Assembly (NCBI GenBank): GCA_039933215.1
Contig: JBDTOO010000005.1
Coordinates: 22,990-86,989 of the forward strand
Direction of reading: 5' to 3'
Length of the DNA stretch: 64,000 bases
From: Acidobacteriota bacterium
GTDB taxonomy: Bacteria; Acidobacteriota; Thermoanaerobaculia; UBA5066; Gp7-AA6
Of this stretch, positions 1 through 64,000 are shown piece by piece. How positions within the stretch are numbered: the stretch's first letter is position 1; every line of letters starts with the position of its first letter. A model generated the notes under the pieces. It was not told where the DNA came from. It worked only from the letters and a program-made list of their open reading frames with translations, and ran no database searches. The translations under genes and the position numbers were made by a program.

Positions 1-1
1 C

Positions 2-322
2 GACGACTTCGGGACGGGTTACTCCTCCCTCTCCTACCTGAAGCGCTTCCCGGTCACCACGCTCAAGATCGACCGGTCGTTCGTGACCGACGTCGTCACG
101 AACTCCGCCGACGCGGGCATCGTGCGCGCGGTCGTCGCGATGGCTCACGGTCTCAAGTTGAACGTCATCGCGGAGGGCGTCGAGACCAAGGAGCAGTTCG
201 CGTACCTGCGCGAGAGCGGCTGCGACGCCCTGCAGGGCTACTGGTTCTCGCGGCCTCTCCCCGTGGACGCCGTCGACCTCCTCTTAAACGAGGAGCTCGA
301 GCGCTGGAGCGTGCACGCCTGA
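2..322 (+). CDS. EAL-domain c-di-GMP phosphodiesterase, C-terminal fragment (5' end outside window)
   Basis: Translation from nt 2 gives DDFGTGYSSLSYLKRFP...IAEGVETKEQFAYLRESGCDALQGYWFSRPLP, the conserved C-terminal motifs of EAL domains. Stop at 320-322. Confidence 0.8.
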   Translation, partial: DDFGTGYSSLSYLKRFPVTTLKIDRSFVTDVVTNSADAGIVRAVVAMAHGLKLNVIAEGVETKEQFAYLRESGCDALQGYWFSRPLPVDAVDLLLNEELERWSVHA

Positions 323-343
323 TCCGCCGGGAAGTCCGGGATC

Positions 344-380
344 AAAAAGAAAGCCCCCGTTTCCGGGGGCTTCGTCGTTT
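344..380. terminator. Bidirectional Rho-independent terminator between convergent genes
   Basis: A-tract AAAAAGAAA, then GC stem GCCCCCG / CGGGGGC with loop TTTC, then TTCGTCGTTT. Lies between the EAL gene stop (322) and the minus-strand gene stop (396). Confidence 0.55.
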
Positions 381-395
381 CGGGGCGGCCGAGGC

Positions 396-1247
396 TTACG
401 GGCAGGTCGAGAACGAAGACGTGTCCTGGATGGGCAGGAACGCCTGGTTCTGCGGATTGGAGTAGGTGCGAACCGCTCCCGTCTGGGTGTCGGTGACGGT
501 CAGGTTGACGAGCACGTTGGTGAGCCCGCCGGCGAACGTCCAGTAGCGGGAGTTCAATCCGCAGCCGTTCAAGACCTTGACGACGATCTCGACGTTCGAC
601 GAGGAGAAGAACCAGAAGTAGCCCGTGTCCGACGTGAGCTGGATAGGGGTCCCCGCGCCGGAGGCCGTCGTCGTCTGCCAGTTCGCCGACACGCGGAAGC
701 GGCTGTTCAGGCACATCGAGGTGGCGTTCGGCACGCACGCCGTGACAGCGCCGCACGACAGGGAGAGGAAGTAAGGCCCCCGATCCGCGATGTAGACCGC
801 GTTGGCGACAATCGTCCAAACACCTGTTGTCGGCAACGTGTAGATGATTTGCGCGTTCGTCCCGTCCGGGCCGCCGCCGCTATCGTCGTCGAGAGCGACG
901 GCCGTACCGGCGGGATTTCGCAGGATCAGATACGCGTCCAGAGCCGACGACGACATCGCGATCGTTACGGTCTGCCCTGCCGTTCCTTGAAACGTGTAGT
1001 TGTCGGCGCGAGTCTCGTCGCCGAGTTGGCAATCCTGGGAGTCCAGCGTGCCGTTGACCGATCCGCCGCACGTGATTCCCGACGTGGAGCAGGCGGTAGC
1101 GGAAAGCGGATGGACATTCTTGCTTCCGGCCTTGATCACTTTGCTGAGGGCGATCCCGGGCGACGCCTCCTGAGCGAACGCCGCCGCAGCTAATGCCAGC
1201 GCGAAGACCCCCGCGAGAGGGAGAACCCGGGGGAAAGGACGGATCAT
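396..1247 (-). CDS. Secreted protein: signal peptide + PPC-like beta-sandwich domain + conserved ~100-aa Cys-containing C-terminal domain (same domain as genes at 55.1-58.2 kb)
   Basis: True start is the ATG giving MIRPFPRVLPLAGVFALALAAAAFAQ (signal peptide). The upstream part of the 572-aa track ORF is antisense to PhzF. Middle region has DDDSGGGPDGTNAQ with D.Y.F / G.Y PPC-type motifs. C-terminus ...VKVLNGCGLNSRYWTF...TGAVRTYSNPQNQAFLPIQDTSSFSTCP aligns with the C-termini of the 55452 and 56873 genes. Confidence 0.75.
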   Translation of the reverse strand: MIRPFPRVLPLAGVFALALAAAAFAQEASPGIALSKVIKAGSKNVHPLSATACSTSGITCGGSVNGTLDSQDCQLGDETRADNYTFQGTAGQTVTIAMSSSALDAYLILRNPAGTAVALDDDSGGGPDGTNAQIIYTLPTTGVWTIVANAVYIADRGPYFLSLSCGAVTACVPNATSMCLNSRFRVSANWQTTTASGAGTPIQLTSDTGYFWFFSSSNVEIVVKVLNGCGLNSRYWTFAGGLTNVLVNLTVTDTQTGAVRTYSNPQNQAFLPIQDTSSFSTCP

Positions 1248-1402
1248 GTGCTCCTCCTGTCGGCTTTTCGAGGCGTGGACCGAGTGGATCTGGACGGAAC
1301 CGGCGCGAAGTCTACCCGCCGTCGGCGGCGGGCGCCACGGAAGAAAACGGGGGACTCGGAGGCGCTCGCGAGTCGCCCCTTCGAGCCGCCCCGGGGCGGG
1401 CT

Positions 1403-2212
1403 CTAGAGGAGCTCGCCCCGCGCGATGGTGACCGCCTGCCCGCCGAGGGATACCCGGTCCCCGCCGACGCGGACGAACACCGTGCCGCCGCGGCGGGAGG
1501 CCTGATAGCCGGTCAGTTCCGTCCGGCCGAGGCGGCCGGCCCAGTGGGGGCCCAGGCAGCAGTGGGCGGAGCCGGTGACGGGATCCTCGTCGATGCCGTA
1601 CGCCGGCGCGAAATAGCGGGAGACGAAGTCGTACCCGCGCCCGGAGGCCGGAGCGGTGACGATGACGCCGCGCGCCGGCCCCGCGGTCTCGACGATCCGG
1701 CGGAAATCCGGGGTGAGCGCGCGGACGTCGCTTTCGGAGGGAAGCTCGAAGAAGAAGTCGAACCGGTTGCGGCCGGCAAAGCGCGGCGAAGCGATCCCCA
1801 GCGCCTCGAGAAGACCGTCCGGCGGCTCGCAGGGGGAGGCGGGCTCGGCCGGGAAATCGAGCTGGATCTCGTGAGCGGCCGCCGCGTCGCGGCGACGGGC
1901 TGTCAGCCGCCCGCTCTTCGTCTCGAAAACGATCGGAGCGTCGGGCTTCTCGTAGCCCGCCTGCCACAGCACGTGGGCGGAGGCGAGCGTGGCGTGTCCG
2001 CACAGATCGACTTCGAGCGCGGGCGTGAACCATCGCAGAGGCCACACGTCGCCGGTGCGGCGGAGAAACGCCGTCTCCGAGAGGTTCATCTCGCCGGCGA
2101 CGCTCTGCATCCACGCGTCGGGTCTCTCGTCCGGCAGCACGCAGACCGCCGCGGGATTGCCTCCGAAGGGGCGCTCGGTGAAGGCGTCGACGTGGAAGAG
2201 CGGCACGCTCAT
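1403..2212 (-). CDS. PhzF-family phenazine-biosynthesis-like isomerase
   Basis: MSVPLFHVDAFTERPFGGNPAAVCVL...DLCGHATLASAHVL... is a typical PhzF/YHI9 family signature. Start ATG at 2210-2212; about 269 aa. Confidence 0.85.
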   Translation of the reverse strand: MSVPLFHVDAFTERPFGGNPAAVCVLPDERPDAWMQSVAGEMNLSETAFLRRTGDVWPLRWFTPALEVDLCGHATLASAHVLWQAGYEKPDAPIVFETKSGRLTARRRDAAAAHEIQLDFPAEPASPCEPPDGLLEALGIASPRFAGRNRFDFFFELPSESDVRALTPDFRRIVETAGPARGVIVTAPASGRGYDFVSRYFAPAYGIDEDPVTGSAHCCLGPHWAGRLGRTELTGYQASRRGGTVFVRVGGDRVSLGGQAVTIARGELL

Positions 2213-2330
2213 GACGACTCCTTTGTACCGGAGCGGCGCGGGCGTTCCTAGAGCCACATCGGGTCGAGGTGGATTGGGGCTTTTCGTCGCGCTCGCGCTC
2301 CTCCTGCTACCCTCGTCGGCCGTGTCCGCC

Positions 2331-3860
2331 ATGTCCGCCGAGCCGCCGCCTCGATTCGATCCGAAGCGCCGCCGCGCGGTGACGGTGGCCTTGATTCTCG
2401 TCAGCGCGCTCGCGTCGTTCGAGTCGACCGTCGTCTCGACCGCGATGCCGACGATCATCGGCGACCTCGGAGGCCTGCCGCTGTACGCCTGGGTCTTCTC
2501 CGTCTACCTGCTGACGTCCACGGTGGGGATGCCCGTGTACGGCCGCCTCGCCGACATCCACGGGCGCCGCCGCCTGCTGCTCGTCGGGATCGGCGTCTTC
2601 GTGACGGGCGCGATCGCCTGCGCCTTCGCGCGCACGATGCCGCAGCTGATCGGCGCCCGGGCGATCCAGGGGCTCGGCGCGGCCGGCATGTTGCCCGTGA
2701 CGCTCGCCGTCGCCGCCGACATCTACTCGATCGAGCAGCGCACGAAGGTGCAGGGGCTCTTCTCGGCGGTCTGGGGGTTCTCGAGCCTGATCGGACCGCT
2801 CCTGGGAGCGTTTCTCACGGTGCACTTCGGATGGCGGTCCATCTTCTGGATCAACATCCCGCTCGGCCTCTTCGCCTTCACGCTGGTGTGGATCCGCATG
2901 GTCGAGTCGCGCGCCCGGCGCTCCGACCCCGTCGACGTCGCCGGCAGCGCCGCGCTCGCGGTCGGCGTCTCCCTCGTTCTCCTGGGCGTGCTCCACACCC
3001 CGGCAGGCAGCCCGGGAGGGACGACCGCCGCGACGCGGCTGGCGCTTCTCGGAGGCGGCGTCGCCGCGCTCATCTTCTTCGGGTGGCTGCAGACCCGCCG
3101 CGAGCACCCGCTCATTCCGCCCGAGCTCTTCGCCCGGTGGGAAACCGCAGCCCCCTACCTCGCCGGCATCGTCATGGGGACCGCGATCTACGGCGTCGAC
3201 ACGTTCGTTCCGCTCTTCGTCCAGGGCGCCCGCGGCGGCACGGCGGGAGCGGCCGGGGCCGTCGTGACGCCGCTCATCTTCATGTGGGCCTTCTCTTCCG
3301 CCGTGGCGGCGAAGATCATCCTGCGCTACGGATTCCGGAAAACGGCGCGGCTCGGCGCGATCCTCGTCCTGATCGGTCTCGCGGGCCTCTGCGCCGGCGC
3401 GTGGTCGAACGCGGGCGTTGGGTGGATTTCCGCCGCGTGCGCGCTGATCGGCGGCGGCCTCGGCCCGTGCGCGATCGCCCAGGTCCTCGCGATCCAGCAC
3501 GTCGCGCCGGAGCCCCAGCGGGGTGTCGCCACGAGTCTCATCCCGTTCTTCCGGACCGTCGGCGGCTCGATCGGCGTCGGCGCTCTCGGGGGCGTGTTCG
3601 CCGCGGGCCTGTCGCTGCGTCTCGGCAGCGGGATGGATACGGCGAGCCGGCTCCTCGCCGGCGGGCCTCCGGGCGGAGGCGCGCCCGGCGCTCCGACGGT
3701 CGCCCCCGCCCTCTTCCGGCAGGCGATCGAGCGCTCGCTCCTGCCCGTGTTTCTGGTGCTTCTGGCGCTCGCCGCCGTCAACCTCTTTCTCGCCTCCGGC
3801 TTTCCCGAGGTAGGCGCCTCCGGGGAGCCGGCCCCGAAAGCGGCGGAGGGACTCGTCTGA
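2331..3860 (+). CDS. MFS transporter (DHA2-like drug:H+ antiporter family)
   Basis: About 14 predicted TM segments. Motifs GRLADIHGRRRLLLVG and IQGLGAAGMLPVTLAV. Start chosen at ATG 2331 (MSAEPPP); in-frame alternatives are GTG 2322 or ATG 2211. Confidence 0.85.
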   Translation: MSAEPPPRFDPKRRRAVTVALILVSALASFESTVVSTAMPTIIGDLGGLPLYAWVFSVYLLTSTVGMPVYGRLADIHGRRRLLLVGIGVFVTGAIACAFARTMPQLIGARAIQGLGAAGMLPVTLAVAADIYSIEQRTKVQGLFSAVWGFSSLIGPLLGAFLTVHFGWRSIFWINIPLGLFAFTLVWIRMVESRARRSDPVDVAGSAALAVGVSLVLLGVLHTPAGSPGGTTAATRLALLGGGVAALIFFGWLQTRREHPLIPPELFARWETAAPYLAGIVMGTAIYGVDTFVPLFVQGARGGTAGAAGAVVTPLIFMWAFSSAVAAKIILRYGFRKTARLGAILVLIGLAGLCAGAWSNAGVGWISAACALIGGGLGPCAIAQVLAIQHVAPEPQRGVATSLIPFFRTVGGSIGVGALGGVFAAGLSLRLGSGMDTASRLLAGGPPGGGAPGAPTVAPALFRQAIERSLLPVFLVLLALAAVNLFLASGFPEVGASGEPAPKAAEGLV

Positions 3861-4031
3861 TCCGTCCGCGTTTCCGGTGGCACGTCGCCTGCTCGATTTG
3901 CGCCATGGCCCCCGGGCCACCTCGGGCCGCTCTGGACAGATTTTGGAGTGCGCGGCGAGAGGCGTATGGTGGGTCCGTTTCGGAAGATCGAGCTCTCCGC
4001 CTCGCCGCCCCCGGGATGAGAGGAGGCTTCG

Positions 4032-4727
4032 TTGACCAGACGCTCTGACGACGACGACGACGACGACCGGCCGGCTGCCGCGTCGCGTCCCGCCTCGAAT
4101 CCGGAGCCGCGCGCGCCCGAATCCTCGGGGACTGCCGGGTGGGACCGGCGCACGTTCCTCGGCGTTTCGCTCGGCGCCATCCCCGTCGTGGGGTGGGCCG
4201 CGGCCGGAGCGCGAACCGTCCGCTCGCCGGCCGGAGTGGGAGGCCTGGAGCCGATTCCGATCGTGCTCCGGGTCAACGGCGCGGAGCACCGGATCTCGGT
4301 CGACGCGCGCGTGACGCTTCTCGAGGCGCTGCGCGAAGACCTCGGGCTGACGGGAACCAAGGAAGGCTGCGACCACGGACAGTGCGGCGCCTGTACCGTT
4401 CTCATCGACGGCAAACGGGTGCTCTCGTGCCTGACCCTCGCGGTCGCGGCGGGGGGGCGGGCGGTGACGACCGTGGAGGGCCTCTCGAAAGGGGAGGAGC
4501 TGCACCCCGTCCAGGCGGCGTTCCTGAAGCACGACGCCTTCCAGTGCGGCTATTGCACGCCCGGGCAGATCATGTCGGCGGTCGGGCTGCTCTCCGAGGG
4601 ATGCCCGTCCGACCCGGCGGCGATCCGGGAATGCATGAGCGGCAACATCTGCCGCTGCGGGGCCTATCCGAACATCGTCGCCGCCGTCGCCGAGGCCCGC
4701 GGGGCGGGCAACGGGGGCCGGTCATGA
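4032..4727 (+). CDS. paoA: Aldehyde oxidoreductase (2Fe-2S)-binding subunit with Tat signal (PaoA/YagT-like)
   Basis: TTG start 7 nt after AGGAGG. Twin-arginine motif RRTFLGV. Two 2Fe-2S cysteine clusters CDHGQCGACTV and CGYCTPGQ...CRCGAY. Gene order FeS-FAD-Moco-XdhC matches paoABCD. Confidence 0.85.
   Translation: MTRRSDDDDDDDRPAAASRPASNPEPRAPESSGTAGWDRRTFLGVSLGAIPVVGWAAAGARTVRSPAGVGGLEPIPIVLRVNGAEHRISVDARVTLLEALREDLGLTGTKEGCDHGQCGACTVLIDGKRVLSCLTLAVAAGGRAVTTVEGLSKGEELHPVQAAFLKHDAFQCGYCTPGQIMSAVGLLSEGCPSDPAAIRECMSGNICRCGAYPNIVAAVAEARGAGNGGRS
4048..4068 (+). repeat. (GAC)7 trinucleotide microsatellite inside paoA-like CDS (encodes DDDDDDD)
   Basis: gacgacgacgacgacgacgac read directly from the sequence, in frame, upstream of the Tat motif. 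Confidence 0.9.
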
Positions 4728-5722
4728 TCCCGTTCCGCTACGCCCGAGCGACGGCGGTCCAGGAAGCCGTGGCCGCCGTTTCGCGCGAGCCGCGGGCGGC
4801 CTATCTGGGGGGCGGCACGACGATCGTCGATCTCATGCAGCTCGAGGTCGTGAACCCCGCCACACTCGTCGACGTCAACGCGCTCCCGCTGTCGCGCATC
4901 GAGACGCTGCCCGGCGGAGGCGTGAGGATCGGCGCGCTCGTCCGCAACAGCGAACTCGCCAACGACGCGAACATCCGGCGCCGGTATCCCGTTCTCTCGG
5001 AAGCGATTCTGTCGGGCGCCTCCGCCCAGATCCGCAACATGGCGACCACGGCGGGTAACCTGCTCCAGCGGACGCGGTGCCAGTACTTCCGGGACGTCTT
5101 CTCCGCGTGCAACAAGCGGGAGCCCGGCTCCGGGTGCGCCGCGATCGGCGGATACAACCGCATCCACGCGGTCCTGGGAACGAGCGATCGGTGCATCGCG
5201 ACGTTCCCGGGCGACATGCCCGTGGCGCTGGCGGCCCTGGAAGCCGTCGTCCGGACCCGACGCCCCGACGGCGCCGAGAGGCAGATCCCCATATCCGACT
5301 TCTACGTGTCGTACGGGGACGACCCGGCAAAGGAGACCGTGCTCGCGCACGGTGAGCTCATCACCGCCGTGGACCTGCCGGCGTCCGGGTGGCTCGCGCG
5401 CTCGCACTACCTGAAGATGCGGGACCGGGCGAGCTACGAGTTCGCGCTGTCGTCGGCCGCCGTGGCGCTCGACGTCGAAGGCGGGAAGGTCCGCCAGGCG
5501 CGCGTCGCCCTGGGAGGCGTCGCGACGAAGCCGTGGAGATCGGCGGAGGCGGAAAAGGCGCTCACGGGAGCGGCCGCCGGGGAAGCGGCGTGGACCGCGG
5601 CGGCCTCGGCCGCGCTCGCCGGAGCGAAGCCTCAAAAGCACAACGCCTTCAAGGTCGAGCTCGCCCGGCGCACGCTGGCGCGGGCCCTCGCCACGGCCGC
5701 CGGCCGGGAGATCGCGTCATGA
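4724..5722 (+). CDS. paoB: Aldehyde oxidoreductase FAD-binding subunit (PaoB/YagS-like, CO dehydrogenase flavoprotein fold)
   Basis: MIPFRYARATAVQEAVAAV...AYLGGGTTIVDLMQL is a FAD-binding molybdopterin dehydrogenase motif. ATG 4724 overlaps the paoA stop (ATGA). Confidence 0.85.
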   Translation: MIPFRYARATAVQEAVAAVSREPRAAYLGGGTTIVDLMQLEVVNPATLVDVNALPLSRIETLPGGGVRIGALVRNSELANDANIRRRYPVLSEAILSGASAQIRNMATTAGNLLQRTRCQYFRDVFSACNKREPGSGCAAIGGYNRIHAVLGTSDRCIATFPGDMPVALAALEAVVRTRRPDGAERQIPISDFYVSYGDDPAKETVLAHGELITAVDLPASGWLARSHYLKMRDRASYEFALSSAAVALDVEGGKVRQARVALGGVATKPWRSAEAEKALTGAAAGEAAWTAAASAALAGAKPQKHNAFKVELARRTLARALATAAGREIAS

Positions 5723-7938
5723 GCGCTCACGTCGGAAAGCCCCTCGACCGCGTCGACGGCCGTTTGAAGATCACGGGCGGCGCGAAGTACGCCGCCGAGT
5801 TCCGCCCGAGGGGCCTCGTTCACGCCGTCGCCGTGCAGAGCACGATCGCGCGCGGCGCCATCGCTTCCATCGACACGGCGGCCGCATCGAAGGCGCCCGG
5901 CGTCCTCGCGGTGCTCACGCACGCCAACGCCCCGCAGCTGAAGTCGCTCAAGGAAGGCGATCCGTCGGGCGGCCACGCGGGCGAAGACCTTCCGCCGCTG
6001 TCGACCGACGAGATCCATTTCGCGGGGCAGACGATCGCGCTCGTGATCGCCGAGAAGCTCGAGCAGGCGCGGCGGGGCGCGGCTCTGGTGAAGATCGCGT
6101 ACCGCGAGGAGAAGCCCGTGCTCGAGATCGCGGAGGCCGAGGGCTCGGCGACGAAGCCCGCCAGGCACATGGGGCGGGACGTCCAGCACCAGCGCGGCGA
6201 CGCCGCGGCGGGCTTCGCCGCAGGCCCCGTGAAGATCGAGGCGACCTATACGACTCCCGTCGAAACGCACAACCCGATGGAGCTTTCGGCGACGATCGCG
6301 GAATGGCAGGGCGACCGCCTCATGGTGTGGGACGCCACGCAGGCGGTCATCGGCACGCGCGGGAACCTCGCGAAGGCATTCGGGGTGCCGAAGTCGAACG
6401 TCCGCGTCCTGTGCCCCTACGTCGGCGGCGGATTCGGCTGCAAGGGATCCCAGTGGACCCACACGTTCGCGGCCGCGATGGCGGCGCGGTTCGTTAAGCG
6501 GCCCGTCCGTCTCGTCGTGACCCGCGCGCAGATGTTCACGTCGGCCGGCCACCGGCCGCCCACGGTCCAGAAGCTCGCTCTCGCGGCCGCCCGCGACGGC
6601 AAGCTCACCGCCATCCGCCACGAGTCCACGACGCCGACCTCCCCCGTGACCGACTACATCGAGCCGTGCGGGAAGACGACGAGCGCGATGCTCTACGCGT
6701 GCGAGAACGCGGACATCCCGCACCGCCTCGTGCGCGTCAACGTGGCGGCGCCGACCTTCATGCGCGCGCCGGGGGAGTGTCCGGGCACCTTCGCGATCGA
6801 GTCGGCGATGGACGAGCTGGCCGTGGCGCTCGAAATGGACCCGGTCGAGCTGCGGTTGAAGAACCACGCCGATGCGAATCCCTCGGACGGCAGGCCGTTC
6901 TCGTCGAAGTGGCTGAAAGACTGCTACGCGGTCGGCGCCGAGCGCTTCGGGTGGAAGAATCGCACGCCGCAGCCGGGCTCGATGAAGGACGGCAACCTGC
7001 TCGTCGGCTGGGGCATGGCGACCGCCGTCTATCCGGGCAACCGCTGGCCGGCTTCCGCGATCGTGAAGCTGACGCCGGACGGACGCGCGCGCGTGCGCGC
7101 CGCCACGCAGGATCTCGGGACCGGCGCGTACACGATCTTCACGCAGGTCTCCGCGGACTCACTGGGTCTTCCTGTCGAGCGGATCACGTTCGAGCTCGGC
7201 GACAGCGACTTTCCGGAGGCGCCCGTCTCCGGCGGGTCGAACAGCTCGGCGAGCGTCTCCGAGGCGATCATCCAGGCCGCCGCGGCCGTGAAAGCGAAGC
7301 TCGCGGGGATCGCCGCCGCCGATCCGGGCTCGCCGCTCGCGGGATTGAAGCCGGAGGAGCTCGCGCTCGCGGACGGGCGTCTCGTCTCCGCGGCCACGCC
7401 CTCCCGAGGCGTTCCCATCCAGGATCTCGTCCGGAAGAGCGGCGAATCGGGGGTCGAGGCCTCCGCGTCCGTCAAGCTCGAGGACGAGAAGACGAAGAAG
7501 TACTCGATCCACTCGTTCGGGGCCCATTTCTGCGAGGTGAAGATCGACGCGTTCCTTCCGCGCGTGCAGGTGACTCGGTGGGTGTCCGCGATGGACATCG
7601 GCCGGGTCCTGAACCCGAAGACGAGCCGCAGCCAGGTCCTGGGCGGCGTGACGATGGGCGTCGGCATGGCGCTCATGGAGCACACGGCCTACGACCCGCG
7701 GACCGGCCGGCCCGTGACGGACAACCTCGCGGACTACGCGGTCCCGGTGAATGCCGACATCGGATCGATCGAGGTCCACTTCATGGACAAGCCCGACCCG
7801 GTGATCAACTCCCTGGGCTGCCGCGGGGTCGGAGAGATCGGCATCACGGGCGCCGCGGCGGCCGTCGCCAACGCCGTCTACCACGCCACGGGCAAGCGCA
7901 TCCGCGATCTCCCGATCACGCCGGACAAGCTCCTTTGA
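5719..7938 (+). CDS. paoC: Aldehyde oxidoreductase molybdopterin-binding large subunit (PaoC/YagR-like, xanthine dehydrogenase family)
   Basis: MSAHVGKPLDRVDGRLKITGGAKYAAEF...; GGGFG motif; about 739 aa. ATG 5719 overlaps the stop of the FAD subunit (ATGA). Confidence 0.85.
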   Translation: MSAHVGKPLDRVDGRLKITGGAKYAAEFRPRGLVHAVAVQSTIARGAIASIDTAAASKAPGVLAVLTHANAPQLKSLKEGDPSGGHAGEDLPPLSTDEIHFAGQTIALVIAEKLEQARRGAALVKIAYREEKPVLEIAEAEGSATKPARHMGRDVQHQRGDAAAGFAAGPVKIEATYTTPVETHNPMELSATIAEWQGDRLMVWDATQAVIGTRGNLAKAFGVPKSNVRVLCPYVGGGFGCKGSQWTHTFAAAMAARFVKRPVRLVVTRAQMFTSAGHRPPTVQKLALAAARDGKLTAIRHESTTPTSPVTDYIEPCGKTTSAMLYACENADIPHRLVRVNVAAPTFMRAPGECPGTFAIESAMDELAVALEMDPVELRLKNHADANPSDGRPFSSKWLKDCYAVGAERFGWKNRTPQPGSMKDGNLLVGWGMATAVYPGNRWPASAIVKLTPDGRARVRAATQDLGTGAYTIFTQVSADSLGLPVERITFELGDSDFPEAPVSGGSNSSASVSEAIIQAAAAVKAKLAGIAAADPGSPLAGLKPEELALADGRLVSAATPSRGVPIQDLVRKSGESGVEASASVKLEDEKTKKYSIHSFGAHFCEVKIDAFLPRVQVTRWVSAMDIGRVLNPKTSRSQVLGGVTMGVGMALMEHTAYDPRTGRPVTDNLADYAVPVNADIGSIEVHFMDKPDPVINSLGCRGVGEIGITGAAAAVANAVYHATGKRIRDLPITPDKLL

Positions 7939-7975
7939 AGCGGAAGCTTCGCGGGGAACGAAGCGTGCCCGGCCG

Positions 7976-9106
7976 ATGAGCGAGTGGGGAACGCTCGCGC
8001 GGCGGCTCCGGGCCGCGCAGGATCGGGGCGAGCCTGTCGTCGTGGCCATGGTCGTCGCGACGGACGGCTCGGCGTACCGGCGGGCCGGCGCGTGGATGAC
8101 CGTGGCGCCGGACGGCGGGCGGCACGGGCTGCTCTCCGGCGGGTGCCTCGAGGCCGATGTCGCCGAGCGCGCCGCCGAAGTCCTGGCGTCCGGCGTTCCG
8201 ACGACCGTCACGTACGACACCCGACGCCCCGGCGACGTCCTCTGGGGTTTCGGGATGGGATGCCAGGGCGTCGTGCGCATCCTGCTCGAGCCCCTCTCGG
8301 GGGCGAGCCTCGGGCGTGCCGCCGAGCTCTACGGCCGTCTCCAGAACCTCGAGGCGAACGCCGTGCTCGCGGTGGACATCGCGTCCGGTTCGCGCGTCCT
8401 CGTCGCGGGGTCGGCTCCCGGGGACGGGGAACCCGGCGCGCCGCCCGAAGCCGCCGGCCGCGCCCGGGAGATCCTGGCGACGGGCGCCGCCGTCCCCTCC
8501 ATCGAGGAGATCGGCGAACGCGAGTTCGCGTTCCTGCCTGTCGCACCGCGTCCCCGTCTCGTGATCTGCGGTGCCGGCGAAGACGCGGTGCCGCTCGCGC
8601 GTCTGGCGTGTGATCTCGACTGGTCGGTTCTCGTCGTCGACCACCGCGCCGCGCTCGCCCGGCCGGAGCGCTTCCCGGGCGCGGACGTCGCGCTGGTCGC
8701 CCGGGGGACGGATCTTCCGGCGCGGATCGGGGCGCGCGCTCGCACGGGCGCCGTCGTGATGTCCCACAACCTCGAGCGGGACGTGGAGTGGACCGCGGCG
8801 CTCCTTCCGCTCGATCTCGCGTACCTGGGCCTGCTCGGCCCGAAGCGGCGCGGCGAGCAGGTTCTCCGGACGGCCGCGCCTCTCGCTTCCGGTCCCGCCC
8901 GCGCGCGGCGCATCCTCGCTCCGGTCGGGCTCGACATCGCTTCCGAAACCCCCGGAGAGATCGCGCTCTCGATCGTCGCGGAAATCTCGGCGGTGCTCGC
9001 CGGCCGGAGCGGAGGACATCTCGCTGCGACCGAGGCTCCGATCCATCGCGAGAGCTCTGCGCCCGCGGACCCGCGGCCGAAGGCGGTCGACACCCCCTCC
9101 TCGTGA
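7976..9106 (+). CDS. paoD: XdhC/CoxI-family molybdenum-cofactor insertion chaperone (PaoD-like)
   Basis: N-terminal XdhC_CoxI region (VVVAMVVATDGSAYRRAGAWM) and C-terminal Rossmann region (RLVICGAGEDAVPLARLA). Located immediately downstream of the Moco subunit. Confidence 0.8.
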   Translation: MSEWGTLARRLRAAQDRGEPVVVAMVVATDGSAYRRAGAWMTVAPDGGRHGLLSGGCLEADVAERAAEVLASGVPTTVTYDTRRPGDVLWGFGMGCQGVVRILLEPLSGASLGRAAELYGRLQNLEANAVLAVDIASGSRVLVAGSAPGDGEPGAPPEAAGRAREILATGAAVPSIEEIGEREFAFLPVAPRPRLVICGAGEDAVPLARLACDLDWSVLVVDHRAALARPERFPGADVALVARGTDLPARIGARARTGAVVMSHNLERDVEWTAALLPLDLAYLGLLGPKRRGEQVLRTAAPLASGPARARRILAPVGLDIASETPGEIALSIVAEISAVLAGRSGGHLAATEAPIHRESSAPADPRPKAVDTPSS

Positions 9107-9753
9107 CGGGCGAGGCGGGCGCAGGGGTCGCGGTCGTCATCCTCGCGGCCGGAGGCTCCTCGCGCATGGGGCGGCCGAAACAGCTCCTTTCATGGCGCGG
9201 GAAGACGCTGCTCCGGGGGATCGCGGAGTCCGCCCTCGCCTCCCGTGCCTCGCGCGTGGTCGTCGTCGTCGGAAGCCGGTCGGAGCGGATCGGAAGAGAG
9301 CTCGACGGCCTGCCCGTCTCGACGATCGAAAACCCCACCTGGGAGGAGGGACTCGGGACGTCGCTCGCGGCGGGCGTGCGTTCGCTCGCGGGCGGATCGA
9401 CGCCGCCGGGCGCGATCGTCGTGCTCCTCGCCGATCAGCCGCTGGTGACGTCCGCGTCGATCGACCGTCTGATCGAGACGCACGACGCGACGGGGAGCCC
9501 GCTCGTCGCGTCGCTCCACGGGAGCGATCCCGGCGTCCCCGCCCTCTTCGCGGCGTCGTTCTTCGAGGCGCTTCTCGCGCTGCGCGGCGACCACGGCGCG
9601 AGAGAGATCCTGCGGGAGAACGCGGCCGCGGCGGTCCTGCTCGATCTGCCGGAAGCCCGGATCGACGTCGACACCGCGGCCGACTGGGAGAGGCTGTCGG
9701 GCGTCGGCGGGACGCCCGAAGACCCCGGGCCGGAGGGGCAGGCGCGGCGATGA
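9103..9753 (+). CDS. MobA-like NTP-transferase, probable molybdenum cofactor cytidylyltransferase (MocA-like)
   Basis: VAVVILAAGGSSRMGRPKQLL...LLADQP is a MobA/MocA nucleotidyltransferase signature. GTG 9103 overlaps the XdhC stop (GTGA). Confidence 0.75.
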   Translation: MTGEAGAGVAVVILAAGGSSRMGRPKQLLSWRGKTLLRGIAESALASRASRVVVVVGSRSERIGRELDGLPVSTIENPTWEEGLGTSLAAGVRSLAGGSTPPGAIVVLLADQPLVTSASIDRLIETHDATGSPLVASLHGSDPGVPALFAASFFEALLALRGDHGAREILRENAAAAVLLDLPEARIDVDTAADWERLSGVGGTPEDPGPEGQARR

Positions 9754-9868
9754 GCCGCCCCCCGCTTTTTTCCCCCATTCCCCGGCCGCCCTCCTCCGGC
9801 CCTAAAACCTTCCCCGGGCGGCGCCGTACCTCCTCTCCATCGCACCTGTCGTTTAACTGGAGGACCGC

Positions 9869-11014
9869 ATGAAGAGCCGTGTTCGTCCGCTTCTCGGGGC
9901 GCTCGTCCTGACTTCCGCCCTGGCCCGGCCCGGGCTGGCCGCCCAGGGGCTCACCTTTCCGCCGAACGGCGACAACCCGCAGGCCTCCGTGACCCAGGCG
10001 ATCGGTCCGGTGCGCGTGACGATCGACTATTCGAGCCCCCGCGTTGTGCGCGGATCGAACGACCGGCGCGGAAAGATCTGGGGCGAGCTCGTCCCGTGGG
10101 GACTGACCGACCTCGGCTTGAACGGCTGCGCGAGCTGCCCCTGGCGCGCCGGAGCCAACGAGAACACCACCTTCGCCGTCACGCATGACGTCCAGGTTCA
10201 GGGCCGGCCGCTTCCGGCGGGGACCTACGGCCTCCACATGATTCCCGGCAAGGATGAATGGACGGTCGTCTTTTCGAAGGACGCGAAATCGTGGGGCAGC
10301 TACTGGTACGACGCGAAGCAGGACGCTCTGCGGGTCACGGTGAAGCCGGGCAAGAGCGAATACCACGAGTGGCTCACGTACGAGTTCACGGAGCGGGAAC
10401 CCGCGAAGGCCACCGTCGCGTTGAAGTGGGAGGAGCTCCAGATCCCGATCTCGGTGTCCGTCGAAAACGTGAACCAGCTCTGGGTCGACAACCTGCGCAC
10501 CGATCTCCGGCAGTGGTCGGGGTTCTTCTGGCAGAACTGGCAGCAGGCGGCGGCGTTCTGCGCGCAGAACAAGATCAACCTTCCGGAGGCGATGAAGTGG
10601 GCGGAGCGTGCCGTCTCGGATCCCTATTCCGGCGGCCAGGAGAATTTCACGACGCTGTCGACGCTTTCGCGGCTGCAGGGGTTGAACGGCCGCGAGCAGG
10701 AGGCGGCGCGAACATTCGACAAGGCGATCAACCATCCGACGGCGCAGCCGCTCGAGATCCACGTCGCGGGACGGCAGCTCCTGACGGACGGCAGGAAAGC
10801 CGAGGCTTTGAAGGTGTTCCAGCTGAACGCGAAACGCTTCCCGAATCAATGGCCCGTCCACGTGGGACTGATGCGCGGCTACGCGGCGACGGGAGACCGG
10901 AAGCGGGCGATCGAAGAGGGCCGGCTCGCGCTCGCGCAGGCTCCCGACGCGTCTCAGCGCAAGAACCTGGAAACCGTCCTGAAGCAGCTCGAAGCGGGCC
11001 AGGAAATCAACTAG
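9869..11014 (+). CDS. DUF2911 domain protein with C-terminal TPR-like helical region, secreted
   Basis: Signal peptide. IWGELVPWG...WRAGANENTTF...GTYGLHMIPGKDEWTVVFSKDAKSWGSYWYDAKQDALRVTVKP matches the DUF2911 consensus. RBS GGAGG upstream. Confidence 0.75.
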   Translation: MKSRVRPLLGALVLTSALARPGLAAQGLTFPPNGDNPQASVTQAIGPVRVTIDYSSPRVVRGSNDRRGKIWGELVPWGLTDLGLNGCASCPWRAGANENTTFAVTHDVQVQGRPLPAGTYGLHMIPGKDEWTVVFSKDAKSWGSYWYDAKQDALRVTVKPGKSEYHEWLTYEFTEREPAKATVALKWEELQIPISVSVENVNQLWVDNLRTDLRQWSGFFWQNWQQAAAFCAQNKINLPEAMKWAERAVSDPYSGGQENFTTLSTLSRLQGLNGREQEAARTFDKAINHPTAQPLEIHVAGRQLLTDGRKAEALKVFQLNAKRFPNQWPVHVGLMRGYAATGDRKRAIEEGRLALAQAPDASQRKNLETVLKQLEAGQEIN

Positions 11015-11030
11015 GCTCCCGCGGAAAAAG

Positions 11031-12041
11031 TCAGGGCGTCCGGGGCGGGCGGGCCTTCAGGCCGAGCCGCGCGAGGAACGCGGCCTGGCCTTCCCCGTGC
11101 AGCTTCCAGTACTCCAGGCGGTCGCTCCCGAGAAGAGTCGCCTTCTCGCCGTCGCTCGTCTCCCATTCGACGATCCGATGGGGAGCGGCGGATTCCACGG
11201 CGAGTTTCCATACGGGCCCGCCCGCGATCTCGACGGTCCGGCGCTCCACGTCGAACGTGCCCGCGGGCACGACGAGCCGGGTGACCTCGCCGCCCCGGAC
11301 GAGCGTCGCCCGGAGCATCTCGACGGGACGGTGGCCGAGCCGGGCGGCCTCGATCGAGCGCACGAAGGGCACCTCCCGCCGCTCGCCGGGGGCCAGCCGG
11401 GGTGCCGCGAGTCCGCGAGCCCAGAGGAGGATCGCGTCTCCCGACAAGGCGTCATCCGGAACGGCGATCGCGCGGGCCTGATCCGCCTCCCCGTCGAAAT
11501 AGCTGTGCGACGCGAGCCGCGCCAATCCCCGGTCGAACAGGAGCTGGCTGTACACGTGGCCGCACCACTCCTGAGAGGAAAAGGAGACCTTCGTCGCGGC
11601 GCCCGCCGGGCGTCCGTTGACGGGAGCGAGCGAGACCCACGCGCTCGTGAGCAGGTTGTAGTCGTAGATGCCGGTGGAGAAGTCCTCGACGAGGTTCAGC
11701 TTCATCACGGGGAATTCGTCGGACTTCGGCCTCGGGGTCTCCGACTTGACGCGGAGTGAGTTCGAAAAGGTCTCCGTGACGAAGATCGCGATCGCGACGC
11801 CCTTCCTCTGCTCCCCATATCGCGGAAACGCGAGGTCGTAGCCGGCGAGCTCCGCCTTCCCGTCCCCCCAGTGCTTCCAGAACGCGTCTCCGAACTCGAG
11901 CGCCGCGCCCGCGGCCACGGATGCCGGCGGCCCGGAAGCCCGCGAGGGCTCCCCGCGCCGGGCGGCACCGGCGGCGAGGACGACGGCGAGGGCGCTCGCG
12001 GCGGCGGCGGCGATGATCGTGCGGCGAACGTGTCGATTCAT
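11031..12041 (-). CDS. Hypothetical secreted protein
   Basis: ATG start at 12039-12041, G-rich RBS-like tract (GGGGGAG) upstream. N-terminal signal peptide IIAAAAASALAVVLAAGAA. No recognisable family. Confidence 0.55.
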   Translation of the reverse strand: MNRHVRRTIIAAAAASALAVVLAAGAARRGEPSRASGPPASVAAGAALEFGDAFWKHWGDGKAELAGYDLAFPRYGEQRKGVAIAIFVTETFSNSLRVKSETPRPKSDEFPVMKLNLVEDFSTGIYDYNLLTSAWVSLAPVNGRPAGAATKVSFSSQEWCGHVYSQLLFDRGLARLASHSYFDGEADQARAIAVPDDALSGDAILLWARGLAAPRLAPGERREVPFVRSIEAARLGHRPVEMLRATLVRGGEVTRLVVPAGTFDVERRTVEIAGGPVWKLAVESAAPHRIVEWETSDGEKATLLGSDRLEYWKLHGEGQAAFLARLGLKARPPRTP

Positions 12042-12187
12042 GGTGCTCCCCCGGCTGTAGCGGACGCGGATCAGCGGACCCGCTCCAGACGATCATCTCC
12101 GATCCCGCCCGCCCGCCGGCGTCCCCCCTCGATGGGCGGGAGAATCCCCGCGGCGGGAGCGGGGCCGGTTTCCGATAGCATCCCCGC

Positions 12188-14053
12188 GTGCCGGCCATCG
12201 CATGCGTCCTCCTCCTTCTCGTATCCCCCATGACGGCTCCCGGGCCGCCCATTCCCGTGCCCGCCCCCATACCCGTGCCGGTGGCGGCGCCGACCGCCGC
12301 TCCGACGCCGTCACCGACCCCGGCCGGCCCGCGCACCGTCGCCCGAATCGTCGAGGAATACATCGAGCGCGACTTCGAGATGTTTCCGAGCCGCTCGACG
12401 GAGGCGGGACGCCACGAGCGCGACGAAGACCTCGAAGATCTGTCGAAGGAGAAGCGGGACCGGTGGGTCGCCTGGAACCGGAGCCTCGCCGGAGACCTGC
12501 GACGGGCCCTCCTCCGGCCGGGTGTCTCGCGCGACGACCGGCTCGACGCGGAGCTCGTGGGACGGGAAGCCGAGCGGCAGATCCAGGAGCTCGCGGTTCT
12601 CCGCCGTCCCGAACGGGATCCTCTCTACTGGACGAACATCGCCGCGAACGCGGCCGTGTTCCTCCTGGTCCGCGAGGACCTCCCGCTCCGACAACGCCTG
12701 GAAGCGGTCCGCAAGCGCGTCCGGCGGATCCAGCGGCTGGCGCGCCAGGCGGAGGAGACCCTCGGCGCAACGCCGCCGTCCGACATTCCGCCCGAGCTCT
12801 GCACGATCGCGGCGTCGCAGGCCCGAGCGTCGGCGGCCTTTTACCGCGACGGTTTTCCGAAACTGTATCCCGCCTACGACGCCGAAGCGCGCGCCGCGGC
12901 GATCATCGCGGAACGCTCTCTCGACCGGCTGGCCGCGTTCCTGGAGCAGCTGGCCGGCCGCGCGACGGCGTCGCCTCGCCTGCGGGAACGCTACGCGGAG
13001 ACCCTGCGGATCGCGACGGGGGAGAAAAGCCCGGCCGCGCTCCAGCGCCGCGCCGAGGCGGATCTCGCCGCGAAGAGGCGGGAGGCGGCCGCGTACGGCC
13101 GCTCGGTCTGGGGGGATGTGATGCCGGGAGAGGCGGCGCCCGAGGAAGACTCCCGGCTCCTGGCCCGGCTCTTCGCCCGCGTCGCGCAAGACGGAGCCGC
13201 GACGACCGAAGAGTTCGTGGACGACTATCGGAAGATCGTCGCGGACCTCGACAAGTTCCTTCACGAGCGGGACATCGTGACGCTGCCGGAGCCCCTGACG
13301 CTCCGGACGGATCGGTCGCCGGCTTATTTCGTCGGCCAGAGCGTGGGCGGGGTGTATCCCGCCGGCCCCTACGCCCCGGGGATGGACACGCTCTGGTATC
13401 TGCCCACGCCTCCCGACTCGGCGACCGACGAGGCGCGGAAGGGTTTCTTCCGCGACTTCAACCACCACTTCAACGTGATGATCACGTCGCACGAGATTCT
13501 TCCCGGCCACTATCTCCAGCTGAAGCGCGCGGCGCTTTTGCCGCGGAAGGTCCGCGCGCTCTTCCCCGACGGCGTCTACGTCGAGGGCTGGGGCACCTTT
13601 TGCGAGAGGCTGATGCTCGATCTCGGCTGGGGCGGGCCTCTCGACCGGCTCGCGCACCTGAAGAAGCAGATGGAGAACATCGCGCGCGCCATCGTCGACG
13701 TCCGTGTTCACACCGGCGAGATGAGCCGCGCGGACGTGATCCGGTTCGTGAAGGAGGACGCGCTGCAGGACGACCAGTTCGCGTCCAACATGTGGACACG
13801 CGCGATCACGAGCCCGACGCAGATCACGACGTATTACATCGGGTACGCCCAGGTGCGCGGGCTGTTCGAGGACGTCCGGAAGCAGCAGGGCGCGTCTTTT
13901 TCTCTCAAGGAATTCATGGACGGGATGATGGCGGACGGCCCGGTTCCCGTACGGCACTACCGGGAGCGGATGCGCGGCGCCGGTCGAGCCGGGGCCTCGA
14001 AGAAAGCCCGTCTCGGGCCCCTCCCTGGAATTCCGGCGCCCGCCCCCGGTTAG
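12188..14053 (+). CDS. DUF885 family protein (putative metallopeptidase-like), secreted, Pro-rich N-terminal linker
   Basis: GTG start. HEILPGHYLQ matches the DUF885 HExxPGH motif. About 620 aa, typical for the family. Confidence 0.75.
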   Translation: MPAIACVLLLLVSPMTAPGPPIPVPAPIPVPVAAPTAAPTPSPTPAGPRTVARIVEEYIERDFEMFPSRSTEAGRHERDEDLEDLSKEKRDRWVAWNRSLAGDLRRALLRPGVSRDDRLDAELVGREAERQIQELAVLRRPERDPLYWTNIAANAAVFLLVREDLPLRQRLEAVRKRVRRIQRLARQAEETLGATPPSDIPPELCTIAASQARASAAFYRDGFPKLYPAYDAEARAAAIIAERSLDRLAAFLEQLAGRATASPRLRERYAETLRIATGEKSPAALQRRAEADLAAKRREAAAYGRSVWGDVMPGEAAPEEDSRLLARLFARVAQDGAATTEEFVDDYRKIVADLDKFLHERDIVTLPEPLTLRTDRSPAYFVGQSVGGVYPAGPYAPGMDTLWYLPTPPDSATDEARKGFFRDFNHHFNVMITSHEILPGHYLQLKRAALLPRKVRALFPDGVYVEGWGTFCERLMLDLGWGGPLDRLAHLKKQMENIARAIVDVRVHTGEMSRADVIRFVKEDALQDDQFASNMWTRAITSPTQITTYYIGYAQVRGLFEDVRKQQGASFSLKEFMDGMMADGPVPVRHYRERMRGAGRAGASKKARLGPLPGIPAPAPG

Positions 14054-14073
14054 CGTTCCGGCAGGAGGCCCCG

Positions 14074-14403
14074 ATGCGGCGATTAATTTTTTTGTGCGTG
14101 GTGCTTCTGGTTCCGGGCTCGTTTCTTGGAGCGGCGGAGGTCTTCGGGACCATCAGCGAGAACGGAAAGCCCGTTCCCCGCGGCGTCGCCGTGAAGCTCG
14201 ATTGCGCGGGAGTGGCGGCTTCCGGCGCGACGGATGAGTTCGGCTCCTACAGCGTGAAAACGGCGTCGACGGGAGACTGCCGTCTGACCGTCGAGTACAA
14301 GAAGTCGACACCCTCTCTCAAGGTGGCGCTCTACGAGAAGCCGGCCCGCTACGATCTCGTCGTGAAGGACGCCGCGGGCAAGGTCACCGTCGCGAGGAAG
14401 TGA
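14074..14403 (+). CDS. Small secreted protein, carboxypeptidase-regulatory-like / Cna-B-type fold
   Basis: AGGAGG 6 nt upstream of the ATG. Signal peptide MRRLIFLCVVLLVPGSFLGAAEV. ...GTISENGKPVPRGVAVKLDCAGVAASGATDEFGSYSV... Confidence 0.5.
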   Translation: MRRLIFLCVVLLVPGSFLGAAEVFGTISENGKPVPRGVAVKLDCAGVAASGATDEFGSYSVKTASTGDCRLTVEYKKSTPSLKVALYEKPARYDLVVKDAAGKVTVARK

Positions 14404-15362
14404 TGGCCGAGGCGCCCGGCCCGCGTCACCGCGACGCGTGGGAGAAGTCCGACATCATCTTGAAGCCGGTCGGCGGCCTTCTCACCGCCGTCGCCGTTGC
14501 GGTGCTGGGTCTCTGGACTTCGAGCTATCTGCGGGAGCGAGAAGGCCGCGACGCGGCCCTGCGCGAGCGCATGCAGACGAGCGACACGAACGCGCGCCTC
14601 TATTCGGAGCTCACGAGCCGCCGCGAAGAGTCCGAGAGCGCGCTGCGCAAGGACATGTTCACGTCGATCATCAATTCGTTTCTGCGCGAGGGTCCCGCGA
14701 CGGCCGAGCAGAAGATGCTGAACCTCGAGCTGCTGGTCTATAACTTTCACGAGTCGCTGAACCTGAAGCCGCTCTTTCTTCACATTCAGAGAGAAGTGCG
14801 GGGCACCCCCCGGCAGGCCGAGTACCTCGAGAGGCTGCACCAGGTGGCGGAGCAGGTCATCCACAAGCAGATGCTCGTGATCGGCGACGGAGGCGAGACG
14901 TTCGACGCGACCATCGACACGAAGAATCTCGCGTTCCCGGACTCCGACTCTGAGACCGCCGCGTCCGCCATCGCGAGAGACCTGTCCGTCGACGGCATCC
15001 GGCGCAACGTGAAGCTCGAGATCGTCTCGGCCGACCCCGCGAACGAGGCGATCCAGCTCCGCATGACGATCCGCACCGCCGAGGCCGGCCGCGTCGAGAC
15101 GAGCGCGACGGACTTCTGGCTCGGACACTTCGACTTTCCGATGATCGACAACACGCGCCTGCCGCACGACCAGCGCCTCGCCGTCGTCCTGAACAATTTC
15201 GACGCGAAGCGGGGCGTCGCCGACGTCACGGCCGCGCTCTTCCCGGGCAAGTATGCCGCCCTGCGGGAAAAGCCGTACTACGACGAGATCCTGGCCAAGC
15301 TCCTCGCGGCGAACAGAACCGTAACGACCGAGCCAACGCCCGTCCCGACGCGGCAGCCGTAG
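14403..15362 (+). CDS. Hypothetical single-pass membrane protein
   Basis: ATG overlaps the stop of the upstream small gene (TGATG). One TM segment LLTAVAVAVLGLWTSSYL. No family recognised. Confidence 0.55.
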   Translation: MAEAPGPRHRDAWEKSDIILKPVGGLLTAVAVAVLGLWTSSYLREREGRDAALRERMQTSDTNARLYSELTSRREESESALRKDMFTSIINSFLREGPATAEQKMLNLELLVYNFHESLNLKPLFLHIQREVRGTPRQAEYLERLHQVAEQVIHKQMLVIGDGGETFDATIDTKNLAFPDSDSETAASAIARDLSVDGIRRNVKLEIVSADPANEAIQLRMTIRTAEAGRVETSATDFWLGHFDFPMIDNTRLPHDQRLAVVLNNFDAKRGVADVTAALFPGKYAALREKPYYDEILAKLLAANRTVTTEPTPVPTRQP

Positions 15363-15369
15363 ATCCGTC

Positions 15370-15545
15370 GCCCTTTGGGTCGCTGCGCGACCGTCGGGCT
15401 CCCGCATCGCGAACCTCCTCCCCGCGGAATCGCGCGGAGACTATTCGCGATGCGACCGGGGCACTCTCGAGGGTGTGCCGATCGTCGAGCTCGTCTGGAG
15501 CTCGAGCCGCGGCTCGGCTTAGCCTCGACCGCTCACGGCGGTACG
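15370..15545 (+). repeat. Intergenic repeat family 1, copy A (~170 bp, palindromic core CATCGCGAACCTCCTCC..GGAGACTATTCGCGATG)
   Basis: Near-identical to 29815-29985 (reverse complement). Core repeated at 50111-50166. Confidence 0.8.
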
Positions 15546-15649
15546 ACAACGCGGCGCTGGGCCATTGAGGTGCCAGGCACGCATTTCGGTCCGCCGGCCT
15601 TAGATCCGGGGGCGGAACCGATGGCGGGTCCGCCGGCGTATTGAGAGAT

Positions 15650-16300
15650 ATGAACATTGGAGTGCTGGGAACCGGGTCGGTCGGAGCGACGCTCGCCGGC
15701 AAGCTCGTGGCTCTCGGACATGCGGTCCGGATGGGAGCCCGGGAACACGGCAACGAGAAGGCCCGCGCGTGGGCGGATTCGGCCGGCGAAAACGCATCCT
15801 CCGGCGCGTTTGCGGACGCCGCCCGCTTCGGCGACGTCGTCTTCAACGCGACCGCGGGCGCCGGATCGGTCGAGGCCGTCCGGGCCGCCGGGAAGGAGAA
15901 TCTGAAGGGGAAGGTCGTCATCGACGTCTCGAATCCCCTCGACTTCACCCAGGGCATGCCGCCCCGCCTCTTCACGGCGGCGGCCGGCGATTCGCTCGCG
16001 GAGCGGATCCAGGCGGAGCTTCCCGAGTCGCGGATCGTCAAGACCCTGAACACGATCAACGCCAGCGTGATGGTCGACCCGTCGCGCGTCGGGGCAGAGA
16101 GCGACATCTTTCTCTGCGGCAACGACCCCGCCGCCAAAGAGGAAGTCGCCTCGCTCCTGAAGGAGTTTGGCTGGGAGAGCGTCGTCGACCTGGGTCCCCT
16201 GACCGCCGCGCGCGGGATGGAGGCCTACGTCCTCTTCTGGCTCCAGCTCTGGGGAGCCCTGAAAACCCCGGACTTCAACATCCGCATAGCCCGCAAATAA
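15650..16300 (+). CDS. NADPH-dependent F420 reductase-like NAD(P)-binding oxidoreductase (F420_oxidored family)
   Basis: MNIGVLGTGSVGATLAGKLVALGHAV... is a Rossmann GxGxxG motif. About 217 aa, typical for Npd-like proteins. An in-frame TTG at 15641 is a possible alternative start. Confidence 0.75.
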   Translation: MNIGVLGTGSVGATLAGKLVALGHAVRMGAREHGNEKARAWADSAGENASSGAFADAARFGDVVFNATAGAGSVEAVRAAGKENLKGKVVIDVSNPLDFTQGMPPRLFTAAAGDSLAERIQAELPESRIVKTLNTINASVMVDPSRVGAESDIFLCGNDPAAKEEVASLLKEFGWESVVDLGPLTAARGMEAYVLFWLQLWGALKTPDFNIRIARK

Positions 16301-16324
16301 CCCCGCCGCAGAGTCGCTGAGTCG

Positions 16325-16395
16325 CTGGGGTGCCAGGCACGCATTTCACCATTTCCGAGGCGCGAGTGGTGCCAGGCACGCATTTCGCCATTTCC
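16325..16395 (+). repeat. Two tandem copies of short hairpin motif GGTGCCAGGCACGCATTTC (third copy at 15567-15585)
   Basis: Direct sequence comparison. The motif contains the near-palindrome GTGCC-A-GGCAC. Confidence 0.7.
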
Positions 16396-16430
16396 GCAGA
16401 CGGGAAGCAGCGTTTTGCCCTACTCACCCA

Positions 16431-16553
16431 TCCGCTCGCAGCGTGAGGAGTCTCCCGACGAAGGAGGGAGGAGCCTCACGTTGCGGGAGCCGGAGCGTCA
16501 GCGGAGGCGACGTGCGAGGAGCCTCACGCTGCGGAAGCCGGAGCTGAGCGAGG
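16431..16553 (-). repeat. Intergenic hairpin repeat family 2 (core CGCAGCGTGAGGCTCCTCC ... GGAGACTCCTCACGCTGCG), inverted copy plus partial copy
   Basis: Reverse complement matches the units at 19236-19460, 29618-29716 and 32588-32672. Confidence 0.75.
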
Positions 16554-16701
16554 GGTCAGGCGTCCGGTCGAGCGCGCATCCGCGCGAGCCGGACGCCGGT
16601 GCCGCGCAGCGGCAGACCTCTCGCTCGGCGCAGGCGACGGTTATGCTGTTCCCTTGCAACAGCCGCCCGTCGGATCTCTCGGGGCCGGCGATCCGCCTCG
16701 G

Positions 16702-17814
16702 GTGGCGGTCGCGGTGCCCCCGCCTCCCGTCTTCTCCGTCACCCGGCTGACGCTCCACGTTCTCGGGCTCGTCCTCGCCCTCGCCGCCCTGCTCTGGATG
16801 CTTCGACGGCTCGAAGGGGTCCTTCTGCTCCTGATCGTGTCCATCTTCTTCGCGTACCTGATCGCTCCTCTCGTCTCGCTCATGCGGCGCCCGCTCGTCC
16901 TGCGCGGCCGGCCGCACGCCCTGCCGCTCCCCGCCGCGATCGCAGCGGTCTACGTCGTGATCTTCGGCGCGCTGGCGATCGCGGCCTGGCTTCTCCTGCC
17001 GGTCGTTACGGCCGAGTTCGAGCAGCTCGCCGCCGAGGCGCCGGCGCACCTCGCGAGCGCGCAGGCCCGCCTCCAGTCTCTGCAGCACTACGAGCGAACG
17101 CATCTCCCGAAAGGAATGCGCGACGCCGTGAACGCCGCGGTCGATCGCTCCATCCAGGGCGCGGCCGGCGCCGTTCAGGGCGCCGTCCTCCCGTTTCTCG
17201 GCACGGTCCTGGGCTATTTGCCGTGGCTCGTGCTCGTTCCGATCCTCGCGCTCTTCATGCTCAAGGACGCGGATCTCTTCCGCCAGGCGGCTCTCCGAGT
17301 CATTCCCCGCGGCCGCCTGCGCTGGCGCGGCGACGACTTCTTTCAGGACGTCAACGCCACGCTCGCCGCCTACGTGCGCGCGCAGCTCATCGCGTCGCTC
17401 TTCATCGGCGCCGCCTGCACCATCGGATTCGCCCTGATCGGCGTTCCCTACGCGGTGGTGCTCGGTATCGTCGCCGGCGTGCTCGAGTTCATTCCGCTGG
17501 CGGGCCCGTTGACCGTCGCGGCCCTCGCCATCCTCTTCGCGAGCTTCCATTCGCCGGGGCAGGCCGTCGCGGCCCTCGTTTTCCTAGGAGTGCTTCGGAT
17601 CATCGAGGACTACGTCGTGTATCCGAGAATCATCGGCCGCGGGATCCACCTGCATCCGCTGGCGATCATCCTGGCGATCCTCTGCGGCGTGGAGCTCGGC
17701 GGGCTCGCGGGGATCTTCCTCTCGATCCCCGTCGTGGCGATCGTGTCCGTGGCGTTCCGCCACTGGCGAGAGCACCGAGCCGAGGACGCCGGCCTCGCCA
17801 TCGCGAACTCCTAA
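16702..17814 (+). CDS. AI-2E family transporter (PerM/YhhT, UPF0118)
   Basis: Multi-TM protein. Conserved C-terminal region VLGIVAGVLEFIPLAGP...IIEDYVVYPRIIG. Start is uncertain: GTG 16702, GTG 16714 or TTG 16654 are all in frame. Confidence 0.75.
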   Translation: MAVAVPPPPVFSVTRLTLHVLGLVLALAALLWMLRRLEGVLLLLIVSIFFAYLIAPLVSLMRRPLVLRGRPHALPLPAAIAAVYVVIFGALAIAAWLLLPVVTAEFEQLAAEAPAHLASAQARLQSLQHYERTHLPKGMRDAVNAAVDRSIQGAAGAVQGAVLPFLGTVLGYLPWLVLVPILALFMLKDADLFRQAALRVIPRGRLRWRGDDFFQDVNATLAAYVRAQLIASLFIGAACTIGFALIGVPYAVVLGIVAGVLEFIPLAGPLTVAALAILFASFHSPGQAVAALVFLGVLRIIEDYVVYPRIIGRGIHLHPLAIILAILCGVELGGLAGIFLSIPVVAIVSVAFRHWREHRAEDAGLAIANS

Positions 17815-19205
17815 CGCTTCACGGCTCCCGCAGCTGCCGGGAGATATTTCTTCCGGATCTTCGCGACGACACCGACGTTACGGTCCGCGACTTCGGAGAT
17901 CTGGTACTCGATCGTGGCCCCGAGGAGAATCGCCGTCTCGGACGCCGTCAGACCGTAGTCCTGCTGAAGCCAGCCCGCGAGGTCCGACCCGGCGTCGCGG
18001 AAAGCCTGGTCGAGGGAGCCGGCGAGCCCCATCGCCATCAAGTGTTCCGCGTTCTCGACGCGGGGTCCCGGAATGCGCTTTTCGCGGAGCAGGTCGACGG
18101 AGAGCTCGACGTCCAGGGAGGTCTCGAGCGCGTTGCCGTTCAATTCTCCGTCGCCCTGGAGCGCGTGCCCGTCGCCGACGTAGATGAGCGCCCCCGGCTG
18201 ACCGACCTGCAGATACACCGTGGCTCCCTCGCGGACCTCGCTGAAGTCCATGTTGCCGCCGATACGGCCGGAGTCGCCCGTTCGAATTGGCGCCCCGCCG
18301 AAACCGGGAGCGACGGCGACGCAGCCGAGCATCGGCCGGACGGGGACGGCGAGCCCTTTCAGGCGTTCCGTCGGTTTCGCCGGCGACGCGGTGCCTTTGT
18401 CGAGGTCGAGACTCCAGACGACGCTCTTGAAATCATTTTCGGGATGCTCGCTCGCGTAGTCGGTCGTGAGCGCGCGGTCGACGATCCCGTCGTCGCTGAT
18501 CGCGGTGGCGCGGTTCAGCCGTAGCTTTCGAATGTGGATCGCGACGACGTCTCCCGGCATGGCCCCCTCCACGTAGAAGGGTCCGGTCTGGGGGTTGCCT
18601 CCGAGCACTCGCGTTCTCATCTTCTCGTCGACGCCGCCCGCGTCGACCGTCTTCGTTCGCACCACGTCGCCCGGCCAGATGCGGAGCACCGGCGGTATCG
18701 AGGCGGAAAAGACGCGGTGGAACTCGGACGGGTCGAAGTCGATCGTCCGCGGGCCCGAGGGACGCGCGGCGTCCGGCGGAATGCGCCGGGCGCGCCAGGG
18801 CGCGGGAGGCTCCTCGCCCCAGACTTCGGGGCCCGAGACCACGACGGTCCCGGAGATCGCCTCTCCTTCGACGCGGCCCGTATAAAGGGCCTTCTCTCCG
18901 CCCTCATTCACCTCGAAGCGGACGGCGCCTTTGTCCGAAGTGCCGGCGATCGGCAGCCGCTTGCCCCGCCGCGAGATCCAGCCGGTGATCCGCCCCTTGT
19001 CGATCTCGAGAGCCATCCGTTCGTGGCCCTCGTTTCCGAAGATGATCGTGGCGAGGTCCCACTCTCGGGCGGGAGCCGCCGGCGTGGCCGGGGGTGAAGC
19101 CTCCGGGGAGGCCGCCGCGGATGCGAAGGAAGCGAAGAGGGTCAGAGCGAGAGAAGGCGGGAGGGCTCGAACGAGCCTCGGGAGAAGTCGGCGAGAGTTG
19201 GGCAT
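17811..19205 (-). CDS. Acetamidase/formamidase family amidohydrolase (FmdA/AmdA), secreted
   Basis: GDGHALQGDGELNGNALE is the family-typical region. Signal peptide. Stop overlaps the end of the AI-2E gene. Confidence 0.8.
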   Translation of the reverse strand: MPNSRRLLPRLVRALPPSLALTLFASFASAAASPEASPPATPAAPAREWDLATIIFGNEGHERMALEIDKGRITGWISRRGKRLPIAGTSDKGAVRFEVNEGGEKALYTGRVEGEAISGTVVVSGPEVWGEEPPAPWRARRIPPDAARPSGPRTIDFDPSEFHRVFSASIPPVLRIWPGDVVRTKTVDAGGVDEKMRTRVLGGNPQTGPFYVEGAMPGDVVAIHIRKLRLNRATAISDDGIVDRALTTDYASEHPENDFKSVVWSLDLDKGTASPAKPTERLKGLAVPVRPMLGCVAVAPGFGGAPIRTGDSGRIGGNMDFSEVREGATVYLQVGQPGALIYVGDGHALQGDGELNGNALETSLDVELSVDLLREKRIPGPRVENAEHLMAMGLAGSLDQAFRDAGSDLAGWLQQDYGLTASETAILLGATIEYQISEVADRNVGVVAKIRKKYLPAAAGAVKR

Positions 19206-19235
19206 TTGGGTCCTCCGGTGTGCGGGGACTCTACT

Positions 19236-19460
19236 CCGTCGCCTCCGCGCTCGCTGCGCGACCGCTGCGGCTCCCGCAGCGTGAGGCTCCTCCGTCCGTC
19301 GCCTCCGCGGTCGCTTTGCGACCGCTCCGGCTCCCGCAGCGTGAGGCTCCTCCCTACCGTCGCCTCCGCGCTCGCTGCGCGAGCACTCCGGCTCCCGCCG
19401 CGTGAGGCTCCTCCCTCCCTTCGGTCGGGAGACTCCTCACGCGGCGAGCGGTCATCGAGG
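19236..19460 (+). repeat. Tandem array of three ~60-bp family-2 units ending in the hairpin partner arm
   Basis: Units CCGTCGCCTCCGCG(C/G)TCGCT(GC/TT)GCGACCGCT(G/C)CGGCTCCCGCAGCGTGAGGCTCCTCC begin at 19236, 19296 and 19357. They are directly abutting, so not CRISPR-like. Confidence 0.8.
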
Positions 19461-19641
19461 TCGCGGTCGTTCGATGCCTTCGGGCGTCTCGAGTGGGGGG
19501 TTTCCCCTTGGAGGGCCCTCACCGGCTTATTGCGCGCCCATGCCCCGATGGTCTGATTTTCCGATGGCCCCCTCGCCCGTCGTACATATCGGCGTGACCT
19601 TCCCTGGGGACCGGCGTCTCCACTTTCCAGGAGGGATCGCC

Positions 19642-20310
19642 ATGGCTCATCCGGCACCGCTTTTCCTCGGCTCCGTCTCGATGGCGGTCCTTCTGGGAGG
19701 CCTGGTCGCGGGCTCCGCCGAGGGAGCCGCTCCCCGCCGTCCCGCCGGCTCGCACCACCCCGTCCGCGAGCGGATGAATGCGTACGTGCTCTCGCAGGGG
19801 GACCACACGATGAGCTCCGACGCCTCCGTCGAGGAGATCGAGTCGCTGCGCGACGAATGGTCCGGCGACTTCCTCTGGGTCCGCCGCGGCGATCGGAAGT
19901 TTCTGATCCGCGACCTGCCCACCGTGAAAGAGGCCCGGACCTTCTTCGCTCCCATGCAGGCGCTCGATCCGGAGAGGCACGCCCTCGAGCGGCGCCAGCA
20001 GGCGATTCAGGAGGAAGAGAGGGACCTCGATCGGGAAGAGGAAGCGATCGAGGAGGAGATTCAGGACATGGACGATCGGGAAGACGACGATCGATCTCTT
20101 CCCGCGGCGGACCGCGATGATCTCGAGCGGCGGCTGCGCGACGTGAGAGCGAAGATGCGGGGCGTCGAGGACCGCGAACGGGCGCTCGACGCGGACGAAA
20201 CCGCGCTCGACCGGCGTTCGGACGCGCTCGAGGCGAAGGCGGAGGCCGCGCTCAGGGCTCTCATCGACCGGGCACTCGAGAAGGGTCTGGCCCGGCCGAT
20301 CGGCGACTAG
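19642..20310 (+). CDS. Hypothetical secreted protein with highly acidic coiled-coil C-terminal half
   Basis: RBS GGAGGGA upstream. Signal peptide MAHPAPLFLGSVSMAVLLGGLVAGSAEG. E/D/R-rich coiled-coil segment. Confidence 0.55.
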   Translation: MAHPAPLFLGSVSMAVLLGGLVAGSAEGAAPRRPAGSHHPVRERMNAYVLSQGDHTMSSDASVEEIESLRDEWSGDFLWVRRGDRKFLIRDLPTVKEARTFFAPMQALDPERHALERRQQAIQEEERDLDREEEAIEEEIQDMDDREDDDRSLPAADRDDLERRLRDVRAKMRGVEDRERALDADETALDRRSDALEAKAEAALRALIDRALEKGLARPIGD

Positions 20311-21965
20311 CGCGCGGGCCGCGGGCGCGCCTCGACCCGCCGGGCGAGTCCTGCGGCGGTCGAGCTCTCGAAAAATTCGCGCACCGGGATCTCGATCCCG
20401 AACGCGTCCCGGATGCGGGAGATCGCCCGGATGACCAGCAGGGAATCCCCGCCTCGGTCGAAGAAGTCGTCGTCGGCGGCCATTTGCGCCACGCCCAGGA
20501 TCCCGGCGAGCAGGGACGCGATCCGCCGCTCGACGGCGTCGTCCGGAAGCGGGCCTGCGAGCCCTGCCGCCTCCGCCGCGGGGACGCTGCCGGGGGCCGG
20601 GGCCGCCCCGCCCGACAGAAGATCGGTGAGCAGGCATTCCGGATCGGTGGCCACGCGCTCCGCGAGCGCTCGGAGTTCCTCCCCGAGGCGGACGACGTCG
20701 TCCGTTTCGAAGAGATCGGTCGCGTAGACGAAGCGCGCGCCGATCTCCCCGGCACCGGCGACGAGGTCCATCTCGAGATCCACCATCGCGACGCGGCTTT
20801 CCGCCGGCTCCACCCCGACGGTGAGAGGCCCGGATCCCGGGGGCCGGCGCGGGACGTTTCTGAAGTTCATCATCATCTGGAAGAGCGGCGGATGGTTCGC
20901 GCTCCGCTTCGGCTGGACCTCCTGGACGACGCGCTCGAAAGGGACGTCCTGATTCTCGTAGGCCTTGAGGGCCGCCGTCCGGACGCGGCGCAGGAGCCCT
21001 GAGAACGAAACGTCTCCGGACAGATCCGCGCGCAGGACGACGGTGTTGATGAAGCAGCCGATGAGGTTTTCCGTATCGACCTGCCCGCGTCCCGCCACCG
21101 GTACGCCGAGCAGAAAATCCCGGCGGCCGCTCCGGCGCGCCAGGAGCACCTGGAACAGCGCGAGCGCCGCCATGAAGATCGTCACGCCCTGGCTCCGCGC
21201 GAGAGCCTTCAGCCGGGCACTCAGCTCGACGCCGAACGAGACGTCTTCGAAGCCCGCCCCGAACGACTCCCGCGCCGGGCGCGGGCGCGCGGAGGGCAGG
21301 TCGAGGAGGACGGGAGCGCCGGCGAGCTTTCGTTTCCACCAGGCGAGCTGCCGCGCCGCCTCGGGCCGCCGCATCCGTTCCCTCTGCCGTCGGGCGTACT
21401 CGCGGTAGGGGAGGGACGGCTCGGGCAGCGCGGACGGGCGTCCCGCGGCGAAGGCCTCGGAAAGCGCCTCGATCTCCGCGACGAGGACCGTCATCGACCA
21501 GGCGTCGAAGACGGCGTGATGGACGTTCCAGAGGAGCCGGTGATCGTCTTCTTCCCATCGGACGAGCCGCGCTCGCCAGAGCGGTCCGCGGGCGAGATCG
21601 AACGGCCGGGCATCCTCCTCCTCCCGCTCGCGGAGCCGGCGCTCGCGCTCGGGCTCTGGCAGGCCGGAGAGATCCTCGAAGGGGAGCGCCACGTCCGCCG
21701 GCGCCGGGAGGACGATCTGCTCGAGCGAAGCGTCATTCCAGCGGATCACCGTCCGGAGCGGCTCGTGGCGGCGCACGATCTCCCGGAGGACGCCCGCGAG
21801 CGTCTCGAGCCGCAGCGGCCCGCGCAGGCGAAGACGGGAAGGGCGCTGGAAGACGCGGCTTCCCGGCTCCATCTGCTCGAAGAACCAGATCCGCTGCTGG
21901 GAAAACGACACGGGTCCGGTGTGGCTTCCGGAGGGAGACCCGGCGCGGGGGCCGGAGGCCGTCAT
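20307..21965 (-). CDS. NRPS-like condensation domain + peptidyl carrier protein (C-T didomain)
   Basis: C1 motif SFSQQRIWFF. C3 motif HHAVFDAWS (HHxxxD). PCP motif FFDRGGDSLLVIRAI. ATG overlaps the stop of the upstream A-T gene by 4 nt. Confidence 0.85.
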   Translation of the reverse strand: MTASGPRAGSPSGSHTGPVSFSQQRIWFFEQMEPGSRVFQRPSRLRLRGPLRLETLAGVLREIVRRHEPLRTVIRWNDASLEQIVLPAPADVALPFEDLSGLPEPERERRLREREEEDARPFDLARGPLWRARLVRWEEDDHRLLWNVHHAVFDAWSMTVLVAEIEALSEAFAAGRPSALPEPSLPYREYARRQRERMRRPEAARQLAWWKRKLAGAPVLLDLPSARPRPARESFGAGFEDVSFGVELSARLKALARSQGVTIFMAALALFQVLLARRSGRRDFLLGVPVAGRGQVDTENLIGCFINTVVLRADLSGDVSFSGLLRRVRTAALKAYENQDVPFERVVQEVQPKRSANHPPLFQMMMNFRNVPRRPPGSGPLTVGVEPAESRVAMVDLEMDLVAGAGEIGARFVYATDLFETDDVVRLGEELRALAERVATDPECLLTDLLSGGAAPAPGSVPAAEAAGLAGPLPDDAVERRIASLLAGILGVAQMAADDDFFDRGGDSLLVIRAISRIRDAFGIEIPVREFFESSTAAGLARRVEARPRPAR

Positions 21966-23794
21966 CCCGGAGCGGCCGCGGCGCCGGGTCCGGGCGGGGA
22001 CTTCGCCTCGACGAGCCGCGCGAGCTTCTCGATCGTCCCGGCCTCGAAGAGCTCGAGGAGAGACACTTCGACTCCGAGCCGCTCGTGGATCCGCGCGGCG
22101 ATCTGGGCGGCGAGGATCGAGTCACCGCCCGCCGCCACGAAGTCTTCCGCCGCATCCAACGGGTCCACCCGCAGGATCTCGGTCCACGTCCGCGCAATCT
22201 CCTGCTCGACCGCGCCTCGAGGCGGCCGCGGCTCCGAGGCGGAACCGGCAGCAGGAGAGGCGGATGTCACGCCGAGCTTCTCCGCGAGCCCGATGCGCTG
22301 GAGTTTGCCGGTCGGGCCCCTGGGGATCTCGGTCACGACGACGATGCGGCGGGGCACCTTGAAATCCGCCAGGTGCTTCGACGCGAATTCGCGGAGCTCC
22401 GACGGCGTCGCCCGGGCGCCCTCCTGGAGGACCACCGCCGCTCCCACCTCTTCGCCGAGACGCGGATCTGGGATCGCGAAGGCCACCGCCTGGGCGACCG
22501 CGGGATGCTCGAGCAGCACTTCGTCGATCTCGCGCGGCGAGATCTTCTCTCCGCCGCGGTTGATGATCTCCTTCAGACGCCCCGTCAGGGTCAGGTAGCC
22601 CTCGGCGTCGAGATGCCCCTGATCGCCCGTGCGAAACCACCCCCGAAGGTACGCGCTCGCATTCGCCGCGGGATTTCCGACGTAGCCCGCCGTGACGTTC
22701 GGCCCGCGGATGACGACCTCGCCCCGCACGCCCGGGCCCGCGAGCTCTCCCTTCTCGTCGAGAACCGCGATCTCCGGTCCCGCGGCGCGCCCGACCGTGC
22801 CGGGCTTGCGGGTCTCCGGGGGGAGAGGGTTGCTCGCCATCTGGTGCGAGGCCTCCGTCATACCGTAGGCCTCGACCACCGGAACGGCAAACGTGCTCTC
22901 GAGCTCGGACAGCACGGCCGGCGGCAGCGATGCGGAGGAGGACCGGACGAAGCGCAGGCGCCCCTTCACCGGTTCGCCCTTCGTCCCTCTCGCGCGCGCG
23001 AGGATCGCCTGGTGCATCGTCGGCACTGCCGTGTACCAGGTCGGCTCAAACTCGCGCATCCAGTCGAAGAACTTCGGGGACTGGAATCCCGGCGCGCACA
23101 CGACGCTTCCCCCGGCGCGAAGCGACGCGAGCAGAGCGGCCACGAGGCCGTGGATGTGAAAGAGAGGCATGACATTCAGGCAGCGGTCGGAGCTCGTGAG
23201 GGCGAGCGTCCGGACGATGTGGCCCGCCGAGGCTCGCAGGTTCGCGCCCGTCAGGGCGACGAGCTTGGGGCGGGACGTCGTGCCGGACGTGTGGAGGAAG
23301 AGGGCGGGGTCGCCCGGTTCGGAGGGGGATGTTGCCGCCGCGCCGGCTGGCGCCCCGGCGGCGGCGATCAGCCGGAACGCTCCCGCCTGCTCCCCGTCGG
23401 GCTCGAGCTCCAGGACCCGCACGCCGAGCCGACCCGCCGCACGCCGGGCCGGGGAGTCCCCGCCGGCCGGAAGCACGATCGCACGCGCGGCGAGGTCGGA
23501 CAGATAGAAGACGAATTCCTCTTCACGATACGCGGGGTTCAAGGGAGCGCTCCCCGCGACGGAAGAGATCGCCAGAAACGCGACCGCCATGTCGGGCCCG
23601 TCCGGAAGGCAGATCGCGATGCGATCGCCGCGGCCGATTCCCGAGGCGGAGAGGTCGGCGGCGACGCGGTCGATCCTCTCTCGGAGGCCGCCGCGCGTGA
23701 GGACCGCACGACCGGGCGCGAGGAGCGCGGGTTCGTCCGCGTCCCGAGGTGAGGGGTCCGGCAGGTAACGGTCCGAGGCGCGAACCTTCTTCAC
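21962..23794 (-). CDS. Adenylation (AMP-binding) domain + peptidyl/acyl carrier protein (A-T didomain; FAAL/NRPS-like)
   Basis: LHTSGTTSRPK (A3), YGMTE (A5), GWFRTGDQG...GRLKEIINRGGEKIS (A7/A8), PTGKLQR (A10), then PCP AAGGDSILAAQIAARI. GTG start. Confidence 0.85.
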   Translation of the reverse strand: MKKVRASDRYLPDPSPRDADEPALLAPGRAVLTRGGLRERIDRVAADLSASGIGRGDRIAICLPDGPDMAVAFLAISSVAGSAPLNPAYREEEFVFYLSDLAARAIVLPAGGDSPARRAAGRLGVRVLELEPDGEQAGAFRLIAAAGAPAGAAATSPSEPGDPALFLHTSGTTSRPKLVALTGANLRASAGHIVRTLALTSSDRCLNVMPLFHIHGLVAALLASLRAGGSVVCAPGFQSPKFFDWMREFEPTWYTAVPTMHQAILARARGTKGEPVKGRLRFVRSSSASLPPAVLSELESTFAVPVVEAYGMTEASHQMASNPLPPETRKPGTVGRAAGPEIAVLDEKGELAGPGVRGEVVIRGPNVTAGYVGNPAANASAYLRGWFRTGDQGHLDAEGYLTLTGRLKEIINRGGEKISPREIDEVLLEHPAVAQAVAFAIPDPRLGEEVGAAVVLQEGARATPSELREFASKHLADFKVPRRIVVVTEIPRGPTGKLQRIGLAEKLGVTSASPAAGSASEPRPPRGAVEQEIARTWTEILRVDPLDAAEDFVAAGGDSILAAQIAARIHERLGVEVSLLELFEAGTIEKLARLVEAKSPPGPGAAAAPG

Positions 23795-23846
23795 GGTGCG
23801 CAGAATACGATGCGCGATCCGTGCCCGCCGGAGAGACCTCGCCGTC

Positions 23847-26006
23847 TCAGCTCGCGGTGCGCGCCGGGGCAGGCGCGTTCTCCCGCGCGGCGCCGTCGAT
23901 GCCGAGCTGCCGGAGGAGAAAGGCCTGGTCGAAGGCGCGCTCCCGGAGCTTGTCGTACCGGCCCGACGAGCCGCCGTGTCCGCCCGCCATGTTGATCTTG
24001 AAGAGGAGCGGATTCCGGTCGGTCTTCATCGCCCGAAGCTTCGCGACGTACTTCGCCGGCTCCCAGTACATGACCTGGCTGTCGTCCCACGACGTCTTGA
24101 CGAGGATCGTCGGGTAGTCCTTCCCCGCGATGTTGTCGTACGGGCTGTATGACCGCATGTAGACGTACTGCTCCCGGATCTTGGGGTTGCCCCACTCCTC
24201 GAACTCGGGAACCGTCAGGGGAACCGACTCGTCGAGCATCGTGTTGATCACGTCCACGAACGGGACGTGGGAGAGCACGACCTTGAACAGGTCGGGTCTC
24301 ATGTTCGTCACGGCTCCCATCAGAAGGCCGCCCGCGCTTCCGCCTTCGATCGCCAGCCGATCCCGCGACGTGTAACGGTCCGCGATGAGCTGCTCGGCGG
24401 ACGCGATGAAATCCGTAAAGGTGTTCTTCTTCGACAGCATCCGTCCCTGGTCGTGCCACTTCTTGCCGAGATCGCCGCCGCCGCGGATGTGCGCGAGCGC
24501 GAGGACGAACCCGCGGTCCAGGAGGCTGATCTCGTTCGAGTCGAACTCGACGTCGGAGGGCGCGCCGTAGGAGCCGTAGGCGCCGAGGAGGAGCGGCGCC
24601 TTGCCGTCCGCGACGAAGCCCTTGCGGTAGACGATCGAGATCGGGATCTTCGTGCCGTCGGAGGCCGTGGCGTACCTCCGCTCCGAGGTGTAGCGGGAGG
24701 GATCGTAGCCGCCGAGGACTTCACGCCGCTTGAGGAGCGTCTTCTCGCCGGTGACGACGTCGTAGTCGTAGACCGACGGCGGCGTGGTGAACGACTCGTA
24801 GGCGATGCGCAGCCTGTTCGTGTCGAACTCGCGATTGTTCTCGGCTCCGGCCGAATAGATCGCCTCGGGGAACTCGAGGCGGCGCGTGGCGCCGGTCTTG
24901 AAATCGAGGATCGAGATCCGCGGAAGCGCGTCCTGGCGCTCGTACACGGCTCCCCATCCCGCGAAGAGGTCGAAGTCTTCGAGCATGACGTCGTCGCGGT
25001 GCGCGATGAGCTCCTTCCAGTTCTCGGGTCGCGGATCCGACGCGGGCGCGACGACGAGACGCTTGTTCCGGCCCCTGTCGTTGGTGAGGACGTAGAACAT
25101 GTCTCCGCGGTGGTCGACGAGGTACTCTCGGTCGTGGACCCGGGGCGCGACCATCCGGAGCGGCGCGGTGGGGGCTTCGGCCTTCAGGTATCGCACCTCG
25201 GATGTCGTCAGACTGCCCGATTCGAAGAAAAGGTACTCGCCGCTGCGGGAGCGGTGCACGCCGACGCCGAACATCTCGTCCTTCTCCTCGTGGAGGAGGG
25301 TGTCCCCTTTCGTGTCGGTACCCACGGAGTGCCGCCACAGCCGGTTGGGCCGCTTCGCGAGGTCCGTGGTCGCGTAGAAGATCGTCTTGTTGTCGGCCGC
25401 CCAGGCCACGGACCGCACGCGCTCGGCCGTGTCCGGCAGGACCCGGCCCGTCTTCAGGTCCTTGACGTGGAGGTCGTAGTCGCGAAAGCCTGTCTTGTCG
25501 GTCGTGTACGCGAGCGAGTTCCCGTCGTCGCTCACGCGCCAGGCCCCGACCGACATGAACTTCTCGCCTCGGGCGAGCTCGTTCACGTCGAGGACGATCT
25601 CCTCCGGCGCGTCGAGCGTCTTCTTGCGGCAGTAGATGGGATAGGCCTTCCCCTGCTCCGTCCGCGAGTAATAGAAATAGCCGCGGTCGCGGAACGGAAC
25701 GGAGAGGTCGGTCTCCTTGATGCGCCCGAGCATCTCGGCGTAGAGCGTCTTCTGAAGCGGCTCGGTCGGCTTCATGACCGCGTCCGTGTAGGCGTTCTCC
25801 GCTTCGAGATACGCGCGTACCTGGGGATCCTTCTTCTCGCGCATCCAGAAGTAGTCGTCCTGCAGGGTGTCGCCGTGGATCGTGATCGACCGCGCGATCT
25901 TTTTCGCGACCGGCGGTTTCGGCGGAGCGACGGACTCTTCGGCGTCAAGCACGGGCACGAGGACACTCATTGCGAGTGCCGTCACCAGAGCGGTTCGGCG
26001 GGACAT
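23847..26006 (-). CDS. Oligopeptidase B / S9A prolyl oligopeptidase family, secreted
   Basis: N-terminal propeller region DDYFWMREKKDPQVRAYLEAENAYT. Catalytic Ser motif GGSAGGLLMG. AGGAGG RBS. Signal peptide. Confidence 0.85.
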   Translation of the reverse strand: MSRRTALVTALAMSVLVPVLDAEESVAPPKPPVAKKIARSITIHGDTLQDDYFWMREKKDPQVRAYLEAENAYTDAVMKPTEPLQKTLYAEMLGRIKETDLSVPFRDRGYFYYSRTEQGKAYPIYCRKKTLDAPEEIVLDVNELARGEKFMSVGAWRVSDDGNSLAYTTDKTGFRDYDLHVKDLKTGRVLPDTAERVRSVAWAADNKTIFYATTDLAKRPNRLWRHSVGTDTKGDTLLHEEKDEMFGVGVHRSRSGEYLFFESGSLTTSEVRYLKAEAPTAPLRMVAPRVHDREYLVDHRGDMFYVLTNDRGRNKRLVVAPASDPRPENWKELIAHRDDVMLEDFDLFAGWGAVYERQDALPRISILDFKTGATRRLEFPEAIYSAGAENNREFDTNRLRIAYESFTTPPSVYDYDVVTGEKTLLKRREVLGGYDPSRYTSERRYATASDGTKIPISIVYRKGFVADGKAPLLLGAYGSYGAPSDVEFDSNEISLLDRGFVLALAHIRGGGDLGKKWHDQGRMLSKKNTFTDFIASAEQLIADRYTSRDRLAIEGGSAGGLLMGAVTNMRPDLFKVVLSHVPFVDVINTMLDESVPLTVPEFEEWGNPKIREQYVYMRSYSPYDNIAGKDYPTILVKTSWDDSQVMYWEPAKYVAKLRAMKTDRNPLLFKINMAGGHGGSSGRYDKLRERAFDQAFLLRQLGIDGAARENAPAPARTAS

Positions 26007-26093
26007 GGGGGCCTCCTGAAAACAGAGCCGCGATCATAGCAAGCGCTCCGGCGGGACATTCGCGGCTCCGGCGCGTCGCGGCCGGGAGGGGGC

Positions 26094-28346
26094 CTACCCC
26101 TGGAACGCGTACGAGAACTTCAGGAAGAGCTGCCGCCCGACGGGGACGAGGTCGTATCGGCCGGGCGGAGCTCCGGATCCCGGAGCGGGCGCGAGCGCAC
26201 GCGTGTCCCCGTACCCGAGAAAGAAAACGGTCTGCCAGTTGAGCTTGTAGGCAAAGAGGGCGGAGCCGTCGAAGTCGCCCGTCTTCCGCCCGACCGGGCT
26301 CGTGGAGAGGGTCGGGTCCCGCGTCGTCGCGACGTACTGGGCGATCGCGCGGAAAAACGCACGCGCGGTGAAGGTGTACGTCGCCTTCAGGCGCGCGACG
26401 TCGGCGGTGAAGAGGCGTCCGCCCTCGACGTTCAGCCACCGGCGGTCGCCGATGAAAGAGAGCTCGAGATGGTCCGTCGGCCGCGTCGTGACGGAGACGG
26501 ACAGGTCTCCGCCGTGCCCGGTCCGGCCGTCCTCGAAATCGATCTCGCTTCCGAGGTTTCCGTTGAAGATGATGCGGGTCAGCCGGCGGGACGGGTCGAC
26601 CGAGATGGACCAGACGGCCTGCGTGCGCTCGAGGACCCTGTCCCCGGTGCGCACCGCGTCGACGTCGACGCCGAGAAACCCGGCGAGGTTGAAGGCCCCG
26701 TTGAAATCGACGGCCGGGGAGAAGCGGCGGGACACGAGCCGGCCCGCACGGTCGGCCACGTAGTCCGCTCCGAGCCGCGCGAAGAGCCTCCGGAAGACGC
26801 CCTCGGGATAGAAGGTATAGCCGGCCTGCCCCGTCACCTGACGGATCCCGACCTGCGGGACGTAGCCGTCGTCCGCGCGGAACCCGTCGGCGAAGTCGCG
26901 GTACCGGACCTGCCACGCGAGCGTTCGCGTCTGATGGCTCCAGGCGGCGTCGAGCGCCCCGCCCGACAACGAGCGCCCGTCCCACTCGGCCGCGAGCTGC
27001 GGTCGGTCGGGGGTCTGCGTCTGGCTGTAGAGAAACTGCGCCGTCAACTGGTCGCGGTCGCTCGGGCGCCACTGCAAGTCCGGACCGAGGACGCGGTTGT
27101 GGCCCCCGCCGGAGACCTCGCGGTCGGTGGCGAGGAGCCCGGCGAAAGAGGGTCCGAAGTCGTGCCGCACGCGGGCGATCGCGGCAATCGAGCGGAAGTC
27201 CTGCGGAGCGGCGCCGGACGACTCCGCGCCCGGGAGGATGACGAGGCCTCCGCCCCGGTCTTCGCTCACGAGGAAGGTGTATGCGGAATCGCCATCCTTT
27301 CCCGTGAGGCGCCCGCCCCAGCGCGGCGACGTGATGGTACGGGTATACACGGCCTGGATGGGGGACTGCAGCAGGTCGACGCCTTCGAGAAAAAAGGGCC
27401 GCTTCTCCGGGTAGAAGAGCGCGAAGCGCTGGTTGACGGAGATCTGCGCGACGTCCGACTCGATCTGCGAGAAGTCGGGGTTGATCGTCGCGTCGATGAC
27501 CTTGTCCGGGTCCGGAGTCCATTTGACGTCTCCGCCCGCGTTGCCCCGCGGAGCCGGATAGGAGAAGTCCGAGCGGGGATCGGACCTGTCCTCCGGGCGT
27601 CCGTCGGCCTTTCCCGTCACGTAGGGCGCGGCGACGAAGTGGCCCGCGGAGGGAAGGCCCGAGAGGCCGGTGATCGTCCGCATGTGACAGATCAGGCAAT
27701 TGGATCCCCGGGGAATCGGGCTCGAGTGGAACGCATAGCGAAACTCGCGGGGGTAGTTGCGCCAGAAGAGGATCCCCCAGGACTGCGGGTCCTGCCTTCC
27801 GTAGCGCAGCGACGAGAACGGAATGCGGATCTCCGCCGTCCACCCTTGCGGCGTGACGCTGGCGGCCGAGTCGTAGAAGAAGTCCGGCGAGAAATCCTCC
27901 GTCTGGTTCGCTTCGTTCCAAACGGCGTCGCCCTGAATCCCCCGGGGGTTCACGCGGAACTCCACGGCCGACCGGCGGTCGTTGCGCGGATCGAGGAAGA
28001 CCGCCACGTTGTCGTCGGTCCCGAGGACCTGGTCCCGGTCGACGTACGGCGCCCGGATCTGAGGGGGCCGCGGGTCGTCGCATCGGATCCCGATGTACAG
28101 GGACTTCTCGTCGTATGCGAGGAGGACCGAAGTGCGGAACCGGGCGGGGAGGTTGTCGCCCGGCTGCGTCTCCCAGAAATCCTCCATGCTGGCGGCGCCC
28201 TGCCAGCCGGGATCGGACAGGCTGCCGTCGACGTGGATCGGTCCGGCAGTTCGGGAGATCGCGAGCGGCGGCGGGATCTCGGGAGTCTGAGACAGGAGCG
28301 GTGCGGAAGAGGCAAAGACGGCGAGCACGATCCCGACGCGGCGCAT
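26094..28346 (-). CDS. DUF5916 family protein with N-terminal CBM9-like carbohydrate-binding domain, secreted
   Basis: Start at MRRVGIVLAVFASSAPLLSQ (signal peptide). IHVDGSLSDPGWQGAA...LYIGIRCDDP matches the CBM9/DUF5916 pattern. About 750 aa. Confidence 0.7.
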   Translation of the reverse strand: MRRVGIVLAVFASSAPLLSQTPEIPPPLAISRTAGPIHVDGSLSDPGWQGAASMEDFWETQPGDNLPARFRTSVLLAYDEKSLYIGIRCDDPRPPQIRAPYVDRDQVLGTDDNVAVFLDPRNDRRSAVEFRVNPRGIQGDAVWNEANQTEDFSPDFFYDSAASVTPQGWTAEIRIPFSSLRYGRQDPQSWGILFWRNYPREFRYAFHSSPIPRGSNCLICHMRTITGLSGLPSAGHFVAAPYVTGKADGRPEDRSDPRSDFSYPAPRGNAGGDVKWTPDPDKVIDATINPDFSQIESDVAQISVNQRFALFYPEKRPFFLEGVDLLQSPIQAVYTRTITSPRWGGRLTGKDGDSAYTFLVSEDRGGGLVILPGAESSGAAPQDFRSIAAIARVRHDFGPSFAGLLATDREVSGGGHNRVLGPDLQWRPSDRDQLTAQFLYSQTQTPDRPQLAAEWDGRSLSGGALDAAWSHQTRTLAWQVRYRDFADGFRADDGYVPQVGIRQVTGQAGYTFYPEGVFRRLFARLGADYVADRAGRLVSRRFSPAVDFNGAFNLAGFLGVDVDAVRTGDRVLERTQAVWSISVDPSRRLTRIIFNGNLGSEIDFEDGRTGHGGDLSVSVTTRPTDHLELSFIGDRRWLNVEGGRLFTADVARLKATYTFTARAFFRAIAQYVATTRDPTLSTSPVGRKTGDFDGSALFAYKLNWQTVFFLGYGDTRALAPAPGSGAPPGRYDLVPVGRQLFLKFSYAFQG

Positions 28347-28426
28347 CGTCTCTTGTACGCGGTTCCGGCCTTCAAGGTTCGCCGGAGTGGCAGGATTCGT
28401 GAACACTCCGCGAGCGGGGGCGACGC

Positions 28427-29215
28427 ATGCCGGTATCCACCGAGGAAAAGCGAAAGCAGAAGTGGCCGGATTTCCTCTGGATCCTCCGGCACGCCGAGAG
28501 CGCCGGCAATCTGGCGCGCGACCGGGCGGAGAGCGCGGGGGAGCCGCGGATCGTGACGGGCTCGCGCGACGTGGACGTCCCGCTCTCTCCGCTCGGGGAG
28601 CGGCAGGCCGGCGCGGTCGGCCGGTGGTTCGGAGCTCTGCCTGCGGACGAGAGGCCGACCGCGATTCTCTCCTCTCCCTACGTCCGGGCTCTCGAGACGT
28701 CGAGGCGGCTGATCGAATCGTCGGGATGGACGGACCTGGTCGCGGTTCCCGACGAGCGTCTCCGCGAACGGGAGTTCGGGATCCTGGACGGGTTCACCCG
28801 CGCCGGGATCGAGGCGAGCTTTCCGGAGGAGGCGCTGCGGCGCGGTCCGCTCGGCAAGTTCTACTACCGGCCGCCGGGCGGGGAGAGCTGGTGCGACGTG
28901 ATCCTCCGGCTTCGGAGCGTGATCGGCACGCTGACCCGGGAGTACCGGGGCGAGCGCGTCATGATCGTCTGTCACACGGTCGTCGTGCTGTGCCTCCGGT
29001 ATCTCCTGGAGCGGCTCACGGAGGAGCGGCTTCTGGAGATCGACCGGACGCAGGAAGTGGCCAACGCCTCGATCACCTCCTATGCGTTCGATCCCGCGGC
29101 CGGGGACAAAGGGCGCCTCGTCCTGAAGCTCTTCAACTTCGTCGCTCCGATCGAGGGCGAGGGCGCGGCGGTCACCGCCGAGCCCCACGCGTCGCTCGAA
29201 GCCGCGCAGAAGTAG
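28427..29215 (+). CDS. Histidine phosphatase family protein (phosphoglycerate-mutase-like)
   Basis: LRHAESAGN is the RHG catalytic motif; ...SSPYVRALETS is also family-typical. Confidence 0.8.
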   Translation: MPVSTEEKRKQKWPDFLWILRHAESAGNLARDRAESAGEPRIVTGSRDVDVPLSPLGERQAGAVGRWFGALPADERPTAILSSPYVRALETSRRLIESSGWTDLVAVPDERLREREFGILDGFTRAGIEASFPEEALRRGPLGKFYYRPPGGESWCDVILRLRSVIGTLTREYRGERVMIVCHTVVVLCLRYLLERLTEERLLEIDRTQEVANASITSYAFDPAAGDKGRLVLKLFNFVAPIEGEGAAVTAEPHASLEAAQK

Positions 29216-29286
29216 CGCCGAGGGAGCGAACGCGTCCGACCGTAAACGAATCGCCGGGCCGGGCGTCTCTCTTTCAGGAGGTAGCC

Positions 29287-29616
29287 ATGCGATTCGAAAA
29301 ACAGATGGGTGTCATGGTAGCGGCCGGCGCGGTGTCTGCGTTCCTCTTCCTGAGCTCACCGGCGGAAGCGGCCGGGCGGATCCGGAAGAGGGCCGAGAAC
29401 CAGCAGGACCGCATCGCGCAGGGCGTGAAGTCCGGGGAGCTGACGGCACGCGAGACGTCGAGGATCGAGAGACGGGAGGCCCGCTTGAACCGTGAAGTGC
29501 GGCACATGCGGAAGGATGGAGAACTCTCTCCGCGGGAGCGCCGGAGGATCGAGCGCCAGCAGGACGCCCTGTCGCGGGGCATCTACCGGCAGAAGCACGA
29601 CCGCCAGGATCAGTAG
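29287..29616 (+). CDS. Small secreted protein with internal tandem ~21-aa repeat (GELtxREtsRIERrxA)
   Basis: AGGAGG 5 nt upstream. Signal peptide. Repeats GELTARETSRIERREARLNRE and GELSPRERRRIERQQDALSRG. Confidence 0.55.
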   Translation: MRFEKQMGVMVAAGAVSAFLFLSSPAEAAGRIRKRAENQQDRIAQGVKSGELTARETSRIERREARLNREVRHMRKDGELSPRERRRIERQQDALSRGIYRQKHDRQDQ

Positions 29617-29617
29617 A

Positions 29618-29716
29618 CCGTCGCCTGCACTTCGCTCCGGCTCCCGCAGCGTGAGGCTCCTCCCTCCCTCCCTTCGGTCGGGAGACTCCTCACGCTGCGA
29701 GCCGTCATCGAGGGTC
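29618..29716 (+). repeat. Intergenic hairpin repeat family 2 copy
   Basis: CTCCGGCTCCCGCAGCGTGAGGCTCCTCC...GGGAGACTCCTCACGCTGCGAGC, immediately after the stop at 29616. Confidence 0.8.
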
Positions 29717-29814
29717 TCGCGAATCGATGTTCTCAGGGTTCACGAGCGACGGGATCCCCCTCACCCTGACCCTCTCCCCCGGTGCGCGGGGGAGAGGGAA
29801 TGGCTTTCAAAACG

Positions 29815-29985
29815 GGCTCTGAGCGGTCGAGGCTAAGCCGAGCCGCGGCTCCTGGCTGAGACGGCCTCGACAAGCGGCACAACCCCAGAAGTGCCCTGGT
29901 CGCATCGCGAATAGTCTCCGCGCGATTCCGCGCGGAGGAGGTTCGCGATGCGGTCGGCCGACGGTCGCGCCAGCGACCCAAAGGC
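29815..29985 (-). repeat. Intergenic repeat family 1, copy B (inverted relative to copy A)
   Basis: Reverse complement aligns to 15370-15545 over about 165 bp with few mismatches. Confidence 0.8.
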
Positions 29986-29993
29986 CGACGGTA

Positions 29994-31472
29994 TTAGCGC
30001 CCCTTCCTCCCGCAGGCGGACTTGAACCCGAGCTCGCACGCCTTGCGGTAGAGCTCGGCCGCCCTCTTGCGGTCCCGTGCGACGCCTTTGCCTTTTTCGG
30101 AGGCGACACCCAGGTCGAAACAGCCCTCGCCGTCGCCGGCCTGGCACGCCTTCTCGAGAAAGGCCGCCGCCCTGGAAGGGTCGGCCGGCACGCCCGATCC
30201 CGCCGAGTAGACCGCCGCGGCGTTGAAGCAGCCGAATGCGTCGCCCTGCTCGCAGCCGGTCTCCGAGAGCTCCCGGCCTTTCGCGTAGTCCGTCTCGACG
30301 CCGTCGCCGGCGAGGTAGAGCCCTCCGAGCAGCGAGCAGCCGCGCGAACGGTTCTCGGCGGAGCCGGGATCGTCGGGGTCCGGCTTCCGGTCGCAGGCTT
30401 CGCGGAAGACTTCCGCCGCCTTCGCGGCGTCCTTCTCGACGCCGATTCCGTCGCGCCGGGCGCGGCCCGCGTTCAGACAACCGCCGAGGTTCGATGCCTG
30501 GCAGCTCGTCGCGCGGCATCCGCGCTCGTAGAGGGCGAAGGCGCGGGAGGCATTCTTCTCGACGCCGTTTCCGTGCTCGTAGTGGAAACCGAGGTTCGTG
30601 CAGGCCGTCGAGCTGCCGAGCTCGCACGCCTCGCGATACCGGGCGACGGCACGGGCGGTATCGCGAGGAACGCCCCGCCCGTCGTCCGACATCAGGCCCG
30701 CGTTGTAGCAACCGTGCGCATCGCCGAGGTCGCAGGCGCGGACATAGAGGGGCGTCGCGCGATGGTCGTCGCGGCGGACGATCTTTCCGGTGGCGTAGAG
30801 GAACGCGAGACTCGTGCAACCGCTCCCGCTTCCGAGGTCGCACGACTTCTGCAGCACGGGAACGGCGTCGCTCGCGAGGTCGGGTCGGTCCAGCAGATTG
30901 CGCCCCTCGTGAGAGCAGGCCCCCGCGGACCCGGCCCGGCAGGCGGCCTGGTAGATGTCGGCGGCTCTCTCCCGGTCGCCGCCGCGGTTGCGGGCCCAGA
31001 GAGTGAACGCGTGCCGGAAGCAGGCGGTCGGGCTTCCGTCGCGGCAGCCCTTTTCGTGGAACGTCTCCGCCTCGACGGGCACGACGACGGCGCTGACCGA
31101 CGCGCCGCCCCGCCGGACGACGACGGTCACCGGCTCGCAGGTGCGCACGTGGGCCGCCTGATCGAAGTCGCAGTCGCTCCTGATGGCCGCCGGGCCGATC
31201 TCGGAGACGACGTCGCCAAGCCGGATTCCCGCGGCGGCGGCTGGCCCGCCCGGCAGGACCTCGACGACGACGGCACCGGCGGCATCGTCCGGCAGCGCGA
31301 GCTTCTTCCGGACGGAGCGGGAGAGCGGCGCCGCTTCGAGCCCGAGCGTTCCCGACTCGCAGGAGGGCCGCTCGGGAGCGGCTTTCGGAGCCGTCCCGGA
31401 CGAGGCGCAGCCGGCGGCGGCCGCCGCGCCAATGCAGGCCAGCGTTCGAAGCCCGACGAAGAGGCGTCTCAT
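29994..31472 (-). CDS. Lipoprotein with PDZ domain and multiple Sel1-like repeats
   Basis: Lipobox-type signal (LACIGAAAAAGCAS). PDZ-like region GIRLGDVVSEIG. Repeated A..Y..AC..G...C.N.G.....G.GV..D units typical of Sel1 repeats. Confidence 0.75.
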   Translation of the reverse strand: MRRLFVGLRTLACIGAAAAAGCASSGTAPKAAPERPSCESGTLGLEAAPLSRSVRKKLALPDDAAGAVVVEVLPGGPAAAAGIRLGDVVSEIGPAAIRSDCDFDQAAHVRTCEPVTVVVRRGGASVSAVVVPVEAETFHEKGCRDGSPTACFRHAFTLWARNRGGDRERAADIYQAACRAGSAGACSHEGRNLLDRPDLASDAVPVLQKSCDLGSGSGCTSLAFLYATGKIVRRDDHRATPLYVRACDLGDAHGCYNAGLMSDDGRGVPRDTARAVARYREACELGSSTACTNLGFHYEHGNGVEKNASRAFALYERGCRATSCQASNLGGCLNAGRARRDGIGVEKDAAKAAEVFREACDRKPDPDDPGSAENRSRGCSLLGGLYLAGDGVETDYAKGRELSETGCEQGDAFGCFNAAAVYSAGSGVPADPSRAAAFLEKACQAGDGEGCFDLGVASEKGKGVARDRKRAAELYRKACELGFKSACGRKGR

Positions 31473-31600
31473 GGGGAGTCCGGATTATCGCAGGGACCGC
31501 TCCGGGACGCGTCCCCTTCCTCCGCCCGTTGGCGATAATCTGTCAGACAACCTGCGGCGCCTCGGGCCGGGCGGCCGCATCAGCCGAAAGGAACGCCTCC

Positions 31601-32584
31601 ATGTCGAATGTTCGAGGTCTCGCCGCGGTCGCCTGTCTCGTCCTGTCGGTCGCCCCCGCTTGCAAGGCGAAGCCCGCCGCCAGCGGTGGGAACGGGACGA
31701 CCGGAACGCAACCCGCCTCGCCGCCGGCCGCGTCCGCCCCCTCTTCCGCCGCGGCGACAGCGGCGCCCGCCGTCCCTTACACGTACGCGGCACCCGTGAA
31801 AGGCCATTTCAAGGACGTCAACGTCGGAGACTTCGACCTCGTCGACGGCGTGGCGTATCCCGCGAGCGACGGATCGGGGACCGTGGTCTACGTCGTGAAC
31901 AAGCCGATCGCCTCGCCGGTCGTTTCCGCGGCCGCATGCCCGATGACGCACGCGCGGTCGCTCACCGTGCTCCGGGACGCGGGGTGGCTCGAGCTCACCC
32001 TCGACAAGGCGGGCCGTTCGAAGTACTTCGGGAAAGGGACGCCGTTCTCGGGCTCCGGCCGGGAGGACGAGACGGGCGGTAACCGGTACTGGTCGAGCTC
32101 CCTCAAGTCGGCGGGCGGCCGCGCGGCGGGCCAGGTGAAGCACAGGGACCACGGCGGCTTCGAGTTCGACCTCGTGCTCTCCGCGCCGAAGATCGCGGAG
32201 GTGAGCGAGGGTGACCGCTCGAAGGGAACGCAGGGCGACGCAAAGGCTTCCGTCCCCTCGGAGGCCGACGTCGTCGCCGCGTATCAGAAGGTCCGCGAAG
32301 CCGCGCTGCGCAAGGACCTCGCGGGAGTCCTCGCGGCCCAGGGATTCGACGAGAAGGAGATCACCGCGATCCGCGGCCTCGCGGGCATCGACGCCGATCT
32401 CGCGGTCTTCGCAGACCGATTTCTCCAGCCGGGAACGACGGGGGAGTTCCAGAACGGTCCCGGCATCGGCGGCGTGACGGGGGTCGGCGCCAACTCCAAG
32501 GGCGCGAAGTTCCTGAACTACTACTCGTTCGCCCCCTGCGGCGACCGGCTCGTGCTCATCAGCATCGGCGAGAACCCGCAGTAA
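31601..32584 (+). CDS. Hypothetical lipoprotein
   Basis: Signal and lipobox AAVACLVLSVAPAC. No recognisable family. Confidence 0.6.
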   Translation: MSNVRGLAAVACLVLSVAPACKAKPAASGGNGTTGTQPASPPAASAPSSAAATAAPAVPYTYAAPVKGHFKDVNVGDFDLVDGVAYPASDGSGTVVYVVNKPIASPVVSAAACPMTHARSLTVLRDAGWLELTLDKAGRSKYFGKGTPFSGSGREDETGGNRYWSSSLKSAGGRAAGQVKHRDHGGFEFDLVLSAPKIAEVSEGDRSKGTQGDAKASVPSEADVVAAYQKVREAALRKDLAGVLAAQGFDEKEITAIRGLAGIDADLAVFADRFLQPGTTGEFQNGPGIGGVTGVGANSKGAKFLNYYSFAPCGDRLVLISIGENPQ

Positions 32585-32587
32585 GAA

Positions 32588-32672
32588 CGTCGCCTGCGCT
32601 TCGCTCCGGCTCCCGCGACGTGAGGCTCCTCCCTTCGCGACGCTCGGGAGACTCCTCACGTCGCGAGCGGAT
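32588..32672 (+). repeat. Intergenic hairpin repeat family 2 copy
   Basis: CGTCGCCTGCGCTTCGCTCCGGCTCCCGCGACGTGAGGCTCCTCC...GGGAGACTCCTCACGTCGCGAGC, immediately after the stop at 32584. Confidence 0.8.
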
Positions 32673-33019
32673 GGGAGTGATCGGCGGGAATGCTTCCTCG
32701 CCGCTCGGGGGAGAGGGTCGAAGTGAGGGGCTCTGTCGGATGCGACCCGCCGTTCCTCGCGCGCCGCATTCCCAGATGGCCCGATGGCCCGATGGCCCGA
32801 TGACCCGATCGCCGCCGATGGCCCGATTCCCCAGATCCTTCCCCCGGTGCGAGAAATGGTCACCTCCAGCCTTCATGGACGGACGGAATTCGCCACAGTG
32901 CCGCTCTCCTTCGCCTCCAACACGAGCATCCGCAATGGGATCGGCGTCCGCGTGTTCTGGCGCTCCGATTGCGTAGGAAGGATTTCAAATACAAAGGAAG
33001 CCAACCCGGTCATACGGTC

Positions 33020-34351
33020 ATGGTCTCTCCCATCTCGCTCCCGCTGCTTCGCCGATCCGGCAGCCTCTCGCTGACACTGATCGCCCTGTTCGCTCTGCGG
33101 TGCGCGTCCGCCCCCGCTCCCGAGGTTGAGAGCGCCGCCGTCCGATTCGTCGAGCAACGCGACCCGGTTCCCGCGGACGCGGAGAAGTCGGGCCCCGTCG
33201 AGTTCCGCAAGCTCCTCCTGAAGATGCCGCGGGACCACGTCGTGGGCTCCGTCCAGAAGGGCCACGCCTGCATCGGCCGGTCACCGCTCACCTGGAAGAG
33301 CGGCCCCGACTCCACCCCCGACGAGGATCTGGGGGACCTCCTCCTCGAGCAACTCTCGTCGGCGGGCTATCCCGTCGTACGGGATCGCAACACTCTCTTC
33401 GACGATCCGCACGCGCGGCGCGCCGAATACGTCATCGCGGGCGTGATCCGCGAGGTCAAGGCCAACGTCTGCTACCCCGATCCGAAGAGCGCCGCAACCG
33501 CGGCGGCCTCGCTGACGGTCGACTGGCAGATCTACTCGCACCGGACCAAGAGCGTGGAGCTCAAGGCGACGACGGAAGGCTCGATCGTTCTGAAGGCTCG
33601 GGAGGAGGCGGGGGCCCAGGCGATCACGGGCGCCTTCGTCTCGGCCGCCCGGAACCTCCTCGCCGAGGGAACCTTCCACGAGCTGGTCTCCGGAGGCGGA
33701 CATGACCGGCTCGCCCGGCCGGAGCGCGAGCCCATCCCGGTCGCATACGAGACGCTGCCCGCGCGGACGCTCGGCAACGTCGAGTCGATCGTGTCCGACT
33801 CACGCATGGGCGTCGTCACGGTGTTCGCCGGCGACTCCATGGGCTCGGGCTTCGTGATCTCCCGGGACGGCTTCGTTCTGACGAACCAGCACGTCATCGG
33901 GCAGTCGCGCGTCGTGCGGGTCCGCTTCGTCACCGGACGGGAGGCCAACGGTGAGGTCGTGCGCTCCGACCGGCTGCGCGACGTCGCCCTGATCAAGCTC
34001 GAGAGCGACATCTATCCATTCCTGCCTCTCGGAGAGTCGGACCGGATTCGTCCCGGCGCGGAAGTCTTCGCGATCGGCACGCCCCTCGCCGAGAACCTCG
34101 GCCAGACGGTGACGAAGGGAATCCTGAGCGGCTACGGCGAGGAGGACGGGCTCCGGATCCTCCGCAGCGACGTCGCCGTCCACCGCGGCAACAGCGGCGG
34201 CCCTCTTCTCGACCACGCCGGGATCGTCGTCGGACTCACCGTCAGCGGCTTCCTGATCATGCCCGAGGGCGTGGGCGTCGGACTCAACTCCTTCATCCCT
34301 ATCGAGGAAGCCCTGCACGCGCTCGTCATCCAGCGGCGCGAGGGGCGCTAA
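33020..34351 (+). CDS. Trypsin-like S1 family serine protease (HtrA-like protease domain, no PDZ), secreted
   Basis: Signal peptide. TNQHV (His), DVALIK (Asp) and GNSGGPLL (Ser) form the catalytic triad context. Confidence 0.8.
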   Translation: MVSPISLPLLRRSGSLSLTLIALFALRCASAPAPEVESAAVRFVEQRDPVPADAEKSGPVEFRKLLLKMPRDHVVGSVQKGHACIGRSPLTWKSGPDSTPDEDLGDLLLEQLSSAGYPVVRDRNTLFDDPHARRAEYVIAGVIREVKANVCYPDPKSAATAAASLTVDWQIYSHRTKSVELKATTEGSIVLKAREEAGAQAITGAFVSAARNLLAEGTFHELVSGGGHDRLARPEREPIPVAYETLPARTLGNVESIVSDSRMGVVTVFAGDSMGSGFVISRDGFVLTNQHVIGQSRVVRVRFVTGREANGEVVRSDRLRDVALIKLESDIYPFLPLGESDRIRPGAEVFAIGTPLAENLGQTVTKGILSGYGEEDGLRILRSDVAVHRGNSGGPLLDHAGIVVGLTVSGFLIMPEGVGVGLNSFIPIEEALHALVIQRREGR

Positions 34352-34383
34352 CACCCTCCCCCGTCCGAGGCGCACAATAGGTC

Positions 34384-35200
34384 GTGCGCTCGCCGCCCCA
34401 GGTCCTGGCCGGGTGGTTCGTCCGGTACATCAGCTGCCCGCGCGAGGAGTATCGCCGCTGGTTCTTCAACGACCCCGTCCGGCTGAAGAGCCGGATCCGT
34501 CCGGGAGACGTGGTTCTGGTCGACGGCGACCAGCGCGTGTCGCAGGCGATCAAGTACCTGACCATGTCGTCCTGGTCTCATAGCGGCATCTACATCGGGA
34601 GCGCGCTCTTGAAGGACCCCGTCCAGCGCGCCGAGGTCCGCCGCCGCTTCGGATCCGAATCGCGGTACCTGATCGTCGAAGCCCTTGTCGACGGCGGCGT
34701 GGTCGTTTCTCCGCTCGTCAAGTACATCGACTTCAACATCCGCGTCTGCCGTCCCGTCAAGCTCACCCGCGAGCAGATCGAGCCCGTGCTCGAGTACGCG
34801 ATCTCCAGGGTCGGATACACGTACGACCGGCGCAACGTCCGCGATCTCTTCCGCTACCTCCTTCCGTTCCAGCTCATCCCCACGCGCCTGCGCGAGGAAG
34901 CGCTCCAGTTCGGCAGCGGGGTAGATACGGAGACGATCTGCTCGTCGATGCTCGCGGAAGCGTTCGCGCGCGTCGGCTTCTCGATCATGCCCGTCGGCAT
35001 CCGGCGCCCTGCGGCGGAGCCCGGCCGGCTGCTGCGGTGGATCTTCCGACGGAAGAGCCGGCTTGCGCGAAGCGATCCCATGTCGACCCGGCACGCGACC
35101 CTTTGCGTCCCGAGGGACTTCGACCTCTCTCCCTTCTTCGACATCGTGAAATTCAACGAGCGGGAGCCGATCCGCTTCGACCACGTCCGGGAGGATGGAG
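34384..35200 (+). CDS. YiiX/YebB-like permuted papain-fold amidase (DUF830), 3' end undefined
   Basis: RIRPGDVVLVDGDQRVSQAIKYLTMSSWSHSGIYIG matches the YiiX family core. The frame has no stop until 38082 although a clear convergent gene occupies 35539-37509. The end coordinate is therefore an estimate; possible frameshift or pseudogene. Confidence 0.45.
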
Positions 35201-35221
35201 GGTTTCCGCGCGGAGGCTCGC

Positions 35222-35617
35222 ATGAAGAGGGGACCGATTCTTTCGGCCGCGGCGCTGCTCGCGGCTCTCGCGGCGATGTCCTGCGCTCCGGCTCCCGCGC
35301 CGAAGGTCTCTGGAGCGCAGGCGCCGCCGGACCGGGAGAGTGGGGCGGCGCGCGTCCGACAGGAGTTCCTCCATGCGTGGCGAGCCGACGAGAGCCGCGC
35401 CTGGGGCCACGACGAATGGAAGCCCTCGAGCGGCACGGTCCACGACCGAGGAAAGGGGAAAGAGGAAAGAGGAAAGAGGAAAGAGGGCAGGTTAGAGGTG
35501 CTCAGGCCGGCGCCCTCTCACATCTCTCCTCTCTCCCATCACTTCCCGACGAGCGGGAGCTCGATGAAGCTCGCGTGCGCGGGCGAGTGGTACACGCGCT
35601 GCACCGCCTTCCGGTAG
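35222..35617 (+). CDS. Possible small lipoprotein (low confidence; C-terminal third is antisense to CocE-like gene)
   Basis: GGAGG RBS before the ATG. MKRGPILSAAALLAALAAMSCAP is signal-like. Could instead be the shifted continuation of the YiiX-like gene. Confidence 0.25.
   Translation: MKRGPILSAAALLAALAAMSCAPAPAPKVSGAQAPPDRESGAARVRQEFLHAWRADESRAWGHDEWKPSSGTVHDRGKGKEERGKRKEGRLEVLRPAPSHISPLSHHFPTSGSSMKLACAGEWYTRCTAFR
35449..35537. repeat. Purine-rich heptamer microsatellite (GGAAAGA)n followed by partly complementary pyrimidine tract; possible bidirectional terminator
   Basis: GAGGAAAGGGGAAAGAGGAAAGAGGAAAGAGGAAAGAGGG ... CCCTCTCACATCTCTCCTCTCTCCC lies between convergent coding regions. Confidence 0.6.
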
Positions 35618-37509
35618 TCGCCCGGCTTCGCCCAGAAGATGTTGGGCACGAACGTCTGCGGGTTGCGGTCGTAGAGCGGAAACCAGCTCGACTGGACCTG
35701 GACCAACATCCGGTGGCCCGGCAGGAAGACGTGGTTCGCCGTCGGGAGCTGGAACCGGTAGAGCAGGGGCTCACCCGCGGCGAGCGGCTTCGCCGTTTCG
35801 AGGCTCTCGCGGTACCGCCCGCGGAAAATGTCCGCCGACACCATCAGCTGGTAGCCGCCCATCGCGGGCTCGTCCGCGACCTCGTCCGGATAGAGGTCGA
35901 TGACCTTGACGACCCAGTCCGAGTCGGTCCCGCTGGTCGACGCCACGAGGTTCGCGACCGGCTGGCCGCTGATCTTCACGGGCGATGTGAGGACGTCCGA
36001 CACGAAGACGAGGACGTCCGGCCGTCCGGAGGCCTCGCGCTGGTCGTCGACGAGCCATCGCGCCCAGGCGTCGCCCGACGCGTCCACCGGACGCGCCCGG
36101 TAGGGGACGGGCTTGGCGGGATCGGACACGTATTCGTCGAACTCGGGGGCGCCCGGGTCGGCGGCGGCCGTGAACGAGAGCTTCGAGCCCGCGGCGAGAA
36201 AGAGAGGCGTCGGGCGGACGGCGCAGTCCGCGGCCGCCGCGCATCCCGACGGCCACGACGAGAGGCGCCGCCACGCGTTCGTGCCCGTCTCGAAGGCGGT
36301 GACCGGCGCCACGTCCATCTTCGGTGCGCCGTCCTTGAGGAAGTGATCGAGAAACGGCCGCAGGACCTCGCGCCGGAAAGTCAGCGCCGTGTCGCTGCGA
36401 AAGCGGATCGCGCCGAGGCTGCTCCCGTCGTGGATCTCCTGGCCATGGTGCCACGGGCCGAGGACCAAAAAGACTCTGTCGTTGCCGGTGTCCTTCGGCT
36501 CGATCGCCTTGTAGACGGCGATGGCTCCGTAGATGTCCTCCTGGTCCCACAGGCTGTGGACGAGCAGCACCGGAACCGTCAGCGGAAGCGCCGCCAGCAC
36601 CCTGTCGACCGCCTGCTCGCGCCAGAAGGCGTCGTAGCTCGGATGCGCGAGGATCTTCCGCCAGAAGCCCACCTGCTCGAGCCCGTGCCGCCGGCCGAGA
36701 TCTCCGGCGGAGCCCGCCTGGAGGAACCCGTCGTAGTCGTCGTAGTGGGTGCGCCACCATTTCTCGTCGTTCTTGCGGGTCGCCTCCTGCTCCCAGATGT
36801 AGCTCATGCCCTGCGCGCGGAAGGCGCCGTTGTGGAACCAGTCGTCGCCCATCCAGCCGTCCACCATCGGGTTCATCGGGACGCTGACCTTCAGAGCGGG
36901 ATGCGGATGGACGAGCGCCATCAGAGGGAGAAACCCGTCGTAGGAGATCCCGAGGATGCCCACCCGGCCGTTGCTCTCCGGCACGTTCTTCACCAGCCAG
37001 TCGATCGTGTCCCACGTGTCGGTCGCGTGGTCGACGGGCGTCGGGTTCTGCGGTCCGCGCAGCGGGCGGTTCATCACGTAGTCGCCCTCGGAGCCGTGCT
37101 TGCCGCGGATGTCCTGCACGACGCGGATGTAGCCGCCCTCGACGATCACGTCGGTGGCGTTGTCGTAGCCGTTCAAGTTCGGGCCCAGGTGAGAGCTGTG
37201 CGCGCGGCTCGTCATGTCCGACGCGTCGTAGGGCGTCCGGGTCAAGAGGATCGGCGCGCCCTTCGCGCCCGCGGGCACGAGGATGACGGTGTGCAGCTTG
37301 ACGCCGTCGCGCATCGGGATCATCACGTCGCGCCGGACGTAGTCGAAGCCCGGAGTCGGTGTCTCGAGCTTTACCGGCGTCTCGCTCGGAAGGGCGGGGT
37401 AGGAGGCCGGCGGTTTCGCCGTCTTCTGCGCGGCGGCGGGAGCGGCGAGGGTCAGGGCGGCCGTGAAGGCGGCGAGTGCGGCCCGCCGCGAGTAAAGGGT
37501 CTCTCTCAT
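35539..37509 (-). CDS. CocE/NonD family hydrolase (X-Pro dipeptidyl-peptidase, S15), Tat/Sec-secreted
   Basis: Start at MRETLYSRRAALAAFTAALTLAAPAAAQ, with GAGGAGG RBS. GISYDG nucleophile motif. C-terminal beta-sandwich ending ...FIELPLVGK. Confidence 0.85.
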   Translation of the reverse strand: MRETLYSRRAALAAFTAALTLAAPAAAQKTAKPPASYPALPSETPVKLETPTPGFDYVRRDVMIPMRDGVKLHTVILVPAGAKGAPILLTRTPYDASDMTSRAHSSHLGPNLNGYDNATDVIVEGGYIRVVQDIRGKHGSEGDYVMNRPLRGPQNPTPVDHATDTWDTIDWLVKNVPESNGRVGILGISYDGFLPLMALVHPHPALKVSVPMNPMVDGWMGDDWFHNGAFRAQGMSYIWEQEATRKNDEKWWRTHYDDYDGFLQAGSAGDLGRRHGLEQVGFWRKILAHPSYDAFWREQAVDRVLAALPLTVPVLLVHSLWDQEDIYGAIAVYKAIEPKDTGNDRVFLVLGPWHHGQEIHDGSSLGAIRFRSDTALTFRREVLRPFLDHFLKDGAPKMDVAPVTAFETGTNAWRRLSSWPSGCAAAADCAVRPTPLFLAAGSKLSFTAAADPGAPEFDEYVSDPAKPVPYRARPVDASGDAWARWLVDDQREASGRPDVLVFVSDVLTSPVKISGQPVANLVASTSGTDSDWVVKVIDLYPDEVADEPAMGGYQLMVSADIFRGRYRESLETAKPLAAGEPLLYRFQLPTANHVFLPGHRMLVQVQSSWFPLYDRNPQTFVPNIFWAKPGDYRKAVQRVYHSPAHASFIELPLVGK

Positions 37510-37639
37510 GGATGCCTCCTCGAAGTGGAAAGGAGAATCTCCGGCGGAATCGGGTGCGGGAAGCATAGCAAGCGGCCGCGCTTCCCCCGCGAAGCCGGCG
37601 CTCCCGCGTCGGGGCTCCCCCGCGATAGGCTCTCGCGCG

Positions 37640-38557
37640 ATGCCCGATCAGATCGTCGTCCGAGGGCTGCGCAAGCAGTTTCCGAAAGTCCTGGCGGTCG
37701 CGGGCGTCGATCTGAACGTCGCCGCGGGCGAGGTCTTCGGGCTCCTCGGACCGAACGGCGCGGGCAAGACGACCACCCTCGAGATGATCGAGGGGCTGAC
37801 GCCGCCGGACGCGGGAGAGATCACGATCTGCGGCCTGCACTGGCGGGAAAGCCCCCAGGAGATCCGCGCGCGCATCGGCGTGCAGCTCCAGGCCACGAGC
37901 CTCTACAACAAGATCACGCCGCGGGAGGCCCTGGAGCTCTTCGGCGGCTACTACCCGAAGCGGCGGGGAACCGACGAGCTCTTAGAGCTCGTCCAGCTGA
38001 AGGACAAGGCGGACGCGTACCACGTCACGCTCTCGGGTGGTCAGGCCCAGAGGCTCGCGCTGGCTCTCGCGCTCGTCAATGATCCCGAGGTGGTCTTCTT
38101 GGACGAGCCCACGGCGGGCCTGGACCCGCAGGGCCGCCGCTCTCTCTGGGAAGTCGTGCGCGCCATGAAGGCCGAGGGACGCACGACGATGCTGACCACG
38201 CACTACATGGACGAGGCCGAAGCCCTCTGCGATCGCCTGGCGATCCTCGACCACGGGCAGATCCTGCGCTCCGGCACGCCGGCCGAGCTCATCGCGGGCC
38301 TCGGCATCCCGAGCGTCGTGGAGCTGACGTTCGAGGGCACGGCGCCCGATCCGTCCGCGTTCGCGGCGCGCCTCGACCGCGCGGTCGAAGCCCGCGGGGA
38401 CATCTGGGAGATTCCCACGCCGGATCCCAAGGCCCTCCTGCCGCGCCTCTTCGCGACGATCGAGAGCGAGCGCCTCGAGTACAACCAGGTGCACGTGCGG
38501 CGGGCGACCCTCGAAGACGTCTTCCTGCAGCTGACCGGCCGGAGGCTGCGCGAATGA
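37640..38557 (+). CDS. ABC transporter ATP-binding protein (ABC-2 exporter type)
   Basis: Walker A GPNGAGKTT, signature LSGGQAQRLALA, Walker B VVFLDEPTAGLD. Confidence 0.9.
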   Translation: MPDQIVVRGLRKQFPKVLAVAGVDLNVAAGEVFGLLGPNGAGKTTTLEMIEGLTPPDAGEITICGLHWRESPQEIRARIGVQLQATSLYNKITPREALELFGGYYPKRRGTDELLELVQLKDKADAYHVTLSGGQAQRLALALALVNDPEVVFLDEPTAGLDPQGRRSLWEVVRAMKAEGRTTMLTTHYMDEAEALCDRLAILDHGQILRSGTPAELIAGLGIPSVVELTFEGTAPDPSAFAARLDRAVEARGDIWEIPTPDPKALLPRLFATIESERLEYNQVHVRRATLEDVFLQLTGRRLRE

Positions 38558-39651
38558 GCGAGAACCATCCGATGGATCACCCGAATCCTTTTTGGCTGCT
38601 CTGGCGGCAGTTCCGCAGCGAGTGGCGCCTCTACGCGCGCGACCGCGGCGCGATGTTCTGGACGTTCCTCTTTCCGCTCCTGATGCTCTTCGGCTTCGGC
38701 GTGATCTTCCGGTCCGGCGGCCAGCCCTCGCTGACGCTCGTGCGCGTCGCCCCCGCGCAGGAGTCCCCGCGCGACAAGGCACTGCTCCGCGCGCTCGAGG
38801 AATCGCACCTGAAGGTCCTGACGCTCCCCGCAAAAGACGCGGAGGCGCGCTGGGCACGCGGCGAGACGACCGCGCAGCTCGAAAGCGACGGCGCCGGATA
38901 CCGGCTGCGGCTGAACAGCTACCTGATCGCCCAGGGCCAGCTCGCCGCGCAGGCAGCGAGCCAGGCGTTTCTCACGGCGCAGGCGCGGCTGAACGGGTCC
39001 CCGGAGCCAGAGCGCATCCCCGTCACGGTCGAGAGCCCCGGTCACGCGCACTCCGACAGCTACGCGGCGTTTCTCGTTCCGGGTTTGATCGGCCTGAATC
39101 TCCTGAGCATGGGGCTCTTCGCCGTCGGGATGGTGACCGTCGCCTACCGCGAGAAGGGCAAGTTCCGGAGGCTCGCGGTGACGCCGCTTCCGAAGTGGGT
39201 GTTTCTGCTCGCGCAGATCCTCCAGCGGGTGACGGTCGTCATGCTGCAGACGGCTCTACTGCTCGTCGCCGCCTGGCTCGGATTCCACATCGTCAACCAG
39301 GGTTCGTATCTCCTCTTCACGGCGATGATCGTCCTCGGAACTGCGACATTCCTCGCCATGGGCTTTGCTTTGTCGAGCTTCGCTTCCACGGTGGAAACCT
39401 ACGGCGCGATCTCGAACCTGGTGTTCTTTCCGATGATGCTCCTCTCGGGCGTCTACTTCCGCCTGGACAACGCGCCCGTGTGGATGCAGAAGGCCGTTTC
39501 GATCCTGCCGCTCTCGCCGTACCTGCGCGTCCTCCGCGGCATCTTCAACGACGGCTCGACGCTCGCGGGCCACACCGTGGGCCTGACCATCCTGGGAGTG
39601 TGGGCGGTCCTCTCCTTCATCCTCGCGGTCAAACGGTTTCGCTGGGTCTAG
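38554..39651 (+). CDS. ABC-2 family transporter permease
   Basis: ATGA overlap with the ATPase gene. Six TM segments in the C-terminal half. Confidence 0.85.
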   Translation: MSENHPMDHPNPFWLLWRQFRSEWRLYARDRGAMFWTFLFPLLMLFGFGVIFRSGGQPSLTLVRVAPAQESPRDKALLRALEESHLKVLTLPAKDAEARWARGETTAQLESDGAGYRLRLNSYLIAQGQLAAQAASQAFLTAQARLNGSPEPERIPVTVESPGHAHSDSYAAFLVPGLIGLNLLSMGLFAVGMVTVAYREKGKFRRLAVTPLPKWVFLLAQILQRVTVVMLQTALLLVAAWLGFHIVNQGSYLLFTAMIVLGTATFLAMGFALSSFASTVETYGAISNLVFFPMMLLSGVYFRLDNAPVWMQKAVSILPLSPYLRVLRGIFNDGSTLAGHTVGLTILGVWAVLSFILAVKRFRWV

Positions 39652-40379
39652 GCGTCCGCCCCTCGATATCCCGTTCTCTCGGACGAGCCGCGCGGGGCCG
39701 GGCGCGCTCCCTGCGGAGACACGGCGCGACGGGCGGGGCGGGAGACGGGAGGTGGCAGTCGCGCCTCCGCGAAATCGGCGCTGGAGCAGCGTGGCTTTTC
39801 GCCGGGTTGGTGTGCGCCGATTTCGAGGGTCTCCTCCGGGAGCGCACCCGACCCCGGGCTCCTATTCGGGCTTGAGTCTCCCGTCGCCGTCGCCGTTGGC
39901 TGCGGCACCCTCCGACTGCTTCTCCCGAGCGATATGCGCGTCCAGCCGCCGGGACCTGACCTGCGCCGAGCCCAAACATCTGGCCTTTCAGTCGGTCGCG
40001 GTAGCCAGCGGTGGTTCGCGCCCCGGGGGATGCCCCGGCTCGTCAGAGGAACCGCCGGCGCAGCGAGTTCCGACCAGGAGTGATCGCCCTTCCGAACAAG
40101 GGATCGACGGAGTAAATGACGGGTTGGTATACGGACGATCCCGTAGTCAATGGACCGGATTCCCAGCGAACCTCTTGGGGCGCTGGAGTGGGTGGGGTGA
40201 GGAATCAAAAGGCGTTAGTGTGGCCTAGCGGGGTCAGGCAGAAATCCTAATTTCCAACTCTTACTTCTGCGGTGACAGAGCGCTCCACACGCACCCAAGC
40301 CCTCTCCCAGCCCGGAGATTGGTTGATTCCGGCGAACTCATCCAGCCGTAGCGGTCGGGGCGCGACCGCGCATGCGACG

Positions 40380-42200
40380 TTAAAAACCTGGCGGCCGTTT
40401 TGCGGCGACGCCGAACGCGCGCTCCAGCGCGAGGCCGGCGCGGCCGATCGTTCCCTCGTCGAAGAGGCGCCCGACGAGCGTGACCCCGTGCGGCACGCGG
40501 CGCCCGGGATTCAAGACCGGCATCGGGTGCGCCGGGTCGGGGGCCCAGTCGCTGCGGGCCTGGCCGACCTCGACGAACCCCGCGGGCAGCGTCAACGACG
40601 GATGGCCGGTGAAGTTCGTGATCGTCAGGATCTCGTCACGCAGCGACGGGACGAGGAGCATGTCTACGCTCCGGAAGACGCGCACCATCTCGAGGGCGAC
40701 TTTCCGGCGAAGACGGTCGGCCTGCACGTAGTCGACCGCGGAGAGGAAGCGCGCCTGACGGAACGTGTTCGGCCACGCGTCCGGCACCTGCATGCGGAGC
40801 GCGTCGAGTCCGTGGGACAGCGTCAGGTCCTCGAACGCGGCGGCGGCTTCGGCTAAGAGGATCAGGTTCAGCGACCCGTAGGGCCAGTCGGGGAGCGAGA
40901 CCTCGACGGGAACCATCCCGAGGCGCCGGACGGTCTCGAGCGCGGCGCGGTCGACCTCGGTCGCCGGGCTCTCCGCCATCCAGGCGGGGAAGTAGCCGAC
41001 ACGCAGCCCCTTCACGCCGGCGCCCGCGTCGAAGTCGAGGCGGGACGGAACGCTCGAAACGTCCCCGGGGTCGGGACCGGAAATGGCCGCGAGAACGAGG
41101 AACGTGTCTTCGACGCCGCGAGCCATCGGACCCAGCTTGTCCATCGACCAGCAGAGCGTCATGGCGCCGGTTCGCGGGACCCGGCCGAACGTCGGGCGCA
41201 GGCCCGTGACGCCGCACCGCATCGAAGGATCGATGATGCTGCCCTCGGTCTCGCTTCCGATCGCGAAGCCCACGAGCGCCGCCGCCGTCGCCGCGCCCGG
41301 TCCCGCGCTGCTGCCTCCCGACCCTTCCTCGAGAAGCCACGGGTTCATCGTCTGGCCCCCGAACCACACGTCGTTCAACGCGAGCGCGCCGAGCGAGAGC
41401 TTCGCGACGAGTACCGCCCCGGCGCGATGCAGCCGGTCCACCACGGCCGCGTCGGCGGTGGGCACGCGATCGCGATACGGCTCCGCTCCCCAGGTCGTCC
41501 GGATCCCCTTCGTGTCGAGCAGGTCCTTCGTCCCCCAGGGGATGCCATGGAGAGGGCCCCGGTACTTTCCCGCGGCGATCTCGGCGTCCGCGCGGCGCGC
41601 CTGCTCGAGCGCGAGCTCGCGGGTCGGCGTGATGACGCAATGGAGCTTCGGATCGAAGCGGGCCATGCGGTCGAAATAGATCGACGTCAGCCGCTCCGAC
41701 GTGAGCGCCCGTGTCTCGATCCAGCGCGAGAGAGCGGTGACCGGCGCGAACGCGATGTCCTCGTCCCGCCGCGGTAGAGGCAGAGGCGGCGCGGCCGCCG
41801 CGCTCCGGACGAATCGGTTGCCGGCGGGCGCGCTCTCCGTGCCCGGGATCATCGGGTCCCATCGAGACGCCGGAGCCACGGAGTCTTCGATCGCGACGCG
41901 TCGCGGTCCGGCTCGCCGCTCCATGACGCCGGCCATGGAGCGGCTCCAGTTGCCCGCGGCCAGGGATCGGTCCGCCGGCGTCATCTCGATCCGCATGAGC
42001 TTGCCGGCCTCGACGAACGTGGCGGTGGTGACCTCGGGCCCGACGGGTGGCGCCGTCCCGAAGGCGGGAGGCGTCCCCGCGGCGGGCGCCGGCGTGGGAT
42101 GGGGCGGCGCGGTCTGCCCCTGTAACGCCGCGCGCCCCGCGGCGGCTCCGACGACCCCTGCGGCGGTGCGGGCCAGAAACTTTCGGCGGGATTCGGTCAT
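40380..42200 (-). CDS. Amidase-signature family amidase with Tat signal
   Basis: Start at MTESRRKFLARTAAGVVGAAAG. GGSSAGPGAATAA is the amidase signature (GGSS[GS]G). The longer track ORF upstream is not coding. Confidence 0.85.
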   Translation of the reverse strand: MTESRRKFLARTAAGVVGAAAGRAALQGQTAPPHPTPAPAAGTPPAFGTAPPVGPEVTTATFVEAGKLMRIEMTPADRSLAAGNWSRSMAGVMERRAGPRRVAIEDSVAPASRWDPMIPGTESAPAGNRFVRSAAAAPPLPLPRRDEDIAFAPVTALSRWIETRALTSERLTSIYFDRMARFDPKLHCVITPTRELALEQARRADAEIAAGKYRGPLHGIPWGTKDLLDTKGIRTTWGAEPYRDRVPTADAAVVDRLHRAGAVLVAKLSLGALALNDVWFGGQTMNPWLLEEGSGGSSAGPGAATAAALVGFAIGSETEGSIIDPSMRCGVTGLRPTFGRVPRTGAMTLCWSMDKLGPMARGVEDTFLVLAAISGPDPGDVSSVPSRLDFDAGAGVKGLRVGYFPAWMAESPATEVDRAALETVRRLGMVPVEVSLPDWPYGSLNLILLAEAAAAFEDLTLSHGLDALRMQVPDAWPNTFRQARFLSAVDYVQADRLRRKVALEMVRVFRSVDMLLVPSLRDEILTITNFTGHPSLTLPAGFVEVGQARSDWAPDPAHPMPVLNPGRRVPHGVTLVGRLFDEGTIGRAGLALERAFGVAAKRPPGF

Positions 42201-42393
42201 GGCGGTCCTCCGTGCTGCCGGGAATCCTAAGCCGGGCGGCCGAGGCGTTCGCTTCGCGAACGGCGGCCGCGAGAGCGCTCCGCTTGGAAAGTGAGGGCAC
42301 GAAGACGTTATCCGGCCCCTTTCGCTCGGGAATAGCGATTTTCTAGGTGGGAGGACCGCGGCAATGGTAGTTTCTGGCGCAAATCGGAGGTCC

Positions 42394-43293
42394 ATGGTGC
42401 GATTACCACGTCGTCCTCCCCTCGTCGTTTCCTCTTTTCTGCTCGCGGCCGGCTTCGGGGCGGCGGCGCTTGCCCAGGACGTCAAGGTCGCCGCCGGCAC
42501 CGTCGAAGACCAGCGGGCCTCGGATGCCCGGATGGGCGGCGTCACGGTCGAGCTCGCGCTCTCCGGCAGCTCGCTTCCGGAGGTCAAGGCGCTGCGCGTC
42601 CGGTTGAAGTCCGCCAAGGACGACCTCGGAGCGTCGCTCCTGCCGCCGGTGTCGGAGGGCAAGGTCGCCGAGTTCGAGGAGTTCTCGACGGACCGCCATC
42701 CGGGTCCGCACTTCTCGCTCGGGAGCCCCGCTCGCGACGCGACGAAGATCACGGTCTCCGGAGATCTCGAGCTCTTCATGCCGTCGCGCGACCCGGCCAC
42801 GAAGCAGAAGTTCGAGAAGATCCTCTCGCGCCTGGACAAGCCGCTCGCGAGCCCGGTGCTCAAGGCGGCGAAGGTCGAGATCACGCCCCTTTCGCCCGCG
42901 GCCTACAACGCGCGCGAGAAGGCGAGCCGCCCGACCAGGGAACAGATGATGGCCGAGGGGAAGAAGCACGGGGCGAGCGAAGAGGAGATCCAGGCCGCGA
43001 TCAAGATGATGGACGCCATCTCCGCCATCCAGGGCGACGCACCCGACGAGAAGACGGTCCTCGTGGCGACGAAGGACCCCGACGGCAAGATCATCTCGGT
43101 CGATCTCGTCGCCGCCGACGGCAGCGAGCTGCACGCCCCGAGCCGTGGAACGACCGGAGGAAACGAGGACAAGCTCATCCGCATCGACTTTTCCGAGAAG
43201 CCCCCCGCGGACGCCACGCTTCTCGTGACGCTGCGCACCGCGAAGTCGATCCTGACGATCCCGATCAACATGAAGGAGGTCGCGCTCCCGTGA
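42394..43293 (+). CDS. Hypothetical secreted protein, paralog A of a tandem pair
   Basis: GGAGG RBS. Signal peptide MVRLPRRPPLVVSSFLLAAGFGAAALAQ. C-terminus LLVTLRTAKSILTIPINMKEVALP parallels that of the next gene. Confidence 0.6.
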   Translation: MVRLPRRPPLVVSSFLLAAGFGAAALAQDVKVAAGTVEDQRASDARMGGVTVELALSGSSLPEVKALRVRLKSAKDDLGASLLPPVSEGKVAEFEEFSTDRHPGPHFSLGSPARDATKITVSGDLELFMPSRDPATKQKFEKILSRLDKPLASPVLKAAKVEITPLSPAAYNAREKASRPTREQMMAEGKKHGASEEEIQAAIKMMDAISAIQGDAPDEKTVLVATKDPDGKIISVDLVAADGSELHAPSRGTTGGNEDKLIRIDFSEKPPADATLLVTLRTAKSILTIPINMKEVALP

Positions 43294-44237
43294 AAAACAG
43301 ATCCTTCCGGGCGCTCTCTCTTCTGCTGTCCCTGTCCCTCGCCGCGTCCGCTTTCGCCGACCCGGCCGCGCCGAAGTCCGCGCCGAAGTCCGCCGCGGCC
43401 GCCGCCGGCCCCCGGTTGGAGGTCGGCGTGGAGTCTCTTCTCGACCGCCGGTCTACGGGCACGTTCCCGTCGCCGAGCCTCACGGTGAGCCTGACGCTGC
43501 AGGGCGCCGACGCGGCGTCCGTCATCTCCGTCCGTCCGAAAGTCACGAAGGCGGCGGACGACACGGGGAAGAATCTGATCCTGCCCGAAGGCACCGGGAT
43601 GCAGCGAGGCGCGGACGGCTGGCAGTCGTCCCTCGGCGGCCACGGCGCACCCACGCCCCAGCTCGACCTCGCGAACCCCGCGCGCCAGGCGAAGACCGTC
43701 ACGGCGATCGAAGGGGTCCTCGAGGCGTACATGCCCGCCCGCGATCCCGGAGCGACCGTGAAGATCGACCGGATTCTCGGAAGGAAGGACAAGCCGGCGG
43801 CGGCGATCCCGGGGCTGGCGAGCCAGCGCATCCAGCTCCGCGTTCTCTCGAAAGCCGGGCTCGAGAAGGAGAAGAAGGCCGCCGAGGCGAAGAAGGCGGC
43901 GGCCGAGAAGAAAAAGGGGAAGAAGGAAGGGCTCGAGGGAATGGCCGACGCCCTGACCGAGTCGCTCGTGAGCGCGCTCGGAATGCTCTTCATGACCGCG
44001 GGCGAGAACGACCTCATCCTGCGGGTCGACGACCCGGGCAAGAAGGTCTTTTCCCTCGACCTCGCGTCGCCCGACGGCAAGCCGATCTCCTCCTATGGCT
44101 CCACCGACATGGAGGGGTACCGGATCATGCGGCTGCTCGAGCCCCTGCCGGCCAACGCGACGCTCCAGGTTCGGCTGAAGACGGCGAAGTCCTTCGCCCA
44201 GGTTCCCTTCGCGCTCGCGAACGTGAAGCTTCCGTAG
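43290..44237 (+). CDS. Hypothetical secreted protein, paralog B of a tandem pair (Lys-rich linker)
   Basis: GTGA overlap with the upstream gene. Signal peptide. C-terminus LQVRLKTAKSFAQVPFALANVKLP. Same architecture and length as paralog A. Confidence 0.6.
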   Translation: MKNRSFRALSLLLSLSLAASAFADPAAPKSAPKSAAAAAGPRLEVGVESLLDRRSTGTFPSPSLTVSLTLQGADAASVISVRPKVTKAADDTGKNLILPEGTGMQRGADGWQSSLGGHGAPTPQLDLANPARQAKTVTAIEGVLEAYMPARDPGATVKIDRILGRKDKPAAAIPGLASQRIQLRVLSKAGLEKEKKAAEAKKAAAEKKKGKKEGLEGMADALTESLVSALGMLFMTAGENDLILRVDDPGKKVFSLDLASPDGKPISSYGSTDMEGYRIMRLLEPLPANATLQVRLKTAKSFAQVPFALANVKLP

Positions 44238-44338
44238 ATCCGGGCTTCTTTCCCGGGCCGGACGCCGGCCCGGCCCGGGTGGCCCCGGAGCTCGCGAATA
44301 CCGGCGCGTCCGCCCGGGTTGGGGCTCCCGGACGTGAG

Positions 44339-44983
44339 ATGTCGACCCCGGAACCCCCGCCCTCTCCCCGGATTGCCTCTGCGGCGATCGGCGGCCGGCC
44401 GGTGAGAGATCGTCCGATTCTTCAGGCGGTGCTGATCGCGGCCGCCGCCGGCGTCTGCGCGATCGTTTCGAACGCGGCCGCCGGGCCGCAGCGGCGCGTC
44501 GCGTGGCGCGGGGCCATTTCGCCCCCGGCCGTCCCGAGCCCGGCGCCGGCGTCCGTTTCCGGCGCCTCCGCCGTCCCGGCCGCGCCCGCGGCCTCGCCGG
44601 CGTCGTCCGCATTCGCGCCGCACGCCGACACGGCGTGGGTCGAGATCTCCGGCGCGGACGCGTCGGCGCTCCATGCCCGCGGGGGAGTCCCCTTCCTCGA
44701 CGCGCGCCGGACGGCGGTGTATCGCGACGGGCACATCCCCGGAGCGCGACCGTTCTCCGTCTGGGAGGCGGACGCCGACGAAAAGGTCCGCGCGTTCTTC
44801 GCCGAGGGGCACGAGCCGTCCGCGCCGATCGTCGTCTACTGCAGCGGCGGCGACTGCGAGGACTCGCACATGCTCGCCCAGAAGCTCTACCTCGCGGGCT
44901 TCGACGCCGTCTTCGTCTACAAGGACGGATTTCCGGACTGGCGGAAACGCGGCCTCGGAACGGCGAAGGGCGCGAACCCGTGA
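44339..44983 (+). CDS. Membrane-anchored rhodanese-domain protein (sulfurtransferase-like)
   Basis: One TM segment. Rhodanese active-site loop context VVYCSGGDCEDSHMLAQKLYLAGFDAVFVYKDGFPDW. An in-frame GTG at 44279 is an alternative start. Confidence 0.7.
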   Translation: MSTPEPPPSPRIASAAIGGRPVRDRPILQAVLIAAAAGVCAIVSNAAAGPQRRVAWRGAISPPAVPSPAPASVSGASAVPAAPAASPASSAFAPHADTAWVEISGADASALHARGGVPFLDARRTAVYRDGHIPGARPFSVWEADADEKVRAFFAEGHEPSAPIVVYCSGGDCEDSHMLAQKLYLAGFDAVFVYKDGFPDWRKRGLGTAKGANP

Positions 44984-45456
44984 GGGGCGGATCCTCGAAG
45001 ATCCTCGCGCATCCGTGGCTCTCGATCGCGGTCCGCGTCGCGCTCGGCGGGATCTTCGTCGCCGCCGCGATTCCGAAGATCGCCGACCCTCCTTCGTTCG
45101 CGCACATGATCTACAACTACCGGCTGCTTCCCGGCGGCCTCGTCGGCGCGGCGGCTCTCTGGATGCCCTGGGTGGAGCTCCTCGCGGGACTCGCTCTCGT
45201 CGCGGGCGTGTGGCGGCGCGGAGGAGCGCTCTTAGCCGGCGGGCTCCTCGTGCTCTTCGTCGCGGCGGTCGGAATCAACCTCGCGCGGGGCCACGCGATC
45301 GACTGCGGCTGCTTCGACGTCCGGGACGCCGGCAAGACGGAAGCCGCGCGGTTCGCGGACATGCGTTGGGTTCTCGTGCGCGACGCCGGGATGCTGCTTC
45401 TCGCCGCCCAGGCGTTCTTCCTCGCTCGGCGCGAGCGCAGCCGCCAGAGAATCTAG
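44980..45456 (+). CDS. DoxX/MauE family membrane protein
   Basis: GTGA overlap with the rhodanese gene. Four TM segments. DCGCF motif typical of MauE/DoxX. Confidence 0.7.
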   Translation: MRGGSSKILAHPWLSIAVRVALGGIFVAAAIPKIADPPSFAHMIYNYRLLPGGLVGAAALWMPWVELLAGLALVAGVWRRGGALLAGGLLVLFVAAVGINLARGHAIDCGCFDVRDAGKTEAARFADMRWVLVRDAGMLLLAAQAFFLARRERSRQRI

Positions 45457-45535
45457 AGCGCCGCCGGGGGTCGCGGGCGACCCTGGCGCGCTCCGTGTCA
45501 TGATCGGCGGCATCGTGACGCTCCTTCTTCGCTCC

Positions 45536-46549
45536 ATGTCATCTCCCGGCCGGCGCCCGCTCGCGCTTCTCCTGGGCGTCCTCGCCGCGGGAGCTCTTTC
45601 GTGCGCAACGGGCGGCGGCTCGAAGCCCGCCGGCGGGAGCACCGACAACCCACCCGCTGAGGCCGCCGGAAAGGAGCGCACGGTCGCGCAGCTTGCAGCC
45701 TCCCTGAAGGACCCGGACTTGAACGTGCGGCTCGCCGCGGTCGAGGAGCTCGGCCATCGCGCCGCGACCTCCGACGACGCCGTGGCCGCGGTCGTCGGAG
45801 CGTTCTCCGACGAGGCTCCGCTCGTGCGCCGGTTCGCGGCGGGAGGGCTCGCGGGCATTCCGGCTCCCTCGACCAGGACCGTCCTGGCTCTCGCGCGGCT
45901 CCTGAAGGATCCCGAGAACGAGCCCCGCGAGAGCGCGGCGCGGACTCTCGCGGCTCTCGCCCCGCATTCCCCGGCCGATGCCGTGGCGGAGCTCGCCGCG
46001 GCGCTCGCCGCCGCCGGCGCGGATTCTCAGGAGACCGTCCGGTCCTACGCCCTGGCGGCGCTCGGCGGCCTCGGTGCCCGCGGCGCGGGCTTCCCCGCCG
46101 TCAAGGCCGCGCTCGAGCGGGGCCTCGCCGATCCGAACGAGGAGGTTCGCGGCGCGGCCGCGGCGGCCGCGGGCGAAATCGGGTTGGCGGCCCCGTGGAC
46201 CATCGGACTGCTGACCAGGGCGCTGGCGGATCCGGTCCACGACGTCCGCAAGCAGGCGGTCATCGCGCTCGAGAAGATCGGCCCTCCCGCGGCGCCGGCG
46301 ACGAAAGCCATCGCGCGTCTCCTGCGCGGCGAACAGATCTACCTGAGAGTCTACGCCGCCGACGCCCTGACCTCCATCGGCCCGGGGGCCCGCGCCGCGC
46401 TGCCGGACCTCAAGGCGATGGTGAAGCGGGGCTGGAAGAGCCTTGAAGACTCGAAGGAAATGGAAGCGAAGGACCTCCCCGAGGCCGTCGCGCGCGCCAT
46501 CCGGTCGATCGAGGCGAAAGGCCCCGCGAAGGACAACAAGAAATCCTGA
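45536..46549 (+). CDS. HEAT-repeat (PBS-lyase-type) lipoprotein
   Basis: Lipobox LAAGALSC. Repeated units V(R)xxAxxALGxIG. Confidence 0.7.
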   Translation: MSSPGRRPLALLLGVLAAGALSCATGGGSKPAGGSTDNPPAEAAGKERTVAQLAASLKDPDLNVRLAAVEELGHRAATSDDAVAAVVGAFSDEAPLVRRFAAGGLAGIPAPSTRTVLALARLLKDPENEPRESAARTLAALAPHSPADAVAELAAALAAAGADSQETVRSYALAALGGLGARGAGFPAVKAALERGLADPNEEVRGAAAAAAGEIGLAAPWTIGLLTRALADPVHDVRKQAVIALEKIGPPAAPATKAIARLLRGEQIYLRVYAADALTSIGPGARAALPDLKAMVKRGWKSLEDSKEMEAKDLPEAVARAIRSIEAKGPAKDNKKS

Positions 46550-46578
46550 CGCGCCTCCCCGGCGCTCGGTTCAGAAGC

Positions 46579-47193
46579 TCAGCAGTTCTCGTACTTCCAG
46601 TTCCGCCTCTTCCCTTCCGCCAGCCATTCGAGCGCCGTTTCGAGGCGCTTCTGCCGGGTCTCCGGCCGCCTGGCCTCCGTGATCCACTCGACGTACTCGT
46701 TGCGGTGGCTCGGAGCAAACGCCTGGAAGGTCTTCGCGGCCGGCTTGTTCTTCTTCAGCCCCGCCGCGAGGTCCGGCGGGACCGGGGCCGGCGTGGCGGG
46801 CTGTCGCGCCCTGGGCGGGCGCGCGGGAACGTCCGACTCGGTCAACGCGGTCGCCTTTCGGATGTAGCCGGACATTTTCGCGTCCGACGGCAGGTCGCCG
46901 AGGCCGGTCAGGCGCCCGAAGCTGCCCATCGCGGATTCGGCTTCCTCACCGCCGGCGCGGAGCACTTCGACCATGCCGCCGTGCCAGAAGCCGAACGTGC
47001 AGTGCTCCTTGAAGGCGGCCATCCCGCAGAGGATCTTGCCGCGATGGATGAAGGACGGCATGCCCCACTTCAACGTCTCTTCGACTTCGGGAGAAGCCTT
47101 GTGCACGAGCTCGCGCAGGCGGCGCAGGATCGGTTTCGCGAAGGGCGCCGATTTCGCGATGTATGCGTCGACCCGGGGATCGGTGTTCTTCAT
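46579..47193 (-). CDS. DUF1801 (YdhG-like) + YdeI/OmdA-like two-domain protein
   Basis: DAYIAKSAPFAKPILRRLRELVHKASPEVEETLKWGMPSF matches DUF1801. C-terminal region NEYVEWITEARRPETRQKRLE is YdeI-like. Strong RBS GGAGGAGG. Confidence 0.75.
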   Translation of the reverse strand: MKNTDPRVDAYIAKSAPFAKPILRRLRELVHKASPEVEETLKWGMPSFIHRGKILCGMAAFKEHCTFGFWHGGMVEVLRAGGEEAESAMGSFGRLTGLGDLPSDAKMSGYIRKATALTESDVPARPPRARQPATPAPVPPDLAAGLKKNKPAAKTFQAFAPSHRNEYVEWITEARRPETRQKRLETALEWLAEGKRRNWKYENC

Positions 47194-47252
47194 GCGTCCT
47201 CCTCCGTGTGCACTCATTTCCCGGCCGGCAGGCTGCTAGAGTGACACCTCAT

Positions 47253-48563
47253 ATGCCAGCCGAAATCGGCGCGGGAAGCAACCCGTCCCGGGTGGTCATC
47301 CTCGGCATCGAGCACCCGCGCGGCGTGGCGGCGATCCAGTCCCTGGGGCGAGCGGGTCTCCGGGTCGTCGGCGTGGATCACGACCCGACCGCGCTCGGCT
47401 TTCACTCGCGGTACCTGAAGGCGAAGTATCGGGTCGAGAAGGACCCGCAAGAGACGCTGAGTTTCCTCGATGAGCTCGGCCGCGACGGCGGCGGGATGCT
47501 CATGGCGACCAACGACGACTATCTGATGCTGGTGGCGAAAAACCACGAGCGCCTCTCCCGGAGCTTCGTCCTGACCACGCCGCCCTGGGAGACGCTCGAG
47601 CCGCTCATGGACGTCAGCCGGTGCTATCGGATGGCGCAGGAGATCGGTATCCGCACCCCGAACTTCTACAAAGCGCAAACGGAAGCGGAGCTGCGGACCA
47701 TCGTCCAGAACCTTGACCTCGAGCGGCACGAGTTCATCCTGAAGACCACGGCGGGCACCGCTCCGGCCGACGCCCGGACCGGCCGGTACACGCGCGTCGC
47801 CCCGGAAGACCGGGAGGGGATCGAGAAGGTCTGCCTGGAGATCTTCGCGCGGGCGGGGGAGTTCCCCACGATCATGCAGGTGGTCCCCGGCACCGCGGAC
47901 CGCTGCGTGGGGGTCTGCATGGCGGTCGGCCCCGATCACGAGTCCCGCGCCGTCTATTCGGTCCGGCGGTTGAAGCTCCACACGTATTCGAAGGGCGGGA
48001 AGTTCGTCCATCCCTACGAGATGGGCGCCAACGTCTTCTGCGAGAGCCGCCACGACGAAGAAGCGATCGACGCGGCGACGCGGTTTGTCCGTCACGCCGG
48101 GTATTACGGGCCGATGGCGCTCGAGTTCCGGCGCGACCCGACCGACGAGAGCCTCGTGCTCATCAAGGCGGACGTGCGCTTCGTCCGCGCGACGAACCTC
48201 TCGACGGCGATCGGACGGGATCTGCCGACGGCGGTGCACGACGCGTTTTCCGGGCGTCCCGCTCCGCCGCCGCGCCCCTACCCGGACGGGGTCGCCTGGG
48301 TCTGGCTCTCCGCGTACATCGAGACGCTCTGGAACAAGCGGTCCGATCGCAGCCTCCGGCGCGAGCTCTTCGCGCTGTGGAAGAACCTGCGCCTCATCCG
48401 GGCCGCGGCGTTTCTCGACCGCCGCGACCTGCGCCCGTTTCTCGTGAGTCTCCGCCGATGCGGCCGCGACTGGTTTCGCTGGCGCGTGTCCGGCCTGAAA
48501 CAGCGTTTCGGCGCCGGCAAGCCGTCCGTCGGTCCGGGCGAAGGGGAGCGAGCCCCCGGATGA
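47253..48563 (+). CDS. ATP-grasp superfamily protein (predicted carboxylate-amine ligase)
   Basis: N-terminal pre-ATP-grasp region RVVILGIEHPRGVAAIQSLGRAGLRVVGVDH. Central ATP-grasp fold. Confidence 0.65.
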   Translation: MPAEIGAGSNPSRVVILGIEHPRGVAAIQSLGRAGLRVVGVDHDPTALGFHSRYLKAKYRVEKDPQETLSFLDELGRDGGGMLMATNDDYLMLVAKNHERLSRSFVLTTPPWETLEPLMDVSRCYRMAQEIGIRTPNFYKAQTEAELRTIVQNLDLERHEFILKTTAGTAPADARTGRYTRVAPEDREGIEKVCLEIFARAGEFPTIMQVVPGTADRCVGVCMAVGPDHESRAVYSVRRLKLHTYSKGGKFVHPYEMGANVFCESRHDEEAIDAATRFVRHAGYYGPMALEFRRDPTDESLVLIKADVRFVRATNLSTAIGRDLPTAVHDAFSGRPAPPPRPYPDGVAWVWLSAYIETLWNKRSDRSLRRELFALWKNLRLIRAAAFLDRRDLRPFLVSLRRCGRDWFRWRVSGLKQRFGAGKPSVGPGEGERAPG

Positions 48564-48624
48564 GAGCTCGTCTTCGGGGGACTCCGCCATCGCGCTGCGG
48601 GAGCCCGAGCGGAGGGGAGGCGGC

Positions 48625-49743
48625 GTGAGATTCGAGACCATCGCGGTCCATGCGGGCGGCGAGCCCGATCCCGACACCGGCGCCATCGCCCCTCCGATCC
48701 ACCTGTCGACGACCTTCGAGCACGGTCCGGCCGGGCAGACGCCGCACGGCTACATGTACATCCGCGAGAGCAACCCGACGCAGACCCGTCTGGAAGACGC
48801 GCTCGCCGCCATCGAGGGGGGCGAGGCCGCGCTCGTGTTCGCGTCCGGGCTCGCCGCCGGTGCGGCGTACCTGCAGGCGTTCCCCGAGGGGACGCACGTC
48901 GTTCTGCACCAGGACATCTATTACGACTTCCGGACGATCGCGAAGGAGTACTTCCCCCGCTGGGGGATGGAGGCGACGATCGTCGACATGACGGACCTCG
49001 ACAAGGTGCGCGGCGCCATTCGGCCGGAGACGCGGCTCATCTGGACGGAGACGCCGACGAACCCCCTGATCGGCCTCGTCGACATTCCCGCCGTGGCCGC
49101 GATCGCCAGGGACGCCGGCGCCCGCCTCATCGTGGACGGGACGTTCGCGTCGCCCGTCCTCCAGCGGCCGCTCGATCTGGGCGCGGACGCCGTCGTGCAC
49201 TCGACGACGAAGTACCTCGGCGGGCACAGCGACGTGCAGGGCGGCGCCCTCGTCTTCCGCCGCCGCGACGATCTCGTCGCCCGGGTCCTGCACACCCGCC
49301 ACGTGCTCGGCGCCGTGGCCTCCCCGTTCAACTCGTGGCTGGTGCTCCGCGGCCTGCGCTCCCTCGCCTGCCGCGTCGAGCGCCACTCTTCGAACGCGCT
49401 CGCCGTGGCGCGCGCCCTCGAGGCCCACCCGGGTGTCGAGGCGGTCCATTACCCGGGGCTGTCGTCCCATCCCGGCCACGAGATCGCGCGGCGCCAGATG
49501 AAGGCCTTCGGCGGCATGCTCTCGCTCCGGATCGCGGGCGGCCGCGAGCGAGCGATCGAGGTGGCGTCCCGCGTGAATCTGTTCTTGAACGCCACCAGCC
49601 TCGGCGGCACGGAGAGCACGATCGAGCATCGCGCTTCCTCCGAGGGGCCGGCTTCGACCGTTCCGCAGAACCTGCTCCGGGTGTCCGTGGGTCTCGAGCA
49701 CCCGGACGACCTGATCGAGGACCTCGTGCAGGCGCTCGGCTAG
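48625..49743 (+). CDS. Cys/Met-metabolism PLP-dependent enzyme (cystathionine gamma-synthase/beta-lyase family)
   Basis: GTG start. ETIAVHAGGEPDPDTGAIAPPIHLSTTF and HSTTKYLGGHSD (PLP-lysine region). Confidence 0.85.
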   Translation: MRFETIAVHAGGEPDPDTGAIAPPIHLSTTFEHGPAGQTPHGYMYIRESNPTQTRLEDALAAIEGGEAALVFASGLAAGAAYLQAFPEGTHVVLHQDIYYDFRTIAKEYFPRWGMEATIVDMTDLDKVRGAIRPETRLIWTETPTNPLIGLVDIPAVAAIARDAGARLIVDGTFASPVLQRPLDLGADAVVHSTTKYLGGHSDVQGGALVFRRRDDLVARVLHTRHVLGAVASPFNSWLVLRGLRSLACRVERHSSNALAVARALEAHPGVEAVHYPGLSSHPGHEIARRQMKAFGGMLSLRIAGGRERAIEVASRVNLFLNATSLGGTESTIEHRASSEGPASTVPQNLLRVSVGLEHPDDLIEDLVQALG

Positions 49744-49790
49744 AGGGTCTCCCCGGTGCTGTATCCTGCCGCCGGCGTCAGGAGGGCACC

Positions 49791-50069
49791 ATGCACTTTT
49801 CCCTTCCGGGTCTCCTCGTGCTCCTGGTCGTGGCGGCGATCTGCGGCGCCATCGGGCGGGCGATCGGCGGCGGGACGTCGGGCGGATTCATCGTCTCGAT
49901 CGTCATCGGGTTCGTCGGCGCGCTTCTCGGAAGCTGGCTTGCGACGAAGATGCACCTGCCCGAGCCGTTCGTGATCACGATCGACCGCCATCCGTTTCCG
50001 ATCCTCTGGTCGATCATCGGCGCCGCGCTCTTCGTCGCCATCGTGCACCTGATATCCGGGAGAGACTAG
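49791..50069 (+). CDS. GlsB/YeaQ/YmgE family stress-response membrane protein
   Basis: GGAGGG RBS. About 92 aa with three TM segments and conserved G-rich region IGRAIGGGTSGGFIVSIVIGFVGALLGSWL. Confidence 0.8.
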   Translation: MHFSLPGLLVLLVVAAICGAIGRAIGGGTSGGFIVSIVIGFVGALLGSWLATKMHLPEPFVITIDRHPFPILWSIIGAALFVAIVHLISGRD

Positions 50070-50070
50070 A

Positions 50071-50170
50071 CGTCGCCTCCCGGGTCGCGCTGCGGCGCGA
50101 CCCGGGAGGCTCCCGCATCGCGAACCTCCTCCGCGCGGAATCGCGCGGAGACTATTCGCGATGCGAGCGG
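50071..50170 (+). repeat. 15-bp perfect stem-loop followed by partial family-1 repeat core (copy C)
   Basis: CCTCCCGGGTCGCGC-TGCG-GCGCGACCCGGGAGG, then CTCCCGCATCGCGAACCTCCTCCGCGCGGAATCGCGCGGAGACTATTCGCGATGCGA. Confidence 0.75.
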
Positions 50171-50201
50171 ATGTTACGGATCGGCGGAAGTTGAGAGGTC
50201 G

Positions 50202-50229
50202 CCTCTCCTCTCTCCTCTTTCCTCTTCTC
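50202..50229. repeat. Polypyrimidine/polypurine low-complexity tract abutting the stop of the minus-strand amidohydrolase gene
   Basis: CCTCTCCTCTCTCCTCTTTCCTCTTCTC. The reverse complement resembles the GAGGAAAGAGG tract at 35449-35487. Confidence 0.6.
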
Positions 50230-52281
50230 TCAACGGCGAGGCGCTGCCTCCTGGACCGTCGGCATCGCCGTCACGAACGGCGCGATGCCGAGCTCCCGGT
50301 CGAGGGCGGCGGGCGACACGACCTTGCCCTGCGTGATCACCAGGGCCACCTTCCGGATGTCCCCGATCGTCGTCGTCGGGTCGCCGTCGAAGAGCACGAG
50401 GTCGGCGAGCTTGCCCGATGTGATCGAGCCGCGGTCGGCGAGCGTCCGGGTGTATTTCGCGCCGTTCCACGTCGCCACCTGAAGAGCCTGCGCGGGCGTC
50501 AGCCCGGCCTGGACGTACAGCTCGAGCTCCCGCTGCAGGGTGAACCCCGGCAGCTCGTCGGTCCCCGCGACGATCGGGATCCCCGCCCGGTACAACCGGC
50601 CGACGAACTCGATCAGCTTCGCGTACGACTTCTCGTAGCGCGCGGCCGTCGCCGCGTCCGGGATCTTCATCTGGCCGACGCGGCGGGAGCGCTGCACGTC
50701 GATCGGCAGGTGGTCGAACACGGCGGCGTAGGCCTGCGGTATCTCTCCGTCGCGCTGGCGCAGGAAGTCGAAGGTCGTGAGGGTCGGGTCGATGACCGTC
50801 GGCTCCTTTTTCAGGAGCGCGATGAAGTCCTGGACCGGCTTCGAGTCGAAGTCGAGGCCCGCGGTCTTCTCCGCAACCAGGTAGAAGCGCTCGAGCGTGC
50901 GCGTGTCGGTCGTCGGAGTGACGAAGAAGTTCAGCATCACCTGGTTGATGTGCTGGATCTCGTCAAATCCCTGCTCGACCACCTCGCTCGCGCGCATGAA
51001 CGCCGGCACGTGCCCGCTGACCCGCATGCCTCGGCTGTGCGCGTAGGCGACCGTGTCGCGCACGAGCTCCTTTGGAAACGAGTTGTAGATCTTCATCTGC
51101 GGGTAGCCGCGCTCGGCGTACCAGTCGACGGCGTCCTTCGCGCCCTGCAGGTCCTTGACGACGAAGCCACCGCGGGAGGCGAAGGGACTCTCGCCCTCGA
51201 GGTACCCCGCCGGGACGATGTGCGGGAAGAGCAGCTTCCCCGAGGCCCGGTCGTCGATCATCTGCTGCAGCGTCGGATTGTCGCTGCCCATGTCGCGGAT
51301 CGTGGTTACGCCGGCGGCGAGGTCGAGGCCGCCCGACCAGCGGTCGACGTGCGAATGCATGTCGAAGAGGCCGGGAAGCATCACGCGTCCCCCGGCGTCG
51401 ATCTCGTTGTCCGCTCCGCGGACCGGGGATCCGGCCGGGAGGATCGCCGTAATGCGGCCGCGCAGCACGTAGACGTCGGAGGGGGCGCCCAGCCGCGCGT
51501 TCTCGCTGTCGAAGACTCGGGCGTTGCGGATCACCGTCAGGCCGGGAAGCGGCTTCATGAGCCGCGAAGCCATGTCCGCGAGGAGCGCGGCCTCGGCCTG
51601 TTTCTGCCGCGTCTCGAGCGTGCCGCGAGTGTCCTCCCATCCTTCCTCGATGCCGGCGGCGAAGCCGGGCGCGATGGATGCGAAGAGCCTCGGCTTCTCG
51701 CCCGTCGTCGCCCAGTAGAACGACGGCGTCAGCCCCTGGCCGGATTGCGCGACGAGCTGCACGCGCTGGCTCCTGCCGCCCTGCGAGACCTCGACTTCGT
51801 CCAGCCTGCGCTGCGTGAGGGTGCCGGACGGGAGGAGGGGCAGCTTGCCGTCCGGCCGCGCCGCGATCGCGGCGATCGAGACCGAGGCGACGTCGCCCGA
51901 GCCGTTCAGCGGCACGTACATGGCCGGCCCGGAGACGCGACGCTCGCCCTTCTCCGAGGAGGAGCTCCAGACGGCCCGATCGCCCGTTTTCGCGAAGTGT
52001 TCGTCCACCGGGTTGCCGTACGTGGACGTGCCCTTCACGCGGTATTCGGCGTAGGTGCCGTCGGGCGCGAGGCGGTATTCCTCGTCGAGCTCCGGCCCGC
52101 GGCCGTTGTCCTTGAAGATGAAATGGACGCGGACGCGGCCGCCCGATTCGTAGGTCGTGACCTGTTCGCCGGCCTTCGACCCGTCGGCCGTGTAGATGAC
52201 GTATCGGATCCGTTCCGCCGCCTGCGCGGAGGCCGCGGCGGCGAGCGCGCCAAGAAGCGCCAGGGCCCGTGCGATTCGCAT
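50230..52281 (-). CDS. Metal-dependent amidohydrolase family protein, secreted
   Basis: Signal peptide. MLPGLFDMHSHVD is the HxH metal-binding motif. ...VAGTDELPG... Confidence 0.8.
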   Translation of the reverse strand: MRIARALALLGALAAAASAQAAERIRYVIYTADGSKAGEQVTTYESGGRVRVHFIFKDNGRGPELDEEYRLAPDGTYAEYRVKGTSTYGNPVDEHFAKTGDRAVWSSSSEKGERRVSGPAMYVPLNGSGDVASVSIAAIAARPDGKLPLLPSGTLTQRRLDEVEVSQGGRSQRVQLVAQSGQGLTPSFYWATTGEKPRLFASIAPGFAAGIEEGWEDTRGTLETRQKQAEAALLADMASRLMKPLPGLTVIRNARVFDSENARLGAPSDVYVLRGRITAILPAGSPVRGADNEIDAGGRVMLPGLFDMHSHVDRWSGGLDLAAGVTTIRDMGSDNPTLQQMIDDRASGKLLFPHIVPAGYLEGESPFASRGGFVVKDLQGAKDAVDWYAERGYPQMKIYNSFPKELVRDTVAYAHSRGMRVSGHVPAFMRASEVVEQGFDEIQHINQVMLNFFVTPTTDTRTLERFYLVAEKTAGLDFDSKPVQDFIALLKKEPTVIDPTLTTFDFLRQRDGEIPQAYAAVFDHLPIDVQRSRRVGQMKIPDAATAARYEKSYAKLIEFVGRLYRAGIPIVAGTDELPGFTLQRELELYVQAGLTPAQALQVATWNGAKYTRTLADRGSITSGKLADLVLFDGDPTTTIGDIRKVALVITQGKVVSPAALDRELGIAPFVTAMPTVQEAAPRR

Positions 52282-52370
52282 CGTTTCCCCCTATCCTCGT
52301 ATGAGGAAGATGATACGTGCGGCGCGCGCGCGGGTTTAGAGAGGCGCGGCCGCGGCGGAGGGAACGAGCG

Positions 52371-52790
52371 ATGCTCCACGTGACGCCGGCGATCGTCGTT
52401 CGCGAGGACGAGCTCGACGAACGGTTCGTCCGCGCATCGGGGCCCGGAGGTCAAAACGTCAACAAGGTCGCGACGGCGGTCGAGCTTCGCTTCGACGTGG
52501 CCGCTTCTTCGCTGCCCGCCGACGTCCAAGCCCGGCTCGCCGCGCTCGCCGGCAAGCGAATGACGGCCGAGGGCCTCCTCGTCATCGACAGCCGCGAGCA
52601 CCGGACGCAGGCGCGAAACCGGGCGGAAGCCCGGGCGCGGCTGGTCGATCTCCTGCGCCGCGCCGCCGTGAAGCCCCGGACGCGGCGGAAGACGAAGCCC
52701 TCGAAAGCGGCCCGGGAGCGCCGTCTGACGGCCAAAGTCCAGAGGGGGCACGTCAAATCGGGCCGCGGACGGGTGCGAACCGAGGACTGA
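52371..52790 (+). CDS. arfB: Alternative ribosome-rescue factor ArfB (peptidyl-tRNA hydrolase, YaeJ-like)
   Basis: GPGGQNVNKV is the GGQ motif. Basic C-terminal tail. About 139 aa. Confidence 0.85.
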   Translation: MLHVTPAIVVREDELDERFVRASGPGGQNVNKVATAVELRFDVAASSLPADVQARLAALAGKRMTAEGLLVIDSREHRTQARNRAEARARLVDLLRRAAVKPRTRRKTKPSKAARERRLTAKVQRGHVKSGRGRVRTED

Positions 52791-52870
52791 GGCTTCGCCG
52801 CCGGAGCGGATTTGCGGCTCCGCACGCCGCCGCCCGGCATATGGTGGCGCAAACAGGAGGCTCGACTTCT

Positions 52871-54847
52871 ATGCCGACACCGATTTTCTTCCGGAGGTCC
52901 GTCCGCGCGGCCGCGCTCTTCGTGGCGCTCGCCGTCCCCGGCCGACTGCCCGCCGAGCTGCCGCCCGTGATCTCCCGCGACGTCCTCTTCGGCAACCCCG
53001 AGAAGGCGCAGCCCCGGCTCTCGCCGGACGGCCAGCGCCTGGCGTGGGTCGCGCCCGACAAGAAGAACGTCCTGCAGGTCTGGGTCAAGACCGTGGGCAA
53101 GGACGACGACAAGATGATCACGGCCGACAAGAAGCGCGGCATCCGGCAGTACTTCTGGGCGCAGGACAACAAGACTCTCCTCTACATCCAGGACAACGAC
53201 GGCGACGAGAACTTCCACGTCTTCGGCGTCGACCTCGCGTCGAACAACGTTCGCGACTACACGCCCTACCAGGGCGTGCGGGCGGGCGTCGCGGACATCA
53301 GCCAGGACTTCCCGAACGAAGTCCTGCTCCAGATGAACCTGCGCAACCGGCAGCTGATGGACGTGCACCGCTTGAACCTCGCGACCGGCGCGCTGACGCT
53401 CGACACCGAGAATCCGGGCGACGTGGCCGGCTGGGGCGCCGACTCCCGGTTCCAGGTTCGCGCGGCCGAGGTGAACACGCCGGACGGCGGCACGGAGATC
53501 CGCGTCCGCGACGACGCGAAGTCCCCGTGGAAATCCCTGCTCAAGGTCGGCCCGGACGAGATCGTCGGGTTCGAGGACTTCGCCCAGGACGGCAAGTCGG
53601 CGTACCTCATGTCGTCCGTCGGCACCGACACGGCCCGTCTCGTCCAGCGGGACCTGGCGACCGGCTCCGAGAAGGTCCTGGCGGCCTCGCCCGAGGTGGA
53701 CGCCGGCGCGGTCCTGATCCAGCCGAAGTCCCACGTGGTCCAGGCCGTTTCCTTCGAGCCCGGCCGCTCCACGTGGAAGGTCCTCGACCCTTCCGTGCAG
53801 GGAGACTTCGATGGGATCCGCAAGTTGAACACGGGCGACTTCAGCGTCGTCAACCGCACGGCAGCCGACGACGCCTGGCTCGTCGCCTTCACGTCGGACC
53901 GGGGGCCCGTCTCCTGGTACAAGTGGGATCGCACGGCGAAGAAGGGCACGCTCCTCTTCACCGCGCAGCCGAAGCTCGAAGGCCTTCCCCTCGCCGAGAT
54001 GAAGCCGGTCGTGATCCCGGCGCGCGACGGGTTGAAATTGAATTCCTACCTGACGCTTCCGGTCGGCGTCGCGCCGAAGGCGCTTCCTCTCATCCTGTTC
54101 GTCCACGGCGGTCCCTGGGGCCGGGACACGTGGGGATACAACGGCACGACGCAGTGGCTGGCGAATCGCGGCTACGCGGTCCTTCAGGTGAACTTTCGCT
54201 CGTCCACCGGCTACGGCAAGAAGTTCCTGAACGCCGGAAACCGCCAGTGGGGGCTCAAGATGCAGGACGACGTCGTCGACGCGGCGAAGTGGGCGGTCCA
54301 CCAGGGGGTCGCGGACCCGAAGAGGATCGCTGTGTACGGCGGCTCCTACGGCGGCTACGTCGCGCTCGAAGCGGCGACGCGCAACACGGACGTCTTCGCC
54401 TGCAACGTCGACATCGTCGGGCCCTCGAACATCAAGACGCTGATCGCGTCGATTCCTCCCTACTGGAAGCCGATCCGCGCGAAGTTCGATTCGCGCATGG
54501 GCAACGTCGACGATCCCAAGGACGCCGATCTCATCAAAAACGCCTCGCCGCTCTTCCAGGCGGACAAGATCACCCGGCCGCTGCTGATCGGCCAGGGAGC
54601 CAACGACCCGCGCGTCAACGTGAAGGAGTCCGAGCAGATCGTCGACGCCATCGAGAAGAACAAGGGCAACGTGACCTACGTGCTGTACTCGGACGAGGGC
54701 CACGGGTTCGCGCGCCCCGAGAACCGGATCGACTTCAACGCCCGCGCGGAAAAGTTCCTCGGAAGCTGTCTCGGCGGCCGCTTCGAGCCGATGGAGGGGG
54801 AGAAGATCCCCGGCTCGACCGCGGTGGTGAAGGTCGTCGGCAAGTAG
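52871..54847 (+). CDS. S9 family serine peptidase (dipeptidyl aminopeptidase / acylaminoacyl-peptidase type), secreted
   Basis: Signal peptide. N-terminal propeller. Catalytic GGSYGG and C-terminal ...DEGHGF. Confidence 0.85.
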   Translation: MPTPIFFRRSVRAAALFVALAVPGRLPAELPPVISRDVLFGNPEKAQPRLSPDGQRLAWVAPDKKNVLQVWVKTVGKDDDKMITADKKRGIRQYFWAQDNKTLLYIQDNDGDENFHVFGVDLASNNVRDYTPYQGVRAGVADISQDFPNEVLLQMNLRNRQLMDVHRLNLATGALTLDTENPGDVAGWGADSRFQVRAAEVNTPDGGTEIRVRDDAKSPWKSLLKVGPDEIVGFEDFAQDGKSAYLMSSVGTDTARLVQRDLATGSEKVLAASPEVDAGAVLIQPKSHVVQAVSFEPGRSTWKVLDPSVQGDFDGIRKLNTGDFSVVNRTAADDAWLVAFTSDRGPVSWYKWDRTAKKGTLLFTAQPKLEGLPLAEMKPVVIPARDGLKLNSYLTLPVGVAPKALPLILFVHGGPWGRDTWGYNGTTQWLANRGYAVLQVNFRSSTGYGKKFLNAGNRQWGLKMQDDVVDAAKWAVHQGVADPKRIAVYGGSYGGYVALEAATRNTDVFACNVDIVGPSNIKTLIASIPPYWKPIRAKFDSRMGNVDDPKDADLIKNASPLFQADKITRPLLIGQGANDPRVNVKESEQIVDAIEKNKGNVTYVLYSDEGHGFARPENRIDFNARAEKFLGSCLGGRFEPMEGEKIPGSTAVVKVVGK

Positions 54848-54989
54848 GCCGTCCCGCTTACACGTTCGCCCTCTCTCCGCCGGGGGAGAGGGCGATTTTC
54901 TTTTCGCGGGATCCTTCCGACCTCTCGAGCGCGGCCGACACCTCCGCCTTCTGAGCGGCGCCGACCACGTCCGGTTGCTCTCAACGGGC

Positions 54990-55045
54990 AGACTCCGAAG
55001 GAGGTGTCCTGGATCGGCTGGAACGCGTCCCCGTGTATTGGTGTG
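54990..55045 (-). pseudogene. Degenerate remnant of the conserved C-terminal-domain coding sequence (no complete ORF)
   Basis: GTGTCCTGGATCGGCTGGAACGCGTCCCC resembles the motif GTGTCCTGGATGGGTTGGAACGGCGTGCC found at the 3' ends of all CTD genes. Translation ...DAFQPIQDTSFGVCPL. Confidence 0.35.
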
Positions 55046-55073
55046 TGTCCTCCTGCGGACAACACGGACGCGT

Positions 55074-55418
55074 TCACGGGAGAGTCGCGAGGCCGGCGGC
55101 CGGGCAACTCGAGAACGCGCCCGTGTCCTGGATGGGTTGGAACGGCGTGCCGAGCGGGTTCTCGTAGGTCTTGATGGCACCGGTGTCGCGGTCGACGACC
55201 GTCAGCTCGATCCTGCCGATCTTCGGGGCGGCGATTTCATTGAACCAGAGCGCGCCGTCCGGCCCGACCGTGATCCCGCCCGGGCGACTCCCTTGCGTGG
55301 GAAGGTTGAAATACGTCAGCGTCTGGGCCGGTAGGAGCGTGGCGACGCCCGCCCCGACGAGAGCAAGAAAAACGATCACGATTCCAGAATTCGCCCGCGC
55401 TCCCGACCCGTGATGCAT
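55074..55418 (-). CDS. Truncated paralog: signal peptide + single Vgb-like blade + last ~35 aa of the conserved C-terminal domain
   Basis: MHHGSGARANSGIVIVFLALVGAGVATLLPAQT...GPDGALWFNE...LTVVDRDTGAIKTYENPLGTPFQPIQDTGAFSSCP. Probably a deletion derivative. Confidence 0.45.
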   Translation of the reverse strand: MHHGSGARANSGIVIVFLALVGAGVATLLPAQTLTYFNLPTQGSRPGGITVGPDGALWFNEIAAPKIGRIELTVVDRDTGAIKTYENPLGTPFQPIQDTGAFSSCPAAGLATLP

Positions 55419-55451
55419 GGGATCCTTCCTTTCAATCGGACCAAGGGCGAT

Positions 55452-56819
55452 CTAGGGGCAACTCGAAAAGGCCTCGGTGTCCAGGACGGGTTGGAACGGC
55501 GTGCCGTTCGGGTTCTCGAAGGCCTTGACCGCCCCCGTTTCCCTGTCGACGACCGTGACGACGACGCCGACGTTCGTGAGCCCCGTCACGAACACCCACG
55601 TGCGGTTGTTGACGGCACAACCGTTCAGGACCTTCGCCACGACTTCGACGTTCTGCGAGTCGAAGAATGTGAAGTAGCCGGCGTCTTCCGTGAGAGCGGC
55701 AGCCTGTCCCGGTCCGCTCGCCGACGCGGTCGTCCACCGGGCGGTGACCGCAAAACGATTTCCGCTCAGGCAGAGGGTCGTGACATCCGGGGTGCAGAGT
55801 CCAAGGCCGGTGGTGTATTCGAAGACTCCCTCGGATGTCGCGGCAAAGAGCCTCGCCGGGTTCAGGGGGTCGATGACGAGGGTATTGACGCTCTTCCCGG
55901 GTAAGCCTTCCATGCTCATTGCCGTCCAGCTATTGCCGCCGTCTCTGGTTCTATAGAGGCCTACGACTGTGGTGGCGTAGAGGTTCGCCGGGTTTCGAGG
56001 ATCGATCGCGAGCGCTCCGATCGCACCCGTTCCGGGCAGACCTGCGTTGACCGCAGTCCAGTTCTGTCCGGCGTCCCTGCTTCTGAACACCCCCATGCTC
56101 GTGCCCGCGTAGAGCGTCGCGGGTGCCAGCGGATCGATGACGAGATCAAAGACGGCCAGGCCGTTCAGCCCGACGCTCGACCAGGTGTGACCGGAGTCGA
56201 TGGTCCTGTAGAGACCCTGGTTCCAGAACGTCCCGGCGTAGAGAGTGGCCGACCTCGTCGGATCGACGGTGAGCACTGCGATGTCGGGAGGATTTTGAGC
56301 CATCCCGCTGGATCGCCAGCTCAGCCCGTTGTCCGTGCTCCTGAAGACGCACGGTCCGTCGCACCCGTATTCGTTAGTGCCCACATAGATGGTGGACGGG
56401 TTACCGGGGCTGATAACGAGTGCCGTGACGTCGAAATTGGGAAGTCCCCTGCTGGCCCAGGTCCAGCTGACACCGTCGTTGACGCTTCGAAAAACCGCTC
56501 TGTTCGTAGCGGCATAGAGGTTCCCCGGCCTGGCCGGATCGACAGCGAGTGCCCGTACGGACGCCTCAGGAGTTGCGTCGGAATGGATGAAATTCCATGT
56601 GCTGCCGCTGTCGGTGCTCTTGAACAGCCCCTGGTTGCTGAACGCGTAGAGAATGGACGGGGTCGTCGGATCGATGGCCAAAGCCCCGATGGAATCCCCT
56701 GCCGGTCCGTGCGTGGTCCAGGTGTTGATGCCCGCGGTGGCTTTCCCTCCGGTGAGGAAAAGCAGAACCAAGACCCTCGAGAGAATGGAGAGGAGCGAGG
56801 TTCCAGTCTTTCGGTTCAT
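55452..56819 (-). CDS. Secreted BNR/Asp-box repeat beta-propeller protein with conserved Cys-containing C-terminal domain
   Basis: Start MNRKTGTSLLSILSRVLVLLFLTGG, with GGAGG RBS. Six S-x-D-x-G-x-T-W-type units: STDSGSTW, SVNDGVSW, STDNGLSW, TIDSGHTW, SRDAGQNW and TRDGGNSW. C-terminal domain LCTPDVTTLCLSGNRFAVTARW...VKVLNGC...TPFQPVLDTEAFSSCP. Confidence 0.8.
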   Translation of the reverse strand: MNRKTGTSLLSILSRVLVLLFLTGGKATAGINTWTTHGPAGDSIGALAIDPTTPSILYAFSNQGLFKSTDSGSTWNFIHSDATPEASVRALAVDPARPGNLYAATNRAVFRSVNDGVSWTWASRGLPNFDVTALVISPGNPSTIYVGTNEYGCDGPCVFRSTDNGLSWRSSGMAQNPPDIAVLTVDPTRSATLYAGTFWNQGLYRTIDSGHTWSSVGLNGLAVFDLVIDPLAPATLYAGTSMGVFRSRDAGQNWTAVNAGLPGTGAIGALAIDPRNPANLYATTVVGLYRTRDGGNSWTAMSMEGLPGKSVNTLVIDPLNPARLFAATSEGVFEYTTGLGLCTPDVTTLCLSGNRFAVTARWTTASASGPGQAAALTEDAGYFTFFDSQNVEVVAKVLNGCAVNNRTWVFVTGLTNVGVVVTVVDRETGAVKAFENPNGTPFQPVLDTEAFSSCP

Positions 56820-56872
56820 GAGAGACCTCCAATGAATTGCGGAAGAGGCGTTGTCCCGGCGAGCTCGACGCT

Positions 56873-58207
56873 CTAGGGACAGCTCGCGAAGGCGCCCGTG
56901 TCCAGGATCGGCGGGAACGGTGTGCCGGGCGAATTGGAGTAGCTGCGGGCCGCGCCGGTCTCCACGTCGACGACAGTCAGGACCACGTAGACGTTCGTGA
57001 GCCCCGCCGCGAACACCCAGGTGTGCGAATTGATGCTGCAGCCGTTCAACACCTTCACGACGATCTCGACGTTGTTCGGGCCGAAGAAGGTGAAGTAGCC
57101 GGCATCCGGCGTGATGGCGACCGCCTGCCCGGAACCGATCGTCCCGTTGGCGATCCACTGGGTCGTGACCGCGAACCGTCCGCCGCGCAAGCAGAGTGTC
57201 GTCGCGTCCGGCACGCAGGCATTCGTCCCCTCCGACGTGATCCGCACGAGCTGGTTCCCCGCAGCGAGCCAGACATGGCGGTCCGGTCCCAGGACGAGGG
57301 GGCCGCTGGGCGCGCCGATCCCCCCGGAGATCGGGATCTCCGTGACGACGCCATCGGGTGAAATCCGGCCGATCCTTTCCGTCTGGTCCTCCGTGAACCA
57401 GAGGTTGCCGTCCGGGCCCGCGACGATATGGGAACCGGCGGCGCCGGACGGTACGGGGAATTCGGTGATGGCGCCGGCCGGGGTGATTCGACCGATCGTG
57501 GGCGCCGCTTCCGTGAACCAGAGGTTGCCGTCCGCGCCCAGCGAGAGGTCCTTGGCCCAATTCTCGTCTCGGATGGAAAATATTCTTGTATGGCCCGCGG
57601 CGTCGATCCGTCCGATGGCGGCCCCGTAGTATTCGCTGAACCAGACGTGACCATCGGAACCGGCGGCGATCCTAGAAGGGTCGGCGTGGGTCACGGTGAA
57701 TTCGGTGATGACTCCGGCCGGCGTGATCCGGCCGATCCTCGAGCTCGACCTCTCGGTGAACCAGACATTGCCGTCGGGGCCCGCCGCGATCGCCAACGGA
57801 AATCCGTCCGTCGTCGGGATCGAAAACTCGGTGACGACCCCGGCTGTGGAGATCCGTCCGATGGCCCCGCGGACCTCGGTGAACCAGAGATTTCCGTCCG
57901 GGCCGGCGGCGATGCCGCCGAGCTCGGTAACTCGATCGGGTGTGGAGAATTCCGTCACATCACCCGCCATGGTCATGCGCCCAATGCGGCCTCGGTTTCC
58001 GACGTACCAGAGGTTGCCGTCCGGGCCGGCCGCGAGGCCGATCACGGAGCCGGGAATCGGGAATGCCGTGAAAGTCTCCGCAGAAGCGGCGGCGGCGAAG
58101 CCGGCAGCCAGAGCGGCAAAGGCGGAGACCAGGACTCGGAAGCGGCGGTTGCCGCCGCGCTTTGCCACCCGGGTTTCATCCGCTCCGCTTTTCGTGGCGC
58201 AATTCAT
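56873..58207 (-). CDS. Secreted Vgb/streptogramin-lyase-like 7-blade beta-propeller protein with the same conserved C-terminal domain
   Basis: Start MNCATKSG...RFRVLVSAFAALAAGFAAAASA. Repeats GPDGNLWYVG, GPDGNLWFTE (three times), GPDGNVWFTE, GSDGHVWFSE and GADGNLWFTE. C-terminal domain ACVPDATTLCLRGGRFAVTTQW...VKVLNGC...TPFPPILDTGAFASCP. Confidence 0.8.
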   Translation of the reverse strand: MNCATKSGADETRVAKRGGNRRFRVLVSAFAALAAGFAAAASAETFTAFPIPGSVIGLAAGPDGNLWYVGNRGRIGRMTMAGDVTEFSTPDRVTELGGIAAGPDGNLWFTEVRGAIGRISTAGVVTEFSIPTTDGFPLAIAAGPDGNVWFTERSSSRIGRITPAGVITEFTVTHADPSRIAAGSDGHVWFSEYYGAAIGRIDAAGHTRIFSIRDENWAKDLSLGADGNLWFTEAAPTIGRITPAGAITEFPVPSGAAGSHIVAGPDGNLWFTEDQTERIGRISPDGVVTEIPISGGIGAPSGPLVLGPDRHVWLAAGNQLVRITSEGTNACVPDATTLCLRGGRFAVTTQWIANGTIGSGQAVAITPDAGYFTFFGPNNVEIVVKVLNGCSINSHTWVFAAGLTNVYVVLTVVDVETGAARSYSNSPGTPFPPILDTGAFASCP

Positions 58208-58254
58208 TTTCAGTTCCTTTCGATTTCGGAAAGACGGTCCATGTGTGGGGCGGG

Positions 58255-58704
58255 CTAGTTCACCGTCACGGAAAAATTGCCGCAGCCCTTCCCGGAGGGG
58301 GTTCGAACGCACGGCGTATACGGCCCCGGCGGGACATTCCCCGGAACCACGATTCCCACGCGCGTGCCGTTGAAGACGGATTCCTGGACGCTCATTTCGA
58401 ATACCGAAGCTCCCGCCTCGAAGGTGGCGACCGGGTCCGGAAACAAGTTTTTTCCACGGATGATCCAACCGGCGCGCGGGTAATAGTTCCTCGTCGGCTC
58501 CGCGGACGTGACCATCGGCACGCCGGAAGCGGGTGGTGGAAGACCCGGAATTGATGTGACCTCGCTATGCGGCTGGGTCGGAGCATACGGGTCGTCTTTG
58601 CAGGCAGAAACCAGAATTGCCGACGCGGCCAGGATCACCAGCGCCGCTCTGGCCAGGACGGCTCTCCCCTTTGGGACGGTTGCCATTTCGGGCACGGAAC
58701 GCAT
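58255..58704 (-). CDS. Small lipoprotein, possible IPT/TIG-like beta-sandwich
   Basis: AAGGAG RBS. Lipobox ILVSAC. ...SAEPTRNYYPRAGWIIRGKNLFPDPVATFEAG... Confidence 0.55.
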   Translation of the reverse strand: MRSVPEMATVPKGRAVLARAALVILAASAILVSACKDDPYAPTQPHSEVTSIPGLPPPASGVPMVTSAEPTRNYYPRAGWIIRGKNLFPDPVATFEAGASVFEMSVQESVFNGTRVGIVVPGNVPPGPYTPCVRTPSGKGCGNFSVTVN

Positions 58705-58715
58705 TCGAGACTCCT

Positions 58716-58745
58716 TTCGGACGATCGCTTTTCGGCGTCCGATCG
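58716..58745. promoter_or_regulatory. Inverted repeat TCGGACG-N12-CGTCCGA in the 92-bp divergent intergenic region
   Basis: tcggacgatcgcttttcggcgtccga lies between the lipoprotein start (58704) and the regulator start (58797). Candidate operator; function not established. Confidence 0.3.
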
Positions 58746-58796
58746 TGAATCGGCGGCCTCGGGGATGTCCTTGTAGAATCCTCAGAAAGTCCTCAA

Positions 58797-59426
58797 ATGC
58801 GATTCGATCTGGGAACCGTCACGCTCGACACGGATCGCCACCAGGTGTTTCGCGGCGCCCAGCCCCTGCACCTCTCCACGAGGGCTTTTCAGCTGCTGTC
58901 GATGCTCGTGGAGAACCGCCCGCGCGCTCTTTCGAAGGACGAGCTGCAGCGAGCGCTCTGGCCGGAGACGTTCGTGTCCGACACGAGCCTCACGACTCTC
59001 ATCAACGAGATCCGCTCGCTGCTCTCCGAGACCGCGAAGGACGCCCGACTCATCCGCACCGTGCACGGCTACGGCTACGCCTTCGAGGGCGCGACCTCTC
59101 CGGCGCCGCCTCCCGGGTGCCGCCTGATCTGGGGCGAGCGAGAGGTACCGCTCGCAGAAGGCGAGAACATCCTCGGACGCGACCCGGGCGCCCGCGGCTC
59201 CATCCCCGACGCTTCCATTTCTCGCCGCCATGCCCGGATCACGGTCCACGGCGACACGGCGACGCTCGTGGACCTGATGAGCAAGAACGGCACATGGGTC
59301 GGAGACCACCGTGTGACGGAGCCGATCGCGTTATCCGACGGCGACGCCGTGCGGTTGGGTCTCGTCCGTCTGGTCTTCCGCGCGGCGTCGGAAACCTCTT
59401 CTTCCACGACCAAGACCGTCCGCTGA
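58797..59426 (+). CDS. One-component regulator: OmpR/PhoB-type winged-helix DNA-binding domain fused to C-terminal FHA domain (no receiver domain)
   Basis: N-terminus LSTRAFQLLSMLVENRPRALSKDELQRALWPETFVSDTSLTTLINEIRSLL...IRTVHGYGYAF is the trans_reg_C family. C-terminus ...ENILGRDPGA...ISRRHARITVHGDTATLVDLMSKNGTWVGDHRV is an FHA domain. Confidence 0.8.
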   Translation: MRFDLGTVTLDTDRHQVFRGAQPLHLSTRAFQLLSMLVENRPRALSKDELQRALWPETFVSDTSLTTLINEIRSLLSETAKDARLIRTVHGYGYAFEGATSPAPPPGCRLIWGEREVPLAEGENILGRDPGARGSIPDASISRRHARITVHGDTATLVDLMSKNGTWVGDHRVTEPIALSDGDAVRLGLVRLVFRAASETSSSTTKTVR

Positions 59427-59532
59427 GAAAGGCAGTCAGTCACGCGACGGCTGCAGGCCGTGGTGAGAATCGCACCCGATTGACAGGCTACTTTCCCGGA
59501 AACAGAATGACGTTACCGTCTCCGGAGACCCC

Positions 59533-62301
59533 ATGAGGTTCGAGCGGGCGTCCGCGGTGGTGCTGTTCAGCGTGTGGGTTATGGCGGCTCGCGCGGCAGC
59601 TCAGGCCCCGTCGCCGACCGGGAATCTCTACGGCACCGCTCTTGACGCTCAAGGCCATTCGGTGATCGGCGTCACCGTGGCGCTCACAGGATCGGGCGCG
59701 GTGCAAACCGCGCAGACCGGTGCGAACGGCGATTTCCACTTCTTGAACCTTTCGCCGGGCGCATACGCCGTGCGACTCGATCGGACGGGATTCGAAACGG
59801 TGCGCCGAGACGTGACCGTCGTTCTCGGTAAGAGCTCGGTGATCTCGATCACGATGCCCGTCGCGGGCGCGGTGGAGGACGTCACGGTCCATGGGGACGC
59901 GCCCGCTCTGGACAACCGCAAGATCCAGACGGGCGCGACTTTCGGCCAAAAGGAGCTCGAGAGTATCCCCACGACACGGGATCCGTGGGCCATCCTCCGT
60001 CAGGTACCCGGCGTCCTGATCGAAACTGTGAACGTGGGAGGCAACCCGCATGCGAGACAGCCCCTCTTCGTCGGTAAGGGCGCTCACCCGGATCAGAACA
60101 GCTACAACCTCGACGGTGTCGCGATCAGCCTTGGAGGGATCTCTCCGCTCTTCTTCGACTTCGATTCTTTGAGCGACATCGAGGTCGCGACCGGCGGCTC
60201 CGACCCGTCGCTCGCCACCCCTGGCGTGACAATCAACCTCGTTACCAAGCGCGGCACCAACCGGCTCAAGGGCTCGGCTCGCGTTCTGTACACCGGTGGC
60301 GCCGGGTGGGATTTCGGAATCGAGGCCGGTGGCTCGCCCTGGAAAGACCATTTGTGGGTCTGGGGCGCCGCCGCGCGGAACTCTTACCTGGGCCACACAT
60401 TCTTCTCGAACACGGGCGAGGCCGTCCGGAGCCAGGAGACGCTCGAGCACTGGAACGCGAAGTTGAACGCGCAGCTCCTGCCGGACAACGCGCTCGCTCT
60501 CACCTACACCGATTTCAAGAGGCTCAATCTGGGCCTCGCCAGCCCGGACTTTTCCAGAGCCTCGACCGGAGACAATGTTCGCCCGGGGAAGTCTTACAGA
60601 GTGGAGGACTCACAGGTCCTGTCCGCGCGGCTTTTCGCCTCCCTCTATGTCTCGTATGTAACGGCCGTTTCGACGGCGAAGCCCGAGGGAGGAATCGACG
60701 AGCAGGCGGAGCAGGACATCGATCTCATCTGGCAGCGGAGCTATTGGTCCCGCCGGTTCCGGGATTCGCAGCAATCGACCGGAACCAGTGCGTCGGCCTT
60801 CTTCGACACGGGCGGCCTGCGTCACGAGCTGAAGTTCGGATTCGGATTCAGGCATACCCGATCCGACGAGGCGTTGAGCTGGCCCGGGGACGGGCTCGTT
60901 GGCTACGCGTTTTACCGCCAGGTCGGGATCACGCGCCGGCAGGATCAAAAATCCGAGGTGAATCACTACTTCGCGTTCTTCGGTGACACGGTCCAGGCGG
61001 GCAACCTCACGCTGAATTTCGGCGCCCGGTTCGACTACCAGCAGGGGAGGAATCTGGCGGCGTCGGTTCCGGCCAATCCGGTCTTTCCAGAGCTACTACC
61101 GGCCGTCCAATACGACGGCGATTCGAATTACCCGATCACGCGGCGGCAAATTCAGCCCAGGGTCGGGGCGACGTACGCCCTTGGCCGACACCGCACGCTG
61201 CTCCGCGCCTCCTATTCCCGATTCGCCGACCAGCTGAGCAGCACCCCGGTCCGGTTCATCAGTGCATTCCCGGACATCGCGGCCCTCTACTACAGCTGGA
61301 ACGACGCAAACGGAAACGACCGCGTCGAACGGGACGAGGTGAACCTCTCCGACCCCCAGGGCTTCGTCGGTGTCGACCCGAACGATCCAGGATCCTCCGC
61401 CTCCGTCAATCGGATCGCGAGCGGCTTCGAGCCCCCTGTCACGGACGAGTACATCCTCCAGGTCGAACGGCAGATCGCATCCGACTTGTCGGGCTCTGTT
61501 TCGTACACCTACCGCAAATCCCGCAACCCTCTATTTTTCGACCTGATCGGAACGAGCGCCGACAGCTATCGATATCTCGGCAATGCGACGGGTACGTTCA
61601 CCGATGGCGCCGGATTCGTCGTCAACTTCAGCGAGCCTTATTACGGACTGACGGACCCACCTCCCGTGGGAACCGAGCTCCGGAATCGTCCGGATGCCAA
61701 CGAGACGTACGAGGGGGTGGAGCTCCAGCTGCTCAAGTCGTTCTCCCACGGCTGGATGGCTCGATTGAGCGCCTCCTTCAACGACTGGCGACAACACGTC
61801 GGCCCGCGCGCGATCTTCAATCCGAACAACGAGACCCCGGGCACCAATGCCAACGGTCCGACGGGCGAGGGAGTCATCAACTCGAAGTGGCAATTCAATG
61901 TGAGCGGTATGGTCGCGCTTCCGCTCGGAATCGAAGCCGGCCTGAATCTGTTCGGCCGCCAGGGCTTTTCGATTCCCTACTGGGTGGAAGTGGTGACCGG
62001 GGATTCGAACTTCAACAGGCCCGGCATTCAGATCGGACAGGCGACGCGCTATAGAGCGCCCGATCTCTACGATCTCGATCTCCAGATTGCGAAGGTGTTT
62101 CGGATCGGATCGTTAACCGTGACTCCGCAAATCGCGTGCTTCAATTTGCTGGACAGCCGCACCGTACTGCAACGCGATGGGTTCGTCGGGACATACGATC
62201 CCCAGGAGACCCCGGACTTCCGGAAGAATGAGAGTTTCAACGCGCCGATCGAGGCTTTGAGCAAGCGCGTCTTCCGCGGCGGCGTGCGGATCGAGTTCTA
62301 A
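59533..62301 (+). CDS. TonB-dependent receptor-like outer-membrane protein with N-terminal carboxypeptidase-regulatory-like domain
   Basis: Signal peptide. GTALDAQGHSVIGVTVALTGSGAVQTAQTGANGDFHFLNLSPGAYAVRL is CarbopepD_reg. Long beta-barrel region ending with aromatic residue ...GGVRIEF. Confidence 0.8.
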   Translation: MRFERASAVVLFSVWVMAARAAAQAPSPTGNLYGTALDAQGHSVIGVTVALTGSGAVQTAQTGANGDFHFLNLSPGAYAVRLDRTGFETVRRDVTVVLGKSSVISITMPVAGAVEDVTVHGDAPALDNRKIQTGATFGQKELESIPTTRDPWAILRQVPGVLIETVNVGGNPHARQPLFVGKGAHPDQNSYNLDGVAISLGGISPLFFDFDSLSDIEVATGGSDPSLATPGVTINLVTKRGTNRLKGSARVLYTGGAGWDFGIEAGGSPWKDHLWVWGAAARNSYLGHTFFSNTGEAVRSQETLEHWNAKLNAQLLPDNALALTYTDFKRLNLGLASPDFSRASTGDNVRPGKSYRVEDSQVLSARLFASLYVSYVTAVSTAKPEGGIDEQAEQDIDLIWQRSYWSRRFRDSQQSTGTSASAFFDTGGLRHELKFGFGFRHTRSDEALSWPGDGLVGYAFYRQVGITRRQDQKSEVNHYFAFFGDTVQAGNLTLNFGARFDYQQGRNLAASVPANPVFPELLPAVQYDGDSNYPITRRQIQPRVGATYALGRHRTLLRASYSRFADQLSSTPVRFISAFPDIAALYYSWNDANGNDRVERDEVNLSDPQGFVGVDPNDPGSSASVNRIASGFEPPVTDEYILQVERQIASDLSGSVSYTYRKSRNPLFFDLIGTSADSYRYLGNATGTFTDGAGFVVNFSEPYYGLTDPPPVGTELRNRPDANETYEGVELQLLKSFSHGWMARLSASFNDWRQHVGPRAIFNPNNETPGTNANGPTGEGVINSKWQFNVSGMVALPLGIEAGLNLFGRQGFSIPYWVEVVTGDSNFNRPGIQIGQATRYRAPDLYDLDLQIAKVFRIGSLTVTPQIACFNLLDSRTVLQRDGFVGTYDPQETPDFRKNESFNAPIEALSKRVFRGGVRIEF

Positions 62302-62365
62302 CGCCCTCGGCGTCATCGCCGCCGGGAATACATCCTTCGGACTAGAATCCCCCGACGGCTATTCG

Positions 62366-64000
62366 ATGACATTGCCCTCCGGGACGCGGCTTGGCCCCTA
62401 CGAAATCCTCGCCCCGCTCGGTGCGGGTGGCATGGGCGAGGTCTACCGGGCACACGACACGCGCCTCGTGCGAGAGGTCGCCATCAAGGTCCTGCCGGAC
62501 GAGTTCGTCCCCGACGCGTCTCGCCTCAAGCGTTTCGAGATCGAGGCGCGCGCGGCTTCCGCCCTGAATCACCCGAACATCGTCACGGTCTACGACATCG
62601 GCACTTCGAATTCGATCTCCTACATCGCGATGGAGCGCGTCGAGGGCGAGACCCTGAGAAAGCTCATCGAGGGCGGTCTTCGACTGCGGAGGATGCTTTC
62701 CATCGCGGCACAGATCGGCGACGGTCTGGCGAAGGCTCATGAGGTCGGGATCGTTCACCGGGACCTGAAGCCCGAGAACGTGATGGTGACGAAAGAGGGG
62801 CTCGTCAAGATCCTGGATTTCGGCCTCGCGAAGCTGACCCGAGCGGGTGTCGGAAGCGACGAGGGAGCGTATCTGCTCACGGAGAGCCTCACGGGCCCGG
62901 GTGTGTTGATGGGAACGATCGGCTACATGTCTCCCGAGCATGCGAGCGGCGGGGTGCTGGACTTTCGGTCCGACCAGTTTGCGTTCGGCTCGATCCTCTA
63001 CGAGATGGTGAGCGGCAAGCGGGCGTTTCAGAAGAAGACGGGCGTCGAAACCCTGGCGTCGATCCTCAACGAAGACCCTCCGCCCCTTTCCGCCGCAGCT
63101 CCGAATGCGCCCGCACCCTTGAGATGGATCGTCGAGCGCTGTCTCGCCAAGAGCCCCGGTGAACGTTACGCGGCGACTCGGGATCTGGCGCGAGACCTCG
63201 CCACGCTCAAGGACCACGTGGCGGACATCAGCTCCGACGGGCTCCGGCCGGTGAGCCCTGCCAGTCGGGCTCCCGCCCGCCGCGGCCGGCGCGGCGCTCT
63301 TCTCGGCGCTCTGGGTATCGTGGCTGTGGGAGCGGGAGTCCTGCTGGCGCCCTGGCTCAAGCGGAGCGGAAGAGAGGAGCTGCCGACCTGGAGCCAGGTC
63401 GGGTTCCGGCGCGGCGTGGTCTGGTCCGGGCGTTTTGCGCCCGACGGCCAGACAATCGTCTACAGCGCGTCCTGGGATAGCGACCCGATGCGCCTGTTCT
63501 CGACGCGCCCGGGATCCAGCGAGACCCGCACCCTCGACCTGCCGCCGGCCAAGCTCCTCGCCATCTCGCCGTCGAGCGAAATCGCCTTTCTCCGCGATCC
63601 CCGTTTCTTCACCTTCTCCTACCAGCCCGGCACTCTCGTGAGGGCCGGGCTGGAAGGGGGGACGGGAAGGGACGTCCTCGAAAACGTCGTGACCGCGGAC
63701 TGGTCTCCTGACGGCACGCAACTGGCCGTCGCCCGCGATGTCGGCGGAAAGACCCGGCTGGAATACCCCCTCGGCAAGAAGATCTACGAGACCGACCAGA
63801 GGATCAGCAACCTGAGGATTTCCCGGGACGGTAACTGGATCGCCTTCATGCAGCAGGGGATATCCGTCGTGGCCGTCCGGGCGTTGGATGGTCTGAAACG
63901 AGTTCTGTGGGAGGGGGAGTTTTCCGGCGCATCGGGACTCGCGTGGTCAGCGGACGGACGGGAGATCTGGTTTACACCACAGAAACAGGTTCGCGACAGC
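62366..64000 (+). CDS. Ser/Thr protein kinase with C-terminal TM segment and TolB-like beta-propeller (3' end outside window)
   Basis: GPYEILAPLGAGGMGEVYRAHDTRLVREVAIKVL (Gly loop and VAIK), HRDLKPEN, DFGLA, GTIGYMSPE. TM segment ALLGALGIVAVGAGVLLA, then TolB-like ...DGQTIVYSASWDSD.... No stop before 64000. Confidence 0.85.
   Translation, partial: MTLPSGTRLGPYEILAPLGAGGMGEVYRAHDTRLVREVAIKVLPDEFVPDASRLKRFEIEARAASALNHPNIVTVYDIGTSNSISYIAMERVEGETLRKLIEGGLRLRRMLSIAAQIGDGLAKAHEVGIVHRDLKPENVMVTKEGLVKILDFGLAKLTRAGVGSDEGAYLLTESLTGPGVLMGTIGYMSPEHASGGVLDFRSDQFAFGSILYEMVSGKRAFQKKTGVETLASILNEDPPPLSAAAPNAPAPLRWIVERCLAKSPGERYAATRDLARDLATLKDHVADISSDGLRPVSPASRAPARRGRRGALLGALGIVAVGAGVLLAPWLKRSGREELPTWSQVGFRRGVVWSGRFAPDGQTIVYSASWDSDPMRLFSTRPGSSETRTLDLPPAKLLAISPSSEIAFLRDPRFFTFSYQPGTLVRAGLEGGTGRDVLENVVTADWSPDGTQLAVARDVGGKTRLEYPLGKKIYETDQRISNLRISRDGNWIAFMQQGISVVAVRALDGLKRVLWEGEFSGASGLAWSADGREIWFTPQKQVRDS

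Follow-up and report, generated by a model that had tools for sequence, protein, structure and literature searches.

A shortened nonribosomal peptide synthetase with an oxalyl-CoA-synthetase-like loading domain in an Acidobacteriota genome

Organisation of the locus

The 64 kb stretch of Acidobacteriota DNA analysed here (the window) carries two adjacent genes on one strand, the first encoding an adenylation (A) and a carrier (T) domain and the second a condensation (C) domain followed by another carrier (Table 1). Pfam searches with gene 1 return AMP-binding (E 7.5e-72) and AMP-binding_C (E 5.7e-17) in addition to PP-binding (E 4.3e-15). The stop codon of gene 1 and the start codon of gene 2 overlap in an ATGA, which possibly reflects translational coupling, and the identical 4-nt ATGA-coupled start of the C-T gene is found at 7486-7489 in the syntenic relative L001. 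A protein identical in sequence to that of gene 1 is annotated in an Acidobacteriota MAG (P0121), while the NCBI annotation of the identical C-T protein places its start 18 codons later, giving 534 aa. ORFs and Pfam matches thus agree with the preliminary description of the locus in coordinates, overlap and domain content.

The absence of a thioesterase, a reductase and further modules, also reported there, holds over the whole window. Pfam finds no reductase (R) or thioesterase (TE) domain in either gene, and tblastn with A, C, T and TE references detects no second A domain, no further C or T domain and no TE elsewhere in the 64 kb; a search with a PPTase reference likewise finds none within the window. 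Both carriers retain an intact GGxS phosphopantetheinylation serine. One cognate A domain for each carrier, together with a chain-release function, is present in most relatives and is lacking in the window. No promoter-like sites came from a promoter scan, and a terminator scan gave 3 terminator-like sites against 4.4 expected, which is uninformative.

On the downstream side, the unit is bounded by a convergent gene whose stop codon shares four letters with that of gene 2. Its product has a hydrophobic N-terminus and an acidic, coiled-coil-like C-terminal half; it has no Pfam match, and a homologue with 50% aa identity lies at 14542-15225(-) in L001.

On the upstream side, an oligopeptidase B-like gene (ptrB) on the same strand ends 52 nt before the start of the A-T gene. 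The encoded protein matches NCBIfam PRK10115 with an E value of 5.5e-186 and 620 bits, below the 1313-bit cut-off of that model, and its N-terminus is hydrophobic and signal-peptide-like. The shared strand and the short gap that suggested an operon with the NRPS genes are real, and the arrangement is kept in L001, but a recurrent operon is not supported: NRPS domains lie downstream of ptrB at 0/41 other ptrB loci with at least 2.5 kb of downstream sequence. Among the other loci of the same oxalate type that were fetched, only L001 has a ptrB homologue, and the adjacency is confined to the window and L001. The window is generally rich in peptidases, and a peptidase neighbour is therefore expected by chance. 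Oligopeptidase B is a lineage-specific syntenic neighbour that is not demonstrably part of the NRPS system.

Table 1. Features of the NRPS locus and its neighbours (positions in the window)
Feature	Position	Strand	Details and basis
Convergent gene, bounding the NRPS unit	19642..20310	+	~222 aa; AGGAGG 7 nt before ATG at 19642
CTAG common to the stop codons of gene 2 (-) and the convergent gene (+)	20307..20310		sequence
Gene 2, C-T protein, without A domain or release domain	20307..21965	-	552 aa; ORF and Pfam
Carrier domain T2, without cognate A domain in the window	20334..20525	-	residues 481-544; Pfam PP-binding, E 1.7e-16
T2 Ser508	20442-20444	-	motif RGGDSLL; sequence
Condensation domain, LCL-like	20625..21920	-	residues 16-447; Pfam Condensation, E 7.8e-86
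ATGA stop/start overlap of gene 1 and gene 2	21962..21965	-	4 nt; sequence
Gene 1, A(oxalate-type)-T didomain protein	21962..23794	-	610 aa, GTG start; ORF and Pfam
Carrier domain T1	22010..22201	-	residues 532-595; Pfam PP-binding
T1 phosphopantetheine Ser559	22118-22120	-	motif AAGGDSIL; sequence
Adenylation domain, oxalyl-CoA-synthetase-like	22283..23746	-	residues 17-504; homology and pocket mapping
A-domain pocket K497	22295-22315	-	motif PTGKLQR; AtAAE3 mapping
A-domain pocket G311-M312 and H317	from 22853-22873	-	motif EAYGMTEASHQM; AtAAE3 mapping
A-domain pocket S286-S287	22925-22945	-	motif RSSSASL; AtAAE3 mapping
A-domain pocket H213-I214-H215	23144-23161	-	motif FHIHGL; AtAAE3 mapping
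Oligopeptidase B-like S9 peptidase, probable signal peptide	23847..26006	-	719 aa; NCBIfam PRK10115

The adenylation domain and its relatives

The A domain of gene 1 contains ANL core motifs (TSGTTSRPK, EAYGMTE, FRTGD, GRLKEIINRGGEKI and PTGKLQR). Its best PDB matches are the oxalyl-CoA synthetases (OCS) AtAAE3 (5IE0, 457 bits), LsOCS (6QJZ, 445 bits) and yeast Pcs60 (8AFF, 385 bits), and the top match outside the oxalate-CoA ligases reaches 217 bits. Identity to Arabidopsis AAE3 is 48.5% over 478 aa. When the pocket was mapped from the AtAAE3 residues given in PMC8905533, five of eight oxalate-pocket residues proved identical, including Ser289 and His319, which are OCS-specific in AtAAE3 (PMC8905533). 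The equivalents of Ser289, His319 and Lys500 are S287, H317 and K497, and the remaining three positions hold the conservative replacements V to I, C to S and A to G. Across bacterial homologues, 120 of them fused and 24 stand-alone, this pocket does not vary. Stand-alone homologues with 58-64% identity adjoin TctA/TctC carboxylate transporters and a PanE/ApbA reductase; PanE2 of M. extorquens is an oxalyl-CoA reductase (PMC8411744).

All fatty-acid ligase models of NCBIfam score below their cut-offs on gene 1, the FadD7 family model reaching 433 against a cut-off of 650. Stachelhaus-type codes, read against a GrsA reference, are indicative only. The most likely interpretation of these comparisons is a loading A domain derived from oxalyl-CoA synthetase, with oxalate as its predicted starter. 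A fatty acid or amino acid, the donor originally suggested, is not likely for a domain that falls within the OCS clade and has a small oxalate pocket.

Gene 1 would resemble OCS in its adenylation half-reaction, yet it is not classed as an OCS, because a PP-binding domain is fused to it and a C domain is translationally coupled. Grouping with oxalate-CoA ligases had been named in advance as evidence against carrier loading. Gene 1 does group with these enzymes, but it has a fused T domain, and the serine of this domain is kept in 118/118 fused homologues, a conservation that shows an apparent recruitment of the OCS clade for carrier loading. Loss of the carrier serine in orthologues, which would have spoken against the original proposal as well, is not seen in T1 or in the L001 counterpart of T2, where the motif reads GGHS.

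More than 100 fusions of an oxalate-type A domain (Ao) with a carrier occur in at least ten phyla. In relatives, the fused domain is followed by C-A-T-C, C-A-T-TE, C-A-T or longer lines, and such lines are present in Acidobacteriota, Cyanobacteria, Gemmatimonadota, Poribacteria, Planctomycetota, Chloroflexota, Bacteroidota, Verrucomicrobiota and Proteobacteria. The fused A-T didomains are accordingly best described as putative loading modules of short NRPS lines, usually organised as Ao-T-C-A-T-C or Ao-T-C-A-T-TE; Ao-T-C proteins occur in related Acidobacteriota. The pair had been regarded as a typical self-sufficient minimal unit, a view that does not survive comparison with relatives, which almost always carry a second, amino-acid-type A domain, as in the C-T-C-A-T protein of L001. 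The pair is a real but shortened NRPS, and its minimal form is atypical.

The only other A-less form found is an Ao-T-C-T-TE protein of Kamptonema formosum. It matches Ao-T-C-A-T-TE proteins at 92-93% identity as far as a gap of ~515-530 aa, which corresponds to the A domain. This Oscillatoria/Kamptonema protein was rejected as evidence for a recurrent self-sufficient A-T-C-T core: it is a singleton whose close relatives have the A domain, and identity falls to 64% in its T-TE part. Two further comparators were set aside. The C-T query also matched C-T-TE proteins (P0092), but their system is another one: it combines a canonical amino-acid A-T with a P450 and a free C domain, and its A domain, at 28% identity, has no oxalate pocket. 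P0080 comes from an ordinary multimodular line. No description of an oxalate- or oxalyl-primed NRPS was found in the searchable literature.

The condensation domain and the syntenic relative

Motifs C1-C7 are readable in the translated C domain. The catalytic HHxxxDG motif appears as HHAVFDAWS at residues 149-157 (nt 21495-21521), as previously noted, with alanine in place of glycine. The same variant occurs in 4/127 first C domains of the oxalate-type family, most of which have HHxxxDGWS. The best PDB matches are Txo1/Txo2, the 5u89 A-T-C fragment and fuscachelin PCP-C (230-276 bits). Elongation-type C domains, including the fuscachelin PCP-C didomain and tyrocidine synthetase 3, score 202-276 bits and PvdL scores 213 bits, against only 103-106 bits for the 461-aa 'Surfactin synthetase' chains 8f7f/8f7h, which we take to be the starter C of SrfA-A. 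On these best matches, and with the usual LCL and starter subtype labels for the matched chains, the C domain is LCL-like rather than starter-type, the two subtypes that the preliminary description had set against each other. Other oxalate-type lines have first C domains that are only 37-49% identical to it, and there is therefore no conserved 'oxalyl-donor' C clade to rely on. The C-T protein has no close homologue besides that of L001, the next best showing 41% identity, and a metagenome scan returned no relatives of it.

L001 is the only syntenic relative, with ~81% nt identity in the flanks and an A-T gene followed by a C-T-C-A-T gene. The C-T-C-A-T protein has 1665 aa, and gene 2 is the orthologue of its N-terminal 560 aa, at 60% identity. 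Compared with L001, ~5.4 kb comprising C2-A-T3 and three small ORFs are absent from the window at 20307..20310, where the junction aligns to L001 9059-9226 and 14490-14647. A colinear C-T-C also occurs in P0002, which is more distant than L001. The C-T form of the window most likely arose by loss of ~5.4 kb from an A-T / C-T-C-A-T ancestor, a direction that two syntenic genomes do not prove; neither a compositional anomaly in the GC profile nor flanking direct repeats were found in L001.

Proposed mechanism, alternatives and known systems

We favour, with a probability of roughly 55%, a reading in which the two genes would form the initiation part of an oxalate-primed NRPS in shortened form, with ptrB not among its components. 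From the NRPS assignment of the preliminary description, this keeps the A-T/C-T architecture, both carrier serines, the HH motif and the lack of a release domain, and gives up the donor, the self-sufficiency and the ptrB link. The A domain, whose identity is observed, would adenylate oxalate, its putative substrate, and attach it as a thioester to the phosphopantetheine on T1 Ser559, not to CoA. The LCL-type C domain would then take oxalyl-S-T1 as donor and form an oxalamide (N-oxalyl) bond to an amine. The designed acceptor would be an aminoacyl group on T2, loaded in trans because T2 has no A domain of its own. In L001, T2 would naturally be loaded by the A domain that lies in the C-A-T extension; this extension is absent from the window genome, so the acceptor there would come from an A domain encoded elsewhere or would be a free amine. 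Either a hydrolase acting in trans or a partner further down the line would be needed for release. The window holds no second A domain, TE, R or PPTase that would account for the proposed acceptor supply and release.

The pair looks to be still under selection rather than decaying, because dN/dS between the window and L001 is 0.24 for A-T and 0.32 for C-T, far below 1, and no lineage-specific rate acceleration of the window over L001 is seen. These dN/dS values are pairwise and average both lineages plus the time before the deletion. Lineage-specific changes are even between the two genomes (50/46, 48/41, 33/33, 36/49, 42/53), with no surplus in the window. Both ORFs are intact over 3.5 kb at a dS of ~0.9 from the nearest relative, and the ATGA coupling and every catalytic motif are kept. 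Such conservation makes it unlikely that the genes are a non-productive remnant, in which T1 is charged with oxalate and, with neither acceptor nor release, the system decays or consumes ATP only for the intermediate to be hydrolysed by a housekeeping thioesterase. A remnant would fit the missing partners within 64 kb (an A domain for T2, TE/R and PPTase), the fuller line in the sister genome L001 and the derived, singleton status of the only other A-less variant. It would also fit the faster divergence of the NRPS genes, which show 61-72% aa identity to L001 compared with 80-86% in the flanks, but it is tenable only with a very recent deletion.

Quite improbable is another small-acid starter, such as oxamate, glyoxylate, glycolate, pyruvate or malonate, in the same architecture. 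The three pocket residues that differ from AtAAE3 (I/S/G for V/C/A) leave some room for it, and with a hydroxy or amino acid as starter the single A domain could load T1 as well as T2, with the C domain making a homodimer; sharing one A domain between two carriers would account for a T2 that has none of its own. The equivalents of Ser289 and His319 are nevertheless strictly conserved, and stand-alone homologues with the same pocket occur in transporter and PanE-type reductase contexts that fit oxalate assimilation. In most relatives, moreover, the unit is a pure N-terminal cap before a normal C-A-T, a position that requires no nucleophile.

Very little weight is left for the model of the preliminary description, a self-contained A-T/C-T unit that uses a fatty or amino acid to form one amide bond and shares an operon with secreted oligopeptidase B: the same-strand, closely spaced ptrB with no terminator-like site between, the adjacency kept in L001 and the single amide bond, between a starter acid and one amino acid, that the wider family typically makes all agree with it, but the A domain is neither FAAL/FACL-like nor amino-acid-type and has a small oxalate pocket, nothing loads T2, and the ptrB link is missing from the 41 informative ptrB loci and from every other oxalate-type locus fetched, L001 excepted, in a window where a peptidase neighbour is expected by chance.

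Extending the favoured oxalate-primed reading beyond the locus is more tentative, and rather less than an even chance is given to the following proposal. Together with more than 100 relatives, the window pair may constitute an undescribed, phylum-spanning NRPS class whose oxalate-primed products are N-oxalyl amino acids or short N-oxalyl peptides, the A-less version of the window being a working oxalyl-transfer unit that receives its amine acceptor in trans or from solution. If so, candidate roles include N-oxalylglycine-type 2-oxoglutarate mimics, ODAP-like toxins and metal chelators. N-oxalylglycine is a classic inhibitor of 2-oxoglutarate oxygenases, oxalamates are metal chelators, and beta-ODAP acts as a neurotoxin. 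Should the oxalate assignment be correct, an enzyme of primary metabolism, oxalyl-CoA synthetase, would have been repeatedly recruited as an NRPS starter module across phyla. Since N-oxalyl amino acids are chemically interesting as inhibitor, neurotoxin and chelators, the family offers genome mining a concrete target at low cost. The window is a truncated and less attractive representative, and better entry points are the L001-type A-T/C-T-C-A-T and the single-protein Ao-T-C-A-T-TE and Ao-T-C-A-T-C forms. It also offers a natural experiment on what stays under selection once an assembly line loses its amino-acid module.

Among known systems, oxalyl-CoA synthetases (plant AAE3/LsOCS and yeast Pcs60) share with gene 1 the ANL fold, the pocket determinants and the gate His. 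These enzymes, of ~510-540 aa, stand alone and release oxalyl-CoA, which feeds catabolism or beta-ODAP synthesis, whereas gene 1 is carrier-fused and followed by a C domain. In the plant beta-ODAP pathway, the transfer enzyme is a BAHD acyltransferase. The part played there by OCS, which supplies oxalyl-CoA for reaction with L-2,3-diaminopropionate, has been described (PMC8905533). The chemistry proposed for the window, in which an activated oxalyl thioester N-oxalylates an amine, is the same as in this pathway, which differs in using free oxalyl-CoA instead of a carrier-protein/C-domain system.

The loading module of PvdL-type lipoinitiation likewise fuses a non-amino-acid ANL domain to a T domain that feeds a C domain; PvdL module 1 is an acyl-CoA-ligase-like A plus T, after which a C domain N-acylates the first amino acid. 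The starter here would be a C2 dicarboxylate, in contrast to the fatty acid of PvdL. Starter-C systems differ too, as the C domain of the window lies nearer to LCL domains than to the 'Surfactin synthetase' chains.

Trans-loaded A-less NRPS modules are known from yersiniabactin HMWP1/2, from syringomycin SyrE module 9, served by SyrB1/SyrC, and from viomycin VioI. They resemble gene 2 in having a C-T without its own A domain and a carrier charged from elsewhere, but their trans-loaders are known and cluster-encoded, whereas none lies within the 64 kb of the window. Free-standing or terminal C domains of the VibH type use soluble amines, and a likeness to them would account for the Ao-T-C proteins found in related Acidobacteriota and, in the window, for a possible route independent of T2. 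Unlike VibH, however, the C domain of the window shares its polypeptide with a carrier whose serine is intact, and this points to a tethered acceptor.

The A-T/C-T pair and its surroundings

The pair is a real feature of the NRPS kind. Translation and domain searches recovered what the preliminary description had read from the sequence, namely both reading frames and their domains, the 4-nt overlap (ATGA) and the HHAVFDAWS motif (residues 149-157 of the C-T protein). In this ~69% GC window, GC3 frame analysis backs both genes and the oligopeptidase B-like gene (ptrB), with C-T as the final gene on its strand. All catalytic motifs, both carrier serines (Ser559 in T1, the carrier of A-T, and Ser508 in T2, that of C-T) and the ATGA coupling are undamaged. 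The reported lack of a thioesterase, reductase or further modules also holds: the pair has no second A domain and no release domain, and tblastn with references for each detected no further A, C, T, TE or PPTase domain in the 64 kb. At 100% identity (hits P0001 and P0121), the window matches a stretch of an 89 kb contig from an Acidobacteriota MAG. The stop codon of C-T shares a CTAG palindrome with that of a convergent gene, which has no Pfam match and evolves fast, with 50% amino acid identity to its orthologue on L001, a syntenic contig from a second Acidobacteriota MAG, versus 80-86% for neighbouring genes.

The ptrB gene of the proposed operon lies upstream on the same strand with a 52-nt gap and no terminator-like site between, and ptrB and A-T may be co-transcribed. 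Recurrent co-occurrence was not seen, since only L001 shares the linkage. A set of metagenomic ptrB loci (80, at 57-71% identity) included 41 with 2.5 kb or more of downstream sequence, and NRPS domains occurred in none of these 41. Nor did any other oxalate-type locus fetched carry a ptrB homologue. Moreover, hydrolase genes are unusually abundant in the window, which makes a peptidase beside NRPS genes less significant. We regard ptrB as a neighbour by descent.

Features of the window and of related loci
Feature	Position	Strand	Remarks
A-T gene	21962-23794	-	610 aa; AMP-binding, AMP-binding_C, PP-binding
C-T gene	20307-21965	-	552 aa; Condensation, PP-binding
ptrB	23847-26006	-	719 aa; S9 protein, hydrophobic N-terminus
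Convergent gene	19642-20310	+	222 aa; good RBS, hydrophobic N-terminus, highly acidic coiled-coil-like C-terminal half
Tandem repeats	19208-19418		between FmdA-like and convergent genes; ~3.5 copies of a ~60-nt unit, 71-80% identity
Inverted repeat	19396-19446		ends the tandem array; 20 nt, 11-nt loop
Hydrolase genes	32804-34351, 35539-37647, 40380-42902, 50230-52290, 52340-54847, 17811-19205		trypsin-like protease, S15 X-Pro dipeptidyl peptidase, amidase, amidohydrolase, second S9 peptidase, FmdA/AmdA-like amidase
DUF5916/CBM9 gene	26094-28406	-	one 770-aa ORF; two gene calls (574 + 186 aa) at L001 859-3155
Left end	1403-9106		PhzF-like gene, MFS transporter, xanthine-dehydrogenase-family molybdoenzyme set (2Fe-2S subunit, MoCo-binding subunit, XdhC)
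Final 10 kb	54001-64000		GC falls from ~0.69 to ~0.645; includes FHA/Trans_reg_C regulator (58749-59426) and Ser/Thr kinase with WD40/PD40 repeats (62261-end)
Ao-T-C-T-TE gene, Oscillatoria sp. PCC 10802/Kamptonema formosum (L008)	9881-14407		single, isolated among housekeeping genes
Stand-alone oxalyl-CoA-synthetase-like loci, Methyloversatilis and Rhodovulum	L064 9944-15776; L074 6764-12590		flanked by TctA/TctC, PanE/ApbA

An oxalate-type adenylation domain and its family

The three highest solved-structure matches of the A domain are all oxalate-CoA ligases: Arabidopsis AAE3 (5IE0, 457 bits; 48.5% identity over 478 residues), Lathyrus OCS (6QJZ, 445 bits) and yeast Pcs60 (8AFF, 385 bits). 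The best structure outside this group scores 217 bits, and the top NCBIfam model, the FadD7 family, scores 433 bits, under its 650-bit cut-off. The oxalate pocket of AAE3 consists of V215-H216, C288-S289, A313-M314, H319 and K500, of which S289 and H319 are conserved among oxalyl-CoA synthetases only (PMC8905533). The corresponding window residues are I-H, S-S, G-M, H and K; the S289 and H319 equivalents and the catalytic lysine are thus retained, and the other three changes are conservative. This pocket recurs without variation in 120 fused and 24 stand-alone bacterial homologues, the latter 58-64% identical to the window domain. The Methyloversatilis and Rhodovulum stand-alone genes adjoin genes for TctA/TctC carboxylate transporters and a PanE/ApbA-family reductase, and the M. 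extorquens PanE2 reduces oxalyl-CoA (PMC8411744). These neighbourhoods look like an operon for oxalate uptake and oxalyl-CoA reduction, a context that fits conversion of oxalate through oxalyl-CoA to glyoxylate. From the best matches, the kept pocket and this gene context, we infer that oxalate, not the fatty acyl or amino acid donor suggested earlier, is the acid activated.

The preliminary description had taken kinship with oxalate/aryl-CoA ligases as a sign of CoA-ester release without carrier loading. The kinship exists in the letter, but the objection fails in substance, because a carrier is fused to the domain, its serine is kept in 118 of 118 homologues, and a C domain follows.

Relatives of the A-T protein at 57-73% identity are very numerous, and nearly all of the best 120 clusters carry a fused PP-binding domain. 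In genome and contig contexts, this oxalate-type adenylation-carrier unit (Ao-T) opens short NRPS lines as the first module. Its hosts include Acidobacteriota, Cyanobacteria (Oscillatoria/Kamptonema, Aerosakkonema, Coleofasciculus, Calothrix), Gemmatimonadota, Poribacteria, Planctomycetota, Chloroflexota, Bacteroidota, Verrucomicrobiota and Proteobacteria. By domain content, the 120 best single-protein relatives comprise Ao-T-C-A-T-C (68), Ao-T-C-A-T-TE (16), Ao-T-C-C-A-T(-TE) (13), Ao-T-C-A-T (10), Ao-T-C-A-T-C-T(-TE) (5), Ao-T-C-T-TE (1) and other forms (7: C-Ao-T-C-A-T-TE, forms with an unassigned insert or tail, Ao-T-C-C); Ao-T-C and Ao-T-TE proteins were found as well. An A-T/C-T pair is not a typical minimal form, as most relatives have a second A domain. 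Downstream A-domain codes, which are read here and below against a GrsA reference and are indicative only, are very diverse, so the oxalate-type unit serves as a general N-terminal cap that is usually linked to a single amino acid.

In the commonest form (~2140 aa; among database matches P0244-P0360), most codes are without the usual Asp235 (GDQIFGL-DK and VDWWVSLVWK, for instance), which hints that the substrate is something other than an alpha-amino acid, perhaps a beta-amino acid. The sole further A-less form found, the Kamptonema/Oscillatoria Ao-T-C-T-TE, was rejected as proof of a conserved A-T-C-T core. It looks like a derived recombinant: residues 1-1061 are 92-93% identical to Ao-T-C-A-T-TE proteins, the next ~515-530 residues, equivalent to the A domain, are skipped, and the T-TE tail is just 64% identical.

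Probable truncation and continued function

L001 encodes P0122, at 73% identity the nearest relative of the A-T protein. This contig and the window have in common His_Phos, DUF5916, oligopeptidase B, A-T and, further on, FmdA, and the flanks are ~81% identical in nucleotides. The DUF5916/CBM9 DNA is colinear, and its differing gene calls point to a frameshift or annotation split in one of the two. The second L001 gene encodes a 1665-aa C-T-C-A-T protein. Window C-T shares 60% identity with the first 560 residues of this protein and 38% with its second C domain. About 5.4 kb of L001 (about 9175-14535), containing C2-A-T3, two small GT2-like ORFs and a 138-aa ORF, is absent from the window, and the junction is exactly the shared CTAG stop. 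P0002, which is more distant, aligns colinearly with C-T-C across 900 residues and so lends weak support to C-T-C-A-T as the earlier arrangement; neither the GC profile nor a search for repeats gave a polarity. Loss in the window lineage is the probable course, and the window copy is a truncated assembly line, the least complete representative of the family.

Between the window and L001, amino acid identity and dN/dS are 86% and 0.13 for ptrB, 72% and 0.24 for A-T, and 61% and 0.32 for C-T, at a dS of ~0.6-1.0. The NRPS genes outpace their neighbours, yet their evolution is nowhere near neutral. In relative-rate tests against several outgroups, no surplus of window-specific changes appeared in C-T, A-T or ptrB; window/L001 counts for C-T were 50/46, 48/41, 33/33, 36/49 and 42/53, and those for the others were similar. 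An intact pair could mean that the deletion is very recent, that the pair is still selected or that the window form is ancestral. We favour continued function, with a probability of about 0.65; a dead remnant seems less likely.

Against elongation-type C domains, including the fuscachelin PCP-C didomain and tyrocidine synthetase 3, the C domain scores 202-276 bits, versus 103-106 bits against 461-aa 'Surfactin synthetase' chains, which we interpret as the SrfA-A starter C. These structure-database scores indicate an LCL-like rather than starter-type affinity, the alternative posed by the preliminary description. In a functional pair, the A domain would adenylate oxalate and load it on T1, and the C domain would form an N-oxalyl amide with either an aminoacyl-S-T2 charged in trans or a free amine, followed by release in trans. 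In L001, T2 is plausibly charged by the downstream A domain (10606-12105), whose code, DTEDVGTVVK, has an acidic pocket that suggests a basic or diamino acid. Three cyanobacterial lines (L003, L012, L019) have the near-identical codes DAEDIGTVVK, DAEEIGTVVK and DTEDIGTIVK; in these and L001, extra domains (T-C, a second C or a formyltransferase-like domain) separate the first C from A.

Searches of a paper library on oxalate- or oxalyl-primed NRPSs found nothing, and such a starter is unusual and apparently undescribed so far. The Ao-T family merits experimental attention. Both proposed acceptor routes have counterparts in known systems: modules without an A domain are charged in trans in yersiniabactin, syringomycin and viomycin biosynthesis, and VibH exemplifies C domains that use free amines.

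Follow-up and report, generated by a model that had tools for sequence, protein, structure and literature searches.

The window analysed here, a stretch of 64,000 nt in which position 1 is the first letter, has a G+C content of 68.6% and corresponds to a metagenome-assembled genome that NCBI labels Acidobacteriota bacterium (locus tags ABI592_02120 to 02130), with the nearest relatives of its S9 peptidase found in the Thermoanaerobaculia. Between 54.9 and 58.7 kb, the minus strand carries four ORFs arranged head to tail, and NCBI proteins exist for all three genes upstream of the last and shortest of these. The original prediction described this short ORF as a signal peptide, a single propeller blade, and the end of a C-terminal module, followed by a further 3'-end remnant lacking an ORF and lying next to full-length copies, four genes being counted besides the remnant. 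The composition of the ORF is borne out, with a module tail of 37 residues, and the remnant is present at 54985-55035, however only three full-length module genes were found, of which two are adjacent and the third lies 54 kb away. The features of the locus are as follows:

396-1244, minus strand: third full-length module gene, a PPC (pre-peptidase C-terminal) domain followed by the module (399-737)
52841-54847, plus strand: S9 peptidase gene, convergent to the module genes
54866-54895, plus strand: intrinsic terminator of the convergent S9 peptidase gene, bounding the region of the putative relic
54908-54918, minus strand: GGAAGGATCCC for a second time, exact, 66 nt past the Cys-Pro codons of the remnant and not followed by a start codon
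54985-55035, minus strand: degenerate module 3' end of 17 in-frame codons, HGDAFQPIQDT-SFGVCP, with one codon deleted (nhmmer E=3e-4)
55074-55418, minus strand: short ORF of 114 aa, comprising a signal peptide, one virginiamycin B (Vgb) lyase-type blade, the last 37 aa of the module, an 8-aa extension, and a TGA stop codon
55077-55100, minus strand: 8-codon extension AAGLATLP after Cys-Pro, where the full-length genes have their stop codon
55101-55211, minus strand: last 37 codons of the module, about the last 3 of its roughly 10 predicted beta-strands (tblastn E=4e-15)
55203-55328, minus strand: single beta-propeller blade of the virginiamycin B lyase type, residues 31-72, GPDGALWFNE...KIGRI (Pfam PF24684)
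55326-55418, minus strand: predicted Sec-type signal peptide, about residues 1-31, MHHGSGARANSGIVIVFLALVGAGVATLLPA (sequence pattern)
55419-55429, minus strand: Shine-Dalgarno-like GGAAGGATCCC, directly 5' of the short-ORF ATG and 22 nt past the stop codon of the upstream gene (read from the sequence)
55452-56819, minus strand: full-length neighbour of 455 aa, signal peptide, BNR/sortilin-type propeller, and complete module (55455-55796); NCBI protein MEO8430275.1
56873-58207, minus strand: full-length neighbour of 444 aa, signal peptide, Vgb-lyase-type propeller, and complete module (56876-57217); Pfam PF24684, E=1.1e-80
58255-58704, minus strand: predicted lipoprotein of 149 aa

The propeller of the gene at 56873-58207 scores 271 bits against PF24684. 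The start codon of this gene is uncertain, since the NCBI protein (MEO8430276.1, 431 aa) is 13 codons shorter than the 444 aa called in the Logan contigs. Upstream of the cluster, a winged-helix/FHA regulator lies at 58797-59426. Elsewhere, in L091, L093, and L094, a BNR+module gene sits in a recurring cluster with a divergent ECF sigma factor and usually a Ser/Thr kinase, together with 1-3 lipoprotein-like ORFs of 140-220 aa that are without Pfam hits and several of which end in ...TGYWPL. On the other side of the locus, homologues of the S9 peptidase, up to 85% identical, occur in 79 genomes among wholly different neighbours, with no module and no synteny with the window at these S9 peptidase loci.

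The short ORF and the downstream remnant

The short ORF has a strong ribosome-binding site 3 nt upstream of its ATG, and its signal peptide aligns with the N-termini of the full-length Vgb-like proteins P0036 and P0099. Its blade matches PF24684 (E=6.9e-12) over profile positions 168-209 of 290 with 45.2 bits, below the 50-bit cut-off, with the NCBIfam Vgb(A) and Vgb(B) models also giving partial matches, and the blade signature GPDGxLWF...IGRI is present as GPDGALWFNEIAAPKIGRI at residues 52-70. Blade and module tail meet in frame at about 55212-55215, the residues across the junction reading …KIGRIELTVVDR…, and the tail is 70% identical at the protein level to that of gene 55452-56819, with 78% nucleotide identity to 55455-55565. 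These matches support the original reading of the ORF as a truncated paralog. An alignment by MAFFT placed the blade motif LWFxE...IGRI (55203-55260) opposite module positions 64-84, WVFxxGLTNVxV, just before the junction; this superficial likeness between blade and module may have guided a deletion, or may be a coincidence.

The ORF covers module positions 78-114 only, with residues 1-77 missing, and thus holds 37 of the 114 module residues and 1 of about 7 propeller blades. All seven of the family-invariant residues that fall within its tail are kept. Across the whole module, 7 of 26 invariant columns and 1 of 4 conserved cysteines are retained, the remaining 19 columns and 3 cysteines being missing. 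The stop codon that follows Cys-Pro in all three full-length module genes is absent, and no disabling mutation lies inside the ORF, which has a GC3 of 0.82 and codon usage typical of real genes. A search of Rfam over 54000-59500 gave no RNA element, the single match, at 59400-59464 and beyond the putative relic, being below threshold (E=0.055); a hairpin past the stop codon is not significant (z=-1.42), and no terminator-like site was found 3' of the short ORF on the minus strand.

The remnant at 54985-55035 is the fifth-best nhmmer match (E=3e-4, with the next match at 0.14) to a profile built from four module tails, and is matched by tblastn with E=2e-4 to 6e-4 when P0099 is the query and with only E=0.44 when the two neighbouring modules are used. 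Its frame differs from that of the short ORF, there is no credible gene around it, and the sole ORF over it runs antisense through the S9 terminator. Its nearest nucleotide match is the short-ORF tail, at 86% identity compared with 76-78% for the other copies, and it keeps F101, D106, T107, F110, and C113. The exact 11-mer GGAAGGATCCC occurs twice in the window against 0.10 expected, with none of 100 shuffles reaching two copies or more, and the copy at 54908-54918 may be a relic of another gene or translation start, or of a duplicated unit.

Similarity, conservation, and predicted fold

With the two neighbouring modules as queries, tblastn recovers three complete copies (55455-55796, 56876-57217, and 399-737), the partial copy at 55101-55211 (E=4e-15), and, as a weak fifth match, the remnant. 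The 14-nt motif said in the original prediction to be shared by all copies on the coding strand is over-represented, with six occurrences in the window when up to 2 mismatches are allowed (expected, 1.46; none of 100 shuffles gave as many), and five of the six are module copies. It is exact in only three copies however (at 421, 55004, and 55123), with 1 and 2 mismatches in the two adjacent full-length genes, and lies on the plus strand, antisense to the minus-strand module genes.

The similarity had further been held to be nucleotide-level and not just protein-level, a claim that fails the test put forward with it; here, eight confidently called genes of the window supplied the codon frequencies from which the chance of drawing the same codon twice was computed for each residue identical between two copies. 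Identical codons at identical residues number 11-41 against 9.3-38.9 expected (z = -0.01 to 2.07). Codon identity thus equals the codon-bias expectation, so that the nucleotide similarity follows from amino acid conservation, nucleotide constraint beyond coding is rejected, and the 14-nt motif simply encodes the conserved PF-x-P-I/V-x-DT under strong codon bias. The copies are 61-78% identical at the DNA level, dS between them (Nei-Gojobori) is 0.5-1.0, and the longest exact tract common to any two copies is 19 nt, values that do not support the "ongoing" duplication originally proposed; nothing among the copies points to a recent duplication or to gene conversion. The large ORFs of 47-64 kb, which reach about 7 kb around the locus, include no recombinase, transposase, or reverse transcriptase, which together with the shortness of the exact tracts speaks against cassette-like recombination. 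Tandem duplication was also considered as an origin and rejected, with Tandem Repeats Finder and a repeat finder showing only a 22-nt shared motif at 119-nt spacing and no extended unit.

A word-seeded search covering 5.8 billion protein clusters gave only the identical sequence as a full-coverage match to the short-ORF protein, the other matches covering the blade only. Two Logan contigs, both 100% identical to the window, are the only source of the exact protein, and NCBI holds no protein with this sequence. The finding of no same-architecture protein besides the identical sequence favours the original view of the ORF as a fragment. The closest BNR+module homologues of the same layout are about 46-50% identical, and at the four loci examined the next gene is an unrelated one, with the short ORF absent; a metagenome scan with the BNR+module protein gave a best match of 38% identity. 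This lack of conservation is weak to moderate evidence, as no close relative is present in the collections searched. The two Logan assemblies (4,153 and 3,085 nt) come from different sequencing runs, and each covers the short ORF and the remnant without a single difference from the window; since they are identical, and since the paralogs are too divergent for mis-joining, the truncation is in the organism. Both of these independent contigs end at window position 54616, inside the S9 peptidase gene, which suggests an assembly-graph branch at that point.

The complete module is predicted by AlphaFold2 with a pLDDT of 95.6 and a pTM of 0.88, as a fold of about ten strands. For the short ORF, modelled from an alignment combining blade and tail homologues, a pLDDT of 62 and a pTM of 0.45 were obtained, with the last module strand not formed and the blade part predicted at a pLDDT of about 80-85.

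Origin of the fragments and competing readings

The finding is real but probably ordinary, with 54985-55418 best explained as an old, lineage-specific, non-recombining relic produced by internal deletions, that is, by ordinary pseudogenisation. The analysis shows the homology of each piece, how the pieces are ordered and oriented, how old the copies are, and the lack of orthologues; the deletions, the ancestral architecture, and the loss of function are inferred. The region would be the leftover of one or two secreted-protein genes similar to the two intact upstream neighbours, with an ancestral layout of signal peptide, beta-propeller, and a cysteine-containing C-terminal module of ~114 aa. 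About 1 kb would have been lost internally and in frame, bringing the first blade of a Vgb-type propeller directly before the final three beta-strands of a module and giving a 114-codon ORF with its ribosome-binding site, start codon, and signal peptide kept. A second deletion would have cut another module end down to its final 17 codons, which lie 66 nt downstream in a different frame and are decaying. Measured on P0099, the first deletion would have taken about 343 codons, from blade 2 to module residue 77, and the second about 120, from the linker to module residue 96. As originally proposed, deletions must have occurred. The short ORF may still be translated, however a folded, functional product is unlikely.

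Our preferred source of both pieces, held tentatively and at slightly short of an even chance, is one gene with two tandem modules. In an exhaustive profile search, each of the best 150 of 10,398 representatives carries at least two module copies, with P0036, P0099, and P0142, among these best 150, combining a Vgb-type propeller with two modules. P0099 consists of a signal peptide, Vgb propeller, module, linker, and module, and matches three collinear pieces of 55418-54985: its residues 16-62 match 55346-55209, residues 406-449 (the first module tail and the start of the linker, CPAAALANL compared with CPAAGLATL) match 55211-55080 with 66% identity (E=9e-17), and residues 570-586 (the second module tail) match 55032-54985 (E=6e-4). 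A two-module ancestor would explain both the missing stop codon after Cys-Pro and the second same-strand tail 66 nt downstream. The 37-aa tail, scored against the module tails of 150 two-module proteins, is closer to terminal than to internal modules (49.7 and 45.7 bits respectively), with the same trend seen for the three terminal modules of the window, and the linker match to P0099 (5 of 8 residues) is no outlier among 138 alanine-rich linkers. It is because of the terminal-like tail and the unexceptional linker that the two-module ancestor is put no higher, with the terminal-like score in particular weakening it. Derivation from two separate genes, or from a local duplication of the tail, is the less probable alternative.

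Several features of the region are those of bacterial pseudogenes and internal-deletion remnants, namely partial domains, an ORF ~75-80% shorter than its full-length paralogs, an out-of-frame scrap downstream, no orthologues found, and a position at the edge of a paralog cluster; the ORF also shows the partial homology with domain-breaking truncation by which pseudogenes are recognised. Unlike typical cases, the first deletion here would be in frame, with the translation signals and signal peptide intact and expression possible. The similarity to the virginiamycin B lyase family (PF24684, represented by the neighbour at 56873-58207, P0099, and P0036) lies in the signal peptide and first blade, which align with the N-termini of these proteins. 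With one of about seven blades and 45.2 bits against a cut-off of 50, however, neither a propeller nor an active site is possible. The metal-binding catalytic residues of Vgb are known from the S. aureus enzyme, and the region expected to carry them is absent from the short ORF. Likewise, its last 37 residues are homologous to the 114-aa module family with all invariant residues there kept, whereas the lack of residues 1-77 leaves it short of a full domain.

The intact ORF, and the retention of every invariant residue that it covers, are explained by a recent deletion and would also be explained by selection on a small protein. The short ORF might accordingly be read as a genuine small secreted protein of ~83 residues when mature, a blade fused to the last beta-strands of the module and maintained by selection, perhaps because it partners or competes with module-bearing proteins. 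The strong ribosome-binding site, signal peptide, in-frame junction, gene-like codon usage, and blade pLDDT all favour such a protein, yet we consider it unlikely, with the same architecture found nowhere else among the 5.8 billion clusters of the word-seeded search, no counterpart downstream of the closest same-architecture BNR+module homologues, and no NCBI protein. Furthermore, its parts are fragments of domains that normally need seven blades and about ten strands, its cysteine is a lone one, and the overall AlphaFold2 confidence is low, with the last module strand not predicted. A more speculative variant, to which we give little credence, is that the cluster records shuffling of the module onto different passenger domains by illegitimate recombination, with the 114-aa ORF an expressed and still-acting by-product; the three terminal beta-strands of the secreted fragment might then pair with, or compete for, the target of the module. 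A similarly slight chance is given to the remnant being a random resemblance, with the short ORF the sole real fragment. The tblastn value of 0.44, the ~50-nt length of the match in a 69% GC genome, and the strong codon bias of PFQPIQDT would fit this, however the gap between its nhmmer E-value and that of the next match, an exact 14-mer, its location on the same strand directly downstream of the short ORF, and the five conserved residues kept by its 17 in-frame codons argue otherwise.

Silent-cassette gene-conversion systems include pilE/pilS and vlsE. Like these and the diversity-generating retroelements, the locus has partial, promoterless gene-end copies near full-length genes, and an active duplication or cassette system, in which the short ORF and the remnant are donor or acceptor cassettes exchanging the 3' ends of module genes, would account for five 3'-end motif copies on one strand, four of them within 2 kb, and for the occurrence of fragments beside full-length genes both here and in an unrelated contig, L095. 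This reading is already largely refuted, and we regard it as highly improbable. Unlike the known cassette systems, the locus has no long near-identical tracts, synonymous sites are near saturation (dS 0.5-1.0), codon identity is no higher than codon bias predicts, DNA identity is 61-78% with exact tracts of 19 nt or less, and no recombinase or transposase occurs among the large ORFs of 47-64 kb. Unlike a diversity-generating retroelement, it has no reverse transcriptase among those ORFs and a repeat pair of only ~50 nt and ~86% identity, with no template/variable repeat pair bearing adenine-specific differences seen in an informal look at the locus. At the level of assembled contigs, the two assemblies from separate runs are 100% identical to the window and show no structural variation. 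The same assemblies bear on the least credible reading, an assembly artefact in which the junction arose from mis-joined reads of paralogous genes. In its favour, the window comes from a metagenome-assembled genome in which three to four 3' ends are paralogous. Against it, these paralogs are too divergent to collapse, and the assemblies of two different runs span both junctions, over 3.1 and 4.2 kb, at 100% identity to the window. In sum, the observation behind the original prediction is real and partly confirmed, and its interpretation is partly supported, with the region read here as the relic of ordinary pseudogenisation.

A like pattern of decay is seen in the unrelated metagenome contig L095 (positions 3-332, 363-908, and 866-2626). 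A module gene there ends in ...ADTSAF and a stop codon, without the terminal Cys-Pro, and is followed by a truncated Vgb-type ORF of 181 aa, the end of which overlaps the start of the full-length two-module gene encoding P0099.

The module family

The family to which the tail belongs (alignment A1) comprises 10,398 representative proteins at E<=1e-3 and 5,516 at E<=1e-30. The module is ~114 aa long and all-beta, with about ten predicted strands, 26 invariant columns, and conserved cysteines at C1, C9, C60, and C113, and occurs as the sole domain after a signal peptide, as tandem copies, or C-terminal to various passenger domains (PPC, BNR, and Vgb). It has no Pfam or NCBIfam model and no sequence match in the PDB, a Foldseek search of the PDB with the pLDDT-95.6 model gave no match (best E=0.41, TM 0.33), and a literature search by sequence motif returned nothing relevant. 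The module therefore looks like an undescribed secreted domain.

Taken alone the relic matters little, as a gene remnant specific to the lineage of one uncultivated, Thermoanaerobaculia-like member of the Acidobacteriota. It does serve as a warning for annotation, in that the short ORF seems expressible yet consists of two domain fragments. Its indirect value lies in drawing attention to a widespread module without a description or a structural relative in the libraries searched, which is more notable than the relic itself, and, as in contig L095, the relic shows that clusters of module genes lose and rearrange their members.

What the first reader, a model, noticed from the sequence alone, without database searches (positions are those of the whole stretch)
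55074..58207. Family of secreted proteins sharing an uncharacterised ~100-aa cysteine-containing C-terminal domain ending ...QDT..F..CP
Three adjacent minus-strand genes (55074-55418 truncated, 55452-56819, 56873-58207) and one distant gene (396-1247) have different N-terminal passenger domains (BNR/Asp-box propeller, Vgb-like propeller, PPC-like domain). All end in the same module: C.PD.TTLCL...RF.V...W.......G.G.A..L...TGYF.FF...NVE.VVKVLNGC..N...W.F..GLTNV.V.LTV.D..TGA...Y.NP.....F.PI.DT..F..CP-stop. Conserved features are four cysteines, an invariant VKVLNGC, and the terminal CP. I cannot assign the module to a named family. It is not a T9SS CTD (no terminal K..K motif), nor PEP-CTERM, LPXTG or GlyGly-CTERM (no TM or basic tail). 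One C-terminal module on unrelated propeller passengers suggests a shared sorting, anchoring or ligand-binding function.
Basis: seen in the sequence. Interest (0 to 1): 0.8.

Follow-up and report, generated by a model that had tools for sequence, protein, structure and literature searches.

The report
Unannotated disulfide-stapled C-terminal module, Acidobacteriota
Four secreted proteins in this window share a real, well-folded 114-residue end-module that no database names; it is attached to dozens of unrelated secreted enzymes in a poorly studied group of soil bacteria and most likely tethers them to a common target, though this is untested.

Summary
Three intact minus-strand genes (396-1247, 55452-56819, 56873-58207) carry unrelated passengers: PPC, a BNR/sortilin propeller and a Vgb-lyase-like propeller. 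All end in the same 113-114-aa module (54-64% identity, tblastn E 1e-34 to 1e-43). A fourth gene (55074-55418) is an internal-deletion derivative, and 54985-55026 holds a fifth remnant.

The family is large and old: 10,572 clusters at 50% identity, nearly all from Thermoanaerobaculia (Acidobacteriota) MAGs where a taxon is named. It follows at least 51 Pfam passenger families. It is terminal in 88% of proteins, but also occurs as tandem pairs, internally, and alone behind a signal peptide.

Cysteine co-loss implies two disulfides. Terminal copies end Cys-Pro-stop in 83% of cases.

Best reading (inferred, confidence about 0.45): an autonomous extracytoplasmic binding or anchoring module. Main rival (about 0.22): the cargo tag of an unknown secretion or attachment system. 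It is a new domain family of a known kind, of moderate to high interest.

The parts
396..1247 (-). Gene A: 283-aa secreted protein made of a signal peptide, a PPC domain and the C-terminal module
   Evidence: ORF and translation. Pfam PPC at residues 82-147, E 3.7e-9. GC3 0.83 with GGAGG upstream.
399..737 (-). Module copy A (113 aa), ending ...FSTCP-stop
   Evidence: tblastn and hmmsearch: HMM positions 1-114, E 2.4e-53, zero residues after the module.
56873..58207 (-). Gene C: 444-aa secreted protein made of a signal peptide, a Vgb-lyase-like beta-propeller and the C-terminal module
   Evidence: Pfam Vgb_lyase E 1.1e-80. GC3 0.84.
56876..57217 (-). Module copy C (114 aa); this is the sequence modelled by AlphaFold2
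   Evidence: E 9.7e-53. Model pLDDT 97.6, pTM 0.90, 10 beta-strands and one short helix.
55452..56819 (-). Gene B: 455-aa secreted protein made of a signal peptide, a BNR/sortilin-type propeller and the C-terminal module
   Evidence: Pfam Sortilin-Vps10 E 2.2e-19. NCBIfam F510_1955 family glycosylhydrolase scores 165 bits against a cutoff of 175.
55455..55796 (-). Module copy B (114 aa)
   Evidence: E 7.8e-50. 64% identical to copy C and 54% to copy A.
55074..55418 (-). Gene D: 114-aa in-frame deletion derivative. It consists of a signal peptide, one Vgb-type blade (to ...IGRI), module residues 78-114 and an 8-aa read-through (AAGLATLP). It is probably a decaying paralogue.
   Evidence: Vgb_lyase, residues 31-72; module 78-114 at 55101-55211; blastp against gene C.
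54985..55026 (-). Fifth remnant: the module tail only (DAFQPIQDTSFGVCP), with no stop after CP and no intact gene
   Evidence: tblastn E 0.029 with copy A, 73% identity over 15 aa. Sequence read.

Best explanation
**What it is.** The module is a previously unannotated, autonomously folding, extracytoplasmic all-beta domain of about 114 aa. Two disulfides stabilise it: C1-C9, and C60-C113, which staples the C-terminal tail. The domain has been shuffled onto many unrelated Sec-exported proteins in Thermoanaerobaculia-type Acidobacteriota.

**Most likely function.** It is a non-catalytic targeting module. Each copy would bind the same conserved partner, most plausibly a component of the producer's own envelope or extracellular matrix (glycan or protein). 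Peptidases, propellers, PKD/PPC proteins and similar passengers would thereby be retained at a common location. Tandem copies would add avidity, and stand-alone copies would act as free binders. The terminal Cys-Pro-COOH would be a structural and protease-resistant cap of the domain rather than a cleavage signal.

**Shown here.**
- Domain reality.
- Size of the family.
- Promiscuous architecture.
- Predicted fold.
- Cysteine covariation.
- Absence from the curated libraries.

**Inferred.**
- Export.
- Actual formation of the disulfides.
- The binding or anchoring function.
- The identity of the ligand, which remains unknown.
For: **Family size.** The family is real, ancient and strongly constrained. 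There are 10,572 clusters at 50% identity with E<=1e-3, and 6,197 with E<=1e-30. Paralogues in the window are no closer to one another (54-64%) than to homologues in other genomes (55-63%).

**Conserved positions.** Near-invariant positions include the polar residues R14, N49, E51, K55, T74 and D84, and the aromatic residues F44, F45 and W67, across 467 unique copies.

**Independent domain.** The AF2 model has pLDDT 97.6 for the module alone.

**Promiscuous fusion.** Fusion partners span at least 51 Pfam families in 93 passenger segments. All window members have signal-peptide-like N-termini.

**Autonomy.**
- Conserved stand-alone signal-peptide-plus-module proteins exist (P0025, P0035, P0038, P0045, P0050, P0054, P0055).
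- Tandem pairs joined by 30-55-aa linkers occur in 25 of 90 host ORFs.
- Module pairs are placed N-terminally before other domains (P0074, P0083, L034, L047, L075).

**Disulfides.** Cysteine loss is pair-specific. C1/C9 give Fisher p=8e-29 and C60/C113 give p=2e-25, while the cross-pair C9/C60 is independent at p=0.24.

**No partner gene.** No recurrent neighbouring gene was found across 80 loci, as expected for a self-sufficient binding module.

**Genomic setting.** Stand-alone genes lie among surface-anchored exoenzymes.
Against: - No ligand, binding site or localisation has been observed.
- The fold has no significant match to any CBM, lectin or anchor domain.
- Few passengers are recognisable CAZymes, so a substrate-polysaccharide CBM role is not favoured.
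- The strong preference for the extreme C-terminus (88%) fits a recognition tag as well as a structural cap. So does the selection for Cys-Pro-stop in terminal copies only: 209 of 253, against Pro after Cys in 17 of 188 internal copies.
- The many invariant charged residues could instead mark a catalytic or metal site.
- The Fisher p-values ignore the relatedness of the sequences.
Confidence: 0.45

Rival explanations
1. The module is a cargo tag for an undiscovered outer-membrane secretion or surface-attachment system. It would be the functional analogue of the T9SS C-terminal domain: it folds in the periplasm, a translocon or sortase-like enzyme recognises it (including its Cys-Pro-COOH end), and it directs diverse cargo across or onto the outer membrane.
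For: - The module is terminal in 261 of 297 proteins, and 80 of 90 genomic host ORFs stop within 4 aa of its end.
- Cys-Pro-stop is selected only when the copy is terminal.
- Cargo is unrelated: at least 51 families, rich in peptidases, propellers, PKD and LRR. This resembles T9SS and PEP-CTERM cargo lists more than CBM-bearing enzymes.
- The module is typical of one lineage and multi-copy per genome.
- Its size and beta-rich fold are similar to those of T9SS CTDs (the CTD properties are from general knowledge).
Against: - Conserved stand-alone proteins have no cargo.
- Some module pairs sit at the N-terminus or internally, followed by up to 800 residues.
- Duplicated internal copies retain full conservation.
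- No T9SS CTD, PEP-CTERM or other sorting-domain HMM matches.
- No translocon-like or peptidase-like neighbour recurs.
- Sequence conservation is far higher than is usual for secretion tags (general knowledge).
Confidence: 0.22
2. The module is a stabilising C-terminal cap or folding aid, comparable to PPC or P-domains of secreted proteases. It would help periplasmic folding or protect passengers from C-terminal proteolysis, with or without later removal, and would have no external ligand.
For: - It is C-terminal in most proteins.
- It has a disulfide-stapled terminus ending in Pro.
- It is frequent on secreted peptidases: M4, M10 and trypsin-like.
Against: - Stand-alone and N-terminal copies exist.
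- Tandem pairs exist.
- Conserved polar surface-type residues are shared by paralogues with unrelated passengers, so co-adaptation to a passenger is unlikely.
- In gene A a PPC domain is already present upstream of the module.
Confidence: 0.1
3. The module has an activity of its own, as a small enzyme, a metal-binding domain or an enzyme inhibitor such as an MliC/PliC-like lysozyme inhibitor barrel.
For: - Charged and polar residues are invariant: R14, D38, N49, E51, K55, D84 and D106.
- There is a faint sequence hit to E. coli YdhA/MliC (2f09, E 0.74).
- There is a faint fold hit to a phage 'putative lysozyme inhibitor' (TM 0.29).
- Stand-alone forms exist.
Against: - Both MliC-type hits are at noise level.
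- Pfam MliC does not match.
- Fusion to more than 50 unrelated families is atypical for catalytic or inhibitor domains.
Confidence: 0.08
4. The similarity is a local artefact, caused either by recent duplication confined to this genome or by chance resemblance of ORFs in high-GC DNA.
For: - Three copies are adjacent.
- The window is 68.6% GC and has many spurious ORFs.
Against: - Copies are only 54-64% identical.
- There are thousands of homologues elsewhere.
- The genes show coding GC3 and SD sites.
- The AF2 model is confident.
Confidence: 0.01

Closest known systems
T9SS C-terminal sorting domains (type A, TIGR04183/PF18962 Por_Secre_tail; type B, CHU_C-like)
   Same: Both are beta-rich domains of roughly 80-110 aa placed at the very end of many unrelated Sec-exported proteins. 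Both are lineage-restricted and present in many copies per genome.
   Different: - No HMM match.
- No T9SS CTD structure among the fold hits listed.
- Found in Acidobacteriota, where T9SS is not known (general knowledge).
- Has two conserved disulfides and a Cys-Pro end.
- Occurs in tandem, internally and alone.
- Shows much higher sequence conservation.
Non-catalytic targeting or anchoring modules of multimodular secreted proteins (CBMs, dockerins, SLH repeats)
   Same: - Promiscuous fusion through flexible linkers.
- Frequent C-terminal position.
- Tandem duplication.
- Stand-alone versions.
- Neighbouring secreted enzymes in L081 and L083 use SLH-like triplets in the equivalent position.
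   Different: - No sequence or significant fold similarity to any of these.
- Passengers are mostly not CAZymes.
- The ligand is unknown.
PPC (bacterial pre-peptidase C-terminal, PF04151) and P-domains
   Same: These are small beta-sandwiches at the C-termini of secreted peptidases.
   Different: PPC is a passenger lying upstream of the module in gene A. The module itself does not match PF04151.
Short C-terminal sorting signals (PEP-CTERM, LPXTG, GlyGly-CTERM, MYXO-CTERM)
   Same: A C-terminal position on diverse secreted proteins in particular lineages.
   Different: - Those signals are a motif of about 25-35 aa, a TM helix and a basic tail.
- This module is a 114-aa globular domain with no hydrophobic helix.
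- No HMM match.

Membership tests
T9SS C-terminal domain (type A or B) | Match to the curated CTD models (TIGR04183/PF18962; type B or CHU_C models) | tested here: not met
   hmmscan of all four full proteins against Pfam-A and NCBIfam 20.0 at E<=1 gave no CTD model hit and nothing over the last 114 aa. The same holds for P0025, P0050, P0060, P0065 and P0112.
T9SS C-terminal domain (type A or B) | Single copy, strictly at the extreme C-terminus of the cargo | tested here: not met
   88% are terminal, but 25 of 90 host ORFs have tandem pairs, about 10 of 90 have non-terminal copies, and stand-alone proteins exist.
T9SS C-terminal domain (type A or B) | The genome encodes the T9SS core (SprA, PorV, PorU, PorK-N or GldK-N) | not testable with these tools
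   Only 64 kb of this genome is available, and whole-genome profiling of the MAGs was not possible. Nothing T9SS-like was seen among the 10 neighbouring window proteins scanned against Pfam. A sub-threshold PorZ hit on gene B (21.5 bits against a cutoff of 260) is propeller similarity.
PEP-CTERM / LPXTG / GlyGly-CTERM / MYXO-CTERM sorting signals | Signature motif followed by a hydrophobic TM segment and a basic tail at the C-terminus | tested here: not met
   Proteins end ...DT..F..CP-stop with no hydrophobic stretch. No such NCBIfam or Pfam model matched.
Carbohydrate-binding modules, dockerin, SLH | Sequence match to a curated model, or clear fold match to a solved member | tested here: not met
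PPC domain (PF04151) | HMM match over the module | tested here: not met
   PF04151 matches residues 82-147 of gene A only, upstream of the module at residues 171-283.
MliC/PliC lysozyme inhibitors | Significant sequence or fold match to MliC | tested here: not met
Any curated protein family (Pfam-A 2025, NCBIfam 20.0, PDB sequences) | Any hit over the module at E<=1 | tested here: not met
   The precomputed Pfam column is empty for module-only proteins. NCBI names members 'hypothetical protein'. The only trace is a 29-residue sub-threshold match to Ig_J (20.9 bits against a cutoff of 29) in P0065.

The most novel reading that the evidence does not exclude
The module is the cargo-recognition domain of an as-yet undescribed outer-membrane secretion or covalent surface-attachment pathway in Thermoanaerobaculia and related Acidobacteriota. 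It would be an independent invention analogous to the T9SS CTD and its sortase. The disulfide-stapled Cys-Pro-COOH terminus would be the recognition or processing determinant, and the many module-bearing proteins would define that system's secretome.
Probability: 0.2. Interest if true: 0.85.

Novelty: new variant of a known kind. Interest (0 to 1): 0.55.

Why it matters
Thermoanaerobaculia and related Acidobacteriota are abundant in soils and sediments and are almost entirely uncultured. How they deploy their extracellular enzymes is unknown.

One domain here marks more than ten thousand sequence clusters of exported proteins: peptidases, propellers, PKD and LRR proteins, cupredoxins and a putative glycosylhydrolase. 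It has a confident predicted structure with no significant solved relative and no model in the copies of Pfam-A and NCBIfam searched here.

Three things follow from defining it:
- It would give annotators a marker for the exported or surface proteome of this lineage.
- It would supply a candidate new fold family for structural study.
- It would offer a concrete handle to find either the envelope or matrix ligand that organises these enzymes, or a new secretion and attachment machinery. The handles are the module, its two disulfides and its Cys-Pro end.

Tried and rejected
**Curated families.** Pfam-A and NCBIfam scans of the four window proteins and of divergent or stand-alone homologues found nothing over the module.

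**PDB sequence searches.** Profiles A1 and A2 gave only noise: portal protein at E 1.1 and YdhA at E 0.74.

**Fold searches.**
- Foldseek against PDB: best E 0.24.
- Foldseek against BFVD: best E 0.017 with TM 0.25. None is significant.
- AFDB50 was not available, so UniProt and AFDB members and their names could not be checked.

**Conserved partner gene.** All-against-all clustering of ORFs flanking 80 loci found two things only. One was the antisense shadow of the module itself. The other was a single syntenic orthologous locus shared by 10 genomes. No sortase, peptidase or transporter recurs.

**Context of stand-alone genes.** It was informative only in showing neighbouring SLH-like-anchored exoenzymes.

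**Literature.** Full-text searches for Thermoanaerobaculia with secretion or C-terminal domain terms, and for motif strings (KVLNGC, GYFWFF), found nothing relevant.

**Window source.** Exact look-ups of window proteins found no record. The organism was therefore inferred from two things. Flanking genes show 68-78% nucleotide similarity to Acidobacteriota and Thermoanaerobaculia MAG loci, and the module itself has that taxonomic distribution.

**Ideas rejected.**
- An outer-membrane beta-barrel anchor. This was rejected by inspection only: the strands are mostly 4-9 residues (one of 10), the module has disulfides and a polar core-type pattern, and it has no C-terminal aromatic residue.
- An MliC-like inhibitor, because the hits are at noise level.
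- Recent duplication, because the copies are only 54-64% identical.
Full report
**1. The observation**

- Gene A (396-1247, 283 aa), gene B (55452-56819, 455 aa) and gene C (56873-58207, 444 aa) each start with ATG. An SD-like GGAGG or AAGGA precedes each start.
- Their GC3 is 0.78-0.84, against 0.52-0.73 for the overlapping antisense ORFs. They are real genes in a 68.6% GC genome.
- Each has a signal-peptide-like N-terminus, read from sequence (for example ...LALAAAAFA/QEA in gene A).
- Pfam assigns unrelated passengers: PPC in A (E 3.7e-9), Sortilin-Vps10/BNR in B (2.2e-19) and Vgb_lyase in C (1.1e-80). NCBIfam places B just below the cutoff of the 'F510_1955 family glycosylhydrolase' model, at 165 bits against 175.

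All three proteins end in the same 113-114-aa module, at 399-737, 55455-55796 and 56876-57217. Pairwise identity is 54-64%, and tblastn E-values within the window are 1e-34 to 1e-43.

Gene D (55074-55418) is a signal peptide plus one Vgb-type blade, joined in frame to module residues 78-114 and followed by an 8-residue read-through. It is an internal-deletion derivative of a gene-C-like paralogue. A fifth fragment, DAFQPIQDTSFGVCP, lies at 54985-55026.

The cluster C, B, D is co-directional, with gaps of 53 and 33 nt. It is a decaying and recombining paralogue array.

**2. The module is not local and not recent**

A word-indexed search with module C returned 63 metagenomic proteins at E 1e-18 to 1e-40. 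An exhaustive HMMER profile search of 1.84 billion representatives found 10,572 clusters at 50% identity with E<=1e-3, and 6,197 with E<=1e-30.

Of the best 80 loci, 77 are labelled Acidobacteriota, Thermoanaerobaculia, or one of two Candidatus genera that the NCBI taxonomy places in that class. The remaining three are one 'Holophagales' locus and two loci from a single 'Deltaproteobacteria' MAG.

A divergent subfamily, queried with a P0112 copy, gave 90 more proteins. The only names attached to them are Holophagales and Chloroflexi MAGs.

The window is itself from such an organism. Its flanking genes are 68-78% identical in DNA to several of these MAG loci, and L004 is partly syntenic with 58.7-64 kb of the window.

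The window paralogues are as far from each other as from homologues in other genomes. The duplications and shuffling are therefore old.

**3. Architecture across the family**

Among 90 host ORFs in the 80 genomic loci:
- 80 stop within 4 residues of the module's end.
- 25 carry two tandem copies joined by linkers of about 30-55 aa.
- About 10 have non-terminal copies. These include module pairs immediately after the signal peptide, followed by 145-800 further residues.

Pooling these with the 213 database proteins, the last module is terminal in 261 of 297 proteins (88%).

Conserved stand-alone proteins, made of a signal peptide, a short linker and the module, also exist (P0025, P0035, P0038, P0045, P0050, P0054, P0055).

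Arrays of adjacent module genes like the one in the window occur in L017, L018, L022, L040, L045, L048, L066, L070 and L076.

Passenger segments match at least 51 Pfam families in 93 segments:
- Vgb-like, PQQ and NHL propellers
- PPC and PKD
- M4 and M10 metallopeptidases and trypsin-like peptidases
- cupredoxins
- LRR, fn3, beta-helix and BNR

**4. Structure and conserved chemistry**

AlphaFold2 with a 61-sequence alignment gives a very confident all-beta model: pLDDT 97.6, pTM 0.90, ten strands and one short helix. No significant structural relative was found.
- Foldseek against PDB gave a best E of 0.24 with TM 0.36.
- Foldseek against BFVD gave a best E of 0.017 with TM 0.25.

In 467 unique module copies the four cysteines are lost in pairs:
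- 'xxCC' occurs 30 times and 'CCxx' 24 times.
- C113 is absent in all 26 copies that lack C60.
- Fisher tests give p=8e-29 for C1/C9 and p=2e-25 for C60/C113.
- The cross-pair C9/C60 is independent (p=0.24).

These p-values ignore the relatedness of the sequences. I nevertheless infer two disulfides, C1-C9 and C60-C113. This is consistent with an oxidising, extracytoplasmic location.

Near-invariant residues include R14, G40, F44, F45, N49, E51, K55, W67, G72, L73, T74 and D84.

The final proline is a property of terminal copies. The residue after the last Cys is Pro followed by stop in 209 of 253 terminal copies. It is Pro in only 17 of 188 internal copies (p about 1e-60).

**5. Tests against known families**

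No model in Pfam-A (2025 copy) or NCBIfam 20.0 matches the module at E<=1. This holds in the window proteins and in divergent, tandem or stand-alone homologues. That excludes the curated models for:
- T9SS CTDs
- PEP-CTERM, LPXTG and GlyGly-CTERM signals
- dockerin, SLH, PPC and MliC
- the CBM families held in Pfam

PDB sequence searches with two profiles gave only noise. NCBI calls the members 'hypothetical protein'. Literature searches found no description.

There is no hydrophobic C-terminal helix or basic tail.

**6. Genomic context**

The window neighbours are ordinary:
- an S9 peptidase
- a Trans_reg_C+FHA regulator
- a CarboxypepD_reg/Plug TonB-dependent receptor
- an amidohydrolase

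Clustering all ORFs that flank the 80 loci showed no gene family that recurs next to module genes. Stand-alone module genes in L081 and L083 sit among S8 peptidase, GH44, PKD and beta-helix proteins. Those proteins end in three SLH-like repeats instead of this module. The module therefore occupies the architectural slot that a known surface anchor occupies in neighbouring genes.

**7. How it most likely works**

Shown:
- An independently folding, highly conserved domain has been shuffled onto very many unrelated Sec-type exported proteins.
- It is usually, but not always, the last domain.
- It is sometimes duplicated and sometimes alone.

Inferred:
- It is a disulfide-stabilised extracytoplasmic targeting module.
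- It binds one conserved partner. Because few passengers are CAZymes, that partner is more likely a component of the producer's envelope or matrix than a substrate polymer.
- Binding co-localises the passengers. Tandem copies would increase avidity.
- The Cys-Pro-COOH end is read as a stapled, exopeptidase-resistant cap.
- My confidence in this reading is about 0.45.

The main rival (about 0.22) is a cargo tag for an unknown outer-membrane secretion or attachment system, analogous to the T9SS CTD.
- For it: the 88% terminal placement, the terminal-only Cys-Pro and the cargo spectrum.
- Against it: the cargo-less stand-alone proteins, the N-terminal and internal copies, the very high conservation and the lack of any associated machinery gene.

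Less likely readings are a folding or stability cap (about 0.1) and an intrinsic enzymatic or inhibitor activity (about 0.08). An artefact or recent duplication is excluded.

**8. Novelty and limits**

This is a large, lineage-typical domain family. It has no curated model and no significant solved structural relative. Its kind, a promiscuous accessory or targeting module of exported proteins, is familiar. I therefore rate it a new variant of a known kind, with interest 0.55. If it proves to be the tag of a new secretion or attachment system, the interest would be much higher.

Limits:
- Model coordinates could not be inspected.
- Whole-genome co-occurrence could not be computed.
- Signal peptides were judged by eye.
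- The protein samples are biased. The top 150 representatives are all multi-copy proteins, and the word-indexed searches returned only proteins of about 200 aa or fewer.

Noticed in passing
window 54985-55026 (-): A fifth, tail-only remnant of the module (DAFQPIQDTSFGVCP) lies just downstream of truncated gene D. It has no stop after CP and no intact ORF. Together with gene D it shows ongoing deletion and decay in the paralogue array.
   Followed up: partly
window 58255-58704 (-): A 149-aa ORF with a lipobox-like LVSAC and no Pfam hit lies 47 nt upstream of gene C and is co-directional with it. It may form one transcription unit with genes C, B and D.
   Followed up: no
window 58076-58207 (-), N-terminus of gene C: The signal peptide of gene C contains 'NRRFRVLV' before the hydrophobic core. 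This may be a twin-arginine (Tat)-like motif. It would be odd for a protein with periplasmic disulfides.
   Followed up: no
P0074, P0083; loci L034:4996-8298, L075:5533-8193, L047:5725-7527: These proteins have two modules directly after the signal peptide. A Cys-rich region follows, containing 'YCGPGNS ... CF(T/Q)HD(N/T)CY', which resembles secreted phospholipase A2 motifs (Pfam Phospholip_A2_4 only at E 0.08-0.3). P0083 then has five BACON repeats.
   Followed up: partly
L081:2108-14353 and L083:734-14322: Secreted S8 peptidase, GH44, PKD and beta-helix proteins all end in three SLH-like repeats with paired cysteines ('GVTxGC..YCP..VTRxQMAVFLLK'). They flank a stand-alone module gene. This variant SLH-type anchor looks unusual in its own right.
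   Followed up: partly
L004:6473-6857: The second module copy of the host gene is split over three reading frames. The gene is either a pseudogene or carries long-read assembly frameshifts. L004 is otherwise partly syntenic with window 58.7-64 kb.
   Followed up: no
window 58797-59426 (+) and 59533-62301 (+): A Trans_reg_C+FHA regulator lies next to a CarboxypepD_reg/Plug TonB-dependent-receptor-like protein. This pair is conserved next to a module gene in L004.
   Followed up: partly
P0112 (740 aa): A reprolysin/M12-like metallopeptidase fragment is followed by four divergent module copies in a row. This is the highest copy number seen. The protein represents a divergent subfamily ('SGLFYFF..NWEILIKVLDGC..HHWVY') that also occurs in many PKD-plus-module proteins of about 186 aa.
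   Followed up: partly
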